From the NCBI GenBank assembly GCA_945872195.1, contig CAMBZO010000001.1:1-46668 (forward strand): DNA of 46,668 nucleotides, read 5' to 3'. Source of the DNA: Akkermansia muciniphila. GTDB lineage: Bacteria > Verrucomicrobiota > Verrucomicrobiia > Limisphaerales > SXTU01. Positions 1 through 46,668 of the stretch are shown here, piece after piece; positions within the stretch are counted from its first letter, which is position 1; each line of letters starts with the position of its first letter. The notes under the pieces are model-generated. The model did not search any database and had not been told where the DNA came from. It worked only from the letters and a program-made list of their open reading frames with translations. Made by a program: the position numbers and the translations under genes.

Positions 1-464
1 AAAACGGTTCGCTCCACCTTGGACTTTTTGGCCGACTCCGGATTGATCCCCTCGGGCATCGGAATTTCGGCGAAAGCCTTGAGGCCGGGATATTGAACGT
101 AGGAAAGTTTCTTGTCAGGACGGGCGATCATCACCACTTCGGCCATGCCCGTAGCCTTGAGCTGTTCGCCAATGAGCGGCGGAATGCGGCTGCCCTCCAC
201 TTTTGAGATGTCCACCTCGAATCGAGTCTGTCCACCGCCGTAAGACAGTTTGCCAGGAACCAGAATCATGCTGCCCTGTTCACTCTTGGTGCCAAAGTTC
301 AACGCCGCCGTGAAGGCGCTGTGTTCACCCAAAAAGCGGGTCAAGACGGCACCGAAATCAGCCCCGGGCAGATTGCCCAAACCACCGCCGCCGACTTGGG
401 CAATCGCGCTGGGATTTTCCAGCACCAGGAGGGCGGACAACATCAGCAAGGGGAAATGTTTCAT
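1..464 (-). CDS. hypothetical secreted protein; N-terminal part only, gene runs off the left edge
   Basis: My own minus-strand translation is open from the ATG at 464-462 to position 1 (MKHFPLLMLSALLVLENPSAIAQVGGGG...). The N-terminus is hydrophobic and signal-like. It is absent from the ORF track because there is no stop in the window. No family recognised. Confidence 0.5.
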   Translation of the reverse strand, partial: MKHFPLLMLSALLVLENPSAIAQVGGGGLGNLPGADFGAVLTRFLGEHSAFTAALNFGTKSEQGSMILVPGKLSYGGGQTRFEVDISKVEGSRIPPLIGEQLKATGMAEVVMIARPDKKLSYVQYPGLKAFAEIPMPEGINPESAKKSKVERTV

Positions 465-592
465 GTCAGGTAAGATCAGACTTTCACGAACTAGAGGAGC
501 CAGCATCTTCGTTGTCAACCAGAAGTGTTACCAAACCTTCGCGACTGCACCGAGTGGCTGACAGCGCCATCTATAGCCGCTACCTTTCTGGT

Positions 593-1711
593 ATGTCGCT
601 TTCGCTTCGCGTTCTGATTGCGCCGGACAAGTTCAAGGGCACGCTCACCGCTCACGCCGCCGCCGAGGCCATCGCCGCCGGCTGGCGCAAGGCGCGGCCC
701 GCCGACCGGCTCACGCTCCTGCCCATCAGCGACGGCGGCGATGGCTTTGGCGAAATCCTCAGCGCGGCGCTCGGCGCGAAGTTGCAGCGCGTGCGCACGG
801 TGGACGCCGCGCATCGCCCGCTCGAAGGCGTGTGGTGGTGGGATGTGAAGTCCAAGACCGCCGTCATCGAGTCCGCGAACATCATCGGCCTGGCCATGTT
901 GCCGCCGAAACAGTTTCACCCCTTCCAGCTCGACACGTTCGGGCTGGCCGCCGTGTTGCAAGCGGCGGCGAAGAAGGGCGCGCGGCGCTGCTTCGTGGGC
1001 ATCGGCGGCAGCGCGACGAATGACGGCGGGGCAGGGGTGGCGCGCGGGCTGGGCTGGCAGTTCTTCAATGGGCGCGAGGAAGAACTCTTCCGCTGGACGC
1101 ACTTCCAGCAGTTGCACCGGATGATTGCCCCGCGCCGGCGCAAACTCTTTCCGCAGCTCGTCGTGGCCGTGGACGTGCAGAACAAGCTGCTCGGCGCGCG
1201 CGGCTGCTCCCGCGTGTATGGCCCGCAGAAGGGTCTGCGCCCGGAGGAATTCCCGAGTGCCGAGCGCGCGCTGCGCCGGCTGGCGAACACGGTGAAGGCG
1301 CAGCTTGGCCGCGATCTCGCGGGCCTCCCGGGCACGGGCGCGGCGGGGGGGCTGGGCTTCGGGCTGTGCGCGTTTGCGGGCGCGAAGCTGGAGTCCGGCT
1401 TCGACCTCATCGCGCGGCACGCGAAGCTGGAGGGGCACCTGCGCGCGGCGGACCTCGTCATCACCGGCGAGGGCGGGCTGGATCGCTCGACGCTGATGGG
1501 CAAGGGCACCGGCGAAATCGCCCGGCGGTGTCACGCGCGCAAGCTGCCGTGCCTGGGCCTCAGTGGTGTGGTGCAGGACGAGGCGGCGTTGCGGAAGTGG
1601 TTTCAGTCCTCGAGCGGGCTGACGCAGCTCACCTCGCCGGAGCAGGCGAAGGCGGAACCGGCGCGCTGGCTGGCGACGCTGGCGGAACAAGTCGCGCGCA
1701 ACCTCGCGTGA
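593..1711 (+). CDS. glycerate kinase family protein
   Basis: The N-terminus LIAPDKFKGTLTAHAAAEAIAAGW...LPISDGGDGF and the motif GEGGLDRSTLMGKG are typical of the glycerate kinase family. The track ORF starts at 512; I chose the internal ATG at 593 (MSLSLRVLIAPDKFKG), which matches the usual family N-terminus. Confidence 0.8.
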   Translation: MSLSLRVLIAPDKFKGTLTAHAAAEAIAAGWRKARPADRLTLLPISDGGDGFGEILSAALGAKLQRVRTVDAAHRPLEGVWWWDVKSKTAVIESANIIGLAMLPPKQFHPFQLDTFGLAAVLQAAAKKGARRCFVGIGGSATNDGGAGVARGLGWQFFNGREEELFRWTHFQQLHRMIAPRRRKLFPQLVVAVDVQNKLLGARGCSRVYGPQKGLRPEEFPSAERALRRLANTVKAQLGRDLAGLPGTGAAGGLGFGLCAFAGAKLESGFDLIARHAKLEGHLRAADLVITGEGGLDRSTLMGKGTGEIARRCHARKLPCLGLSGVVQDEAALRKWFQSSSGLTQLTSPEQAKAEPARWLATLAEQVARNLA

Positions 1712-1917
1712 AACTCTTCTACACCGGCCCGGTCATCAACACGGAGATGCTCGTCTCCATGCTGGAGAAGCACGGCATCGCGGCGGTTCACGAGTTTGTG
1801 GACCCGACGCTGCCGGAGGACGGGGACTTGAGCCGCGAGTCGAACGTGCTCGTGCCCGAGGCGGATTACGACCGGGCCTACCGGCTTTTCTACGAGGACA
1901 AGGAGAACGAGCTGTGA
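1708..1917 (+). CDS. small hypothetical protein (69 aa), possibly DUF2007-like
   Basis: The GTG at 1708 overlaps the glycerate kinase TGA (GTGA). It translates to VKLFYTGPVINTEMLVSMLEKHGIAAVHEFVDP...LVPEADYDRAYRLFYE, which resembles small DUF2007-type proteins from memory. It is the tail of track ORF 1366..1917. Confidence 0.4.
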   Translation: MKLFYTGPVINTEMLVSMLEKHGIAAVHEFVDPTLPEDGDLSRESNVLVPEADYDRAYRLFYEDKENEL

Positions 1918-1952
1918 AGTCGCCCCCGGTGGCGGAGGCGTTCACCGCGCTC

Positions 1953-2906
1953 TCACGCGTTCACCACGTTCTGCGGCGCGCCGGCGAGGAAGGCTTTCAC
2001 GTTGGCGACGCTCGTCTCCAACAGGCGCGCGCGGGCGGCTCGGGCGGCCCACGCCTGATGCGGCGTGATGAGGCAGTTCCGCGCGGTGAGCAGCGGGTTG
2101 TCGGCCTTCGGCGGCTCGCAGGAGAGCACGTCCAGACCGGCGGCGGCGATGCGTCCACTGTTGAGAGCGTCGGCCACGGCGGCTTCGTCCAGCAGCGGGC
2201 CGCGGCTGGTATTGAGGAGAAATGCAGTGGGCTTCATGAGCGTGAGCCGCTGCGCGTTCACCAGTGACTTCGTCTCCGGCGTGAGCGGGCAATGCAGGCT
2301 CACCACGTCCGCGCGGCGGAAGAGCGTGTCCATGTCCACGAACTCGACGCCGTCCCGCGGGGGCTTGGGCGTGCGGCTGGCGGCGATGATTTTCATGCCC
2401 ATCGCCCGCGCGATGTCCGCCGTGGCCTGACCGATGCGGCCCCAGCCCACGATGCCCAGTGTCAGCCCGTCCAGCTCCAGCAGCGGGGTGCGCGCGTAGC
2501 ACCAGTCGGCGGACTTCACCCAGTCGCCCGCGCGCACCGAGTCGGAGTGCGCGCCGATGTGGTGGCAAAGCTCCAGCAGCATCGCGATGGTGAACTGCGC
2601 GACGGCGCGGGTGCCGTAGAGGGGGACGTTGCTGACGGGGATGCCGCGCTCGCGGGCGGCGGCGGCGTCCACGATGTTGAAGCCGGTGGCGGTGACGGTG
2701 ATGAAGCGCAGCTTGGGCAGCGCGGCGATGACCTCGCGCGGCACGAGCGCCTTGTTGGTGATGAGAACTTCCGCGTCCGCGCAGCGTGCGGCGACTTGCC
2801 CCGGCGGCGTGCGGTCGTGGATTTCGCAAGTGCCCAGCGCGTGCAAGGCATCCCAGCACAAGTCACCGGGATTCAGCGTGTGGCCGTCGAGGACAACGAT
2901 TTTCAT
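1953..2906 (-). CDS. D-isomer-specific 2-hydroxyacid dehydrogenase (glycerate dehydrogenase / hydroxypyruvate reductase type)
   Basis: 317-aa ORF with NAD-binding GIVGWGRIGQATA, catalytic-region SRGPLLDE and ITPHQAW, and an N-terminus (MKIVVLDG...) typical of the family. Confidence 0.85.
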   Translation of the reverse strand: MKIVVLDGHTLNPGDLCWDALHALGTCEIHDRTPPGQVAARCADAEVLITNKALVPREVIAALPKLRFITVTATGFNIVDAAAARERGIPVSNVPLYGTRAVAQFTIAMLLELCHHIGAHSDSVRAGDWVKSADWCYARTPLLELDGLTLGIVGWGRIGQATADIARAMGMKIIAASRTPKPPRDGVEFVDMDTLFRRADVVSLHCPLTPETKSLVNAQRLTLMKPTAFLLNTSRGPLLDEAAVADALNSGRIAAAGLDVLSCEPPKADNPLLTARNCLITPHQAWAARAARARLLETSVANVKAFLAGAPQNVVNA

Positions 2907-3012
2907 GGGCGGAAGTGAAGCGGAGGAAAGGCCGCGGCGGAAGCAGGAAAGGGCGCAGGGCCACCGAATCGGGCCGCGGCGTGTGCGCGCGAGCCGCGCG
3001 CGCGGTGGGGGC

Positions 3013-3087
3013 TGGAGCCAGTGGTCGGGTTCGAACCGACGACCTGCTGTTTACGAAACAGCTGCTCTGCCACTGAGCTACACTGGC
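3013..3087 (-). tRNA. tRNA-Thr (anticodon CGU)
   Basis: The reverse complement folds as a cloverleaf: acceptor GCCAGTG/CACTGGC, D stem GCTC/GAGC, anticodon stem GCTGT/ACAGC with loop TTCGTAA, T stem GTCGG/CCGAC with TTCGAAC, and an encoded CCA. Confidence 0.9.
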
Positions 3088-3261
3088 CTTCCGCCCTTAA
3101 CGCAGGCGAAGAATAAGAAAGCCCTGCTTCCCAACGCAAGAGCGGATTGGAAGCGTGTGTTGCGGCTAACGGTCACGCTCAGAGTTAAGAGTGAAGGGGG
3201 GGCGGCGCGGTGGGGTGGCATTGACGGGGATGACCGGGGGATTACGCTACACGGCCAAGTC

Positions 3262-3918
3262 ATGTCACGGGAATCCACCCCAGCCAGAGCCGAGCGCGCG
3301 AGGGCGATCCTCGGCGCCTTGCAGCGCACTTACCCGGATGCGCACTGCGAGCTGAATTATTCCAACCCGCTGGAGTTGCTCATCGCGACCATCCTCTCGG
3401 CGCAATGCACGGACAAGCGGGTGAACTTGGTCACGGCGGAGTTGTTCCGGCGGTATCGCAGCGCGCGGGAGTTCGCGGAGGCGCCGTTGGCGGACTTGGA
3501 GCAGGCGGTGCGGAGCACGGGGTTTTACCGGAACAAGGCGAAGAACATCCAGGCGTGTTGCCGCAAGCTCGTCGAGCGCCACGGCGGCGAGGTGCCGCGC
3601 ACGATGGACGAGCTCACGGCGCTCGATGGCGCGGGGCGCAAGACGGCGAATGTGGTGCTCGGGAATGCCTTCGGCATCAACGTGGGCGTGGTCGTGGACA
3701 CGCATGTCTCGCGGCTCTCGCAACGGCTCGGGCTGACGCGGGAGACGACGCCGGAGCGCATCGAGCTGGACTTGATGAAGCTGGTGCCGCAGCCGCAGTG
3801 GGCGCAGTTCAGCCACTGGCTCATCTGGCACGGGCGGCGGCGGTGCATGGCGCGCACGCCGGAGTGCGCGGGGTGCGAATTGAAGGCGCTGTGCTCGCAG
3901 GTGGGTGTGAAGCGGTAA
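3262..3918 (+). CDS. nth: endonuclease III
   Basis: Matches include LELLIATILSAQCTDKRVN, the HhH region LDGAGRKTANVVL, VDTHV, and the C-terminal 4Fe-4S cluster motif C..RTPECAGCELKALC. The track ORF (2629..3918) runs across the tRNA, so the start was moved to the ATG at 3262. Confidence 0.9.
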   Translation: MSRESTPARAERARAILGALQRTYPDAHCELNYSNPLELLIATILSAQCTDKRVNLVTAELFRRYRSAREFAEAPLADLEQAVRSTGFYRNKAKNIQACCRKLVERHGGEVPRTMDELTALDGAGRKTANVVLGNAFGINVGVVVDTHVSRLSQRLGLTRETTPERIELDLMKLVPQPQWAQFSHWLIWHGRRRCMARTPECAGCELKALCSQVGVKR

Positions 3919-3940
3919 GCGGCAGTGCCTCACGCCCAGG

Positions 3941-4036
3941 ACGCGAAGGGCGCAAAGGCAGGGCAGTGGGGCGTTGAAAGTTGAGCGGTGGAGGTGGGAC
4001 GTTTCCCCCTCGCTGCCCCCTGCGCCCCGTTGCCGA
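3941..4036. repeat. imperfect palindromic repeat element; short relative of the 41691..41853 element
   Basis: It shares three segments with the 41.7-kb element: GCGAAGGGCGCA (3943-3954), GTTGAAAGTTGAG (3973-3985) and an exact GAGCGGTGGA (3983-3992 versus 41797-41806). The flanks are GC-rich and partly complementary. Confidence 0.6.
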
Positions 4037-4094
4037 AATGGGATTCGCTGCTTGCCACGCTGTGAGGGCTTGTTTCATCTTGGACTCACTAAAT

Positions 4095-5108
4095 ATGTCC
4101 AAAAAAGCGCTCGTCACTGGCATCACCGGCCAAGATGGATCTTACCTCGCGGAGCTGCTGCTCGCCAAAGGCTACGAAGTCCACGGCATCATTCGTCGCG
4201 CGAGTAGCTTCAACACCCAGCGGCTCGAGCACATCTACTCCGACCCGCACTCGCCGAAGCACAAGCTCATCCTCCACTATGGTGATCTGAGTGACGCGAG
4301 CGGTTTGTCCCGCCTCATCGCGAAAATCCAGCCGGACGAAGTCTACAACCTCGCCGCGCAGAGCCATGTGCGTGTGAGCTTCGACGCGCCGGAATACACG
4401 GCGGACATCGTCGGCACGGGGACTATTCGCTTGCTCGAGGCCATCCGGGAAGTCGGCCTCAAGCCGCGCTTCTACCAAGCTTCTTCCTCGGAGATGTATG
4501 GCAAGGTGATGGAGGTGCCGCAGACGGAGACGACGCCCTTCTACCCGCGCAGCCCGTATGCGTGCGCGAAGGTTTACTCCTACTGGATCACGGTCAACTA
4601 CCGCGAGTCCTACGGGCTGCACGCGAGCAACGGGATCCTCTTCAACCACGAGTCGCCTCGGCGCGGCGAGACGTTCGTCACGCGCAAGATCACCCGGGCC
4701 GTCGCCGCGATTAAACTCGGGCGGCAAGACAAGCTGTTCCTGGGCAACATTGACTCCAAGCGCGACTGGGGCTTTGCGAAGGAATACGTCGAGGCTATGT
4801 GGCTCATGCTCCAGCAGCCCGAGCCGGATGACTACGTCATCGCGACCGGCGAGACCCATTCGGTGCGCGAGTTCCTGGAGGTTTCCTTCGGCCACCTCGG
4901 GCTGGATTGGAAGAAGCACGTGGAGATCGATCCGCGCTACTACCGCCCGGCAGAGGTGGACCTGCTCATCGGTGACCCGTCCAAGGCGAAGAAAAAACTC
5001 GGCTGGGTGCCGAAGGTGACCTTCACCGAGCTCGCCAAGCTGATGGTGGATGCTGACTTGAAGGACTTGCAGGACCAGCTTGCTGGAAAAGTTGCTCACT
5101 CAGAATAA
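4095..5108 (+). CDS. gmd: GDP-mannose 4,6-dehydratase
   Basis: Carries [29 protein letters not shown] and [16 protein letters not shown]. Start placed at the ATG at 4095 (MSKKALVTG); the upstream extension in the track ORF covers the repeat element. Confidence 0.9.
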
Positions 5109-5159
5109 CCCGCGCCCGAGCGCGAACCGGCATTCGCCCCGGCCGAACACAGACACGCC

Positions 5160-6143
5160 ATGCCCCGCGCACTCATCACCGGCATCACCGGTCAGGACGG
5201 CTCCTACCTCACGGAGTTGCTCCTCGAAAAAGGCTACGAAGTCCACGGCATGGTGCGGCGCACCAGCTCACTGGAGCGCTCGCGCCTCGTCCACCTCTAC
5301 CGTGATTCGAAGATCTACGGCCAGAGGCTTTTCCTCCACTACGCCGACCTCGATGACCCGACCACGATGCGGCGCGTGCTCATGACCGTGGAGCCGGATG
5401 AGTTGTATCACCTCGCCGGCCAGTCGCACGTCGGCCTGAGCTTCGAGATCCCCGAGTCCACCTGCGATCTGACGGCGATGGGAACCCTGCGCTTGCTGGA
5501 GATGGTGCAAGACATGAGGAAGAAACCGCGATTCTTCCACGCCGCGTCGTCGGAAATCTTCGGCCAACCTGCGCAGATGCCGCAGGACGAGAACACTCCC
5601 TTTGCTCCGGTGAATCCTTACGGCTGCGCCAAGACCTTTGCCGCGCACATGGTCACCATCTACCGCAAGACGTTCGGCCACTTCGCGGTCAACGGCATCA
5701 TGTATAACCACGAATCGCCGCGCCGCGGTGAGAACTTCGTGACTCGGAAAATCTGCCGCGCCGCCGCCGCCATCCAACTCGGCCAGCAAAAGGATTTGCT
5801 CTTGGGCGACACTTCGGCAAAACGCGATTGGGGCTACGCGCCGGACTACGTGCGCGGAATGTGGCTCTCGCTCCAGCACGCGACCGCCGAGGATTACATC
5901 TTCGCCACCGGCAAGCTTCACAGCGTGCAGGACGTGGTGGAAACGGCCTTTGCCGCGATGAATCTCGATTGGCGGCAGCACGTGCGAAAGGACAACCGCT
6001 TGCTGCGTCCTGCGGAGCCGCAACGCTTGCAGGGCAATCCCGCTAAGGCCCGCCGCCTTCTTAATTGGGAGGTGAGCGTCACCTTCAAGCAGATGATCGA
6101 GGACATGACGAAGACGGAACACGCGCAACTGGCCGGGGCGTAG
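5160..6143 (+). CDS. second GDP-mannose 4,6-dehydratase-family paralog
   Basis: Carries [28 protein letters not shown] and [16 protein letters not shown]. It is roughly half identical to the upstream gmd by eye. Confidence 0.8.
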   Translation: MPRALITGITGQDGSYLTELLLEKGYEVHGMVRRTSSLERSRLVHLYRDSKIYGQRLFLHYADLDDPTTMRRVLMTVEPDELYHLAGQSHVGLSFEIPESTCDLTAMGTLRLLEMVQDMRKKPRFFHAASSEIFGQPAQMPQDENTPFAPVNPYGCAKTFAAHMVTIYRKTFGHFAVNGIMYNHESPRRGENFVTRKICRAAAAIQLGQQKDLLLGDTSAKRDWGYAPDYVRGMWLSLQHATAEDYIFATGKLHSVQDVVETAFAAMNLDWRQHVRKDNRLLRPAEPQRLQGNPAKARRLLNWEVSVTFKQMIEDMTKTEHAQLAGA

Positions 6144-6174
6144 CCGCTGTTGAGAGGGCAGAGACTGCGCGTGG

Positions 6175-6915
6175 CTATTCTGCCTTCGCACGGCGCAAGA
6201 CGCAGAAAAGTTCCTCTCCGACGCGTTTTGTGCCCACCAACTGGAGTTGGAATGCCCCGCTCAACTGAGGGAAGCCGAGTCCATCGGCGATGGTGGGAGC
6301 GAGGCGTCCGCCGATGAGGCGCGGGCAGAAGGTGAGGTGCAGTTCGTCCACCAGTCCGGCGCGGAAGAGGGCGTCATTCAGCTCGCCTCCGCCTTCGCAG
6401 AGGAGTCGTTTCACGTTCCACTCGGCGCGCAGCCAGCGCAGCGCGGCGGGGAAATCCACTTCGGTTTCGCCAGTCACATGCACGGCGTCCGCCACAGTGC
6501 GGAGTTGCTTCAGCGCCGCTGCAGGTGCGCGTTCGCTGGTCAGCACGAGGACAGGGGAAACGCGGTGGCGGAAGATTTCTGCCCGCGGGTCCACCGAGCC
6601 CGTGCCGGAGATGATGACGCGCAGGTGGCATTCCGCGAGGCCGCGACGGAGGCGGAGTTTACGGAAGCGTTCCGCCCCGGAGCCGAAGGTGTAGTTGTTC
6701 AAGTCCACCGTGCGCGCACCACTCATCACGGCGTCCGCGGTGGCGCGGAGTTCGTAGAGATGCTCGTGGTCGCGCGGGCTGCTGAAGGTAGAAATAGCGC
6801 GGTTCGCCGTGGCGATTTTGCCATCGGCGGACATCGCCATGTTCACGAGGACGAAGGGAAGGGGAGCAGTTGAGAGTTGAAAGTTGAGAGTTGAAAGTTG
6901 GGGGCGCTGGCGCAT
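6175..6915 (-). CDS. RibD C-terminal-domain reductase (pyrimidine reductase / DHFR-like fold); no deaminase domain
   Basis: Carries FVLVNMAMSADGKIA, RATADAVMSGARTV and LLCEGGGELN. The track start at 6945 is a TTG. I used the ATG at 6915, but a start at the MAMS codons near 6840 is equally possible because residues before it are repeat-encoded. Confidence 0.7.
   Translation of the reverse strand: MRQRPQLSTLNFQLSTAPLPFVLVNMAMSADGKIATANRAISTFSSPRDHEHLYELRATADAVMSGARTVDLNNYTFGSGAERFRKLRLRRGLAECHLRVIISGTGSVDPRAEIFRHRVSPVLVLTSERAPAAALKQLRTVADAVHVTGETEVDFPAALRWLRAEWNVKRLLCEGGGELNDALFRAGLVDELHLTFCPRLIGGRLAPTIADGLGFPQLSGAFQLQLVGTKRVGEELFCVLRRAKAE
6869..6900. repeat. tandem repeat GTTGAGAGTTGAAA (period about 14, about 2.3 units)
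   Basis: Direct reading gives gttgagagttgaaagttgagagttgaaagttg. The same core occurs at 3973-3985, 7206-7220 and 41773-41794. Confidence 0.8.
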
Positions 6916-6930
6916 GGACGGAGCAACTAG

Positions 6931-6962
6931 AGACTCGAAACTCAAAACCCGGAACTCAAAAC
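6931..6962. repeat. short tandem repeat (GAACTCAAAAC family) abutting the queA stop
   Basis: Sequence is agactcgaaactcaaaacccggaactcaaaac. It shares an exact 11-mer, GAACTCAAAAC, with murG 21808-21818. Confidence 0.7.
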
Positions 6963-8036
6963 TTAGAGCAGGAGCATCGCGTCGCCGTAGCTGAAGAAGC
7001 GGTAGCGCTCGCGGACGGCCTCGGCGTAGGTGGCGAGCATGAGTTCGCGGCCGCGCAGTTCACCGGGCGCAGCGAAGGCGCTCACGAGCATGAGTAGCGT
7101 GGATTGCGGGAGGTGGAAGTTGGTGAGCAGCGCGTCCACGAAGCGGAATTCATACGGCGGGTGGATGAAGATGCGCGTGCGGCTCTGCAAAGCTGAAAGC
7201 TGGAAGTTGAAAGTTGAAAGGGCAGCGGCGCTTTCGAGGACGCGGACGGTGGTGGTGCCGACGGCGATGACGCGCCGGCCTTCGCGCTTGGCGGCGTTGA
7301 TGGCGTCGGCGGTGTCGGCGGGCAGCTCGAAGCGTTCCTCGTGCATCACGTGATCGGCGAGGTTGTCTGCCTTCACCGGCAAGAAAGTGCCGAGGCCGAC
7401 GTGGAGCGTGATGAAGTGGATTTGGACGCCGCGCGCGCGGAGCTCGTCGAGGAGCGCGGGGGTGAAGTGGAGTCCCGCCGTCGGCGCGGCGACGGAGCCA
7501 GCGGGCTGCGCGAAGACGGTTTGGTAGCGTGTGTGGTCCTCGGCTCCGGCAGCACGTTCGATGTAGGGCGGCAGGGGGATTTCGCCGTGGGTTTCGAGCT
7601 CGTCGAGGAGGTTCGGCGTGCCCGTGAAGCGCACGCGGCAGTGGCCTTCGTCATTTTTCTCCAACACGACGGCGCGCACGAGTGACGCGACTCCGCCGTT
7701 GGTCCGCAGTTGAATCTCAGCTCCAACGCGGACGCGTTTGCCGGGGCGCAGCAGGGTCCACCATTCATTTGGCGCGACTTCCTCCACGAGCAGCAACTCG
7801 ACTTGCCCGCCGGTTGAGGGCTTGTGTCCACGCAGACGCGCGCGGAGGACGCGGGAGTTGTTGAGCACCAGCACATCGCCTGCGCGGAGATAATCCGGCA
7901 GCTCGCGGAACTGGCGGTGCTCGGTGCGAGAATCGGTCCGGTGCAAGACGAGCAGTCGCGAACCATCGCGCGTGGGTGCGGGGGCTTGCGCGATGAGTTC
8001 CGGCGGGAGCGGGTAGTCGAAGTCAGCGGTGCGCAA
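6963..8036 (-). CDS. queA: S-adenosylmethionine:tRNA ribosyltransferase-isomerase
   Basis: The N-terminus (M)RTADFDYPLPPELIAQAP matches the family, as do PLPPYI, AAPTAGLHFT, GTTTVRVLESAA, TNFHLPQSTLLMLVSAF and RFFSYGDAMLL. The start codon appears to be TTG at 8036. Confidence 0.9.
   Translation of the reverse strand: MRTADFDYPLPPELIAQAPAPTRDGSRLLVLHRTDSRTEHRQFRELPDYLRAGDVLVLNNSRVLRARLRGHKPSTGGQVELLLVEEVAPNEWWTLLRPGKRVRVGAEIQLRTNGGVASLVRAVVLEKNDEGHCRVRFTGTPNLLDELETHGEIPLPPYIERAAGAEDHTRYQTVFAQPAGSVAAPTAGLHFTPALLDELRARGVQIHFITLHVGLGTFLPVKADNLADHVMHEERFELPADTADAINAAKREGRRVIAVGTTTVRVLESAAALSTFNFQLSALQSRTRIFIHPPYEFRFVDALLTNFHLPQSTLLMLVSAFAAPGELRGRELMLATYAEAVRERYRFFSYGDAMLLL
7191..7220. repeat. GTTGAAAG-family repeat inside queA
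   Basis: Sequence is agctgaaagctggaagttgaaagttgaaag. It encodes ALSTFNFQLSAL in the QueA frame. Confidence 0.7.
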
Positions 8037-8304
8037 GGGGCGAAGTGGGGCTTGGAGTTCGGGGGAAAGGCGGCAGTGGGGCGGGAGTGGAGTGAACTGT
8101 CAGTTCTCACCGTGGAGTCTGAAACAGATAGCAACCTACTCAATAGTGGATATTTCCGAGTCGGATTTCGTTAAAGTTCTGCGATTCAAGCCTGCCGAAG
8201 GAATAGGACTCTTTCCCAATCAGAGCATTTCACTGGATTGATAGGCTTTTAAGCCGTTTGAAATCAACGAGTAACAACAAAAGTGAAAATAATTGTGTTA
8301 TTAG

Positions 8305-8335
8305 TTGACCGTTGTGGGGCTTAGTGGTTAAAAAT
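8305..8335 (+). promoter_or_regulatory. candidate sigma70-type promoter of the dcw cluster
   Basis: TTGACC (8305-8310), an 18-nt spacer, then TAAAAA(T) (8329-8335). It lies in the only AT-rich stretch of the window, about 50 nt upstream of the mraZ ATG. Confidence 0.4.
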
Positions 8336-8359
8336 GGGGCGCTCTGGGGCGCTGTGGGT
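8315..8359 (+). promoter_or_regulatory. candidate MraZ operator: five TGGG-type boxes in exact 10-bp phase
   Basis: The boxes are TGGGG at 8315, TGGTT at 8325, TGGGG at 8335, TGGGG at 8345 and TGGGT at 8355. The published E. coli MraZ site consists of TGGGN direct repeats with 5-nt spacers. Confidence 0.6.
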
Positions 8360-8386
8360 TATGTTGAGTGTTCCTGAGCGCGGCAT

Positions 8387-8848
8387 ATGTCTACAACCAC
8401 TAGCAACGCTCGCATCACCTTCAAGGGTGAATACGACTTTGGCGTGGACGATAAGCGGCGGGTGCAAATCCCGGCGAAATGGCGTCCAGCGGAAGAAGTC
8501 GCGTTGTCCGTGCATTTCTGGAAGGCCGAGGGCCAGCGCCATCCGTGCTTGCTGGTTCTGCCTCCAGCTACCGCGAGAAAGCTTGAGGAGAAGATGGAAG
8601 GCATGTCCTTCAGCGACCCCAAGGCGGAGACGCTCCGTCGCCTGCTGGGCGCGGACTGCGATGACCTGACACTCGATTCGGCGGGGCGCATCTGTCTGCC
8701 GGAGAAACTGGCGTCGAAGGCGGGCATTGGCAAGAAGGTGATTCTGGTCGGCCTGTTTGACCGATTCCAAATTTGGAACCCGGAGTTCTACGCGGACACC
8801 CAGGTCACCGACGAGGTGGCGCGTCCCGATGCCATCAAACTGATTTAG
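8387..8848 (+). CDS. mraZ: transcriptional regulator MraZ
   Basis: Two SpoVT/AbrB-like halves are visible (DDKRRVQIPAKWR and DSAGRICLPEKL). It is the first gene of the dcw cluster. Confidence 0.9.
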   Translation: MSTTTSNARITFKGEYDFGVDDKRRVQIPAKWRPAEEVALSVHFWKAEGQRHPCLLVLPPATARKLEEKMEGMSFSDPKAETLRRLLGADCDDLTLDSAGRICLPEKLASKAGIGKKVILVGLFDRFQIWNPEFYADTQVTDEVARPDAIKLI

Positions 8849-8977
8849 CCATGGGTCTGCTCAAATTACTCAATTCCGGCAAAAGCCGCGTGGGCCTGAC
8901 TAGCAGGCTCGTCACGAAGGCGCCGCGCGGCGCGCTCGCGTGGCGCTCCCTGTTGGCTGTGTAACGGCGCATGAAAC

Positions 8978-9910
8978 GTGACCAGCTTCATCCACAACCC
9001 AGTGATGGTGGAGGAAGTGTTGGCCGCACTCGGGCCCAAGCCCGGCGGGACGTTCGCCGACGGGACGCTGGGTTCGGGTGGGCACGCGACGGCGATTCTG
9101 CGGGCCAGCGCACCGACTGGATGGCTCTTTGGCTGCGATCGCGATGGCGATGCACTTGACGCGGCGCGTGCGCGACTGACAGCGGAGTTCGCGGGCCGGT
9201 TCGAGCTGCAGCGCGGGAATTTTACGGAACTGCCGGACTGGGTTCCGGCGGGCAGTTGCGATGGGGTGCTGCTGGATTTGGGCGTGAGTTCGCCGCAACT
9301 GGACCGTGCGGAACGCGGGTTCAGTTTTCAGCAGGACGGCCCGCTCGATATGCGGATGGACGCGCGGCAGGCGTTGACGGCGGCGGACTTGATCAACTCC
9401 GCGAGCGCCGAAGAGCTGATGAGAATTTTCTGGGACTACGGTGATGAGCCGGATGCACGACGGATGGCGCGGGCCATCGAGCACGACCGGCAGATGCAGC
9501 GGTTTACGACGACGCGGCAGCTCGCGGAGCTGATGGAACGAATCTCTCCGCGACACGGGCGCAAGGCGCACCCGGCCACGCGCGTGTTTCAGGCGCTGCG
9601 CATCGCGGTGAACGACGAGATCGGCTCGCTGCGGCGCGGGCTGACGGGCGCGGTGCGGTTGCTCAAGCCCGGCGGGCGGCTGGCGGTGATCACGTTTCAC
9701 TCGCTCGAAGACCGCGTGGTGAAGGAATTCGGGCGCGAGCAGGCGCGAGATTATGTGGTGCCCGGCGAAGTGGACGTGCCGGAGCTCCGGCAGCCGAGAG
9801 CGCCGGTGGTGCGGTTGGTCACGCGGAAGGCGATTTGCGCCAGCGACGCGGAAGTCGCGGCGAACCCTCGGGCGCGCAGCGCGCAACTGCGGGTGATGGA
9901 AAAAGCTTAA
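8978..9910 (+). CDS. rsmH: 16S rRNA (cytosine1402-N4)-methyltransferase
   Basis: Carries HNPVMVEEVL, DGTLGSGGHA, DLGVSSPQLD, GFSFQQDGPLDMRMD, FHSLEDRVVK and NPRARSAQLR. The start is GTG. Confidence 0.9.
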   Translation: MTSFIHNPVMVEEVLAALGPKPGGTFADGTLGSGGHATAILRASAPTGWLFGCDRDGDALDAARARLTAEFAGRFELQRGNFTELPDWVPAGSCDGVLLDLGVSSPQLDRAERGFSFQQDGPLDMRMDARQALTAADLINSASAEELMRIFWDYGDEPDARRMARAIEHDRQMQRFTTTRQLAELMERISPRHGRKAHPATRVFQALRIAVNDEIGSLRRGLTGAVRLLKPGGRLAVITFHSLEDRVVKEFGREQARDYVVPGEVDVPELRQPRAPVVRLVTRKAICASDAEVAANPRARSAQLRVMEKA

Positions 9911-9921
9911 CAACGAAGGAC

Positions 9922-10371
9922 ATGGCGAAGAATCGAAAGAATAGCGCAGGTGGCGGGGTCCGGCTCGGCCCGGTGGTGAAGGCGTTCTTCATCTGCATGG
10001 TCCTTTGCTCGCTCGGGGTGACCTATGTGTGGCAGAAGCGTCAGATTTACTCCCTCGGGGTCAAGACCGAGCAGCTTGAAAAGAAGCTCACCACGCTCAA
10101 ACGCGAGAACGAAATGCGCCGCCAGCAGATGGCGATGCTGCACTCGCTACCTTATCTCGACGCGCGCGTAAAGGAGCTGAAACTCGGCCTCGGCGTCCCC
10201 ACGCCCGACCAGATTCTCACCCTCGTAGAAGGCTCGATTACCCGCATTGCGCCGCGGAACGCCCCGCGCAACGTCCCGTTGCCGTCCGTTTCAGCGATGA
10301 CTCTTCCGCCCGATAAAACCTACCTCGCCTACGCCACGAAGCCTTTGCCTCCACCCACCAGGAAACGCTGA
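9922..10371 (+). CDS. ftsL: FtsL-like cell division protein (bitopic, coiled coil)
   Basis: Its position between rsmH and ftsI fits ftsL. It has a basic N-terminus, one TM segment (VVKAFFICMVLCSLGVTYVW) and a heptad-like stretch (LEKKLTTLKRENEMRRQQM). Start placed at the ATG at 9922. Confidence 0.65.
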   Translation: MAKNRKNSAGGGVRLGPVVKAFFICMVLCSLGVTYVWQKRQIYSLGVKTEQLEKKLTTLKRENEMRRQQMAMLHSLPYLDARVKELKLGLGVPTPDQILTLVEGSITRIAPRNAPRNVPLPSVSAMTLPPDKTYLAYATKPLPPPTRKR

Positions 10372-10446
10372 AACACGAACAACCATGAACACCACCGCCA
10401 TCCGCCACGAGGACGAGTCCGACTTCGAGATGAGTTTCGCCGCCTG

Positions 10447-12582
10447 ATGTCCGCCCGAGTGACAGCGCAGGATGCCACGCTCCAGCCGTTCCAGAACCGA
10501 CGGCTGCTGCTGATGGCATTCCTGTTGTTTGTCGCCTTCTGCGGCCTCGGCTACCGGCTCGTGGATTTGCAGGTCATGCAGCATGAGGCCCTCAAGGCAA
10601 AGGTCCGTGCCCAATTCGAAAGGACTCGCTTCATCGAACCCCGCCGTGGCGACATCCGCGACGCGCGCGGCAACCTCCTCGCTACCAGTCGCCCGGTGAA
10701 GACCGTTTTCGCCGACCCCGTGCTCATCGGCAGCCGCCAGTCAGACATCGCCCGAGCGCTCGCGCCGATTTTCCAAGTCCCCGAGGCCGAGTTGCACAAG
10801 CGCCTCTTGCCGCAGATCACGGTCCGCACCAACCCTATCGCTTCGCTCGATGGCGCTCTGCTCACCAACCGCAACATCGTGCTCGTGGATGGCTACGTGC
10901 TCGCGCCAAGCGGTGTGCTGCACACGAACCGTTTCATCGCCCTCCACAAAGGCGTCGTGACCACGAACTACAACTTCGTCGCCACCAACTCCCCGCTCGT
11001 CCTCTCGAACAGCTACGTCGTCATCACGAACCAGCTCATCGTCGTCACCAATCGCCACGTCGTGCTGGCGCACAAAGTGCCGCTGGAGCAGTGGGGGCAG
11101 ATCACCGCCGCGATGTCGAAGCTCACTTTCGCTGGCGTGGACGAGAAGAAACTCCCGCGTAAGGAGAAGGCCTTCTACCGCGAACTGCGGGCCAAGGCCA
11201 TCAACACCGACCCCGTGGACGACCAGATTCGCATCTACCCCAACCAGTCCCTCGCCGCGCACGTGCTCGGTTTCATAGGACCGGTCACGCGCACGAATGC
11301 CGCGAACGGGGTCATCCGCACCGAGTCTGCCGGCCTCGACGGGCTCGAGCGGCAACTGGATGCGAAGCTCAATGGCGTGCGCGGCTGGCGCGAGATGGAA
11401 GTGGGTGGCAAGGGCGCTGAGCTCGTGATGAACCGACAGCAGGAAGTCGAGGCACAGGACGGCCTCAACGCCGTGCTCACGATCGACGCCGCGATGCAGC
11501 ACATCCTTGAAACCGAGATCGCGGAAATCATGGTCAAGTTCAACCCCGTCAGCGCCTCGGGCATCGTGCTGCGTCCGAGCACCGGCGAAATCCTCGCGAT
11601 GGGTTCTCGCCCGACCTACGACCCGAATCAGCCGGGCAAGTCGCCCATCTCCGCGCTCAAGAACCGCATGACCGTGGACAGCTACGAGCCGGGTTCAACC
11701 TTCAAGATCGTCTCCATCGGCGCGGCATTGAACGAAGGGCTGACAACTCTCGGTGAACGGATTGATTGCGAGCGGGGCACCTGGTTCTACAAGGGCAAAC
11801 CGCTGCGCGATCATGACCCGCTCGGCGTCCTCACGGTCGAGGACGTGATGATGAAATCGTCGAACATCGGCTCTGCAAAAATCGGACTGCGCCTCGGCGA
11901 CCAAGGCCTGTTTAATTACCTCACCGCTTTTGGCTTCGGCGAGCGCACCGGTGTCCCGCTCCCGGGCGAGGCGCGCGGGCAGCTCATCCCGCTGAAGAAG
12001 TGGGACGGCATCACCGGTTCACGTGTGTCCATCGGCCACTCCGCCGCCGCCACGCCGCTCCAGATGGCGATGGCGATGGCGGCGATCGCCAACGGCGGCA
12101 AGCTCATGCGACCGCTGCTCGTGGATCGTCTCGAAGATGCGGACGGCAAAGTGGTGATGAAGCACCACCCGCAAATCATCCGACAGGTTTTCAAACCGGA
12201 AATCTCAAAGCAGGTTGTCGAGACACTCAAGCGCGTCGTTTCCACCGACGGCACGGCGGAGAAGGCACGGCTCGGTTACTACACCGCCGCTGGCAAGACC
12301 GGCACCGCACAGAAGCTGGAGAACGGGCAATACAGCCACTCCAAATATTTTTCCTCCTTCATCGGCTTCTTCCCGGCGGACAAACCGGAACTGCTTATCT
12401 ACGTGTGCGTGGACGAACCGGAAAAGGCCAAGGGCTATTATGGTGGTCAGGTGGCCGGTCAGGCTTTCAAGAACATCGCGCTGCGCTCCGCAAACTATCT
12501 GAACATCCGTCCCGAAACCGCTGTGGGTGAAGCCGTCACCGGCTTGGCTCAAGCACCCCAGGCAACGAACCGAACGAACTGA
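10447..12582 (+). CDS. ftsI: class B penicillin-binding protein / peptidoglycan D,D-transpeptidase FtsI
   Basis: It has an N-terminal TM segment and the three transpeptidase motifs: STFK (EPGSTFKIV), SSN (KSSNIG) and KTGT (AGKTGTAQ). It sits in the expected dcw position. Confidence 0.9.
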   Translation: MSARVTAQDATLQPFQNRRLLLMAFLLFVAFCGLGYRLVDLQVMQHEALKAKVRAQFERTRFIEPRRGDIRDARGNLLATSRPVKTVFADPVLIGSRQSDIARALAPIFQVPEAELHKRLLPQITVRTNPIASLDGALLTNRNIVLVDGYVLAPSGVLHTNRFIALHKGVVTTNYNFVATNSPLVLSNSYVVITNQLIVVTNRHVVLAHKVPLEQWGQITAAMSKLTFAGVDEKKLPRKEKAFYRELRAKAINTDPVDDQIRIYPNQSLAAHVLGFIGPVTRTNAANGVIRTESAGLDGLERQLDAKLNGVRGWREMEVGGKGAELVMNRQQEVEAQDGLNAVLTIDAAMQHILETEIAEIMVKFNPVSASGIVLRPSTGEILAMGSRPTYDPNQPGKSPISALKNRMTVDSYEPGSTFKIVSIGAALNEGLTTLGERIDCERGTWFYKGKPLRDHDPLGVLTVEDVMMKSSNIGSAKIGLRLGDQGLFNYLTAFGFGERTGVPLPGEARGQLIPLKKWDGITGSRVSIGHSAAATPLQMAMAMAAIANGGKLMRPLLVDRLEDADGKVVMKHHPQIIRQVFKPEISKQVVETLKRVVSTDGTAEKARLGYYTAAGKTGTAQKLENGQYSHSKYFSSFIGFFPADKPELLIYVCVDEPEKAKGYYGGQVAGQAFKNIALRSANYLNIRPETAVGEAVTGLAQAPQATNRTN

Positions 12583-12584
12583 CC

Positions 12585-12905
12585 GTGACGACTGACGAAC
12601 AGCTGACAATGACCGCGCCGCTCTCCAATCGGAGTGCGGTCTACCAGGCCGCAGCGGCTGATTCCGTGGAGACCATCGGAGCTCGGCAAGCCCCCTCCGC
12701 AGGTGCCCGCTGCGCTCCGGAGTCCAAGCTCCGCCGCGCTCCCTTCCGCTCGCTCGTCCTCTCGCAGAGCTGGGTGCCTTTCTCCGTCTCCCCGCGCGAG
12801 CGTTCTGCGATGCGGCCGAGCACACTCACGGCCGCCGAGGCCTTCACCCTTCTTTCGAGCGAACTCGACTCCCGACGTGGCGGGACGAAACCACCCGCCG
12901 CCTGA
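12585..12905 (+). CDS. hypothetical ORF filling the ftsI-murE spacer; coding status doubtful
   Basis: A GTG lies 3 nt after the ftsI stop and the ORF stops 5 nt before the murE ATG. About 75% of its codons end in G or C by my count. No family recognised. Confidence 0.25.
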   Translation: MTTDEQLTMTAPLSNRSAVYQAAAADSVETIGARQAPSAGARCAPESKLRRAPFRSLVLSQSWVPFSVSPRERSAMRPSTLTAAEAFTLLSSELDSRRGGTKPPAA

Positions 12906-12909
12906 CCCG

Positions 12910-14412
12910 ATGCAACTGAAAGAACTTCTCGATGGACTGCCGCTGCTGCGCTCGGAAGGCTCTCTGGATCGATTGGTTGCAGGAGTGACCGCTGACTCCC
13001 GCCGCCTTTCGCCGGGCATGGTGTTTATCGCCGTGCCGGGCGAGAACCACGACGGCCACGACTTCATCAGCACTGCGATTGACCGTGGGGCTGCCGCCAT
13101 CATTTGCGAGCGAAACGGCTTTTCCTCCGGTCGCGCGACGAAGGTGAAAGTCACCGACGCCCGCATCGCTCTGGCTGTCGCGGCGGCGAATTTCCACGGC
13201 CATCCCAGCCGCAAGCTCAAGGTCATCGGCGTGACCGGCACGAACGGAAAAACCACCGTGAGCTTCATGGTGAAGCACATTCTGGAAGCGGCCGGCATCC
13301 ACGCCGGCTTGCTCGGAACCATCCGCTACGAGATCGGCGACCGCGTGCTGCCGGCCCAGCGCACCACGCCGGAGTCATCCGAGATTCAGGCGTTCATGGC
13401 GCAGATGATCCGTGCCGGCTGCGAGGCGTGCGTGATGGAGGTCAGTTCCCACGCGCTGGCGCAGAAGCGTGTTCACGGCGTTGAGTTCGACCTCGGCATC
13501 TTCACGAACCTGACGCAAGACCACCTCGATTTCCACGGAGACATGGAGAGCTACTATGAGGCGAAGAAACAGCTCTTCACCTCGATTCAGGAAGGGGCCA
13601 AGCCCGGCGCGGCAATTCTGAACATTGACGACTCCTTCGGCTCCCGGCTTGCGCGCGAGACGAGCGCGGAAGTGCAGCTCACCTACGGCCTCGACGAGTC
13701 TGCCAAGCTGCGCGCCACTGAGTTTCAGCTTGGCCACGGGGAAACGAGCTTCACCGCCGAGACTCCTGCGGGATGCTTCGCCGTGAGGATGCCCCTCATC
13801 GGGCGGCACAACATTTACAACGCCCTCGCCGCCATCGGCGCGGGCCTCGCGCTGCGCGTCCCCATCGCGAAGATTCAAGCCGCGCTGCGCACGATGCCCG
13901 CCGTGCCGGGCCGATTGGAGCGCATCTCGGCTGGCCAGCCTTTCAGCGTGTTCGTGGACTACGCGCACACCGACGACGCTCTTCAGCACGTCCTGCGCAC
14001 CGTGCGTGAAATCACGCCGGGCCGCGTGCTGCTCGCCTTCGGTTGCGGCGGTGCGCGTGACACTGACAAGCGTGCGAAGATGGGCCAGGTCGCCGCGCTC
14101 CTCGCTCACCACACCCTCATCACCAGCGACAACCCGCGCCGTGAATCGCCCGCGTCCATCGCCGCGCAGATCGAGGCGGGCTTCACCTCGATTCGCCCTG
14201 ACCAGTTCACCGTGGAACTCGATCGTGCGCAGGCCATCCGCGAGTTGGTCGGCCTCGCGCGCCCCGGCGACACCGTGCTCATCGCCGGCAAGGGCCACGA
14301 GACTTACCAGGAATTTGAAGACACGGTTGTCCCATTTGATGACCGGGTGCATGCGCGGGAAGCGTTGGAGGAACTCGGGTGGGGAAAACCGCAATTGGCG
14401 AAAGCTGCTTAA
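12910..14412 (+). CDS. murE: UDP-N-acetylmuramoyl-L-alanyl-D-glutamate--2,6-diaminopimelate ligase
   Basis: Carries VTADSRRLSPGMVFIAVPG, the P-loop GVTGTNGKTT, TNLTQDHLDFHG, and DNPR in TSDNPRRE. Start moved from 12634 to the ATG at 12910 (MQLKELLDGL). Confidence 0.9.
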   Translation: MQLKELLDGLPLLRSEGSLDRLVAGVTADSRRLSPGMVFIAVPGENHDGHDFISTAIDRGAAAIICERNGFSSGRATKVKVTDARIALAVAAANFHGHPSRKLKVIGVTGTNGKTTVSFMVKHILEAAGIHAGLLGTIRYEIGDRVLPAQRTTPESSEIQAFMAQMIRAGCEACVMEVSSHALAQKRVHGVEFDLGIFTNLTQDHLDFHGDMESYYEAKKQLFTSIQEGAKPGAAILNIDDSFGSRLARETSAEVQLTYGLDESAKLRATEFQLGHGETSFTAETPAGCFAVRMPLIGRHNIYNALAAIGAGLALRVPIAKIQAALRTMPAVPGRLERISAGQPFSVFVDYAHTDDALQHVLRTVREITPGRVLLAFGCGGARDTDKRAKMGQVAALLAHHTLITSDNPRRESPASIAAQIEAGFTSIRPDQFTVELDRAQAIRELVGLARPGDTVLIAGKGHETYQEFEDTVVPFDDRVHAREALEELGWGKPQLAKAA

Positions 14413-15842
14413 TGGACCCGCGCCCGCTCAAGTTCATCGCCGACGCGACCGGTGGAGAAATCCACTGCGGGGCAGGGGAGACACTTGTCTCGCGTGTCTG
14501 CACGGACTCGCGGGAAGTCCAGCCCGGCGACCTCTTCATCGCCCTCGCCGGCGAGAAGTATGACGGACACAAGTTCATCGCGGAAGTCGCAGCGAAGGGA
14601 GTTGCGGCTGTGGTTGTGGAGAAAGCCCGTGCCGGCGACTTGCAGTCGCCGTCGGCACCCGTCGTCATCACCGTCGCGAACACGCGCACCGCATACGCCA
14701 AACTCGCTGCGCGCTACCGGCAGGACTTTGACATCCCCGTCATCGCCGTCGGCGGCTCGAACGGGAAGACGACGACGAAGGAATTCATCGCAGCCGTGCT
14801 GCGTGAGCGCGGCCCGGCCCTGTGGAGCGAGGCCAGTTTCAACAACGACATTGGAGTGCCGCACACCTTGCTGCGATTGGAGCAGAGGCACACCAGCGCG
14901 GTGTTGGAAGTCGGCACCAACCATCCCGGCGAACTCGCGCCGTTGGTGAAACTCATTCAGCCGCGCTTCGCCGTCATCACCAGCATCGGGCGCGAGCATC
15001 TGGAATTCTTCGGCGACGTGAGTGGCGTCGCGCAGGAGGAAGGCTGGCTGGCCGAGCTGTTGCCGGCGAACGGGATTCTCTTTGTGAACGGTGATTGCCC
15101 GGAGACGGAAGCGGTTGCGCGGCGCACGCAGGCGCGTGTGGTGCGCGTGGGATTTGGACCGCGCAACGACTGGCGCGCGACCGACGTGCGCTACGATGAA
15201 CGCGGGCAAACCTTCCAAGTCTCCAGCCCCCTCGCAGCCAGTTCCGGCGCGTATCGCATCGGGCTGCTGGGACGGCATCAAGTTTTAAACGCTCTGCTCG
15301 CTGGGGCTGTGGGAACCGAGGTTGGTTTGACCAGCGATCAAGTCAGGCGCGCTTTGGCGGGATGCACCCCGCCAAAGATGCGCCTGCAACTTTGGGAGGC
15401 AAACGGCGTGCGCGTGCTCGACGACGCCTACAACGCCAACGCGGACTCGATGATCGCCGCGCTACAAACACTGCACGACCTGCCATGCGCGGGCCGCCGC
15501 GTGGCGGTGCTCGGCGACATGGCGGAACTCGGCGCGCACAGCATCGCGGCGCATGTCGAGGTCGGGCGGCGGGCGGCGGAGTTGGGCGTGAACCGGCTCT
15601 TCGCCGTGGGCAAGATGGCGGGCCATCTGGCCGGCGCGGCGCGGGCCGCCGGCTTGAGCGCGGTCACGGAAATCGCCGAGGTCTTGAGCGCGGGCGAGAC
15701 CGTGCGCCGCGAGTTGATGCCCGGCGATGTGGTTCTGCTGAAGGCTTCGCGGTCCGCGCGGCTGGAGCGCGTGGGCGAGGTAATTCGTAACGGAACCGGC
15801 GCGGGCGGCAGGTTGAATCCCCTCGCCGCCCCAGTGAACTGA
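14412..15842 (+). CDS. murF: UDP-N-acetylmuramoyl-tripeptide--D-alanyl-D-alanine ligase
   Basis: Carries TDSREVQPGDLFIAL.GEKYDGHKF, GGSNGKTTTKE and DDAYNANADSM. Its ATG overlaps the murE TAA (TAATG). Confidence 0.9.
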   Translation: MDPRPLKFIADATGGEIHCGAGETLVSRVCTDSREVQPGDLFIALAGEKYDGHKFIAEVAAKGVAAVVVEKARAGDLQSPSAPVVITVANTRTAYAKLAARYRQDFDIPVIAVGGSNGKTTTKEFIAAVLRERGPALWSEASFNNDIGVPHTLLRLEQRHTSAVLEVGTNHPGELAPLVKLIQPRFAVITSIGREHLEFFGDVSGVAQEEGWLAELLPANGILFVNGDCPETEAVARRTQARVVRVGFGPRNDWRATDVRYDERGQTFQVSSPLAASSGAYRIGLLGRHQVLNALLAGAVGTEVGLTSDQVRRALAGCTPPKMRLQLWEANGVRVLDDAYNANADSMIAALQTLHDLPCAGRRVAVLGDMAELGAHSIAAHVEVGRRAAELGVNRLFAVGKMAGHLAGAARAAGLSAVTEIAEVLSAGETVRRELMPGDVVLLKASRSARLERVGEVIRNGTGAGGRLNPLAAPVN

Positions 15843-15848
15843 ACTGCC

Positions 15849-16010
15849 ATGAGTGCCAAATCAGACCGACAACAGCAGCGCACGGCGAAGAAGCTGGCGC
15901 AGGAATTGAAGGCCAACGTGCGGGTGCCGGGCTTCCTTGGCCGGCTGTGCCGATGGGAAAAGCTGCGCCACCGCGACGGGCTGTTCACCTTGCAACACAG
16001 ACACGATTGA
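15849..16010 (+). CDS. possible small basic protein (53 aa) in the murF-mraY spacer
   Basis: My own translation gives MSAKSDRQQQRTAKKLAQELKANVRVPGFLGRLCRWEKLRHRDGLFTLQHRHD. It is below the track size cut-off. Third positions are mostly G or C. No homology recognised. Confidence 0.2.
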   Translation: MSAKSDRQQQRTAKKLAQELKANVRVPGFLGRLCRWEKLRHRDGLFTLQHRHD

Positions 16011-16123
16011 AGATGGAGACCGAGAGCAAGATTAGGCTCAAGATTACGAGCACGAGCCGAGTTGGCCGTCCTGCTCCTAATCCAGATCCTGCTTCTAATG
16101 CTCACTCTGTCCCCGAATGACCG

Positions 16124-17281
16124 ATGATTTTCTACCTCAGTCAATGGCTCCAAGAGCAAGCTGCTGGAACCGCGTGGGCCGACCCGCTGTCGGCGCTGCG
16201 GGTGTTCCGCTACATCACGGTGCGGACTGCGGGTGCTGCCATCTCGGCCTTGATTTTGAGCCTGTGGCTGGGGCCGTTGGTCATTGCATGGCTCAAGGGA
16301 CTCAAGTTCGGCCAGGAGTATCTGGACAGAGCGCAGGAGGCCGGCACGATGGACAACCAAGTCTTCACCAAGAAGGGCGTGCCGGGCATGGGCGGCATTT
16401 TGATTGTGCTGGTCGTGGACTTGACCGCGCTCATTTGGGCGCAGTGGAACGCGTTCATTGTGCTGACCCTGGTGTCACTGCTCGTGCTCGCGGCGCTGGG
16501 CTTCTACGACGACTACAAGAAACTCACCGAGCAGAAGAGCACGGGTGGGGCGACGGAAAGCTTGAAGCTGGTCGTGCAGTTTGTGCTGGCGGGCTTCATC
16601 GCGTGGACGCTCTGGCTGATGCCGGAGACGAGCAAGCTCATCAGCGAGATCCAAGTCCCGTTCTTCAAGCACGCAGTGCTGACGGACGCGGCCTGGCTGG
16701 GCGGCCTCATCACGGTCTGCGCCATCGCGGGCAGCAGCAATGCGGTCAACATCACGGACGGGCTGGACGGGTTGGCGATTGGCTGCACGCTCATTGTGAC
16801 GACGGTCTTCCTCGTGTTCACCTACATCGCGGGAAACGCGATCCTTGCTCGCTACTTGTTTGTGCCGTTCGTGCCGGGCGCCGGGGAGCTTACGGTGTTT
16901 TGCGCCGCGATGATCGGGGCAAGCCTGGGTTTCCTCTGGTTCAACTGTCATCCCGCGCAAGTCTTCATGGGCGACACGGGGTCGCTCGCGCTGGGCGGCG
17001 TGCTGGGCATCATGGCGGTGCTGATTCACCAACCGTTCGTGCTGGTGATCGCGGGTGGCGTGTTCGTGGTGGAAATCGTCTCGGTGATGATTCAGCGCTA
17101 CTGGTTCAAATACACGAGGCGCAAGTATGGCGTGGGCAACGAACGGCGTGTTTTTCTCATGGCTCCGCTGCATCACCACTTTCAGAAACTCGGCTGGTAT
17201 GAGTCACAGGTCGTCGCCCGGTTTTACATCCTGTGCATCGTCTGCGCGGTGCTCGCGCTGGCGACGTTGAAGTTGCGTTAA
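16124..17281 (+). CDS. mraY: phospho-N-acetylmuramoyl-pentapeptide transferase
   Basis: A polytopic membrane protein carrying GMGGILI, NAVNITDGLDGLA, GDTGSLALGG and APLHHHF. Confidence 0.92.
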   Translation: MIFYLSQWLQEQAAGTAWADPLSALRVFRYITVRTAGAAISALILSLWLGPLVIAWLKGLKFGQEYLDRAQEAGTMDNQVFTKKGVPGMGGILIVLVVDLTALIWAQWNAFIVLTLVSLLVLAALGFYDDYKKLTEQKSTGGATESLKLVVQFVLAGFIAWTLWLMPETSKLISEIQVPFFKHAVLTDAAWLGGLITVCAIAGSSNAVNITDGLDGLAIGCTLIVTTVFLVFTYIAGNAILARYLFVPFVPGAGELTVFCAAMIGASLGFLWFNCHPAQVFMGDTGSLALGGVLGIMAVLIHQPFVLVIAGGVFVVEIVSVMIQRYWFKYTRRKYGVGNERRVFLMAPLHHHFQKLGWYESQVVARFYILCIVCAVLALATLKLR

Positions 17282-17282
17282 G

Positions 17283-18761
17283 ATGTTCCGCCTCCAAGAC
17301 AAAAATGTGCTGGTCATCGGCCTCGGCCTGAGTGGGGCGGCGGCGGCGCGCCTGCTCGTCTCGCGCGGCGCGCGTGTTACCGCCATGGCCAACTCCGACA
17401 CGCCCGATCTGCGGCGCGAGGTGGAGGAATTGCGCGACCTCGGCGTGCGTGTGGAACTCGACCTGCGCCTGCCGACTGATGGCCAGTTTGATTTTGCCGT
17501 CGTCAGCCCCGGCGTTCCGATGGACTCGCTGCTTGTGAAGGAATTGCGCCAGCGCGAAATTCCCGTCATCGGCGAGCTGGAGCTTGGCTGGCAAGAGGCC
17601 GTCTGCCTCAACGTCTCTGTCACCGGCACGAACGGGAAGACCACGACGGTTGAACTCATCGAGCACGTTCTGACTCACTGTCACAAGCGCACACTGGCTG
17701 TCGGGAACATCGGCAAGCCGCTTTGCTCCGTTACAGAGGAGTCGAAGCAACTCGACTACCTCACGCTCGAAGTCAGCTCGTTCCAGTTGGAGACGATTCG
17801 CTTCTTCCGCCCCGCCGTCGCGGTGCTGCTCAATATCACGCCCGATCATTTGGATCGTCATCACACGATGGCTGACTATGCGCGCGCGAAGGCCCGCATC
17901 TTCGAGAACCAGCAGCCTTTCGACTGGGCCATCGTGCAGACGGAGGCGTTGGCGATGCTCCGCACGCAGGGCGTGGAGGTGCCCGCGAAGCTCATCACCT
18001 TCAGCGCGCAGAACCGCCGCGCGGACATCTACCTCGACCGCTCGCTCATCATCAGCAGCATCGAGGGCTGGGTCGGGCCGCTGATTGATTTGGAGAAGAC
18101 ACAGATGCGCGGTCCGCACAACGCCGAGAACGTCATGGCCGTCCTCGCGGTCGGCCACGTGCTGCGGTTGCCGTTGGAGGAAATGGTCGCGGCCATCGCG
18201 AGTTTCAAGCCGGGCGCGCACCGCTGCGAACTCATCGCCGAAATCAACGGCGTGAAATTTGTCAACGACTCGAAGGCCACGAACCTCGACGCGGTCGCGA
18301 AGGCGTTGCAAACGATGCCTGCCGCGCAGCCCGGCGAACCGAATGTCTTGCTCATCGCTGGAGGGCGCGACAAGGGCCTGGATTACCACGACCTTGGCCC
18401 GCTCTTGGCGCAGCGCGTGAAGGGCACTTTCCTGCTTGGCGAGACGCGGGAAAAACTCCGTGCCTCGTGGAGCCTCTTTACCCCTTGCACGCTCGTGGAT
18501 TCATTGCTAGAAGCGGTCCACGAAGCCGTCAGGATTGCGACCCCTGGTGACATCGTCTTGCTTTCGCCGGCCTGTTCGAGTTTCGATTTGTTCCGTGATT
18601 ACCGCCACCGGGGTGAAGTGTTTCGACAGGCAGTCGGGCAACTGAATAGCACAAGTAATGGCGGTGTCGCCGCCGACGGCCCCACAAATGGGGGTGGTCA
18701 GAAAATCGGTGAGACGGGAAATCGAGTCGCGAAACGTAACGAGAAGATTTTGCAGATTTAA
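17283..18761 (+). CDS. murD: UDP-N-acetylmuramoylalanine--D-glutamate ligase
   Basis: Carries VIGLGLSG, VTGTNGKTTT, DSKATN and GGRDKG. About 45 aa at the C-terminus form a low-complexity tail. Confidence 0.9.
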   Translation: MFRLQDKNVLVIGLGLSGAAAARLLVSRGARVTAMANSDTPDLRREVEELRDLGVRVELDLRLPTDGQFDFAVVSPGVPMDSLLVKELRQREIPVIGELELGWQEAVCLNVSVTGTNGKTTTVELIEHVLTHCHKRTLAVGNIGKPLCSVTEESKQLDYLTLEVSSFQLETIRFFRPAVAVLLNITPDHLDRHHTMADYARAKARIFENQQPFDWAIVQTEALAMLRTQGVEVPAKLITFSAQNRRADIYLDRSLIISSIEGWVGPLIDLEKTQMRGPHNAENVMAVLAVGHVLRLPLEEMVAAIASFKPGAHRCELIAEINGVKFVNDSKATNLDAVAKALQTMPAAQPGEPNVLLIAGGRDKGLDYHDLGPLLAQRVKGTFLLGETREKLRASWSLFTPCTLVDSLLEAVHEAVRIATPGDIVLLSPACSSFDLFRDYRHRGEVFRQAVGQLNSTSNGGVAADGPTNGGGQKIGETGNRVAKRNEKILQI

Positions 18762-18833
18762 TCAGACAAATTTCGCCGGAGACCGGACAGCTCTGGCGAG
18801 CCAAACAACGCAGCGAACAAAGCACTAAACATC

Positions 18834-19727
18834 ATGAGCACTCCGAACCCGTTAAACTCGCAAGGCTCCCTCCTTGAGCAGAAGGCCAAGCGGAAGACAA
18901 ACCTCCCCGTCATCGTCGCCGCTTTTGTCGGCGCTCACATCGTCGTCGCTGCCGGCATACTCTTGCCGGGGTGCAAACCCGAACCTAAACCCGTGGCGAA
19001 GGCACCCGAGCCTGTGTTGCCAATCATGACGCCCGCCGATCTCGGTTCGCCGGTCGCGCCCGTGCCGGGAGGAGTCGGTGCGCCTGGAACTTTGCCGCCC
19101 ATCGGCGGCACGCCGTTGCCCTTTCCGGCACCGGGGCTTGCCCCGTTGCCAACCACGCCCACCGCGCCGCCATTGGCTCCGGTGCCCGTCGTGCCCGTCG
19201 TGCCCGTGCCTGAGCCGGCCCCTGCCGCGCCCGCGGGTGAGGCGAAGGTCCACGTCGTCGTGAAGGGCGATTCCTTCTCCACCATGGTCAAAAAATATGG
19301 CGTCGGTGTGAAGGCCATCGAAGCCGCGAACCCCGGCGTGGATTCCACCAAGCTCAAACTTGGCCAGAAGATCAACATCCCTGCTGCCGCGCCGAAGCCG
19401 GTGAAAACCAACGGGACCAAGGGCGACGCGGCAGCCGCGACCGACGCCGGCGGGACCTACACCGTCAAGTCCGGCGACAACCTTGGTAGCATCGCCAAGC
19501 TCCACGGCACTACGGTCGCCAAGCTCCGTGAGGCGAATGGCCTCAAGACCGACCAGATCAAAGTCGGACAGAAGCTCAAGGTTCCTGCGGGTGGGGTGAA
19601 GAAAAGCAACGAGCCGTCCGCAGGCGCGGTCCCAGCCCCGAAGGGGGATGCCGTGCTGGCACCGCCCCTGCCGCTGCCGTCTTCGGGCGAACCGGCCCCG
19701 GCCCCGAAGGCTCCTGGCCAGCTCTGA
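18834..19727 (+). CDS. membrane-anchored protein with a Pro-rich linker and two LysM domains
   Basis: It has a TM segment (LPVIVAAFVGAHIVVAAGILL), a PxP-rich linker and two LysM-like units: HVVVKGDSFSTMVKKYGV..IEAANPG.....LKLGQKINIP and YTVKSGDNLGSIAKLHGTTVAKLREANGL.TDQIKVGQKLKVP. Confidence 0.8.
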   Translation: MSTPNPLNSQGSLLEQKAKRKTNLPVIVAAFVGAHIVVAAGILLPGCKPEPKPVAKAPEPVLPIMTPADLGSPVAPVPGGVGAPGTLPPIGGTPLPFPAPGLAPLPTTPTAPPLAPVPVVPVVPVPEPAPAAPAGEAKVHVVVKGDSFSTMVKKYGVGVKAIEAANPGVDSTKLKLGQKINIPAAAPKPVKTNGTKGDAAAATDAGGTYTVKSGDNLGSIAKLHGTTVAKLREANGLKTDQIKVGQKLKVPAGGVKKSNEPSAGAVPAPKGDAVLAPPLPLPSSGEPAPAPKAPGQL

Positions 19728-19931
19728 GCTGATTCTTCCAAAAAACCAACCACCCCAATCACCGATGCACCGGCTGACTGGCGACGATGGGACGGGGGCG
19801 TGGCACCGATTGCTGCCACGATCCGTCCCGTCGGTGGTCGGTGGCGCACGCGGCTGCGGAAAGTGTAAGATTAAGTGGAGAGACTGTGCCGCAGTTCGTA
19901 ATTTTACTCTCTTTCCCATTCCCTTCCTCCC

Positions 19932-21074
19932 ATGACCATCCGCCGCATCGCCTCGTTTTTCATCTTCTCCGTTGCGGCTCTGCTCGCGATCGGGTTGGTG
20001 ATGCTCTACAGCGCGAGCATGACCCAGAAGGGCGAGGCGTTCCTCATCAAGCAGGCCATCTTCGCCGCCGTTGGCATCGCGGCCTGCTTCGCCGCTGCGG
20101 CGATAGATTACCGCTGGCTGCGCAAGCTCGTCTGGCCCGGCCTCATCATTTCCTGCCTGCTGCTCGTCTGGACTTGGCGGATGGAAAAGGAAGTCAACGG
20201 GGCCACGCGTTGGATTTTTTTTGAGCAGCTCGGCGGCTTCAGCTTTCAGTCCTCCGAACTGGCGAAGATAGTCGTCGTCGCGATGCTCGCGCACTACGCC
20301 TGCCTTTACCGCGACCGGATGAAGGAGTTCAAACGCGGCATCCTCATTCCCGGTCTGCTCGCTGCCTGCCCCCTCGCGCTCGTGCTGGCAGGGAAAGATT
20401 TCGGCACGACGATGCTGCTCGGCCTGGTTGTCTTGCTCATGCTGTTCGTCGCCGGGGTGCGTCTGGGGCATCTCATCCCGCTGGGCATCGGGGCTGTCGT
20501 CTTCATCGGTGCGTTGCTGATGCGCAACGAGAACCGCAGCACCCGCATTGACGCCTGGCTGCACCCGGAAAAACACATGCGCACAGGCGCACACCAGCAA
20601 ATTCAATCCGTGTATGCGATCGGCTCGGGCGGCGTGACAGGCGTTGGCTTGGGCAGCGGCCGCCAGAAAACCGGCTTCATACCTGAGCACCACACAGACT
20701 TCATCTTCTCCATCATCGCGGAGGAATTCGGCCTCATCGCCACGCTCGGTCTGCTCGCGACCTACGGCCTGCTCTGCTGGTGCGGCCTCAGCATCGCGTG
20801 GCGCGCGAGCGACCTCTTCGGCCAACTCCTGGTCATCGGCCTCGTTTTCCTCATCGGCGTGCAAGTCTTCATCAACGTTGGCGTCGCCACGATGGTGCTG
20901 CCGAACAAAGGCCTCTCGCTGCCGTTCATCAGCTACGGAGGCTCGAACCTCGTCATGCTCCTCGCCTCAGCGGGCCTCATCCTCAGCGTTGCACGTCGCG
21001 CTACTGACAAACCGCTCGTCGTCGCCGCGCCGCTTGACGACAACCCCTTCACCGCGCTCCCGCGTCCCGCCTGA
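19932..21074 (+). CDS. ftsW: SEDS-family peptidoglycan glycosyltransferase FtsW
   Basis: A polytopic protein carrying QSSELAKI, HTDFIFSIIAEEFG and LPFISYGGSN. It sits in the expected dcw position. Confidence 0.9.
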   Translation: MTIRRIASFFIFSVAALLAIGLVMLYSASMTQKGEAFLIKQAIFAAVGIAACFAAAAIDYRWLRKLVWPGLIISCLLLVWTWRMEKEVNGATRWIFFEQLGGFSFQSSELAKIVVVAMLAHYACLYRDRMKEFKRGILIPGLLAACPLALVLAGKDFGTTMLLGLVVLLMLFVAGVRLGHLIPLGIGAVVFIGALLMRNENRSTRIDAWLHPEKHMRTGAHQQIQSVYAIGSGGVTGVGLGSGRQKTGFIPEHHTDFIFSIIAEEFGLIATLGLLATYGLLCWCGLSIAWRASDLFGQLLVIGLVFLIGVQVFINVGVATMVLPNKGLSLPFISYGGSNLVMLLASAGLILSVARRATDKPLVVAAPLDDNPFTALPRPA

Positions 21075-22321
21075 TGCACCGCCCTGCGGAAAACCCACTT
21101 GTTGCCATCGCCTGCGGTGGCACGGGCGGGCATCTCTTCCCGGGGCTGGCGGTTGCCGGCGAATTGCAGCGCCGCGACTGCGATGTGCTCCTGCTCGTCT
21201 CGCCCAAGGAAGTAGACCAGCAGGCCGTGCGTGCCGCGCGCGAGCTCCAAGTCGCCACGCTTCCCGCCGTCGCGCTGCAAGACAACCCGCTCGCCTTCGC
21301 CCGCGCCTCCCTCGCCTCGTATCAAGCGGCGAAGCAACTCTTCGCCGCGCGCCCGCCCCGCGCCGTGCTCGCGATGGGTGGCTTCACCAGCGCCCCGCCC
21401 GTGCTGGCGGGAAAGAAGTTCGGCGCCAAAACTTTTCTGCACGAATCGAACACCATCCCCGGCCGCGCGAACCGCTGGCTCGCGCACATCGTGGACGAGG
21501 CGTTCGTCGGCTTTCCGCAAGCAGCGAGTCGGCTTTGGATTCAACGTCATGCCGTCACCGGGACGCCCGTGCGCGAGCAGTTCGCACCCGCCGATGCCGC
21601 GAGCTGTCGTCTGGCGCTCGGCCTCGACGCAAAGCGCCCCACGCTCGTCATCACCGGCGGCAGCCAAGGAGCGACCGGCCTGAACGACTTGGCGCTCGGC
21701 GCGCTGGCTGAACTCACCGCGCGTCATCCTGACCTCCAGTTCATCCACCTGACCGGCGCGAGCGATTTGGACCGAGCCCGTGCGGCCTACGAACAACTCG
21801 GAACTCAGAACTCAAAACTCAGAACCCGCTCCCTCGTCCAGCCCTTCCTCACCGAGATGGAACTCGCCCTCGGTGCGGCAACGCTCGTGGTCAGCCGCGC
21901 GGGCGCATCCTCGCTTGCGGAGCTCGCCGCGATCCGTGTGCCGGCCATCCTCGTGCCGCTGCCGACTTCTGCGGACGACCACCAACTCCACAACGCCCGC
22001 GCCTTCGCGGACACCGGCGCGGCGCGGCTGCTGAACCAGCGTCCCACCTCGCCCACGCAGTTCGCCGCGCTCGTCTCCGAGTTGCTCACGAACGCCCCCG
22101 CCCGAGCGCAGATGCAGACCGCGCTCGCCCAGTGGCACCAGCCCACCGCCGCAGCCGACCTCGCCAAGCGCATCCTTCGAGCGTGCGGGCTGCCTGTGAC
22201 CGCGAAGGATACCACCGAGGCTGAGTGGCAACCGCCCGCGCGCTTCGCAAAGGCCATCAAGCCCCAACCCACCGAGGTCCGTGCGGACTCAGCCAGGCCT
22301 CTTCAATCGTCAATCCCATGA
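21074..22321 (+). CDS. murG: UDP-N-acetylglucosamine--N-acetylmuramyl-(pentapeptide) pyrophosphoryl-undecaprenol GlcNAc transferase
   Basis: Carries ACGGTGGHLFPGLAVA, GGSQGA, SRAGASSLAEL and DDHQLHNA. Its ATG overlaps the ftsW stop (TGATG). There is a C-terminal extension of about 55 aa. Confidence 0.9.
   Translation: MHRPAENPLVAIACGGTGGHLFPGLAVAGELQRRDCDVLLLVSPKEVDQQAVRAARELQVATLPAVALQDNPLAFARASLASYQAAKQLFAARPPRAVLAMGGFTSAPPVLAGKKFGAKTFLHESNTIPGRANRWLAHIVDEAFVGFPQAASRLWIQRHAVTGTPVREQFAPADAASCRLALGLDAKRPTLVITGGSQGATGLNDLALGALAELTARHPDLQFIHLTGASDLDRARAAYEQLGTQNSKLRTRSLVQPFLTEMELALGAATLVVSRAGASSLAELAAIRVPAILVPLPTSADDHQLHNARAFADTGAARLLNQRPTSPTQFAALVSELLTNAPARAQMQTALAQWHQPTAAADLAKRILRACGLPVTAKDTTEAEWQPPARFAKAIKPQPTEVRADSARPLQSSIP
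21801..21825. repeat. GAACTCAGAACTCAAAACTCAGAAC tandem repeat inside murG
   Basis: Direct reading; it encodes GTQNSKLRT in the MurG frame. The 11-mer GAACTCAAAAC is shared with 6952-6962. Confidence 0.75.
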
Positions 22322-23259
22322 CCGCGCTCGCCCCAGAGCCCATCCCGCGCACCGCCGACCTCGCGGCGGAACTCCGCGCGCTGCTCACGCCCGCGACCGT
22401 GCTGCGGCGCGATGAACCACTTGCCAAGCGCACCACGCTGCGCGTCGGCGGGCCGGCGGAGATTTATGTTGAGCCGGCGAACGAGTCCGAGCTGGCGACC
22501 GTCCTGCGCTTCTGTCACGACCAAGATGTGCCGTTCTTCCTGCTCGGGCGCGGCTCGAACCTGCTCATCCGCAACGGCGGTATTCGCGGCGTGGTTATAC
22601 ACCTCGGCGCGCCTGCGTTCTCGGACATTAAAGTGGAGGGCGATCAGCTCCGCTGCGGCGCGGGCACAAGGCTGAAGGACATCGCTCTCACAGCGAAAAG
22701 CCACGGCCTCGGCGGCTTGGAGTTTCTCGCAGGCATCCCCGGCAACCTCGGCGGCGCGCTCCACATGAACGCGGGCGCGATGAACGCGTGGACCTTCGAG
22801 GCGGTCGAGACGCTTCGCTTCATGGACTACACTGGCGTCGCCCACGACCGCCCCGCGCGTGACGTGCCGACGACCTACCGGAGTTGCCCGTTGCTCAAGT
22901 CCGCCGTCGCCCTCGGCGCGGTGTTGAAGGGTTGTTCCACGCCGCGCGAGCAAATCGAGGCGAAGCTCGCCGAGTGTCAGAAGAAGCGCTGGACCTCGCA
23001 GCCCAAGGAGCCGAGCGCCGGCTGCATCTTCAAGAACACGAAGACCGTTCCCGCCGGTAAGCTCGTGGACGAACTTGGACTCAAGGGCACGCGTGTCGGT
23101 GACGCGGTCGTCTCGGTCGTCCATGGCAACTTCATCATCAACGCCGGCAAGGCCTCCGCGCGCGACGTGCTGGCGCTCATCGAAATCATCCGCACCACGG
23201 CGCGCGAGCAGCGCGGCATCGAGTTGGAGACGGAAGTGGAAATCGTCGGCGAGGATTGA
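22318..23259 (+). CDS. murB: UDP-N-acetylenolpyruvoylglucosamine reductase
   Basis: Carries LAKRTTLRVGGPAEIYVEP, LGRGSNLL, GCIFKNT and GNFIIN. Its ATG overlaps the murG TGA (ATGA). Confidence 0.9.
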   Translation: MTALAPEPIPRTADLAAELRALLTPATVLRRDEPLAKRTTLRVGGPAEIYVEPANESELATVLRFCHDQDVPFFLLGRGSNLLIRNGGIRGVVIHLGAPAFSDIKVEGDQLRCGAGTRLKDIALTAKSHGLGGLEFLAGIPGNLGGALHMNAGAMNAWTFEAVETLRFMDYTGVAHDRPARDVPTTYRSCPLLKSAVALGAVLKGCSTPREQIEAKLAECQKKRWTSQPKEPSAGCIFKNTKTVPAGKLVDELGLKGTRVGDAVVSVVHGNFIINAGKASARDVLALIEIIRTTAREQRGIELETEVEIVGED

Positions 23260-23262
23260 ATC

Positions 23263-24180
23263 ATGTCTCCTCCTCTCATCATCACCGTCATGCTCGGCGG
23301 CCCGTCTGCCGAGCGCGAAGTTTCGCTCCGCTCCGGTGCGGCGGTTGCGGCGGCATTGCGCTCGAACGGCCACACTGTTCACGAGCTTGATCCTGGCGGG
23401 CCGGGCCAGTGGGCGTTGCCTGCGGGCACGGAGGTCGTTTTTCTCGCGCTGCACGGCACTTACGGCGAGGACGGCACGGTGCAGCGCGCACTCGAAGCGA
23501 TGGGCGTGCCCTACACCGGCTGCGACCCGGAGGCCAGCCGACTCGCATTCGACAAGGTGCTTACCAAGCAGAAGTGCGTCGCGTGCGGTGTGCCGACGGC
23601 GAAATTCATGACCTTCAAATCAGCGGACGCGCAGTGGCCCGATGGCTGGGAGACCCCGGTGGTGATCAAGCCCGTGCGGCAGGGCAGCAGCGTCGGCTTG
23701 CAGTTCGTGGACTCGGCCGCGGAGTTTCCTGCGAAGCTCGCCGAGGCGCTAAAGTTCGACACGGAAGTGCTCATGGAAGAGCGCATCGTCGGACGCGAGA
23801 CGACGGTGGGCATCCTCGCGGGCCGCGCGTTGCCGGTCGTGGAGGTGCGCCCGAAGCAAGGCAGCTACGACTACGCGAACAAATACACTGCCGGCGCGAC
23901 GGAGTATTTCTGTCCGGCTGATTTTGACGCGATGACGACGGCCCGTATCCAGGAGGCGGCGCATGCGGCGTTCAGCTCAATCGGCGGACGCGATTATGCG
24001 CGCGTGGATGTGATGGTGCGAGCGAGCGGTGAGCCCGTGGTGCTCGAGGTGAACACCTTACCCGGCATGACCGAGACGAGCCTGCTGCCCAAAGCCGCCG
24101 CCGCCGCCGGGCTGAGTTACGCGGAGCTTTGCCAGATGATGGTGGACCTCGCGCTGCGGCGCGGGACGCAATCCAGATGA
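23263..24180 (+). CDS. ddl: D-alanine--D-alanine ligase
   Basis: Carries GGPSAEREVSLRSG, ALHGTYGEDGTVQ, KP...GSSVG and LEVNTLPGMT. Confidence 0.9.
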   Translation: MSPPLIITVMLGGPSAEREVSLRSGAAVAAALRSNGHTVHELDPGGPGQWALPAGTEVVFLALHGTYGEDGTVQRALEAMGVPYTGCDPEASRLAFDKVLTKQKCVACGVPTAKFMTFKSADAQWPDGWETPVVIKPVRQGSSVGLQFVDSAAEFPAKLAEALKFDTEVLMEERIVGRETTVGILAGRALPVVEVRPKQGSYDYANKYTAGATEYFCPADFDAMTTARIQEAAHAAFSSIGGRDYARVDVMVRASGEPVVLEVNTLPGMTETSLLPKAAAAAGLSYAELCQMMVDLALRRGTQSR

Positions 24181-24196
24181 GACAACTTTGACCGCC

Positions 24197-25174
24197 ATGT
24201 TCCGAAAACTAGCCCACCTCCTCAAAATCAACCGTCGTCTCCAGCGCGAGAACGAGAACGTGCTGCGCGTGAAGCTGCGCGCCGACCAACTCCGCGCCGA
24301 GCGCACGCGCTTCGCGATGCAGGTGCTCACGGTGCTCTTCGGAGCGGCGGTGGTGATCTTCCTCGGCTGGCGCGGGGTGGACTGGGCGGTGCGGGAGTTC
24401 GTCACGGAGAATCCGGCATTCGCGACGAAGAAGATTGATTTGCAGACCGATGGCGTGCTGACGGCGGAGGCGTTGCGCAAGTGGGGGCGAGTGCGGGTCG
24501 GCGAGAATCTGATGAGCCTCGACCTGTCGCTCATCAAGCGGGACCTCGAACTCGTGCCGCTCATCCAGTCCGCCGCCGTCGAGCGCGTGCTGCCGGACAC
24601 GCTCCGCATCCGGGTGACCGAGCGCGTGCCGGTGGCGCAGGTCGCCGTGGCGCGCCCGGACGCCAGCGGCCGTTACACGACGGTCATCCACCTGCTCGAT
24701 GCCACGGGCTTCGTGATGTTGCCGCCTGACCGCACGATGGTCGCGGACCCGACGGCGTTGCAAATGGACTGGCTGCCCGAACTGCGCGGTGTCAACGACG
24801 TGGACCTCAAGCTCGGCCGGCAGGTCGAGTCCGCGCAGGTCCGCTCCGCGCTCCGCCTGCTGGGGCGCTACGAGCGCTCGGTGATGTTCGGGCGCGCGGA
24901 CATCCGGCGCGTGGATGTGACGTCTGCGGAGATACTCACCGCGACAACCTCCGCCGGCAGCGAAATCACCTTCGCCTCGCAGCGGGATTTTGACACGCAG
25001 CTGCGCCGCTGGCGCGCGGTGCAGGACGTGTTCACACAGCGGGGCAAGGTGATCCGGACTTTCGATGTCTCCATCTCGGACTATCTGCCGACCGTGTTGG
25101 TGGACGCGAATGCTCTCCCCGCCCCGCCTGCCAAGCCTGTCAAACCTGCACCTTATCGGAGGAAAAATGCTTAA
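24197..25174 (+). CDS. ftsQ: cell division protein FtsQ (POTRA-containing)
   Basis: It lies between ddl and ftsA. It has one TM segment (VLTVLFGAAVVIFLGW) followed by a POTRA-like segment (IDLQTDGVLTAEAL...LIQSAAVERVLPDTLRIRVTER). ATG at 24197 was chosen over the TTG at 24188. Confidence 0.75.
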   Translation: MFRKLAHLLKINRRLQRENENVLRVKLRADQLRAERTRFAMQVLTVLFGAAVVIFLGWRGVDWAVREFVTENPAFATKKIDLQTDGVLTAEALRKWGRVRVGENLMSLDLSLIKRDLELVPLIQSAAVERVLPDTLRIRVTERVPVAQVAVARPDASGRYTTVIHLLDATGFVMLPPDRTMVADPTALQMDWLPELRGVNDVDLKLGRQVESAQVRSALRLLGRYERSVMFGRADIRRVDVTSAEILTATTSAGSEITFASQRDFDTQLRRWRAVQDVFTQRGKVIRTFDVSISDYLPTVLVDANALPAPPAKPVKPAPYRRKNA

Positions 25175-26396
25175 CCTCTTCTTTCCCAAAAAAACCACCG
25201 TCATCGTCGGCCTCGAGATCGGCACCGCGAAGGTCGCCGCCGTCGTGGGCGAAGTCACCGATGGCGGTGGCGTGAACGTCATCGGCATCGGCCAGTGTCC
25301 CTCGCGCGGCGTGCGCAAGGGCGAGGTGGTCAACGCCGAGCACGCCGCCGAGGACGTGCGCAACGCGATTGTCGAGGCGGAGAAATCTGCCGACGTGGAA
25401 ATCGCCAGCGTGTATCTGGGCGTCACCGGCGGACACCTCACGAGCCTCAACACACACGGCGTCTTCACCTCGGTGTCGTTGGATCACGAAATTTCCCAGC
25501 AGGACGTGAACGAGGTGCTGGCGAACGCCAAGGTTTTCAACCGCCCTTCGGAGAACTACGTGCTGCACTCCGTCCGCCAGCATTTCACAGTGAATGGGCA
25601 GGCCGGCATCGTGGACCCGATTGGGATGCTCGGGGAGAATCTGGAAGTGGACATGCACGTCATCCACGGGGTCACGACGCGGCTGCAGAATCACATGCGG
25701 GTCGTCGCGGGGCTGAACTTGGAAGTCGAGCAGACGGTCTTCAGCGGCCTCTGCTCGGCGCTCGCGCTGCTGGACAACGAGCAGAAGCACATCGGCGCGC
25801 TGGTGGTGGACATCGGCGCAGGCACGACGGAATACGTGATCTATGCCGAGGGCGTCATCAAGCACACGGGCGTCATCGCGGTGGGCGGCGATCACGTGAC
25901 GAATGACCTGTCGTATGGCTTGCGCATGGCTCCGGCGCGCGCGGCGTTGCTCATGCGCGAGCACGGCGCGGCGACGCTCGATGGCGTGGCAGACCAGACG
26001 CTCACGCTCACGAGCGAGAATGGCTTTCCCGACCGGCGCGTGGATTTGCATGACCTGCGGCGAATCATGGTCGCGCGGCTGGAAGAGACGTTTCAGCTCA
26101 TTGATAGCGAGATTGGCGAGCTGGGTTTTCACGACCAACTCCGCGCGGGGGTGTGCCTCTGCGGTGGTGGCGCACGCATCCGGGGAATTGAGAAGCTCGC
26201 GGGGAATGTCTTCGGCCTGCCTGCGACGCTGGGTCGTGCGAACGCCGTTGGCGGTCTGCGGTCTGCGTCCGATGATCCGGAACTCGCCACCGCTGTCGGT
26301 CTGGTGAAATACGGTGCGATGCGCCAGAAGGGCAATCAGAGCACCGGCCTGGTCGGCAAAATCAAGGGGTTCGCCGGCTCACTGGGATTATTTTGA
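25167..26396 (+). CDS. ftsA: cell division protein FtsA
   Basis: Actin-like ATPase motifs are present: VGLEIGTAKV, VVDIGAGTTE and LCGGGARIRG. GGAGGA lies upstream of the ATG at 25167, and the ORF overlaps the ftsQ stop. Confidence 0.9.
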   Translation: MLNLFFPKKTTVIVGLEIGTAKVAAVVGEVTDGGGVNVIGIGQCPSRGVRKGEVVNAEHAAEDVRNAIVEAEKSADVEIASVYLGVTGGHLTSLNTHGVFTSVSLDHEISQQDVNEVLANAKVFNRPSENYVLHSVRQHFTVNGQAGIVDPIGMLGENLEVDMHVIHGVTTRLQNHMRVVAGLNLEVEQTVFSGLCSALALLDNEQKHIGALVVDIGAGTTEYVIYAEGVIKHTGVIAVGGDHVTNDLSYGLRMAPARAALLMREHGAATLDGVADQTLTLTSENGFPDRRVDLHDLRRIMVARLEETFQLIDSEIGELGFHDQLRAGVCLCGGGARIRGIEKLAGNVFGLPATLGRANAVGGLRSASDDPELATAVGLVKYGAMRQKGNQSTGLVGKIKGFAGSLGLF

Positions 26397-26429
26397 TTCA
26401 CTTGTCGGCAACTCAACCCGCCATCTGCC

Positions 26430-27767
26430 ATGACATCGACTGAAACCAACTCCACTGTGGCTCCGGTCAGGAAGCAGCTCACCATCAAAGTCTTTGGCGT
26501 CGGCGGCTGCGGCGGCAACGTCGTGTCGCAGATTCACCGGATGGGCTTTGGTGGGGTGCAGATGATTGTGCTGAACACGGATTCGCAGGCCCTCGCGCAG
26601 TGCCCGCTGCCCTACAAGTTCAATCTCGGCCTCACCTTGAACGGCGGTCTCGGCGCGGGAGGCGACCCGGAGCGCGGTCGCGCGGCGGCGCAGGAGGACG
26701 AGGCGCGGTTGCGCGAGCTTTGCACCGGGGCGGACATGGTCTTCATCTGCGCGGGACTGGGCGGCGGCACCGGCACGGGAGCGGGTCCGGTGCTGGCGCG
26801 CGTGGCGAAGGAGTGCGGCGCGCTGGCGCTGGCGTTCGTCACGCTGCCGTTCGACTGCGAGGGGGCGAGGCGGATGCGGCAGGCGCGGCTTGGCTTGGAA
26901 GAATTCAAGGCCGCTGCCGACGGCGTCATCTGCCTGCCGAACCAAAAAGTCTTCAAGCTGATTGACGAGAACACCAGCGTCATCGAGACCTTCACTACGA
27001 CGAACGAGCTGCTGGCGCAGGGCGTGCGCGGCATCTGGCAGCTTGTGACGCGGCCGGGCTTCATCAATCTCGATTTCGCCGACCTCTGCGCGGTGGTGCG
27101 CGACCGGCATTCCGAGAGTTCCTTCGCCAACGCCGAGGCGGTGGGGCCGCACCGTGCGAAGGAAGTGGTGGAGAAGCTGTTTGCCAACCCGCTGCTCGAC
27201 GGCGGCGCTGCGCTGGGCGAGGCCGACGCGCTGCTCGTGAGCCTCATGGGCGGCCCGAGCCTCACCATGGCCGAGGTCAATCGCGTGATGGATCAGATCA
27301 ACCGGCAGTGCGAGAACGCGCACCTCATTATGGGCGCGGCGATCGAGGAAGCGCTGGGAGACCGGCTGACGGTGACGCTCGTCGCGTCCCGCCGGCCTTC
27401 GCACGCCGCTGACTTGCCGCAAGCTGCGGACGTGGAGAAGGCGGAGCCAGCACCGGCCGCGCGTGGCGGTTCCGACTTCGACACCCTCGGCTCCGCCATG
27501 GTGGCGAAGCCCGTTGCCCGCCGCGCCGCCGCCTCGCCTGCGCTGGAGAAAGTCGCCGTGGCCGTGGCTGAATCCGATGCGGTCGGGGCGGCTCCTGTCG
27601 TCGCGACGCGGACATGGCGGTCCCGCAAGAAGGCCAAGGCCGTGCATCCCGAGCTGGGCTTGGAGACGGTGACGACCGGTCCCTTCCAGCACAGCGAGCC
27701 CACGCGCCACAACGGAGTGAACCTCGACGTGCCGACGTTCGTGCGGCGTGGGATGCCGATGAATTAG
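26430..27767 (+). CDS. ftsZ: cell division GTPase FtsZ
   Basis: Carries VFGVGGCGGN and the tubulin signature GLGGGTGTGAGP, followed by a long Ala/Pro linker and the conserved C-terminal peptide DVPTFVRRG. Confidence 0.95.
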   Translation: MTSTETNSTVAPVRKQLTIKVFGVGGCGGNVVSQIHRMGFGGVQMIVLNTDSQALAQCPLPYKFNLGLTLNGGLGAGGDPERGRAAAQEDEARLRELCTGADMVFICAGLGGGTGTGAGPVLARVAKECGALALAFVTLPFDCEGARRMRQARLGLEEFKAAADGVICLPNQKVFKLIDENTSVIETFTTTNELLAQGVRGIWQLVTRPGFINLDFADLCAVVRDRHSESSFANAEAVGPHRAKEVVEKLFANPLLDGGAALGEADALLVSLMGGPSLTMAEVNRVMDQINRQCENAHLIMGAAIEEALGDRLTVTLVASRRPSHAADLPQAADVEKAEPAPAARGGSDFDTLGSAMVAKPVARRAAASPALEKVAVAVAESDAVGAAPVVATRTWRSRKKAKAVHPELGLETVTTGPFQHSEPTRHNGVNLDVPTFVRRGMPMN

Positions 27768-27792
27768 GAGGTGGCTGGCGACCACTTCCCGG

Positions 27793-29058
27793 CTACTCAA
27801 CGCGCAAGATGCGGTAGAAGCGGGCTGCGGCAGCGGGCGAGGAGTCTGTCTGCGAGGCGGACCGTTCGGTGGTGGTGATGACAGAAGTGAGGTTTTGCCA
27901 AGAGGAGATTATGGTGTCCTTGAACTGCACTTGGTAGGCGAGGCCGATGACTGCCTCCCATGAGATGACGCGGGCGCCGCCGCTCGGCGCGACACCGACG
28001 GCGAAAGGCGCGAGCAGCTCCCGCACGGTCTGGTTGTAGGTGTCCGCGACGACGAGGTGTCCGCGCGCAGCGATGGCGAGGCCATAGGGATTGAAGAAGC
28101 GGGCGAGCCCGTTCGCGCCGTCCGCCCCGCCTTCCCCCCCCACGAGACCAGCGATAGTGCTGACGCGCCCGTCCGGCGCGAGGCGGCGGATGGTGTGGTG
28201 CGCGGCGTCGGCGATGTAGAGGGTGCCGTTCGGGGCGAGCGCGAGTTCGGCGGGTTTGCCGAAGCGGGCGGATGCGGCCGGGCCGTCGGCAGAACCGTCT
28301 TGGCCAGCGACTCCGGCAAGGGTGGTGACGACGCCGGCGGCGGTCACGCGGCGGAGGGTGAAGTTGTTGGCGTCCGAGACGAAGAGCGAACCGTCCGGCG
28401 CGAGCGCGAGGCCGACAGGGTTGTTAAAAAAGGCGTTCGTCCCGGTGCCGTCGGCGGAACCGAACGTCTCCGGGTTGCCCGCGAGAACAGACACGGTCCC
28501 GTTCGTGGCGATGACGCGAATGAGATGATTGCCGCTGTCAGCGACAAAGACCGTGCCGTCGGCGGCAACGGCGAGGCCGAGCGGTTGGTTGAAACGCGCG
28601 GCGGAGGTGGAGCCGTCGGCGTAGTCGGCGTTGCCAGCGAAACCGGCGAGGGTGGTGACGCCGCCGTTCGCGGTGACTCGGCGAACGGTGTGGTTGCCGG
28701 TGTCGGAGACGTAGATCGCGCCGTCGGGGCCGAGCGCGAGGCCGGTGGGGCTATCGAAGCGCGCGATGGTCCTGGAGCCGTCCGCAGAGCCGGGCGTGCC
28801 GGGCAACCCGGCGAGCGTGGTCACGACGCCGTTCGTGGCGATGCGGCGGATGGCGTGGTTTTGGTTGTCCGCTACGAAGATGGTGCCGTCAGCGGCGATG
28901 GCGATGCCGGCAGGGTCTTTGAAGCGGGCGGTGATGTTAGTGCCGTCGGCGGAGCCGGGAGTTTCCGGCAGGCCGGCCAGCGTGCGGACGGAGTCTTGGG
29001 CTTGGAGGGACCCGACAAGGCAGGCGAGCAGAATCAAGAGCACGGGCAGGCAATCCAT
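27793..29058 (-). CDS. secreted NHL-repeat beta-propeller protein
   Basis: A signal peptide (MDCLPVLLILLACLVGSLQA) is followed by about six repeats of the form GSADG..ARF..P.G.A...DG..(F/Y)V(A/S)D..NH.IRR. Start moved from 29217 to the ATG at 29058. Confidence 0.85.
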   Translation of the reverse strand: MDCLPVLLILLACLVGSLQAQDSVRTLAGLPETPGSADGTNITARFKDPAGIAIAADGTIFVADNQNHAIRRIATNGVVTTLAGLPGTPGSADGSRTIARFDSPTGLALGPDGAIYVSDTGNHTVRRVTANGGVTTLAGFAGNADYADGSTSAARFNQPLGLAVAADGTVFVADSGNHLIRVIATNGTVSVLAGNPETFGSADGTGTNAFFNNPVGLALAPDGSLFVSDANNFTLRRVTAAGVVTTLAGVAGQDGSADGPAASARFGKPAELALAPNGTLYIADAAHHTIRRLAPDGRVSTIAGLVGGEGGADGANGLARFFNPYGLAIAARGHLVVADTYNQTVRELLAPFAVGVAPSGGARVISWEAVIGLAYQVQFKDTIISSWQNLTSVITTTERSASQTDSSPAAAARFYRILRVE

Positions 29059-29065
29059 GGGTGGC

Positions 29066-29190
29066 ACCCGCGTCCCGCGGGTCGTTTTCTGCGTCGCGCA
29101 GAAAACACGGGCGGCGGAGTCCGAGCGCGCTAGGATGCTCGCACGCCGAGAATTCGGCGAGACGCCGAATTCGACCCGCCGGAGGCGGGT
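29066..29190 (-). promoter_or_regulatory. array of four perfect triloop hairpins in the cytochrome-NHL spacer
   Basis: The four are 29066-29082 (acccgcg tcc cgcgggt), 29084-29106 (gttttctgcg tcg cgcagaaaac), 29150-29172 (gaattcggcg aga cgccgaattc) and 29174-29190 (acccgcc gga ggcgggt). Confidence 0.6.
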
Positions 29191-29237
29191 GCTACCCAGT
29201 TGTGCCGTCGTGCTCACGCGCTTGGTTCTCGTCTGGT

Positions 29238-32200
29238 TCAGTTGCCGCGGCGGACGAGGCGGTCGTTGCTCGGGCGCGCAGGTTGCGCTTCTGGTTCGGC
29301 CTTGAAGGCGCTCGGCTGCTTTAGTTTCGCACCGGAGGCGGTTTGCAGTTCACCGTTCTTCACCGCGACTTCCTCGACCTTGTAGAGCGGGCCGGTGCGT
29401 TTGGATTTTAAGTCGCTGGGCGTGGGACCGGCGAAGTGGCGGAAGAACTTCTCCATCTCGTCCATCGTGAAGGGACGCGAGCCGCGGCGGCCGAAGACGA
29501 CGGTCTGGTTGCCGGTCTCGTCCACCACGCGGTCGCGGTCGAGGCCGCGCGAGACAGCGACGGCGGGGCCGTGCGTGGGGTAGGTGGCGATGAGCTTCGG
29601 GCTGGGCGCGGGGCTGAAGCCCATGTGCGTGGGAACGTTCTCGGGCGAAATCATCTGAAGCACGCGCAGGCCGTTCTTGCCGTCGGCGACCAGCGCGAAC
29701 ATCGAGGCGTTCACGGAGCCGATTTGGACGGAGCGCGTATCGTTGAGTTTGCCGTCGGCGTTGAACATGCGTTCGAGGCGCGGCTTCTCGGGGTTGCTGA
29801 TGTCAATGAACGCGAGGCCCTCCGCGCCGTTCGCGACGTAGGCGAACGTGCGCGCGTGGTAGAAGCGCTGGGCGTTCTTGAGGGGCACGGTCGCGCCGGG
29901 GATGAGGCGGGGCTTCGTCGGGTCGGAGATGTCCACGACCTTGAAGCCGTCGTCGTCGGTCACGTAAGCGTAGCGGAACTGCACGCTGACGGCGCGCGGG
30001 TTCTTGAACTCGCCGTTGCTCAACTCGGCCACGAGCTTCGGCGCTTCGAGCTTGTCGTTGTGCAAGCCGAGGACGAAGAGACCTTTCTTCGCGACGACGA
30101 ACAGGTTTGTGCCGGCCATGAAAGAGTGCATCGCGCCGGCGAGCTTGCCGTCGGGGTTGAAGCGGATGGTCTTGAGGTCTTTGTCGAGGAAGTTGTTGTT
30201 CGGGTTGCCGTCCACGAGCGTCGCGACGGTCGTCATCACGAGGCCCTCCTCGCGGTCGGTGATGAAGGCCCATGCGTAGATGAGGCTGATGGGCTGCTCC
30301 TCGTTTTCCGGTAGGCGCTGGCGCGTCGGGTCAATGCCCAACGTGCTCGGCAGCGTGACGCTGGTAGCATACTTGGTGCGGATGTAAGTGCGCTGGCCCA
30401 GCGGCGAAACGGGCGCGGTGACGATGCGCTCGCTAAAACCTTTCTGGTCGATGTTCGCGACGTCGAAGACCTCGAAGCCGTCCGCGCCGTTCGCGGTGTA
30501 GAGGTATTCGCCACGCAGCGTAAGGTCCAAAATCTCCTTCGCGTGGTGGTGATGGGCGAGGTCGTTGCCGTCCTGCTTCTCGGGCAAGACGCCTTTGTTC
30601 GCCTCGACGTGGCGTTTGAAATTGTCCGGGTAAGCGAGGCGATGAAGGTGGCTGCCGATGGCGGCCTGCGGCTCTTCCTGCTCCGTCCAAACGACGCCGT
30701 AGAGGCCGTCCTTGCCCGCGCCGACCCAAGCGTAGCGACCGAAGAAGTTAACCGTGCCCGTGCCGAAGCCGAGCAGGGAAGTCATCCACGCGTTGTTGCT
30801 GTTGTCGGCGGCGAGGTGGCAGTCGGTGCAGCCCTTCGTCGTGCCGACGCCGCTGGTCGTGTGTGGGAAGTGCGGGTTGTAAGCCTGGCCGCTGTAGCCC
30901 TCGGCGCTCACGGTCTGCTGCTGCGAATAGACCCACTCGCGGTTGCTGTTCTGCGACCCGACGATGACCGCGCTGGAGGAACGCAGCACAGCGACGCGGT
31001 TGCTCTTGTAGCTCGCGTCCACGCCGAGTTGGAAGACGTCGTCGCGGACGACCTGCGGGTTGTAGCCGGTGAAGTTGCGCGTGGTCATGCCCTCGAACTT
31101 GTTCAGCGGCACGCGCTGGTTCGCGCGCATCGGCAGGTGGCAGCCGAAGCAGCTCGTCGCCCACGACGAGTGGCAAACTTGGCAGGTGAGGTTCGAGTTG
31201 TCGTGCGCGAGAGCCTGCGCGCACTTCGCGGCCTCCGGCACGTCGCCCCAAGTCTGGCCGTCGCGGCGCAGTGTCTTCGCGTAGCGGGCCTTCGCGTTGT
31301 AGCGGGAATGCTGCGGGTCAATCGTGTCCAGCGTCTGCGGGATTTCCCAGCGCACGTCCGGCGAGAGGTTGCTGCGCTGGAAGAGCCGCTTGCCTTCCCA
31401 CACAAAGCGCGGGCCCCAAGGTGTGCTGCTGGCGGCGATGTTCACGCCCTTGCCGCCGTTGCTGAAGCGCCCGCCGTTGCCGCTCGTGACGAGCGACGGG
31501 CGCGCGTTTACCGTGCCGTGGCAGTCGATGCACTCGACCGAAGTCGCGGCTCGCGGTTCGCCGTAGAGATTGCCGTCGCCGTGCGAGTCGGTGAGGAAAT
31601 GGCAGTCGGCGCAGTGCATGCCCTTCGCGAGGTGAATGTCCTTCAAGTGAACCGCCTTCTCGAACTTGTGCGCGTCGTCGTGCGGAATCTTCTGGTCGTC
31701 GAGCGTGAGCAGGTTGCCGGACTTGTCTTTCTTGAACACCGCGCGGAAGACCCAGCCGTGGCCGTGGTAGTCGGCGAACTGCGTGTGCTTCATGCGCGGG
31801 TTCAGCTCGGCGACCTTCTCGAGGAAGTCGAGGTCGCCCCACAAACCGCGCGCGGCGGCGGCCTCGGGATTCTTCGCGATGGCGTGCGTGAGCTGCTCCT
31901 CGGTGGGGTTGCGCTGCTTCTGAAATTCCTCCGGCTTGCGGTTGCCGAGGAAGTGCTTGTCGTTCGCGAGCGGGTTGCCGGGGTGCGGATACATGAGCTC
32001 GCCGTCGCTCTCCTGGTCCCACCACGTGTAGCCCAGGAACGGGTTCACGAAGAGGTTCCCTTGGTGCATGTGGCAGTTCATGCACTGGCTCGACGGGATG
32101 CTGCGGGTGAACTCGTGCTTGATGGGATGGCCGCGCTCGTCCTTGCGAATCGCGGAGTCGCCAGTGAAGGAAAGGCCCTGATGGCCATACTTGGAATACC

Positions 32201-33419
32201 AGCCGGAGTTCACGGGCGAGCGGTCGTTTGCGTAGATCACATGGCAGGCGGTGCAGCCGGAGGAGCGGTAGTCGCCGGGATGATTGTTGCTGCCCATGAA
32301 GTCGAGCAACGGGTCGTGCAGGCGCGTCTTCTGCAAGTTGAGATAGACCGGGTCAATGCGGTTCAAGGTGCCGAGGCCGCGCTCGCTGAGGCGGCGGAGC
32401 GGCTTGCCAGGCGGTTCGACGGCGTTCGGGATGCCGAGCTGGTTCTGCTTCTCGCCGCCCTTCTCGAAGATGCGAAGGATGTTGCTCGGCTGGCCGATGG
32501 CGAAGCGCGGGAGCGGGTCGAGGTAGGGCAAGACGCCGTAACGCTTCGTGTCCTCGGGCGTGACGGGCGTGGGGTTCACGAGGCGAACGGCGGTGCCGTC
32601 GGCGGCGTGGGCTTGGCCGTAGAGCGGGTTCTTCTGCGGGATGGCGCCGTTGTTGTAGAGCGCCGCGCCCCAAAGCATCGCACCGTGGCGCATCATCGAG
32701 TGGCCGACGCTCGCGACCTCCTGCTTGTGGCAGGTGCCGCACGCCTTGTCCGCGACACGCAGGTCGCCGGGGTTCACGAACTGGATGAACTCGGGCGACT
32801 CCTGGTTGAGCAGGATGGTGGAGTTGTTTGGGTTCGCGGAGCCGGGCCACCACTCGGCGTGACGCGGGGCGACGTGGGCCTTGCGCATGAGCAGGCCGGG
32901 CGTGGCGTTGCCGCCGTGGCAATCCGTGCAGCCCAGCACTACGTTGGGCGACTTGTGCATCGTGTGCTCGTCGGTGCCGCCGTGGCATTCGAGGCAGCCG
33001 CGTGACTTGCGCGACGCGTCTTCGCGGGATTGGTCAATCAGGTTCGGGGCCGGGAGCTGGCGGGCGGTGTCGCGCGGCAAATCGATTGGGACAGAAATCG
33101 CGGGGCCGAAAGCCGGCGAAGCTCCAAGGTCCAAGCTCCAAATCCCAAAGAAGCTCCAAGCTCCAAGCACCAAGGCAAGGGCGCGCGCTGCCGTAGCGTC
33201 CGACAGCACGCCTTCTCCCTTCCTCGGAAGAGGGGAAAAGGTGGCCGCAGGCCGGATGAGGGGTGGGGCCACCAACGCTGACGCACACAACCCCTCACCC
33301 CGGCCCTCTCCCCTCATCCGATGAAGGGAGAGGGAGTCGAAGTGCGCCGGCGCAACGACGGCTCCGATGGCGCTTGGCCATTGGAGCTTTTTTTGGAGCT
33401 TGGAGCTTGGAGTTTTCAT
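29238..33419 (-). CDS. decaheme c-type cytochrome fused to a C-terminal LVIVD-type beta-propeller (start uncertain: ATG 33419 or GTG 33209)
   Basis: Ten CXXCH motifs are present: CLECH, CTDCH, CGTCH, CTACH, CMNCH, CADCH, CIDCH, CQVCH, CFGCH, CTDCH. The C-terminus has repeats such as LYTANGADGFEVFDV, AYVTDDDGFKVVDISDP, AYVANGAEGLAFIDISNP and ALVADGKNGLRVLQM. The first 70-100 codons are translated repeat elements. Confidence 0.85.
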   Translation of the reverse strand: MKTPSSKLQKKLQWPSAIGAVVAPAHFDSLSLHRMRGEGRGEGLCASALVAPPLIRPAATFSPLPRKGEGVLSDATAARALALVLGAWSFFGIWSLDLGASPAFGPAISVPIDLPRDTARQLPAPNLIDQSREDASRKSRGCLECHGGTDEHTMHKSPNVVLGCTDCHGGNATPGLLMRKAHVAPRHAEWWPGSANPNNSTILLNQESPEFIQFVNPGDLRVADKACGTCHKQEVASVGHSMMRHGAMLWGAALYNNGAIPQKNPLYGQAHAADGTAVRLVNPTPVTPEDTKRYGVLPYLDPLPRFAIGQPSNILRIFEKGGEKQNQLGIPNAVEPPGKPLRRLSERGLGTLNRIDPVYLNLQKTRLHDPLLDFMGSNNHPGDYRSSGCTACHVIYANDRSPVNSGWYSKYGHQGLSFTGDSAIRKDERGHPIKHEFTRSIPSSQCMNCHMHQGNLFVNPFLGYTWWDQESDGELMYPHPGNPLANDKHFLGNRKPEEFQKQRNPTEEQLTHAIAKNPEAAAARGLWGDLDFLEKVAELNPRMKHTQFADYHGHGWVFRAVFKKDKSGNLLTLDDQKIPHDDAHKFEKAVHLKDIHLAKGMHCADCHFLTDSHGDGNLYGEPRAATSVECIDCHGTVNARPSLVTSGNGGRFSNGGKGVNIAASSTPWGPRFVWEGKRLFQRSNLSPDVRWEIPQTLDTIDPQHSRYNAKARYAKTLRRDGQTWGDVPEAAKCAQALAHDNSNLTCQVCHSSWATSCFGCHLPMRANQRVPLNKFEGMTTRNFTGYNPQVVRDDVFQLGVDASYKSNRVAVLRSSSAVIVGSQNSNREWVYSQQQTVSAEGYSGQAYNPHFPHTTSGVGTTKGCTDCHLAADNSNNAWMTSLLGFGTGTVNFFGRYAWVGAGKDGLYGVVWTEQEEPQAAIGSHLHRLAYPDNFKRHVEANKGVLPEKQDGNDLAHHHHAKEILDLTLRGEYLYTANGADGFEVFDVANIDQKGFSERIVTAPVSPLGQRTYIRTKYATSVTLPSTLGIDPTRQRLPENEEQPISLIYAWAFITDREEGLVMTTVATLVDGNPNNNFLDKDLKTIRFNPDGKLAGAMHSFMAGTNLFVVAKKGLFVLGLHNDKLEAPKLVAELSNGEFKNPRAVSVQFRYAYVTDDDGFKVVDISDPTKPRLIPGATVPLKNAQRFYHARTFAYVANGAEGLAFIDISNPEKPRLERMFNADGKLNDTRSVQIGSVNASMFALVADGKNGLRVLQMISPENVPTHMGFSPAPSPKLIATYPTHGPAVAVSRGLDRDRVVDETGNQTVVFGRRGSRPFTMDEMEKFFRHFAGPTPSDLKSKRTGPLYKVEEVAVKNGELQTASGAKLKQPSAFKAEPEAQPARPSNDRLVRRGN
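33119..33413. repeat. composite palindromic repeat element at the barrel-cytochrome junction
   Basis: A CTCCAAG-type tandem block (33119-33177) and its inverted counterpart (33374-33413) flank a nested palindrome (33212-33333). Within the palindrome, CGGATGAGGGG (33253-63) pairs with CCCCTCATCCG (33310-20). Confidence 0.75.
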
Positions 33420-33423
33420 GTCC

Positions 33424-36111
33424 TCAGTAAGTAAGGGTCAACGCAATCAATCCGCTGTAGAGAAAGTCATCCACCTTGCCGGCGCGCGAGGTCTCTTCGA
33501 GGCCGGGCACGGGGTCGGTGCTGCGACGGTAAATGTCCTTGTAGCCGCGACCCGGCAGCAGCACGCCCCAGCCGGCGGAGAGAATCACATTGTCGGTCAA
33601 GAAGGGCCGATACTGGAGGCCGAGGCTCAGGTCGAGGCCCAGCTCGCGGTCAATCTTATCCGTCAGCAACGCTGTGCGCAGCGGGTCTGTCTCGGCGAAC
33701 CGGATGTAGTTCAAGTTCACGAACGCCTTGAGCTTGGGGGTCACGTCCATATCCGTGCCGAGGCCCCAGAGGTAGATGCCGGGGTTCACGAAGTTCGCCT
33801 GGCCCTGCGCTTTGCTCGTCCGCAAGTTCGGCACGAGCGAGCCGCCCTGCTTCAATCCCACCGCCGTCCCACCGAAGTTAAATCCCTGCCGCACGTAGTA
33901 GCTGAATGGCCCACCGACGAAGTTCGGGTTGTCGAGAATCGTGTCGAAGCCCGTCGCCTTGCCGTCATCGGCCTTGCTGTCGCCGCTCGCGTAAACGAAG
34001 GAGGCTTTGTAGCGCACCCAGTCGCGGTCGTAGCTCAGTTCCAGCGCGGCGAACTGCGCGTTGATGTTCACCGGTTGGCCTGCGAGGCCGTTGAAGTCGT
34101 CGCGTCCAAACGCGTGATAGAACTGGTGCGAGACATTCCAGCGTCCGATGTGGCCGTCGCCGCCGAAGCCGAGGTAGTAGGCACGCACGTCGTGCGGGCG
34201 CACCGTGCCGATGGGCGTGGGCCTGACGATGCCGCCGTTGCGGTCGTAGTGGATGTCGGCGTCGTCGAGGTTCGCGTGGAAGCTCCACGTCGTGGTGTAG
34301 CCCTTGAAGAAGGTATCCTGCAAATAGGCGTTCGCGATGACCACTCGCTGGTTGCGCTGCTCGAAGGTGTTCAGGCCCGAGTTCGTGTCCTTCTCGCGCA
34401 TGTCGAACACCGCCGCGTTGTATTGCAGCCGGTTGTTCGCGTAGTTGCCGAAGATCCGCCCGCCGAGGTTCGTGTCGTTGAAGAGGAAGCCGCGGAAGTC
34501 GGAGTTGAACGTCTGGTTGCCGCCCTTGAGAGCGATAAAGTCGTAGCTGTCCGTGAGGTCGCGCAGGTGCAGCTCGATGAAGGCTTCCTGCAACGCCCAG
34601 TAGTCCTTCGTGCGAACCGTCGAGCGGCGGCCGGCGAGGCTGTCGGCGGACGTGAGTTGCCCCGCGAGCAGCGTGTTGATGTCAGCGGGGTTCGTGACGA
34701 AGGCGTTGCTGGGATTGGCGAAGTTGTTCCCCGGTCCGCCACCGAGGAAGCCGCGCGGGTCGGGCGAGACGCCGCCGGTTTCCTGCACGTGGAGGTAGTT
34801 GATGTTGTAAACCGGCGTGAGCTTGATGGCCCACTCGACGGGCTTGAACACCGTCTCGCCACGAAACAACTCCACCGCGAACGCCATGTTGTTCTGCACC
34901 GACAACGCCTCGCCGCGACCGAAGAACTCGTATTGTCCCGGCTTGGCCGCGCTCGCGCCGCTGGGCGTTGGGACGACTTGGCCGCTGAAGTCCGTCGAGT
35001 TGTTGACCGTGACGTTGAGGAAAATGTCCTGGCCGATGACGGGCAAATCGCCCTTGAGCACGCTCTGGTAATACGGATGCCACAGGCGCGGCTCGTGGTA
35101 GTAGAAGGGGTCTTCGCCGCTGCCGTTGGCGTAGCGCTTCCACGGCAGGAAGCCTGTGCGCCAGCGGTCATTTGCCGACTCGGTGTTCGGCGGCAGTGCC
35201 ACGCCGGTGTCGCGCGCGATGCCGCTGCTCTCGAAGTGCGGGTGGAAGGGGAGATTGCGCCGGGTGTTCGCGCGCGGGAGGTCCAGCTCGCGGGGGAGTT
35301 TGTCCAAGCCATACTTCGCCTTCGACTCCGCCGTCTGTGGCTCCACCGTGAGCGTGCGAATGGCTGCGCGCGGCAGAGTGAACGCCACTGGCTCGGACCC
35401 AAACCCACTCGGCGCACGCGGGGGCACGGCGACGACCTCGGTGTCGCGAAGTAGCACACGCGGCAACGCCAGCGGCGCAGGCACCGGCTCCGACCCAAAC
35501 GGAGGGCCGAGCGTGAACTCGGGTTTGAAGAACGGCTCCTCGATGGGTTTGGAGTTCTTCACGCCGGGGTCGGGATTGAATTGAGGTGGGGTTTTTGGCG
35601 CGGGTTGCACGGTGCGCGTGACTTTGAGCTGCAGGCCCGAGGCTTCTCCCACGAACGAGAACGGCGCAGTCGGCCCGGTGCGCGGGTCGGGCGTGAACTT
35701 GTCCGGCACCGCCGGTGGCGTCCCGCTGCTCAACGTGACGCGCGGGACGAAGGTGGCCTCGATGGCCGGGAAGAGCAGCGACGCCGGGAACGGTAGAAAA
35801 TTCTTGTCCGGCTCCGGGCTGAAGATGCTGGGCGCGAGGGGCGGCGGGCCGGAGGTGGTTTCCTGGAGTGGCTTGAGCCGATCGCGCACGCGCTCGGCGT
35901 CTTCCTTCGGCGAGAGGACTGGGGACGAAGCAGGGCTGACTGCGGACTTGGATTTTGCCGGGCGGTTCGTCAGGAGAGCGCCCGGCTTGACCGGCTCCGC
36001 GGCGTGGCCGGGCGCACATGCGAGACCCACCGCGACGTAGGGCGCGGCGGACCGAAGCAGGCCGCGCAATCGCGGGAATTTATGGCCCTGAAACGACAGT
36101 GGCATCTGCAT
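33424..36111 (-). CDS. outer-membrane beta-barrel protein (alginate-export/AlgE-like barrel, from memory) with a Pro-rich N-terminal extension of about 300 aa
   Basis: There is a signal-like N-terminus after the ATG at 36111 (MQMPLSF...AVGLACAPGHAAEP). The C-terminal ~550 aa are Gly/Asn/Tyr-rich with amphipathic strands, contain the motif YASGDSKADDGKATGFD, and end in an aromatic residue (LTLTY). The track ORF extends to 36714, antisense to the neighbouring gene. Confidence 0.7.
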   Translation of the reverse strand: MQMPLSFQGHKFPRLRGLLRSAAPYVAVGLACAPGHAAEPVKPGALLTNRPAKSKSAVSPASSPVLSPKEDAERVRDRLKPLQETTSGPPPLAPSIFSPEPDKNFLPFPASLLFPAIEATFVPRVTLSSGTPPAVPDKFTPDPRTGPTAPFSFVGEASGLQLKVTRTVQPAPKTPPQFNPDPGVKNSKPIEEPFFKPEFTLGPPFGSEPVPAPLALPRVLLRDTEVVAVPPRAPSGFGSEPVAFTLPRAAIRTLTVEPQTAESKAKYGLDKLPRELDLPRANTRRNLPFHPHFESSGIARDTGVALPPNTESANDRWRTGFLPWKRYANGSGEDPFYYHEPRLWHPYYQSVLKGDLPVIGQDIFLNVTVNNSTDFSGQVVPTPSGASAAKPGQYEFFGRGEALSVQNNMAFAVELFRGETVFKPVEWAIKLTPVYNINYLHVQETGGVSPDPRGFLGGGPGNNFANPSNAFVTNPADINTLLAGQLTSADSLAGRRSTVRTKDYWALQEAFIELHLRDLTDSYDFIALKGGNQTFNSDFRGFLFNDTNLGGRIFGNYANNRLQYNAAVFDMREKDTNSGLNTFEQRNQRVVIANAYLQDTFFKGYTTTWSFHANLDDADIHYDRNGGIVRPTPIGTVRPHDVRAYYLGFGGDGHIGRWNVSHQFYHAFGRDDFNGLAGQPVNINAQFAALELSYDRDWVRYKASFVYASGDSKADDGKATGFDTILDNPNFVGGPFSYYVRQGFNFGGTAVGLKQGGSLVPNLRTSKAQGQANFVNPGIYLWGLGTDMDVTPKLKAFVNLNYIRFAETDPLRTALLTDKIDRELGLDLSLGLQYRPFLTDNVILSAGWGVLLPGRGYKDIYRRSTDPVPGLEETSRAGKVDDFLYSGLIALTLTY

Positions 36112-36181
36112 CAATGAGAGGCGTTCCACCAAACGAAAAGCAAGCTCGCGCGTGTAAGCGAAGTGTAAAACTTTCGTCAAT

Positions 36182-37801
36182 TTGCTTGCCGCTCGGCGCA
36201 GGTTTTTCCACAACTGGTGGCGTTTGAAGTCCGCCCTGTTCATCCTTGGCCTTCTGCTGTCTGTCCTGCCCGTGCGCGCGCAGATGACGGTGGCGGATGT
36301 GACCACGGTGCTGGCCCAGGCGGTTTCGCGCGCGGCGGTCGTCTCGCCCGCGAGCGTGGTCGCGGTGGTGGACCGCGAAGGATTCGTGCTCGGCGTGTGG
36401 AGCGTGAACGGCCTCGCGCCGTCGGCGGACAACCTCGCCAACGCCATCGCCAAGGCGGGCACGGCGGCGTTCCTCAGCAGCGGGCAGAACGCCTTCACCA
36501 CGCGCACGGCGGCGATGATCGTGCAGCAGAACTTCCCGCCCGGCGTGAACAAGCGCCCGCCCGGCCCGCTGGTGGGCGTGAACTTCTCGCAGCTCTCCTT
36601 CTCTGACATCAACAAATTCAAGCTGCCTGCCGCCGCGCCGCTCGCGTTCAACGCGACGCCGGGCGCGACGGTGACGCCGATTGCCACTCCCCTCACCGGT
36701 GGCCTCGCCGGCACGGCGGGCGGCGTGCCGCTCTACATTGCTGGAGTGCTGGTTGGCGGCGTGGGCGTCGCGGGCGATGGCGACGACAGCCCGCTCAACA
36801 TCTCTGCCTCCACGGTCATCAGCTCGAAAGTGGACGAAGATGTTGCGCTCGCGGGACAAGTCGGCTTCGGGCCTGCCTCCCGGATTCTTGCGTCGAAGGT
36901 GTTCATTGACGGCATCGCGCTGCCCTACGTGGCGAGCACGACAGCGCTCGGCGTCGTGACGCCGCTGGGCGGCATCGGCGCGGTGGTGGCCGGCTTCGCA
37001 CCGGCGGCGAGTCCCGCCGCGCCGTTGCCCTACGTGGCCACGACGATGGGGGGTGTGACCGGCCAGATACGCCAACCCATCACCGCCGATCTCAGCCCGG
37101 TCCCGCTGCCGGGTGGAACGGTGCGGCTCACGGCGGCGGAGGTCACAGCCATCCTCACCGCTGGCGCGAACCGCGCCCGCACCACGCGCGCGGGCATCCG
37201 CCTGCCGCGCGGCGTGCCGATGCAGTGTTTTATTTCCGTGGTGAGCAATCCGAACTCCGCTGGCACCGCGCCCGTCGTGCTCGGCACGTTCTGCACCTCG
37301 CCGGACACGACGCGGTTCAGTTGGGATGTGTGCGTTCAAAAAGCGCGCACGGCGATTTTCTTCAGCACGGACACTCGGGCGTTCACGGCGCGCACCGTGG
37401 GCTTCATGGCGCAAGGCACTTTCCCCCCCGGCATCGGCGGGACGACTCCCGGCATCTTCCTCGGGCTGCAAGAACGCTTCTCCATCATCACCGTCCCGGC
37501 GATCGCGGCCGTCAACACGCTCAATGGCGCGGCCTTCACGACCTCCATCGCGGTGAACCCGAACCTGCCGAACGGCATGACCGTCTTCGCCGGCTCCATG
37601 CCGCTGTATCGCGGCGGCGTGCTCATCGGCGCGGTGGGCGTGAGCGGCGATGGCATCGATCAGGACGACCTCGTGGCCGCGTCGGCAGCGGCGGCGTTGG
37701 GTGGAATCTTCCTGCCGCCGGAAACAGTCCGAGCCGATCGCAGCCTCCATCGCGGGGCACGTCTGCCGATGGTGAAGTTCCCACGCAACCCGGCGCTGTA
37801 G
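36182..37801 (+). CDS. secreted protein with two tandem DUF336 (GlcG/HbpS-like, putative heme-binding) domains
   Basis: Two copies of the family pattern are present: AIAKAGTAAFLSS...GGVPLYIAGVLVGGVGVAGDGDD and VQKARTAIFFST...GSMPLYRGGVLIGAVGVSGDGIDQDD. A signal-like stretch KSALFILGLLLSVLPVRAQ precedes them. Only TTG starts are available (36182 or 36224). Confidence 0.7.
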   Translation: MLAARRRFFHNWWRLKSALFILGLLLSVLPVRAQMTVADVTTVLAQAVSRAAVVSPASVVAVVDREGFVLGVWSVNGLAPSADNLANAIAKAGTAAFLSSGQNAFTTRTAAMIVQQNFPPGVNKRPPGPLVGVNFSQLSFSDINKFKLPAAAPLAFNATPGATVTPIATPLTGGLAGTAGGVPLYIAGVLVGGVGVAGDGDDSPLNISASTVISSKVDEDVALAGQVGFGPASRILASKVFIDGIALPYVASTTALGVVTPLGGIGAVVAGFAPAASPAAPLPYVATTMGGVTGQIRQPITADLSPVPLPGGTVRLTAAEVTAILTAGANRARTTRAGIRLPRGVPMQCFISVVSNPNSAGTAPVVLGTFCTSPDTTRFSWDVCVQKARTAIFFSTDTRAFTARTVGFMAQGTFPPGIGGTTPGIFLGLQERFSIITVPAIAAVNTLNGAAFTTSIAVNPNLPNGMTVFAGSMPLYRGGVLIGAVGVSGDGIDQDDLVAASAAAALGGIFLPPETVRADRSLHRGARLPMVKFPRNPAL

Positions 37802-37897
37802 CCTGCTGGTGACGGAAAGATCGGTGCGGGTAAGCGGTGGGACCAAGAGCGGACCACCCAATCCTGCACACCATCGGCTGCGCCCGCACGTTCCAGC

Positions 37898-38929
37898 TCA
37901 GAGCTTCACGCGCGCGAGGTAAATCGCGGACTTGCCCTCGTGCGAGGAGTAGTAGCTCACCCAAAGCAGGTTGTCGTGCCAGACAAGGCCGGGGTAGCTG
38001 CTGTCGCCGCTGCTGGGCAGGTCGAGCAGGGGCTTCAGCTCGCCTTTTGTGACGTCTAGTTCGCAGACGACAGTCATGGTCTTCTTGTCCGGGCCGTGAT
38101 TGTGCAAACGGCCGCAGGCAATCCAACGGCCGTCGGGAATCTGGATGAAGTTTGGGCCGCCGAGAAATTGGCCGAGGTCTTTCCACACCCACTCGTCGTA
38201 GGGAATTCGTTTGCTGATGCCCAGCAGCGCGGTGTTGGAAGGCTTTCCGTCGCGGCGTTGCAGGCAATAGAGCGTGCCGTCCGGTGCGACCCGCAAGGTG
38301 GCCTCCGTCGGGCCGTTCTCAGTGGAGAGGTCATCTACCAGCGTGTCGAAGTCCGTGCCGTTCTTGGTGATTAGCAGCGACGTGCCGTATTTCTTCGCAG
38401 TGCGACTCTCGGGCGAAACGTCGTAGGCGATTCCCAAGCCGTTGTTGCGGTGCCACGTGACGCGCCAGAGCCATTGGTTCGTCGGGCCGACCCAGAAGAC
38501 CTTGCCCCACTTTTTCCCGTCATCGGAGAGCGCGACGAAGGACTGGCTCTCGGTGGCAGGCTTGTTCCCCTCGCGCACGGTCGCGCCGCCGAGCAGCATG
38601 AGGCGCGGTGGGTTCGGCATGACGGAGATTTTCGGGTCGCGCAAGTCGAAGCCCGCCATTTCGATGCGCGCCGTGGATTCCCACCAGTAACCGCTGTCGC
38701 TGGTGAGCACGCGAATTGCGCCGTCGGGGGAGACGTGGCCGCCGCCCTCGCGGAACGTGCAATACCAGCGATCCTTGAAGCGCACGAGGTCGGTGAACGC
38801 GTTGTGCGGTGCGGCGTCCCAGATTTTGCGGTGCTCGACGAGCCGGGCAGCGGGTGCTGGCGCGGCGGTGTCGGCGGCGAGAACTGGCAGCGCGGCCAGC
38901 AGGCAGGCGAGGAGTAATTTTGCGTTCAT
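37898..38929 (-). CDS. secreted Asp-box (BNR) beta-propeller, sialidase-superfamily-like protein
   Basis: It has a signal peptide (MNAKLLLACLLAALPVLAAD) and Asp-box-like motifs LTSDSGYWW and LSDDGKKW. Start moved from 38995 to the ATG at 38929. Confidence 0.6.
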   Translation of the reverse strand: MNAKLLLACLLAALPVLAADTAAPAPAARLVEHRKIWDAAPHNAFTDLVRFKDRWYCTFREGGGHVSPDGAIRVLTSDSGYWWESTARIEMAGFDLRDPKISVMPNPPRLMLLGGATVREGNKPATESQSFVALSDDGKKWGKVFWVGPTNQWLWRVTWHRNNGLGIAYDVSPESRTAKKYGTSLLITKNGTDFDTLVDDLSTENGPTEATLRVAPDGTLYCLQRRDGKPSNTALLGISKRIPYDEWVWKDLGQFLGGPNFIQIPDGRWIACGRLHNHGPDKKTMTVVCELDVTKGELKPLLDLPSSGDSSYPGLVWHDNLLWVSYYSSHEGKSAIYLARVKL

Positions 38930-39049
38930 GCGTTGGTTGTAGCGGGTTGGCGACGGGGTTTCAACCGGAACTCCAAGGAAGGCTATTTTCACCACGGACA
39001 GAGACGGATGAATGCGGCGCAGGATAGGCGCGAGCAGGGGCGCTTGGAC

Positions 39050-40021
39050 CTATTTCTTCTTCGCCGGTGGCGCGTCTTTCGGCGGCGGGAGGAAGAACAG
39101 GTTTCCGTTTGCCTTGGTCTTGCGGGCGAAGACCTTGTCCGCACAGGTCACGTAGAGCACGTCCATGTTCGGACCGCCGAAGCCGCAGCTCGTCATGAAC
39201 TTGTCCGATGGTTTCGGCAGCACGCCGCTCATGCGGCCCGTGGGATCGAACACCTGCACGCCCATGGCGCTCGCGACGTAGTAACGGCCCTGTGCGTCGC
39301 TCGTCATGCCGTCGCCGCTGCTGGCGGCCTTGTAAACCGGTGAGCGGCCGTCGGGGCTTTTCGCGTTCACGTCCACCTCGGTGCGCATCGTCATGTAAGG
39401 CTCCTTGTGCGCGAGCGTGCCGTCCGGCTGGATGCGCATGGCCCACACGTGCTGCCCGCGCGAGTCAGACACCGCGAGCGTGCCCTGGTCTGGCGAGAGG
39501 GTGAGACCGTTCGGTGCCGCGATGCCCACGTCCACGGCGAGCTTCACCTTGGTCTGCGGGTTCACAAAGGTGATCTGCTTCTTGCCCGTCTCGGTGAAGT
39601 AGATATGCCCCTTGTGCGTGACGACCAAATCATTCGGCTGCACATCTTCAGCGATGACAACCTTCTTCCCACCTGGAAACGCGAACGCCACGAGCTGCTT
39701 GTCCTTGCCCACGCATGCGTAAAGCCTTCCATCCGGCCCCCACTTCAACCCGCTGCACGACGTGCCTTCGAGCAGCTGAGTCTTCTTCCCATCCGGTGAG
39801 ATCTGCCAGACCGCCGGCGGCGTGCTCCGCATGTCGCTGAAGTAGAAATTGCCCTTGTCATCCGCGCACGGCGCGTCGGTGAACGCGTGTCCCTCGGACA
39901 CCAGCTTCCAGCCTTCGCCCTCGATGAGCAGCATCGAGAGCGGCATGTCCTGCGAGTGGGCTTTGAGCGTGAGGAGTGCGAAGCCGAGAAGTGTGAGCGT
40001 CCAGTGGTCGATTTTTTTCAT
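39050..40021 (-). CDS. SMP-30/gluconolactonase/LRE-like six-bladed propeller protein
   Basis: It has a signal peptide (MKKIDHWTLTLLGFALLTLKAHS). The motifs FTDAPCADDKGNFYFSD, APNGLTLSPDQGTLAVSD, GDGMTSDAQGRYYVA and GPNMDVLYVT are typical of the family. Confidence 0.75.
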   Translation of the reverse strand: MKKIDHWTLTLLGFALLTLKAHSQDMPLSMLLIEGEGWKLVSEGHAFTDAPCADDKGNFYFSDMRSTPPAVWQISPDGKKTQLLEGTSCSGLKWGPDGRLYACVGKDKQLVAFAFPGGKKVVIAEDVQPNDLVVTHKGHIYFTETGKKQITFVNPQTKVKLAVDVGIAAPNGLTLSPDQGTLAVSDSRGQHVWAMRIQPDGTLAHKEPYMTMRTEVDVNAKSPDGRSPVYKAASSGDGMTSDAQGRYYVASAMGVQVFDPTGRMSGVLPKPSDKFMTSCGFGGPNMDVLYVTCADKVFARKTKANGNLFFLPPPKDAPPAKKK

Positions 40022-40106
40022 GCGCAGTGAGGAGTTGTTTGACGGCCAATCGCAGTCGCGGCAAGCCGAAACGAGCGACTCTCAACCGGCGGACTCAACC
40101 CCGGCG

Positions 40107-41717
40107 TCACTTCCCCGCCGTCACCTCGGCATCGAAGACGCCAGTGAGCACACGACCTTCGCTCTTCACTTGCACCCAGATGCGATAGTGACCGGCGCGG
40201 GGGAACTCGTAGGGGAACGAGACGGAGTCAGTGAGGCCAGTGGCGTGCGGTGTTGGAGTCTTGGTAGGGGGCAGTTCCTTCACCTCGGCTCGCGCGGCTT
40301 TGCCGTCCTTCTTCCCCTCCTTTGTCTCGCGTTTCACGAAGGCTTCTTGTGCTGCCATCGAGATGGTCCCGACGGGGTGCAGGTGCGCGAACACGCCGCC
40401 GTCCGCGCGACGCACCGCCGCGTGGCCGGACATGCCGATGTAAGGCTCCAGTGGGGCAGGGGAGCCGTCGGGCTTGAGCACCTTGAAGCGCAGCGGCGCT
40501 TCGCGCTTCGTTTGTAACGCGTCCGTCCGCTCCCACTGCATCACGTAGCCGCCGGGCAGGCGGCAGGAGTTCGGAGTGCCTGCGGGCAGCGGGTCGCCGA
40601 AGTGCCACGAGTCATCCGGGTCGAAGGCGTTGGCGGAGTCGTCACCCGCCGCACGGCGCACGGGCACGCCGCAGAACGGGTCCGACGCTCCGGCGCGCCG
40701 CGGGACATTCGCGAAGTTCGCAGACGGCTCCGGCAAATCAGCCTTCGCTGTGAGCGTTTGGGAAAAACCCGTTTCGTGTGTCACGTCCGCGATGACCGAG
40801 TAGCGTCCCGGCGGCAGCGGCGGAATGGCGGTCTCGAAAACCTGGCCCGCGCGCTGAATCGGATGCAGGTGCGCGAAGGTGTCCGGGGCCTCGTCGCGGA
40901 TGAGGAAGAGGTGCATCAGTTTGCCGTGGTCGGGCGCGAGCGGCGACCAGTGGCGCTGCCCGCCATCGCGCGTGTCCACCTCCAGCCGCAGGATGGGCAG
41001 GCCATTCGTCACGAGCACGGTGGCGTCGAGCGGCAGCGGGCGGTAGAGGCGATTGTTGCGGTAGTCGCGGTCCACGGCGTCCCACCACGACTTGCCGCCC
41101 ACGACCATGCCGGTGAAAAGCAGCGTGCTGGCAATCATCGCCAGCGTCGCGCGGACACGGACAGGCCGCGCGATTTCTTCACCCGGTTTCAAGACTGACT
41201 CGCCCCAAGCTGCACCGACGAGTCGCACTGCTGCGATGAAGAGAAAGACGCCGAGCACGAGCAGCGTCGTCGCAAAGCCGGGAACCATCTCCTTTCGTGC
41301 GGTCGCGAAGTTATTGACCGGCACCATCACCCCGCCCGCGCCGCCGGTTCCCTCGACTTGCACATGCACACTGTAAGCACCCGGCGTCATCAGCCAAAGC
41401 GTGGCGGAATAGAGATTGGTCTCACCGCGCACCGGTTGGGCCACGTCGGCCGGGGGCGAGCCGCCCTTGCCCGCCCGCCAATGCACTGGCAACACCGCGA
41501 CGCGCGTCACGCCCGGCCCCAGCGTGCGCACAGAAATCTCCGCCACCCCCGGCACGACCTCGGGTGGGCGCACCACCACGCGCACCGGATGCGGCCCCGC
41601 CTTGCCCTCGAAGATGACATTCGGGCTGCCGATGTGAGCCGCAACAGGCGAGGCGAGCGACAAGAGCAGGAGGCAGAAGAGGAAACACTGTTTGCCGCGA
41701 AAGGGCGCAGAGAGCAC
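40107..41717 (-). CDS. hypothetical exported or membrane-anchored protein with repeated FAHLHP motifs (start uncertain: GTG 41717 or ATG 41867)
   Basis: A signal-like stretch CFLFCLLLLSLASPVAA is followed directly by HIGSP. Two internal TM segments follow, then two modules containing DHGKLMHLFLIRDE..TFAHLHP and GMSGHAAVRR..GVFAHLHP. No family assigned with confidence. Confidence 0.6.
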   Translation of the reverse strand: MLSAPFRGKQCFLFCLLLLSLASPVAAHIGSPNVIFEGKAGPHPVRVVVRPPEVVPGVAEISVRTLGPGVTRVAVLPVHWRAGKGGSPPADVAQPVRGETNLYSATLWLMTPGAYSVHVQVEGTGGAGGVMVPVNNFATARKEMVPGFATTLLVLGVFLFIAAVRLVGAAWGESVLKPGEEIARPVRVRATLAMIASTLLFTGMVVGGKSWWDAVDRDYRNNRLYRPLPLDATVLVTNGLPILRLEVDTRDGGQRHWSPLAPDHGKLMHLFLIRDEAPDTFAHLHPIQRAGQVFETAIPPLPPGRYSVIADVTHETGFSQTLTAKADLPEPSANFANVPRRAGASDPFCGVPVRRAAGDDSANAFDPDDSWHFGDPLPAGTPNSCRLPGGYVMQWERTDALQTKREAPLRFKVLKPDGSPAPLEPYIGMSGHAAVRRADGGVFAHLHPVGTISMAAQEAFVKRETKEGKKDGKAARAEVKELPPTKTPTPHATGLTDSVSFPYEFPRAGHYRIWVQVKSEGRVLTGVFDAEVTAGK

Positions 41718-41853
41718 AGAGGTGAAATTTTTAACTTCCAACTTCCAACGCTGAACATTGAACGAACGCGCCGTTGGAAGTTGAGCGTTGAACGTCGAGC
41801 GGTGGACTTTTTCTTCCTTCGGCTTTGCGCTCTCTGCGCCCTTTCGCGGCAAA
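41691..41853. repeat. 163-bp MITE-like palindromic element with perfect 25-bp terminal inverted repeats
   Basis: TTTGCCGCGAAAGGGCGCAGAGAGC (41691-41715) is the exact reverse complement of 41829-41853. The interior carries AACTTCCAAC / GTTGGAAGTT repeats related to the GTTGAAAG family. Confidence 0.8.
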
Positions 41854-41863
41854 AGAATCGCCT

Positions 41864-43165
41864 TCATCGCCGCACCTTCAGCATCCAGTTGCCGAACCAC
41901 AGCCCCGTGCGGCACGCGCCGCAGGCGAGCACGAGTCCGAAGGCGAGACCGCGCGCCGTCACCGGGTCGCGGTCCAGTCGCCAGAAGTCATTCAACCACG
42001 GGCCGATGGTTGACGTGTAAGGCCAGTGGCGGTGGCCGGCGAAGAACCAGTTGTCCGACGCGGGACTCAGCATGAACGCGGAGAAGTTCCATTGCGCTGC
42101 CAGCACCAACCCGAGGAACGCCACGCCCAGCGCGACCGCCAGCAGCCAGTCGCCAAGCCAGTGTGCCGGCGGCTTGCAGTCGCCGGCTGTTGCATTCGTT
42201 TCATCAGGAGGGCGACTGCAAGCCGCCGGCACGGGTGCGCTGTCATTTTGCCTCGCCCAGCCCACCAGCAAATCAATCACCACCGCCGGCACCACGAGCC
42301 ACACGGGGAAGGGCGGCGGGACCATGTGCGTGACCGGGTTGTAGATGGGAGCGAGCATCGGCTGCGCGGGGAAGAGTGGCAGAACCCAAATCAGCACCGC
42401 ATAGAAAAGCATGTAAACCCCAGCCGCGCACGTCGCGCCCCAGCGCAGGCTCCCGGCGCGCGCGGCCATCACCAGCAGCGCTGGGTAATGCACGCACACG
42501 ATGAGATAAAACGTCATCGTGTGCTGCGAGTTCGGAAAGCTGTATTCCATCACGATGATGGAGTTCGTCGCCGTCATGATGCCGACCATGAACACAAAGA
42601 GCTTGGCGACCGCCCCGCGTTGGGCCTCGCCCACGCTGTTCTTCCACGACAGCACCAGCAGCAGCACGCCCAGCACCACGCTGAACATCCCGATGGCCAG
42701 CAGCGCGTGGGGGGGACTGAGAATTTGCACGTCGAGGCCGTAGGTATTGTGCCACCAATCGTCGAACGGTGCGGAAGTCAGCATCGCGAAGCAGCCCCAG
42801 ATGGAAATCCACGCGCCCAGCGGCGCGCGCGCGCCCCAGAAGCCCACCGTCGCCGCGCGCTCGGTCGCCGCGCCGAAGAACGTCGCCCTCAACGCCAGCC
42901 AGCCGCACGTCAACCCCGGCACCACGCCGCCGAGGTAGATGACGATGTGCGCCGGCGTCCAGAACGTGTCGCGCCCGATGCTCATGTGCCACGAGATGTC
43001 CCACAACGCGCCGAGCGGGATGCAGCACGCGCCGCACACCGCGATGGCGAGATGCCACGGGATGGCGGCGGAGCGAACGGAAGTTTCCGCTGGGGCGGCG
43101 ATGAGAGTTGTAGTGGCCGTCTGCATGAGCGCGGGGCAAGCGTGACTGAGCGCCGAGACTGTCAC
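41864..43165 (-). CDS. hypothetical polytopic membrane protein with WDxSWH / DDWWH motifs
   Basis: About 10 or more hydrophobic segments are present. Motifs are LWDISWHMSIGRDTFWTPAH and APFDDWWHNTYG. No family recognised. Confidence 0.6.
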   Translation of the reverse strand: MTVSALSHACPALMQTATTTLIAAPAETSVRSAAIPWHLAIAVCGACCIPLGALWDISWHMSIGRDTFWTPAHIVIYLGGVVPGLTCGWLALRATFFGAATERAATVGFWGARAPLGAWISIWGCFAMLTSAPFDDWWHNTYGLDVQILSPPHALLAIGMFSVVLGVLLLVLSWKNSVGEAQRGAVAKLFVFMVGIMTATNSIIVMEYSFPNSQHTMTFYLIVCVHYPALLVMAARAGSLRWGATCAAGVYMLFYAVLIWVLPLFPAQPMLAPIYNPVTHMVPPPFPVWLVVPAVVIDLLVGWARQNDSAPVPAACSRPPDETNATAGDCKPPAHWLGDWLLAVALGVAFLGLVLAAQWNFSAFMLSPASDNWFFAGHRHWPYTSTIGPWLNDFWRLDRDPVTARGLAFGLVLACGACRTGLWFGNWMLKVRR

Positions 43166-43295
43166 GACGCGGCGCGCTTGCCGAGTGGTTTTCCAAACCC
43201 GCGAGGATGGCGCTTGCCGCGCTCGAGCCGATTGGCTTCGTGTTGCGGCCGCATTCCCACCCAGCGAAAGGTGAAGACTTGAAAGCTGGCTTTAG

Positions 43296-44285
43296 TCAGC
43301 GCTTCCCTGGCGCGGGAGTTAGCGCGGCATTCCGCGCCTTGCCCGAGTCGTCAATGCGGCGGAGGAGGGAGAGCTTCACCGGTTCGAGACCCGTTTCCGT
43401 CACCGGTTCGAGGTGGATGCGTGCGAGGTTCAGGTGGCCGGCGTGGATGGCGTAGCGAGCGAGGTGGATGCGAGCCTCGTCGCGCTGGGTGTCGTCCGTC
43501 GCGAGCTTGAATGCGTTTTCCCACGCGGCCAGGCCTGCGGCGGGGCGGGCGGGCCTCACGACATAGTAGGTCCGCGCGAAGTCAGCGGCGAATGGATAGC
43601 TCTGCGGTGCCAACTTCATCCCCTGCCGGTAAAGGAGGAGCACCCGGTCGAAAAGCTCCCGTTCGGTGAGTTTATAATGGCTCATTGCATTGCCCCGGTA
43701 GAGCAGGAGCGCGGTGGCGTAATCGAAGTGATAGACCGCCTCGTCTGACGCGAATGAGAGAGTCTTCTCGAAGCATGCGAAGGCGTCCAGTATGCGCCCG
43801 TTGTGGGCGAGTTCGTGGGCGAGATCGTTCCAGGGCACGGGGCAGTCGGGGTTCTCGGCGCGGGCTTCTTCCCAACGCCGGATCGTGCCCAAGTCCTCTG
43901 TTATGTTGTCGCAAAAAACCTTCAGTTGATCGGCGGCTCCAGCGTGGAGCGGATAGCGGCCGATAAATTCGCGATAGCCCGCAGAGACGATGACGAGGCG
44001 GCGCTCCATCCGCGTGCTGAGCAGGTTCGGCGGCTTCTCAGCCAGATGGTTGTCATGCGCGTCGGTTTCAAGAAGCCAGCGGCTCATGTCCAGCCGTGCG
44101 CGCTCGCCGCGCGCCCGCAACGCAGCGAACTCAGCTTCTGCAGTAGGTTTGCTCGTCGCAACATCTGGGCCGGCGGCAGAGGCTCGGTGAGGCGTGAGCC
44201 AGCAGAGCAGGGCGGTGGACAAGGCCAGCGCATGTTTGCCGAACCGGAGTTGAGCCGAGGCAGCCGGCGCGAAAAGACAGTTCAT
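43296..44285 (-). CDS. hypothetical exported helical-repeat (TPR-like?) protein
   Basis: Start placed at the ATG at 44285 (MNCLFAPAASAQ...ALSTALLCWLTPHRASAAG, signal-like). The track start at 44447 would translate the tRNA terminator hairpin. Composition is helical and rich in Ala, Leu and Arg. Confidence 0.5.
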   Translation of the reverse strand: MNCLFAPAASAQLRFGKHALALSTALLCWLTPHRASAAGPDVATSKPTAEAEFAALRARGERARLDMSRWLLETDAHDNHLAEKPPNLLSTRMERRLVIVSAGYREFIGRYPLHAGAADQLKVFCDNITEDLGTIRRWEEARAENPDCPVPWNDLAHELAHNGRILDAFACFEKTLSFASDEAVYHFDYATALLLYRGNAMSHYKLTERELFDRVLLLYRQGMKLAPQSYPFAADFARTYYVVRPARPAAGLAAWENAFKLATDDTQRDEARIHLARYAIHAGHLNLARIHLEPVTETGLEPVKLSLLRRIDDSGKARNAALTPAPGKR

Positions 44286-44415
44286 GAATAATTTCGGTGC
44301 GTAGAGACGCAACGCCACGACGAAAGTTCCAAGAATATGTTGCGCAATGTTTGCACGGCGAGGAGAGCTGCGTCTTCCGTGCGGCCCAAGCTTCATCCTC
44401 GCAGCCACAAAGGCA

Positions 44416-44441
44416 GAAGCCCCTGTTTTCACAGGGGCTTC
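44416..44441 (-). terminator. intrinsic-terminator-like hairpin downstream of tRNA-fMet
   Basis: On the minus strand the sequence reads GAAGCCCCTGT-GAAA-ACAGGGGCTTC (11-bp stem), followed by TGCCTTTGTGG. It lies 14 nt after the tRNA 3' end. Confidence 0.55.
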
Positions 44442-44454
44442 ATGCATACTGAAT

Positions 44455-44531
<77 letters not shown>

Positions 44532-44661
44532 ATCAAGTTGCGCGGAAGCTAGTGGAACCCGTCCGGCGCGCAAGCTCTATTATCACGTCGGAGGCAAAAT
44601 GAAACGAAAGGCGGGCACTTTTCCATTGCCGTATCAGCCGCGTCTCCCATCCTCCGCGCCA

Positions 44662-46392
44662 ATGAATCTGCTGCCCTTCACGAACCTCCCCGTCCACTCC
44701 CCGCGCAGCTTTGTGCCCGCCCAAATTGACCTCGGCGACTGGAGCCAGATCGCCCCGCTCTTTGACCGGCTCGACGCGCGCGCGCCGCAATGCCAGTCGC
44801 CTGCTGAGTTTGAGCGGTGGATTCTTGACCAAGGCGAGATCTTCGCCGCGCTCGATCAGGAGGGCAGCCAGCGCTACATCGCGATGACCTGCCACACGGA
44901 TAGCCCGGAGGCGGAGGCGTCTTACTTGCACTTCGTCGAGAAGGTTGAACCCGAGCTGAAGCCCCGCCAGTTCCACCTCGCGAAGCTCTTCCTTGCCCAC
45001 CCGCTCCGCGCGCAGCTCGACAAGCATCGCTACGAAGTCTTCGACCGCGACACCGCGCTGCTCGTCGAGCTGTTTCGGGAGGAGAACGTCCCGCTCCAAA
45101 CCGAGGAGGCCAAGCTCGGCCAGCAATATCAAAAGCTCTCCGGCTCGCTCACCGTGAACTTCCGCGGCGAGGAGAAGACACTCGTCCAGATGGGCCGCTA
45201 CTTGGAAGAACCTGACCGTGCCCTCCGCGAGGAGGCGTGGACGCTTGTCGCGCAGCGGCGTTTGCAGGTGGCCGACCAGATTGAGGAACAGTTCGAGGCG
45301 CTGCTTAAGGTGCGCGAACAAATCGCCCGCAACGCCGGCTTCGAGAACTACCTCGCCTACTCCTTCCGTGCGAAGGGCCGCTTCGACTACACGGCGGAGG
45401 ATTGCGTCAAGTTCCACGCCGCCGTGGACACGGAGTTCATGCCCGTGGTGCGCTTGTTGCAGGTCGAGCGCAAGCGCCAGCTCGGCGTGGATGCATTGCG
45501 CCCGTGGGACACCGCCGTGGACCCGATGAACCGCGCGCCGCTCCGACCCTTCGCTGAAGTGGACGAGATGGTCACGCGCACGCAGCGTGTCTTTGACAAG
45601 GTGGATGCCGAACTTGCCGCCGGCTTCGCCCAGATGCGCGACCTCAAGCTCCTCGACCTCGCCAATCGCAAGGGCAAGGCCCCCGGCGGCTACCAGTCCA
45701 CCCTCGCCGAGGCGCGGCTGCCGTTCATCTTCATGAACTCCGTCGGCGTGCAGCGCGACGTGGAGACGATGCTCCACGAGGCCGGTCACGCCTTCCACAC
45801 GCTCGCGGCGAAGAACGAGGACATTTACCCGTATCGCAACGCGCCGATTGAGTTCTGCGAAGTCGCCTCGATGGCGATGGAACTGCTCGGCAACCAGCAC
45901 CTCGAAGAGTTCTACACGCCCGCCGAGGCGAACCGCGCACGCAAGACGCACCTCGAAGGCATCATCGGCTTCTTCCCGTGGATGGCGACGGTGGACGCGT
46001 TTCAGCACTGGATTTACTCACACCCCGGCCACACCCGCGCCGAGCGCACGGCCGCGTGGCTCGCGCTGATGGACCGTTTTGGTGGCGACGTGAGCTGGGC
46101 CGGCCACGAGTCCGCGCGGGCGAACCTCTGGCATCGCCAGCTCCACATCTTCCTTCACCCGTTCTACTACGTGGAATACGGCATCGCCCAACTCGGCGCG
46201 TTGCAAGTCTGGGCCAACTCCCACCGCGACCCGGTGAAAGCACTGCGCGATTACAAAGCTGGTCTCGCGCTCGGTGGCTCTCGTCCGCTGCCGGAACTTT
46301 TCGCCGCCGCCGGGTGCCGCTTCGACTTCAGCGCGGAGACCGTGCGCCCGCTCGTGGCGCTGACGCGCAGCGAGTTGGCGAAGTTTAACTGA
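44662..46392 (+). CDS. pepF: M3B-family oligoendopeptidase F
   Basis: The zinc motif HEAGHAFH is present and the overall length and pattern fit the PepF family. Start moved to the ATG at 44662 because the track ORF start overlaps the tRNA. Confidence 0.8.
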   Translation: MNLLPFTNLPVHSPRSFVPAQIDLGDWSQIAPLFDRLDARAPQCQSPAEFERWILDQGEIFAALDQEGSQRYIAMTCHTDSPEAEASYLHFVEKVEPELKPRQFHLAKLFLAHPLRAQLDKHRYEVFDRDTALLVELFREENVPLQTEEAKLGQQYQKLSGSLTVNFRGEEKTLVQMGRYLEEPDRALREEAWTLVAQRRLQVADQIEEQFEALLKVREQIARNAGFENYLAYSFRAKGRFDYTAEDCVKFHAAVDTEFMPVVRLLQVERKRQLGVDALRPWDTAVDPMNRAPLRPFAEVDEMVTRTQRVFDKVDAELAAGFAQMRDLKLLDLANRKGKAPGGYQSTLAEARLPFIFMNSVGVQRDVETMLHEAGHAFHTLAAKNEDIYPYRNAPIEFCEVASMAMELLGNQHLEEFYTPAEANRARKTHLEGIIGFFPWMATVDAFQHWIYSHPGHTRAERTAAWLALMDRFGGDVSWAGHESARANLWHRQLHIFLHPFYYVEYGIAQLGALQVWANSHRDPVKALRDYKAGLALGGSRPLPELFAAAGCRFDFSAETVRPLVALTRSELAKFN

Positions 46393-46402
46393 GGCGGCTG
46401 AC

Positions 46403-46668
46403 GTGCAGATAATCCCGTCCAAACCGCGCGGCTCGCCCCCGTGCCGCTTGCGGACGTGGGTGTCCGCGCTGCTTTCGTTGCTGGCAGCAGGGGTGGAGAT
46501 CTTCGCCCAAACCCGAGTTCTCGACGCCACGCGCTACCATCTCGGCACGGAAGGTTTTCCCGAATGGCAGGAGTTCATCGGCAAGAAGCCGCACGGGCGG
46601 ATGCTGGAAGTCCGCTTCGAGGCACAGCGCAATGAATCCGAGCAAACGCTCCTGATCCGCCAGCGTGA
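46403..46668 (+). CDS. hypothetical secreted protein; N-terminal part only, runs off the right edge
   Basis: My own translation from the GTG at 46403 is open to the window end: VQIIPSKPRGSPPCRLRTWVSALLSLLAAGVEIFAQTRVLDATRYHLGTEGFPEWQEF... It contains a signal-like hydrophobic segment. No stop in the window. Confidence 0.4.
   Translation, partial: MQIIPSKPRGSPPCRLRTWVSALLSLLAAGVEIFAQTRVLDATRYHLGTEGFPEWQEFIGKKPHGRMLEVRFEAQRNESEQTLLIRQR

Follow-up and report, generated by a model that had tools for sequence, protein, structure and literature searches.

Gene organization and conservation of the cluster

Within the window, the whole 46,668-nucleotide stretch of DNA that was analysed, an ORF check confirmed the four ORFs that an earlier note had reported, at the same coordinates, and the gene cluster formed by them is real. 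On the minus strand, a gene for a predicted outer-membrane barrel protein of 895 aa (33424..36111) is followed by one for a decaheme c-type cytochrome with an LVIVD propeller (29238..33209; 1323 aa from its likely GTG start) and one for a secreted NHL-repeat beta-propeller of 421 aa (27793..29058). The fourth gene, on the plus strand (36182..37801), encodes a secreted tandem HbpS-like (DUF336) protein of 539 aa and is divergent from the barrel gene over a 70-bp intergenic region (36112..36181). Reading this region for sigma-70-like, FNR, CRP and Fur consensus sequences returned none.

Synteny spans orders of the Verrucomicrobiota and reaches the Acidobacteriota, as expected of the conserved functional unit that the note had proposed. 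The barrel was found in 62 of 63 loci having at least 2.5 kb of upstream DNA, Acidobacteriota included, and in 59 of the 63 it is the next gene upstream of the cytochrome, in the same orientation, an arrangement far beyond chance. Junctions can be as tight as the 2 nt that separate barrel and cytochrome in L009, and L077 has an overlap of 1 nt. In the Acidobacteriota loci L074 and L077, barrel, cytochrome and DUF336 genes are co-stranded with small or overlapping gaps, and the four genes are kept together even where the flanks differ between relatives that are 97% identical. Where at least 4.5 kb of upstream DNA is available, most loci have a DUF336 gene (46/53). An NHL gene follows the cytochrome in 15 of the 61 loci that are informative for it, all from Verrucomicrobiota, and in none of the three Acidobacteriota loci. 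By gene content, then, the core of the cluster is barrel, cytochrome and DUF336, and the NHL protein is a clade-specific accessory outside it. The earlier assignments need revising to this extent: the NHL propeller had been counted as part of the system, and DUF336, divergent here as described, is more than a neighbour. Most loci come from a single phylum.

The channel, cytochrome-propeller and DUF336 genes are linked in at least several dozen species of soil and freshwater bacteria, and probably in hundreds. The cytochrome has more than 7,900 close homologues, none of them named, and its family is frequent among aerobic lineages of soil, e.g. Chthoniobacterales and Udaeobacter. A search for characterised orthologues of the cluster members found none, every source name being 'hypothetical protein', in agreement with the note's view of the system as undescribed.

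Features of the encoded proteins

The barrel protein has a Sec-type N-terminus (MQMPLSFQGHKFPRLRGLLRSAAPYVAVGLACAPGHA/AEP), followed at residues 40-350 by a region with 17% Pro and three F-x-P-[DE]-P motifs, which is predicted to be periplasmic, and it ends in ...ALTLTY. Residues ~360-895 form 18 long strands in the AlphaFold2 model, mostly at pLDDT 85-97, with loops that alternate between long and short as in canonical outer-membrane proteins, the long ones at odd positions. The first gene does encode a barrel with an AlgE-like fold, as had been claimed: AlgE was the best Foldseek match to the model (E = 1.6e-16, target-normalised TM-score 0.65-0.69) and supplied the top 16 matches, ahead of OccD/OccK, with MtrB not among the top 50. 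Sequence searches of Pfam, NCBIfam and the PDB gave no match, MtrB_PioB was matched by neither sequence nor fold, and no barrel homologue checked contains a CXXCH motif. Alignment columns reveal a conserved segment at residues ~270-360 and a dense block of invariant residues in the 70-residue loop 7 (residues 709-778), a loop of the type that constricts OprD/Occ channels. Because of the 18 strands and this highly conserved loop, the barrel looks like a substrate channel rather than an MtrB-type sheath. From strand parity and the OprD analogy, rather than from the model coordinates, we infer that loop 7 folds into the lumen; as a conserved extracellular loop it could instead dock a surface-exposed partner.

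The maximal cytochrome ORF (29238-33419, minus strand) has 1393 codons and an ATG 4 nt past the barrel stop, exactly as the earlier note had placed it. Homologues align to this ORF only from residue ~100 onward, and its first ~70-95 codons are a nested-hairpin insertion of ~300 nt at the barrel/cytochrome junction (33119..33415, minus strand). Translation more likely begins at GTG 33209, with GGAAGGGAGAAGG ahead of it; this would give the 1323-aa product and make the 4-nt spacing a consequence of an inflated ORF. The insertion, recognized by RNA folding and inverted repeats (I14, I18), folds at a dG of -186 kcal/mol (z -7.5), has outer arms of AGCTCCA-type heptamer repeats, is missing in L001, a 97% identical relative, and gave no match in an Rfam search. 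The signal peptide of the cytochrome has its hydrophobic core encoded in the 3′ arm. The N-termini of the cytochrome homologues are Sec-type, without a lipobox.

Exactly ten CXXCH motifs occur in the cytochrome (ORF residues 142, 164, 227, 389, 446, 603, 630, 746, 757 and 864), with no CX3CH, CX4CH or CXXCK motifs in the ORF, and all ten are invariant in 62/62 full-length homologues; both the heme count and its conservation in orthologues thus hold up. The heme-binding region places ten hemes in ~730 residues (30816..32996, minus strand; ORF residues 142-868), where 33% of alignment columns are invariant across phyla. Thirteen His outside the motifs and five Met are also invariant, and the conserved His and Met suffice for a six-coordinate state of all hemes, as in pure electron carriers. 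Similarity to a heme pair of octaheme nitrite reductase is marginal (E~0.05), and AlphaFold2 pLDDT over this region is ~20-60. Confidence is high (pLDDT 80-95) over the C-terminal beta-propeller (29550..30545, minus strand; ~ORF residues 959-1290), which the note had correctly assigned to the LVIVD type (Pfam E = 1e-15) and for which Foldseek found generic propellers only. Many Asp and Glu are among its conserved positions; the alignment contains no invariant His or Cys there.

The DUF336 protein has the tandem, secreted architecture that the note described: it carries a signal peptide, and Pfam PF03928 matches it in two stretches with a score of 62.9 bits against a cutoff of 25. The NHL protein carries the signal peptide MDCLPVLLILLACLVGSLQA and six Pfam NHL repeats (E = 9e-43). 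It does follow after a structured spacer of exactly 179 bp (29059..29237, minus strand), whose stacked hairpins fold at a dG of -110 kcal/mol (z -5.2) and make it the most structured 150-nt stretch in the window; in relatives such as L009 the gap between cytochrome and NHL genes is merely 16 bp. NHL propellers are known from outer-membrane cytochrome clusters (PMC5815863; bioRxiv 10.1101/2022.05.06.490989).

A putative electron-input module in relatives

An inner-membrane electron-input module, beyond the scope of the earlier note, adjoins the cluster in relatives. Full 10-kb flanks are available for 32 loci. Of these, 17 have a four-His membrane protein together with a second decaheme, and 16 have a cNMP-Fer4 (poly-ferredoxin) protein; a CysJ-like NADPH flavoprotein occurs in 10 others. 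The module is missing from 5 of the 32, and a tblastn search found it absent from the window, so its link to NAD(P)H is an association in relatives only. In IMCC26134 (L036), genes for an FNR-like protein, cNMP-Fer4, the four-His membrane protein, a decaheme, the barrel and the cytochrome lie on one strand, and the order small decaheme, barrel, large decaheme recurs in L019, L029 and L036. The four-His membrane protein has two HX13H pairs (H79/H93 and H252/H266) that do not vary across 19 sequences sharing 21-51% identity, and it matched no family in Pfam, NCBIfam or PDB sequence searches. The second, smaller decaheme is predicted to be anchored in the inner membrane.

Possible functions of the system

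The cluster probably stands for an uncharacterised pathway by which electrons are delivered outside the cytoplasm. We hold, with moderate confidence, that the window encodes the outer portion of a conserved system for extracytoplasmic electron transfer, in which a periplasmic terminal reductase is served by a dedicated channel. The decaheme-propeller would be a Sec-exported, non-lipidated and most likely periplasmic terminal oxidoreductase, and the 18-strand AlgE/Occ-like channel would admit or release its substrate or dock the enzyme, roles suggested by the strong conservation of loop 7 and by the conserved segment on the periplasmic side; a barrel sheathing a heme wire is unlikely. The DUF336 protein would be an obligatory third component, possibly for cofactor, heme or iron handling, and the NHL propeller a scaffold that is optional and belongs to one set of lineages within the Verrucomicrobiota. 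Built from relatives only, the proposed path would run from cytoplasmic NAD(P)H through a membrane-anchored FAD/[2Fe-2S] flavoprotein and a cNMP-binding poly-[4Fe-4S] protein to the five-helix membrane protein, whose two HX13H pairs resemble the b-heme sites of cytochrome b and NOX/FRE and would bind two b hemes. Electrons would then pass to the inner-membrane-anchored 10-heme cytochrome, the decaheme-propeller and finally the substrate, for example iron to be acquired from an Fe(III)-chelate or from humics, or a different oxidised anionic compound. Such a path would be reductive and would dissipate rather than build membrane potential, which points to regulated, non-respiratory reduction.

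Of the two functions that the earlier note had offered, a periplasmic or surface oxidoreductase fits best, and its interpretation is in this sense partly supported. Its other option, a porin-cytochrome conduit like MtrCAB/Pcc, appears unlikely. Here part of a cytochrome, either the decaheme-propeller or the smaller decaheme seen in relatives, would sit inside the barrel and pass electrons across the outer membrane to insoluble Fe(III), Mn(IV) or humics, with propellers at the cell surface. The nearly universal barrel-multiheme adjacency is consistent with this, as are the gene order in L019, L029 and L036, which resembles periplasmic cytochrome, porin and outer cytochrome, and the large cytochrome's ~73 residues per heme, close to the heme density of MtrC and similar surface decahemes. 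Conservation in the barrel, moreover, peaks in an extracellular loop. But MtrB needs 26 strands to hold MtrA, and the barrel is 18-stranded, AlgE/Occ-like and without an MtrB_PioB match; the cytochrome lacks a lipobox, the smaller decaheme is tied to the inner membrane, the family is often found in aerobic lineages of soil, and the apparent electron source is NAD(P)H rather than quinol, with no energy conserved. LVIVD repeats are typically carried by cell-surface proteins (Pfam description; bioRxiv 10.1101/2022.05.06.490989), and Fe(III) respiration, reported in 2026 for Limisphaera, occurs in Limisphaerales isolates with porin-associated multiheme loci (PMC13608581), both in favour of a conduit. 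Putative porin-multiheme clusters had already been proposed in Verrucomicrobia (He et al. 2017; PMC5615132), a point on which the note needs amending; the architecture found here is described in neither PMC5615132 nor PMC13608581.

It is very improbable that shared descent alone keeps the genes side by side, with a barrel that exports polysaccharide or works as a general porin and a periplasmic cytochrome unrelated to it. Exopolysaccharide exporters are the best-known proteins with an AlgE-like fold and one phylum supplies most loci, but adjacency survives across at least two phyla despite rearranged order and strand (L074, L077) and through flank changes between 97%-identical genomes, junctions are short or overlapping, and polysaccharide synthesis genes are not conserved nearby. 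Somewhat more credible, though doubtful, is an oxidative system in which the decaheme-propeller oxidises Fe(II), Mn(II) or a reduced S or N compound, periplasmic or imported, and the electrons move inward, into the respiratory chain. Enzymes that combine a propeller with heme and oxidise small substrates are known (cd1 nitrite reductase, hydrazine synthase, quinohemoprotein dehydrogenases), there is weak local likeness to heme pairs of octaheme nitrite reductase and of NrfB (E~0.05-0.1), and the window itself has no NAD(P)H module. Against this, the module of relatives is coupled to flavoproteins that use NAD(P)H and to ferredoxin domains in the cytoplasm, electrons flowing inward to NAD(P)+ would have to work against the membrane potential, oxidase or quinone-reductase genes are not conserved nearby, and the propeller offers no invariant His/Cys for a catalytic metal or cofactor. 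Heme or iron acquisition, with the HbpS-like protein binding heme or iron, the barrel importing it and the cytochrome reducing or processing it in a reductive iron-uptake device, we consider slightly less likely again. At least 20 c hemes are a large investment for iron scavenging, a Fur box is absent from the divergent promoters, and TonB-dependent receptor, FeoB and siderophore genes are not conserved nearby; yet Pfam PF03928 annotates HbpS-like proteins as heme-binding or heme-degrading, DUF336 is among the core components, a FecR gene adjoins the cluster in one relative, and reduction before uptake would follow the NOX/FRE-like logic by which eukaryotes reduce Fe(III). Heme or iron uptake also overlaps the preferred periplasmic reductase, for which it is one candidate substrate.

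A conserved core of three genes

Comparing 80 loci with flanks of up to 10 kb allowed us to establish which genes of the cluster belong together. The barrel gene is present in 62 of the 63 loci with enough upstream DNA, and in 59 it lies directly adjacent to the cytochrome gene on the same strand. A DUF336 gene is found in 46 of 53 loci, and an NHL propeller gene in 15 of 61, every one from Verrucomicrobiota. In Acidobacteriota the barrel, cytochrome and DUF336 genes are co-stranded, running DUF336, barrel, cytochrome with overlapping junctions in locus L077, and barrel, cytochrome, DUF336 on one strand in the Blastocatellaceae locus L074. Given these counts and the Acidobacteriota gene orders, the core unit consists of barrel, cytochrome and DUF336 protein, with the NHL protein as an accessory. 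The four-gene neighbourhood whose conservation the earlier note wished to see checked thus holds across phyla for three of its members, but not for the NHL gene. There are rare exceptions. Approximately 4 kb separates barrel from cytochrome in L016 and L043, where the gap may be an insertion between the genes, and L010 has no barrel within 5.6 kb upstream of its cytochrome, which may be a relocated or paralogous copy. Flanks vary even among 97%-identical genomes: dcw/fts genes lie beside the cluster in the window and not in the relatives L055 or L001.

The cytochrome family is large. A scan of a one-genome-per-species collection gave at least 595 confirmed matches out of 600 listed stretches, close homologues fall into more than 7,900 protein clusters, none of them named, and an exhaustive HMMER search with the heme domain returned 545 clusters at E<=1e-30. 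Full-length members of the latter set measure 1,090-1,700 aa, indicating a stable architecture; they include Planctomycetota and Ca. Xenobia, and all are annotated 'hypothetical', no orthologue being characterised. Carriers include Chthoniobacterales/Udaeobacter, Limisphaerales/Pedosphaera, Opitutales, Blastocatellia and Bryobacteraceae. Constraint on the family is strong, with 60-75% identity between orders and ten invariant heme sites. Several of the compared loci (L003, L004, L005, L029, L053-L055, L079) come from MAGs titled Klebsiella, Proteobacteria or Akkermansia muciniphila; their cluster is clearly verrucomicrobial, and the titles look like taxonomic mislabels in the source records.

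The decaheme-propeller cytochrome

The cytochrome ORF (29238-33419, minus strand; 1393 codons) carries the ten CXXCH sites and C-terminal LVIVD propeller that had been read from the sequence. Exactly ten CXXCH and no variant heme motifs are present, spread over ~730 residues (~73 residues per heme). All ten are invariant in 62 of 62 full-length homologues, three Acidobacteriota among them, which answers the question of their conservation in orthologues, and one third of the heme-domain columns are invariant. The homologues have Sec-type N-termini; with CXXCH conserved in orthologues and periplasmic export, the predicted protein has the characteristics of a multiheme c-type cytochrome. The LVIVD match (PF08309) scores 57.2 bits against a cutoff of 20.2 (E=1e-15). 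AlphaFold2 models this propeller as confident all-beta blades, for which Foldseek finds generic propellers only, and the propeller has no invariant His or Cys. The heme domain was left unmodelled by AlphaFold2 with a 65-sequence alignment (mean pLDDT 49).

Sequence and profile searches of the PDB returned nothing significant for the cytochrome, the barrel or the four-His membrane protein described below; the best match for the cytochrome was marginal, to heme pairs of octaheme nitrite reductase (E~0.05) and of NrfB. Sub-fragments gave no Pfam match to enzyme-type heme families, even at E<=10. The window cytochrome likewise does not match TIGR03508 (MtrA/DmsE), a compact family of ~300-350 aa with ten close CXXCH, and is not a member.

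The 1393-aa ORF is not taken as the true protein, because homologues align to it only from residue ~100 and the 97% identical cytochrome of L001 lacks the hairpin element found here at its 5' end. That element is a nested hairpin of ~300 nt between the barrel and cytochrome genes (33119-33415, minus strand; dG -186 kcal/mol, z -7.5), whose outer arms consist of heptamer repeats of the AGCTCCA type (inverted repeats I14 and I18). It is also present in L003 and L055, whereas L001 has none; there the cytochrome starts 6 nt past the barrel gene with an ordinary signal peptide. In the window the best start is GTG 33209, preceded by GGAAGGGAGAAGG, giving 1323 aa. Apparently the hairpin's 3' arm was co-opted and now encodes the hydrophobic core of the cytochrome signal peptide. 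Since the start region derives from the hairpin and GTG 33209 is the likely start, the spacing of 4 nt between barrel and cytochrome that had been described applies to the inflated ORF.

The barrel protein

The barrel gene (33424-36111, minus strand) encodes 895 aa, within a residue of the length first read, with a Sec-type signal peptide and a C-terminus of ...ALTLTY. Its N-terminal third is 17% Pro with three F-x-P-[DE]-P motifs. In an AlphaFold2 model built from 69 homologues, residues ~360-895 form 18 long strands at pLDDT mostly 85-97, and the N-terminal ~350 residues are disordered; the signal, Pro-rich region and C-terminal barrel proposed for this gene are therefore all there. Loops alternate between long and short, in the pattern of canonical outer-membrane proteins.

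The 18-strand fold is that of AlgE-type exporters. When the model was compared with the PDB by Foldseek, the best 16 matches were all AlgE (target TM 0.61-0.69; E 1.6e-16 to 3e-15), and OccD/OccK channels came next (E~1e-9); the best 50 comprised AlgE, Occ and general porins, with MtrB not among them. By sequence the protein matches nothing in Pfam, NCBIfam or PDB in sequence or profile searches at permissive thresholds. Neither half matches Pfam Alginate_exp (PF13372) even at E<=10, so the AlgE-likeness previously suggested is borne out by fold but not by sequence family. Pfam MtrB_PioB is also unmatched at E<=10, which places the protein outside the MtrB/PioB porins.

Invariant residues are dense in two blocks, the 70-residue loop 709-778 between strands 13 and 14 and the periplasmic segment ~270-360. 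Loops 3 and 7 fold inward in OprD/Occ channels, and by analogy we infer that the barrel protein may be a gated, substrate-specific channel. Like AlgE and OprD/Occ of Pseudomonas, it is 18-stranded and its extracellular loops are long, loop 7 among them; unlike them, it has a ~350-residue Pro-rich periplasmic extension and is always paired with a cytochrome. No alginate or polysaccharide genes lie near the cluster, the conserved neighbours being redox proteins. The barrel of L074 (1815-3965) has an N-terminal CarboxypepD_reg domain in place of the Pro-rich region.

The DUF336 and NHL proteins

Divergent from the barrel start, 70 bp away, lies the DUF336 gene (36182-37801, plus strand), whose product has a signal peptide and two HbpS-like/DUF336 domains (PF03928, 62.9 bits against a cutoff of 25), just as the reading of a secreted tandem protein across a 70-bp region had it. 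On the other side of the cytochrome, the NHL gene (27793-29058, minus strand) encodes a signal peptide and six NHL repeats (PF01436, 142.6 bits, E=9e-43), in agreement with the secreted propeller expected there; the LVIVD and NHL profile matches both lie above the Pfam gathering score. The spacer between cytochrome and NHL genes is indeed 179 bp of stacked hairpins, strongly structured (z -5.2) and the top structure outlier of the window. L009 and similar relatives have only 16 bp between the two genes. Both this hairpin block and that at the cytochrome start appear to be insertions peculiar to certain lineages and not conserved elements of the system. A promoter and terminator scan was uninformative, and across 48 divergent intergenic regions no consistent sites were found for the FNR, CRP or Fur consensus.

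A proposed electron-input module in relatives

De novo clustering of the ORFs around the cluster revealed additional conserved neighbours, which make up an inner-membrane gene set in relatives. One member is FNR-like, carries FAD, NAD(P)H and 2Fe-2S domains and has two membrane helices at its N-terminus. Another is cytoplasmic and combines cNMP-binding domains with a poly-[4Fe-4S] domain of the HydN/DmsB kind, and a third, a ~280-aa membrane protein outside known families, has four invariant His. In this third protein the His form two HX13H pairs (H79/H93, H252/H266), which lie on two helices and are conserved in all of 19 sequences that are 21-51% identical, and the protein has no sequence match in Pfam (Ferric_reduct included), NCBIfam or the PDB. 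In NOX/FRE and cytochrome b, His pairs with this spacing hold a stack of two b hemes. The fourth member is a cytochrome of ~540 aa whose N-terminus is Cys-rich and cytoplasmic, and which has a single membrane helix and ten invariant CXXCH; this second decaheme reaches TIGR03508 only below threshold (20.9 bits where the cutoff is 192; E=2e-4). A c554-like triheme protein often accompanies the set, and a CHASE2 cyclase occasionally adjoins.

The module is found in 17 of 32 fully flanked loci, and none of its genes lies in the window. In IMCC26134 (L036; module at 1942-7575) the FNR-like, cNMP-Fer4, four-His, decaheme, barrel and decaheme-propeller genes are co-directional and follow one another in this order. 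In L009 (214-5740) the module abuts the core cluster directly, and in L003 it occupies 1-5927. The module sets an NAD(P)H-FAD protein next to the four-His membrane protein, whose His spacing is that of NOX/FRE and of bc1 cytochrome b. Unlike NOX/FRE, it consists of several separate polypeptides and has additional 2Fe-2S, 4Fe-4S and cNMP-binding parts, and its acceptor would be a periplasmic decaheme chain where NOX/FRE reduces O2 or Fe(III) directly. The module looks like a split NOX-like electron exporter of the inner membrane, to which the cluster would be linked in these relatives.

In another 10 of the 32 loci a CysJ-like NADPH flavoprotein lies just downstream of the cytochrome. This FAD/NADPH protein, which has no FMN domain and scores 451 bits to the NCBIfam 'sulfite reductase subunit alpha', is directly 3' of the cytochrome in L025, L063 (14003-15412) and 13 other loci; these 15 are mostly Chthoniobacterales and are without the b-heme/decaheme module. 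We considered it as another possible source of electrons, but its position may simply reflect synteny kept by descent. L074 has two more multiheme cytochromes ~3 kb 3' of its DUF336 gene (13569-15609), one of them giving an MtrC/MtrF domain II/IV-like match.

Comparison with known systems

Among the closest known systems are MtrCAB, MtoAB and PioAB of Shewanella, Sideroxydans and Rhodopseudomonas, in which a barrel gene also adjoins the gene of a ten-heme cytochrome, more multiheme cytochromes lie nearby (here, in relatives) and the general logic is to take electrons past the inner membrane. MtrB-type barrels have 26 strands, whereas the barrel here has 18, is AlgE-like and shows no sequence similarity; MtrA is a wire-like protein of ~330 aa, whereas the cytochrome here has ~1,300 aa, wide heme spacing and a fused propeller; and the cluster has no lipoprotein outer cytochrome. 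Input to MtrCAB is quinol via CymA, while here, in relatives, it is apparently NAD(P)H via the di-heme-b protein. Overall, no component of the cluster is homologous to MtrA, MtrB, MtrC or Pcc proteins.

Secreted NHL propellers stand beside multiheme cytochromes in the outer-membrane cytochrome clusters DFE_448-451 and DFE_461-465 of Desulfovibrio ferrophilus (PMC5815863) and likewise in the uet cluster of Ca. Tenderia (bioRxiv 10.1101/2022.05.06.490989), and a stabilising role for them in cytochrome complexes has been proposed. In the present cluster, by comparison, another propeller, LVIVD, is fused to the cytochrome itself, the NHL protein is dispensable in most lineages, and an AlgE-like barrel and DUF336 are added. 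No sequence relationship of the DFE or uet cytochromes to the present one was detected.

Novel porin-multiheme clusters were proposed for freshwater Verrucomicrobia by He et al. 2017 (mSphere, PMC5615132), with a porin of >=20 strands and a periplasmic cytochrome of eight conserved heme sites, found in anoxic bog genomes only, and with homologues in IMCC26134 and Ca. Udaeobacter. IMCC26134 and a Ca. Udaeobacter MAG (L041) carry the present cluster. The two may be the same system; as described, ours differs in the ten invariant sites of both cytochromes, the 18-strand model and its wide occurrence in oxic soils. In 2026 Limisphaera isolates were reported to respire Fe(III), with porin-associated multiheme loci of unspecified kind (PMC13608581). 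Neither an LVIVD-cytochrome fusion nor a unit of DUF336 protein, cytochrome and barrel turned up in the literature that we searched. The earlier statement that no such conduit had been described in this kind of organism needs qualifying in view of the clusters of He et al., although neither of the two papers sets out this architecture.

Possible function

As an envelope redox module the cluster is genuine, widespread and uncharacterised, and the reading with the best support is that of a reductase system acting outside the cytoplasm. In the relatives, NAD(P)H electrons would leave the cytoplasm via the flavoprotein and ferredoxin, and two b hemes would take them over the inner membrane to the anchored decaheme and on to the large decaheme-propeller. 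The latter is placed in the periplasm because it is Sec-exported and has no lipobox. The 18-strand barrel would provide a dedicated channel or docking site rather than a sheath, and the DUF336 protein would be an obligatory helper. Electron export from NAD(P)H would dissipate membrane potential; this, along with a cNMP-binding domain in the module and a CHASE2 cyclase that sometimes lies nearby, suggests a regulated, non-respiratory reduction. Fe(III) chelates or humic-bound iron would be our leading guess for the substrate.

Several alternative explanations can be weighed against this one. Mere adjacency of the genes is excluded by synteny across phyla. An MtrCAB-like conduit is possible, as some genomes have the order small decaheme, barrel, large decaheme, heme density is MtrC-like and an extracellular loop is conserved; however, a wire of the MtrA type is too wide for an AlgE-like barrel of 18 strands. 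Of the original interpretation, the envelope redox cluster survives, while the classic porin-cytochrome conduit becomes less likely. An oxidative role is disfavoured by the NAD(P)H-linked module in relatives, and a role in heme or iron handling overlaps with the reductase model. A channel-served periplasmic reductase is the most likely form of the system.

More tentatively, and less likely than not, the triad could be the outer end of an unrecognised NAD(P)H-powered, cyclic-nucleotide-gated electron-export chain that spans the whole Gram-negative envelope through a split NOX-like flavoprotein, a di-heme-b protein and ~20 c hemes. Such a chain would operate in common aerobic Verrucomicrobiota, Acidobacteriota and Planctomycetota of soil and fresh water, and would serve the regulated, non-respiratory reduction of extracellular or periplasmic substrates, for example to acquire iron reductively, to reduce humics or to produce reactive oxygen in a controlled manner. 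If NAD(P)H electrons are exported in this way, the system would be a bacterial counterpart of eukaryotic NOX/FRE extended over two membranes, with relevance to the extracellular reduction of iron, humic matter or oxygen by aerobic heterotrophs. Carriers of the cytochrome include some of the most abundant and least understood soil and freshwater bacteria, and the culturable IMCC26134 makes the system directly testable.

Repeats and other genes of the window

Heptamer arrays (AGTTGAA/AGTTGAG; complement AACTCAA; families D2, D5 and D7) occur at 3963-3998, 6861-6967, 7191-7230, 21795-21837, 41763-41812 and 43263-43288, apparently at gene boundaries. They may belong to the same family of repeat-armed hairpins as the element at the cytochrome start. 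Rfam reports only two tRNAs in the window and no family for the hairpin elements. A strong inverted repeat at 41691-41853 has 36-nt arms, 89% complementary and 91 nt apart, and is an outlier of the sliding-window fold scan; a perfect 22-nt hairpin lies at 42163-42232.

A near-complete dcw cluster (10447-27767, plus strand) converges on the NHL 3' end, an adjacency not common to close relatives. It contains an FtsI-like PBP, three Mur ligases, FtsW, MurG and Ddl, and the three ORFs after Ddl are read from their translations as probable FtsQ, FtsA and FtsZ. An FtsZ here is consistent with verrucomicrobial, not planctomycete, origin. Two GDP-mannose 4,6-dehydratase paralogues lie in tandem at 3981-5108 and 5160-6143, and share a 98-nt stretch near their 5' ends that is 81% identical in DNA.
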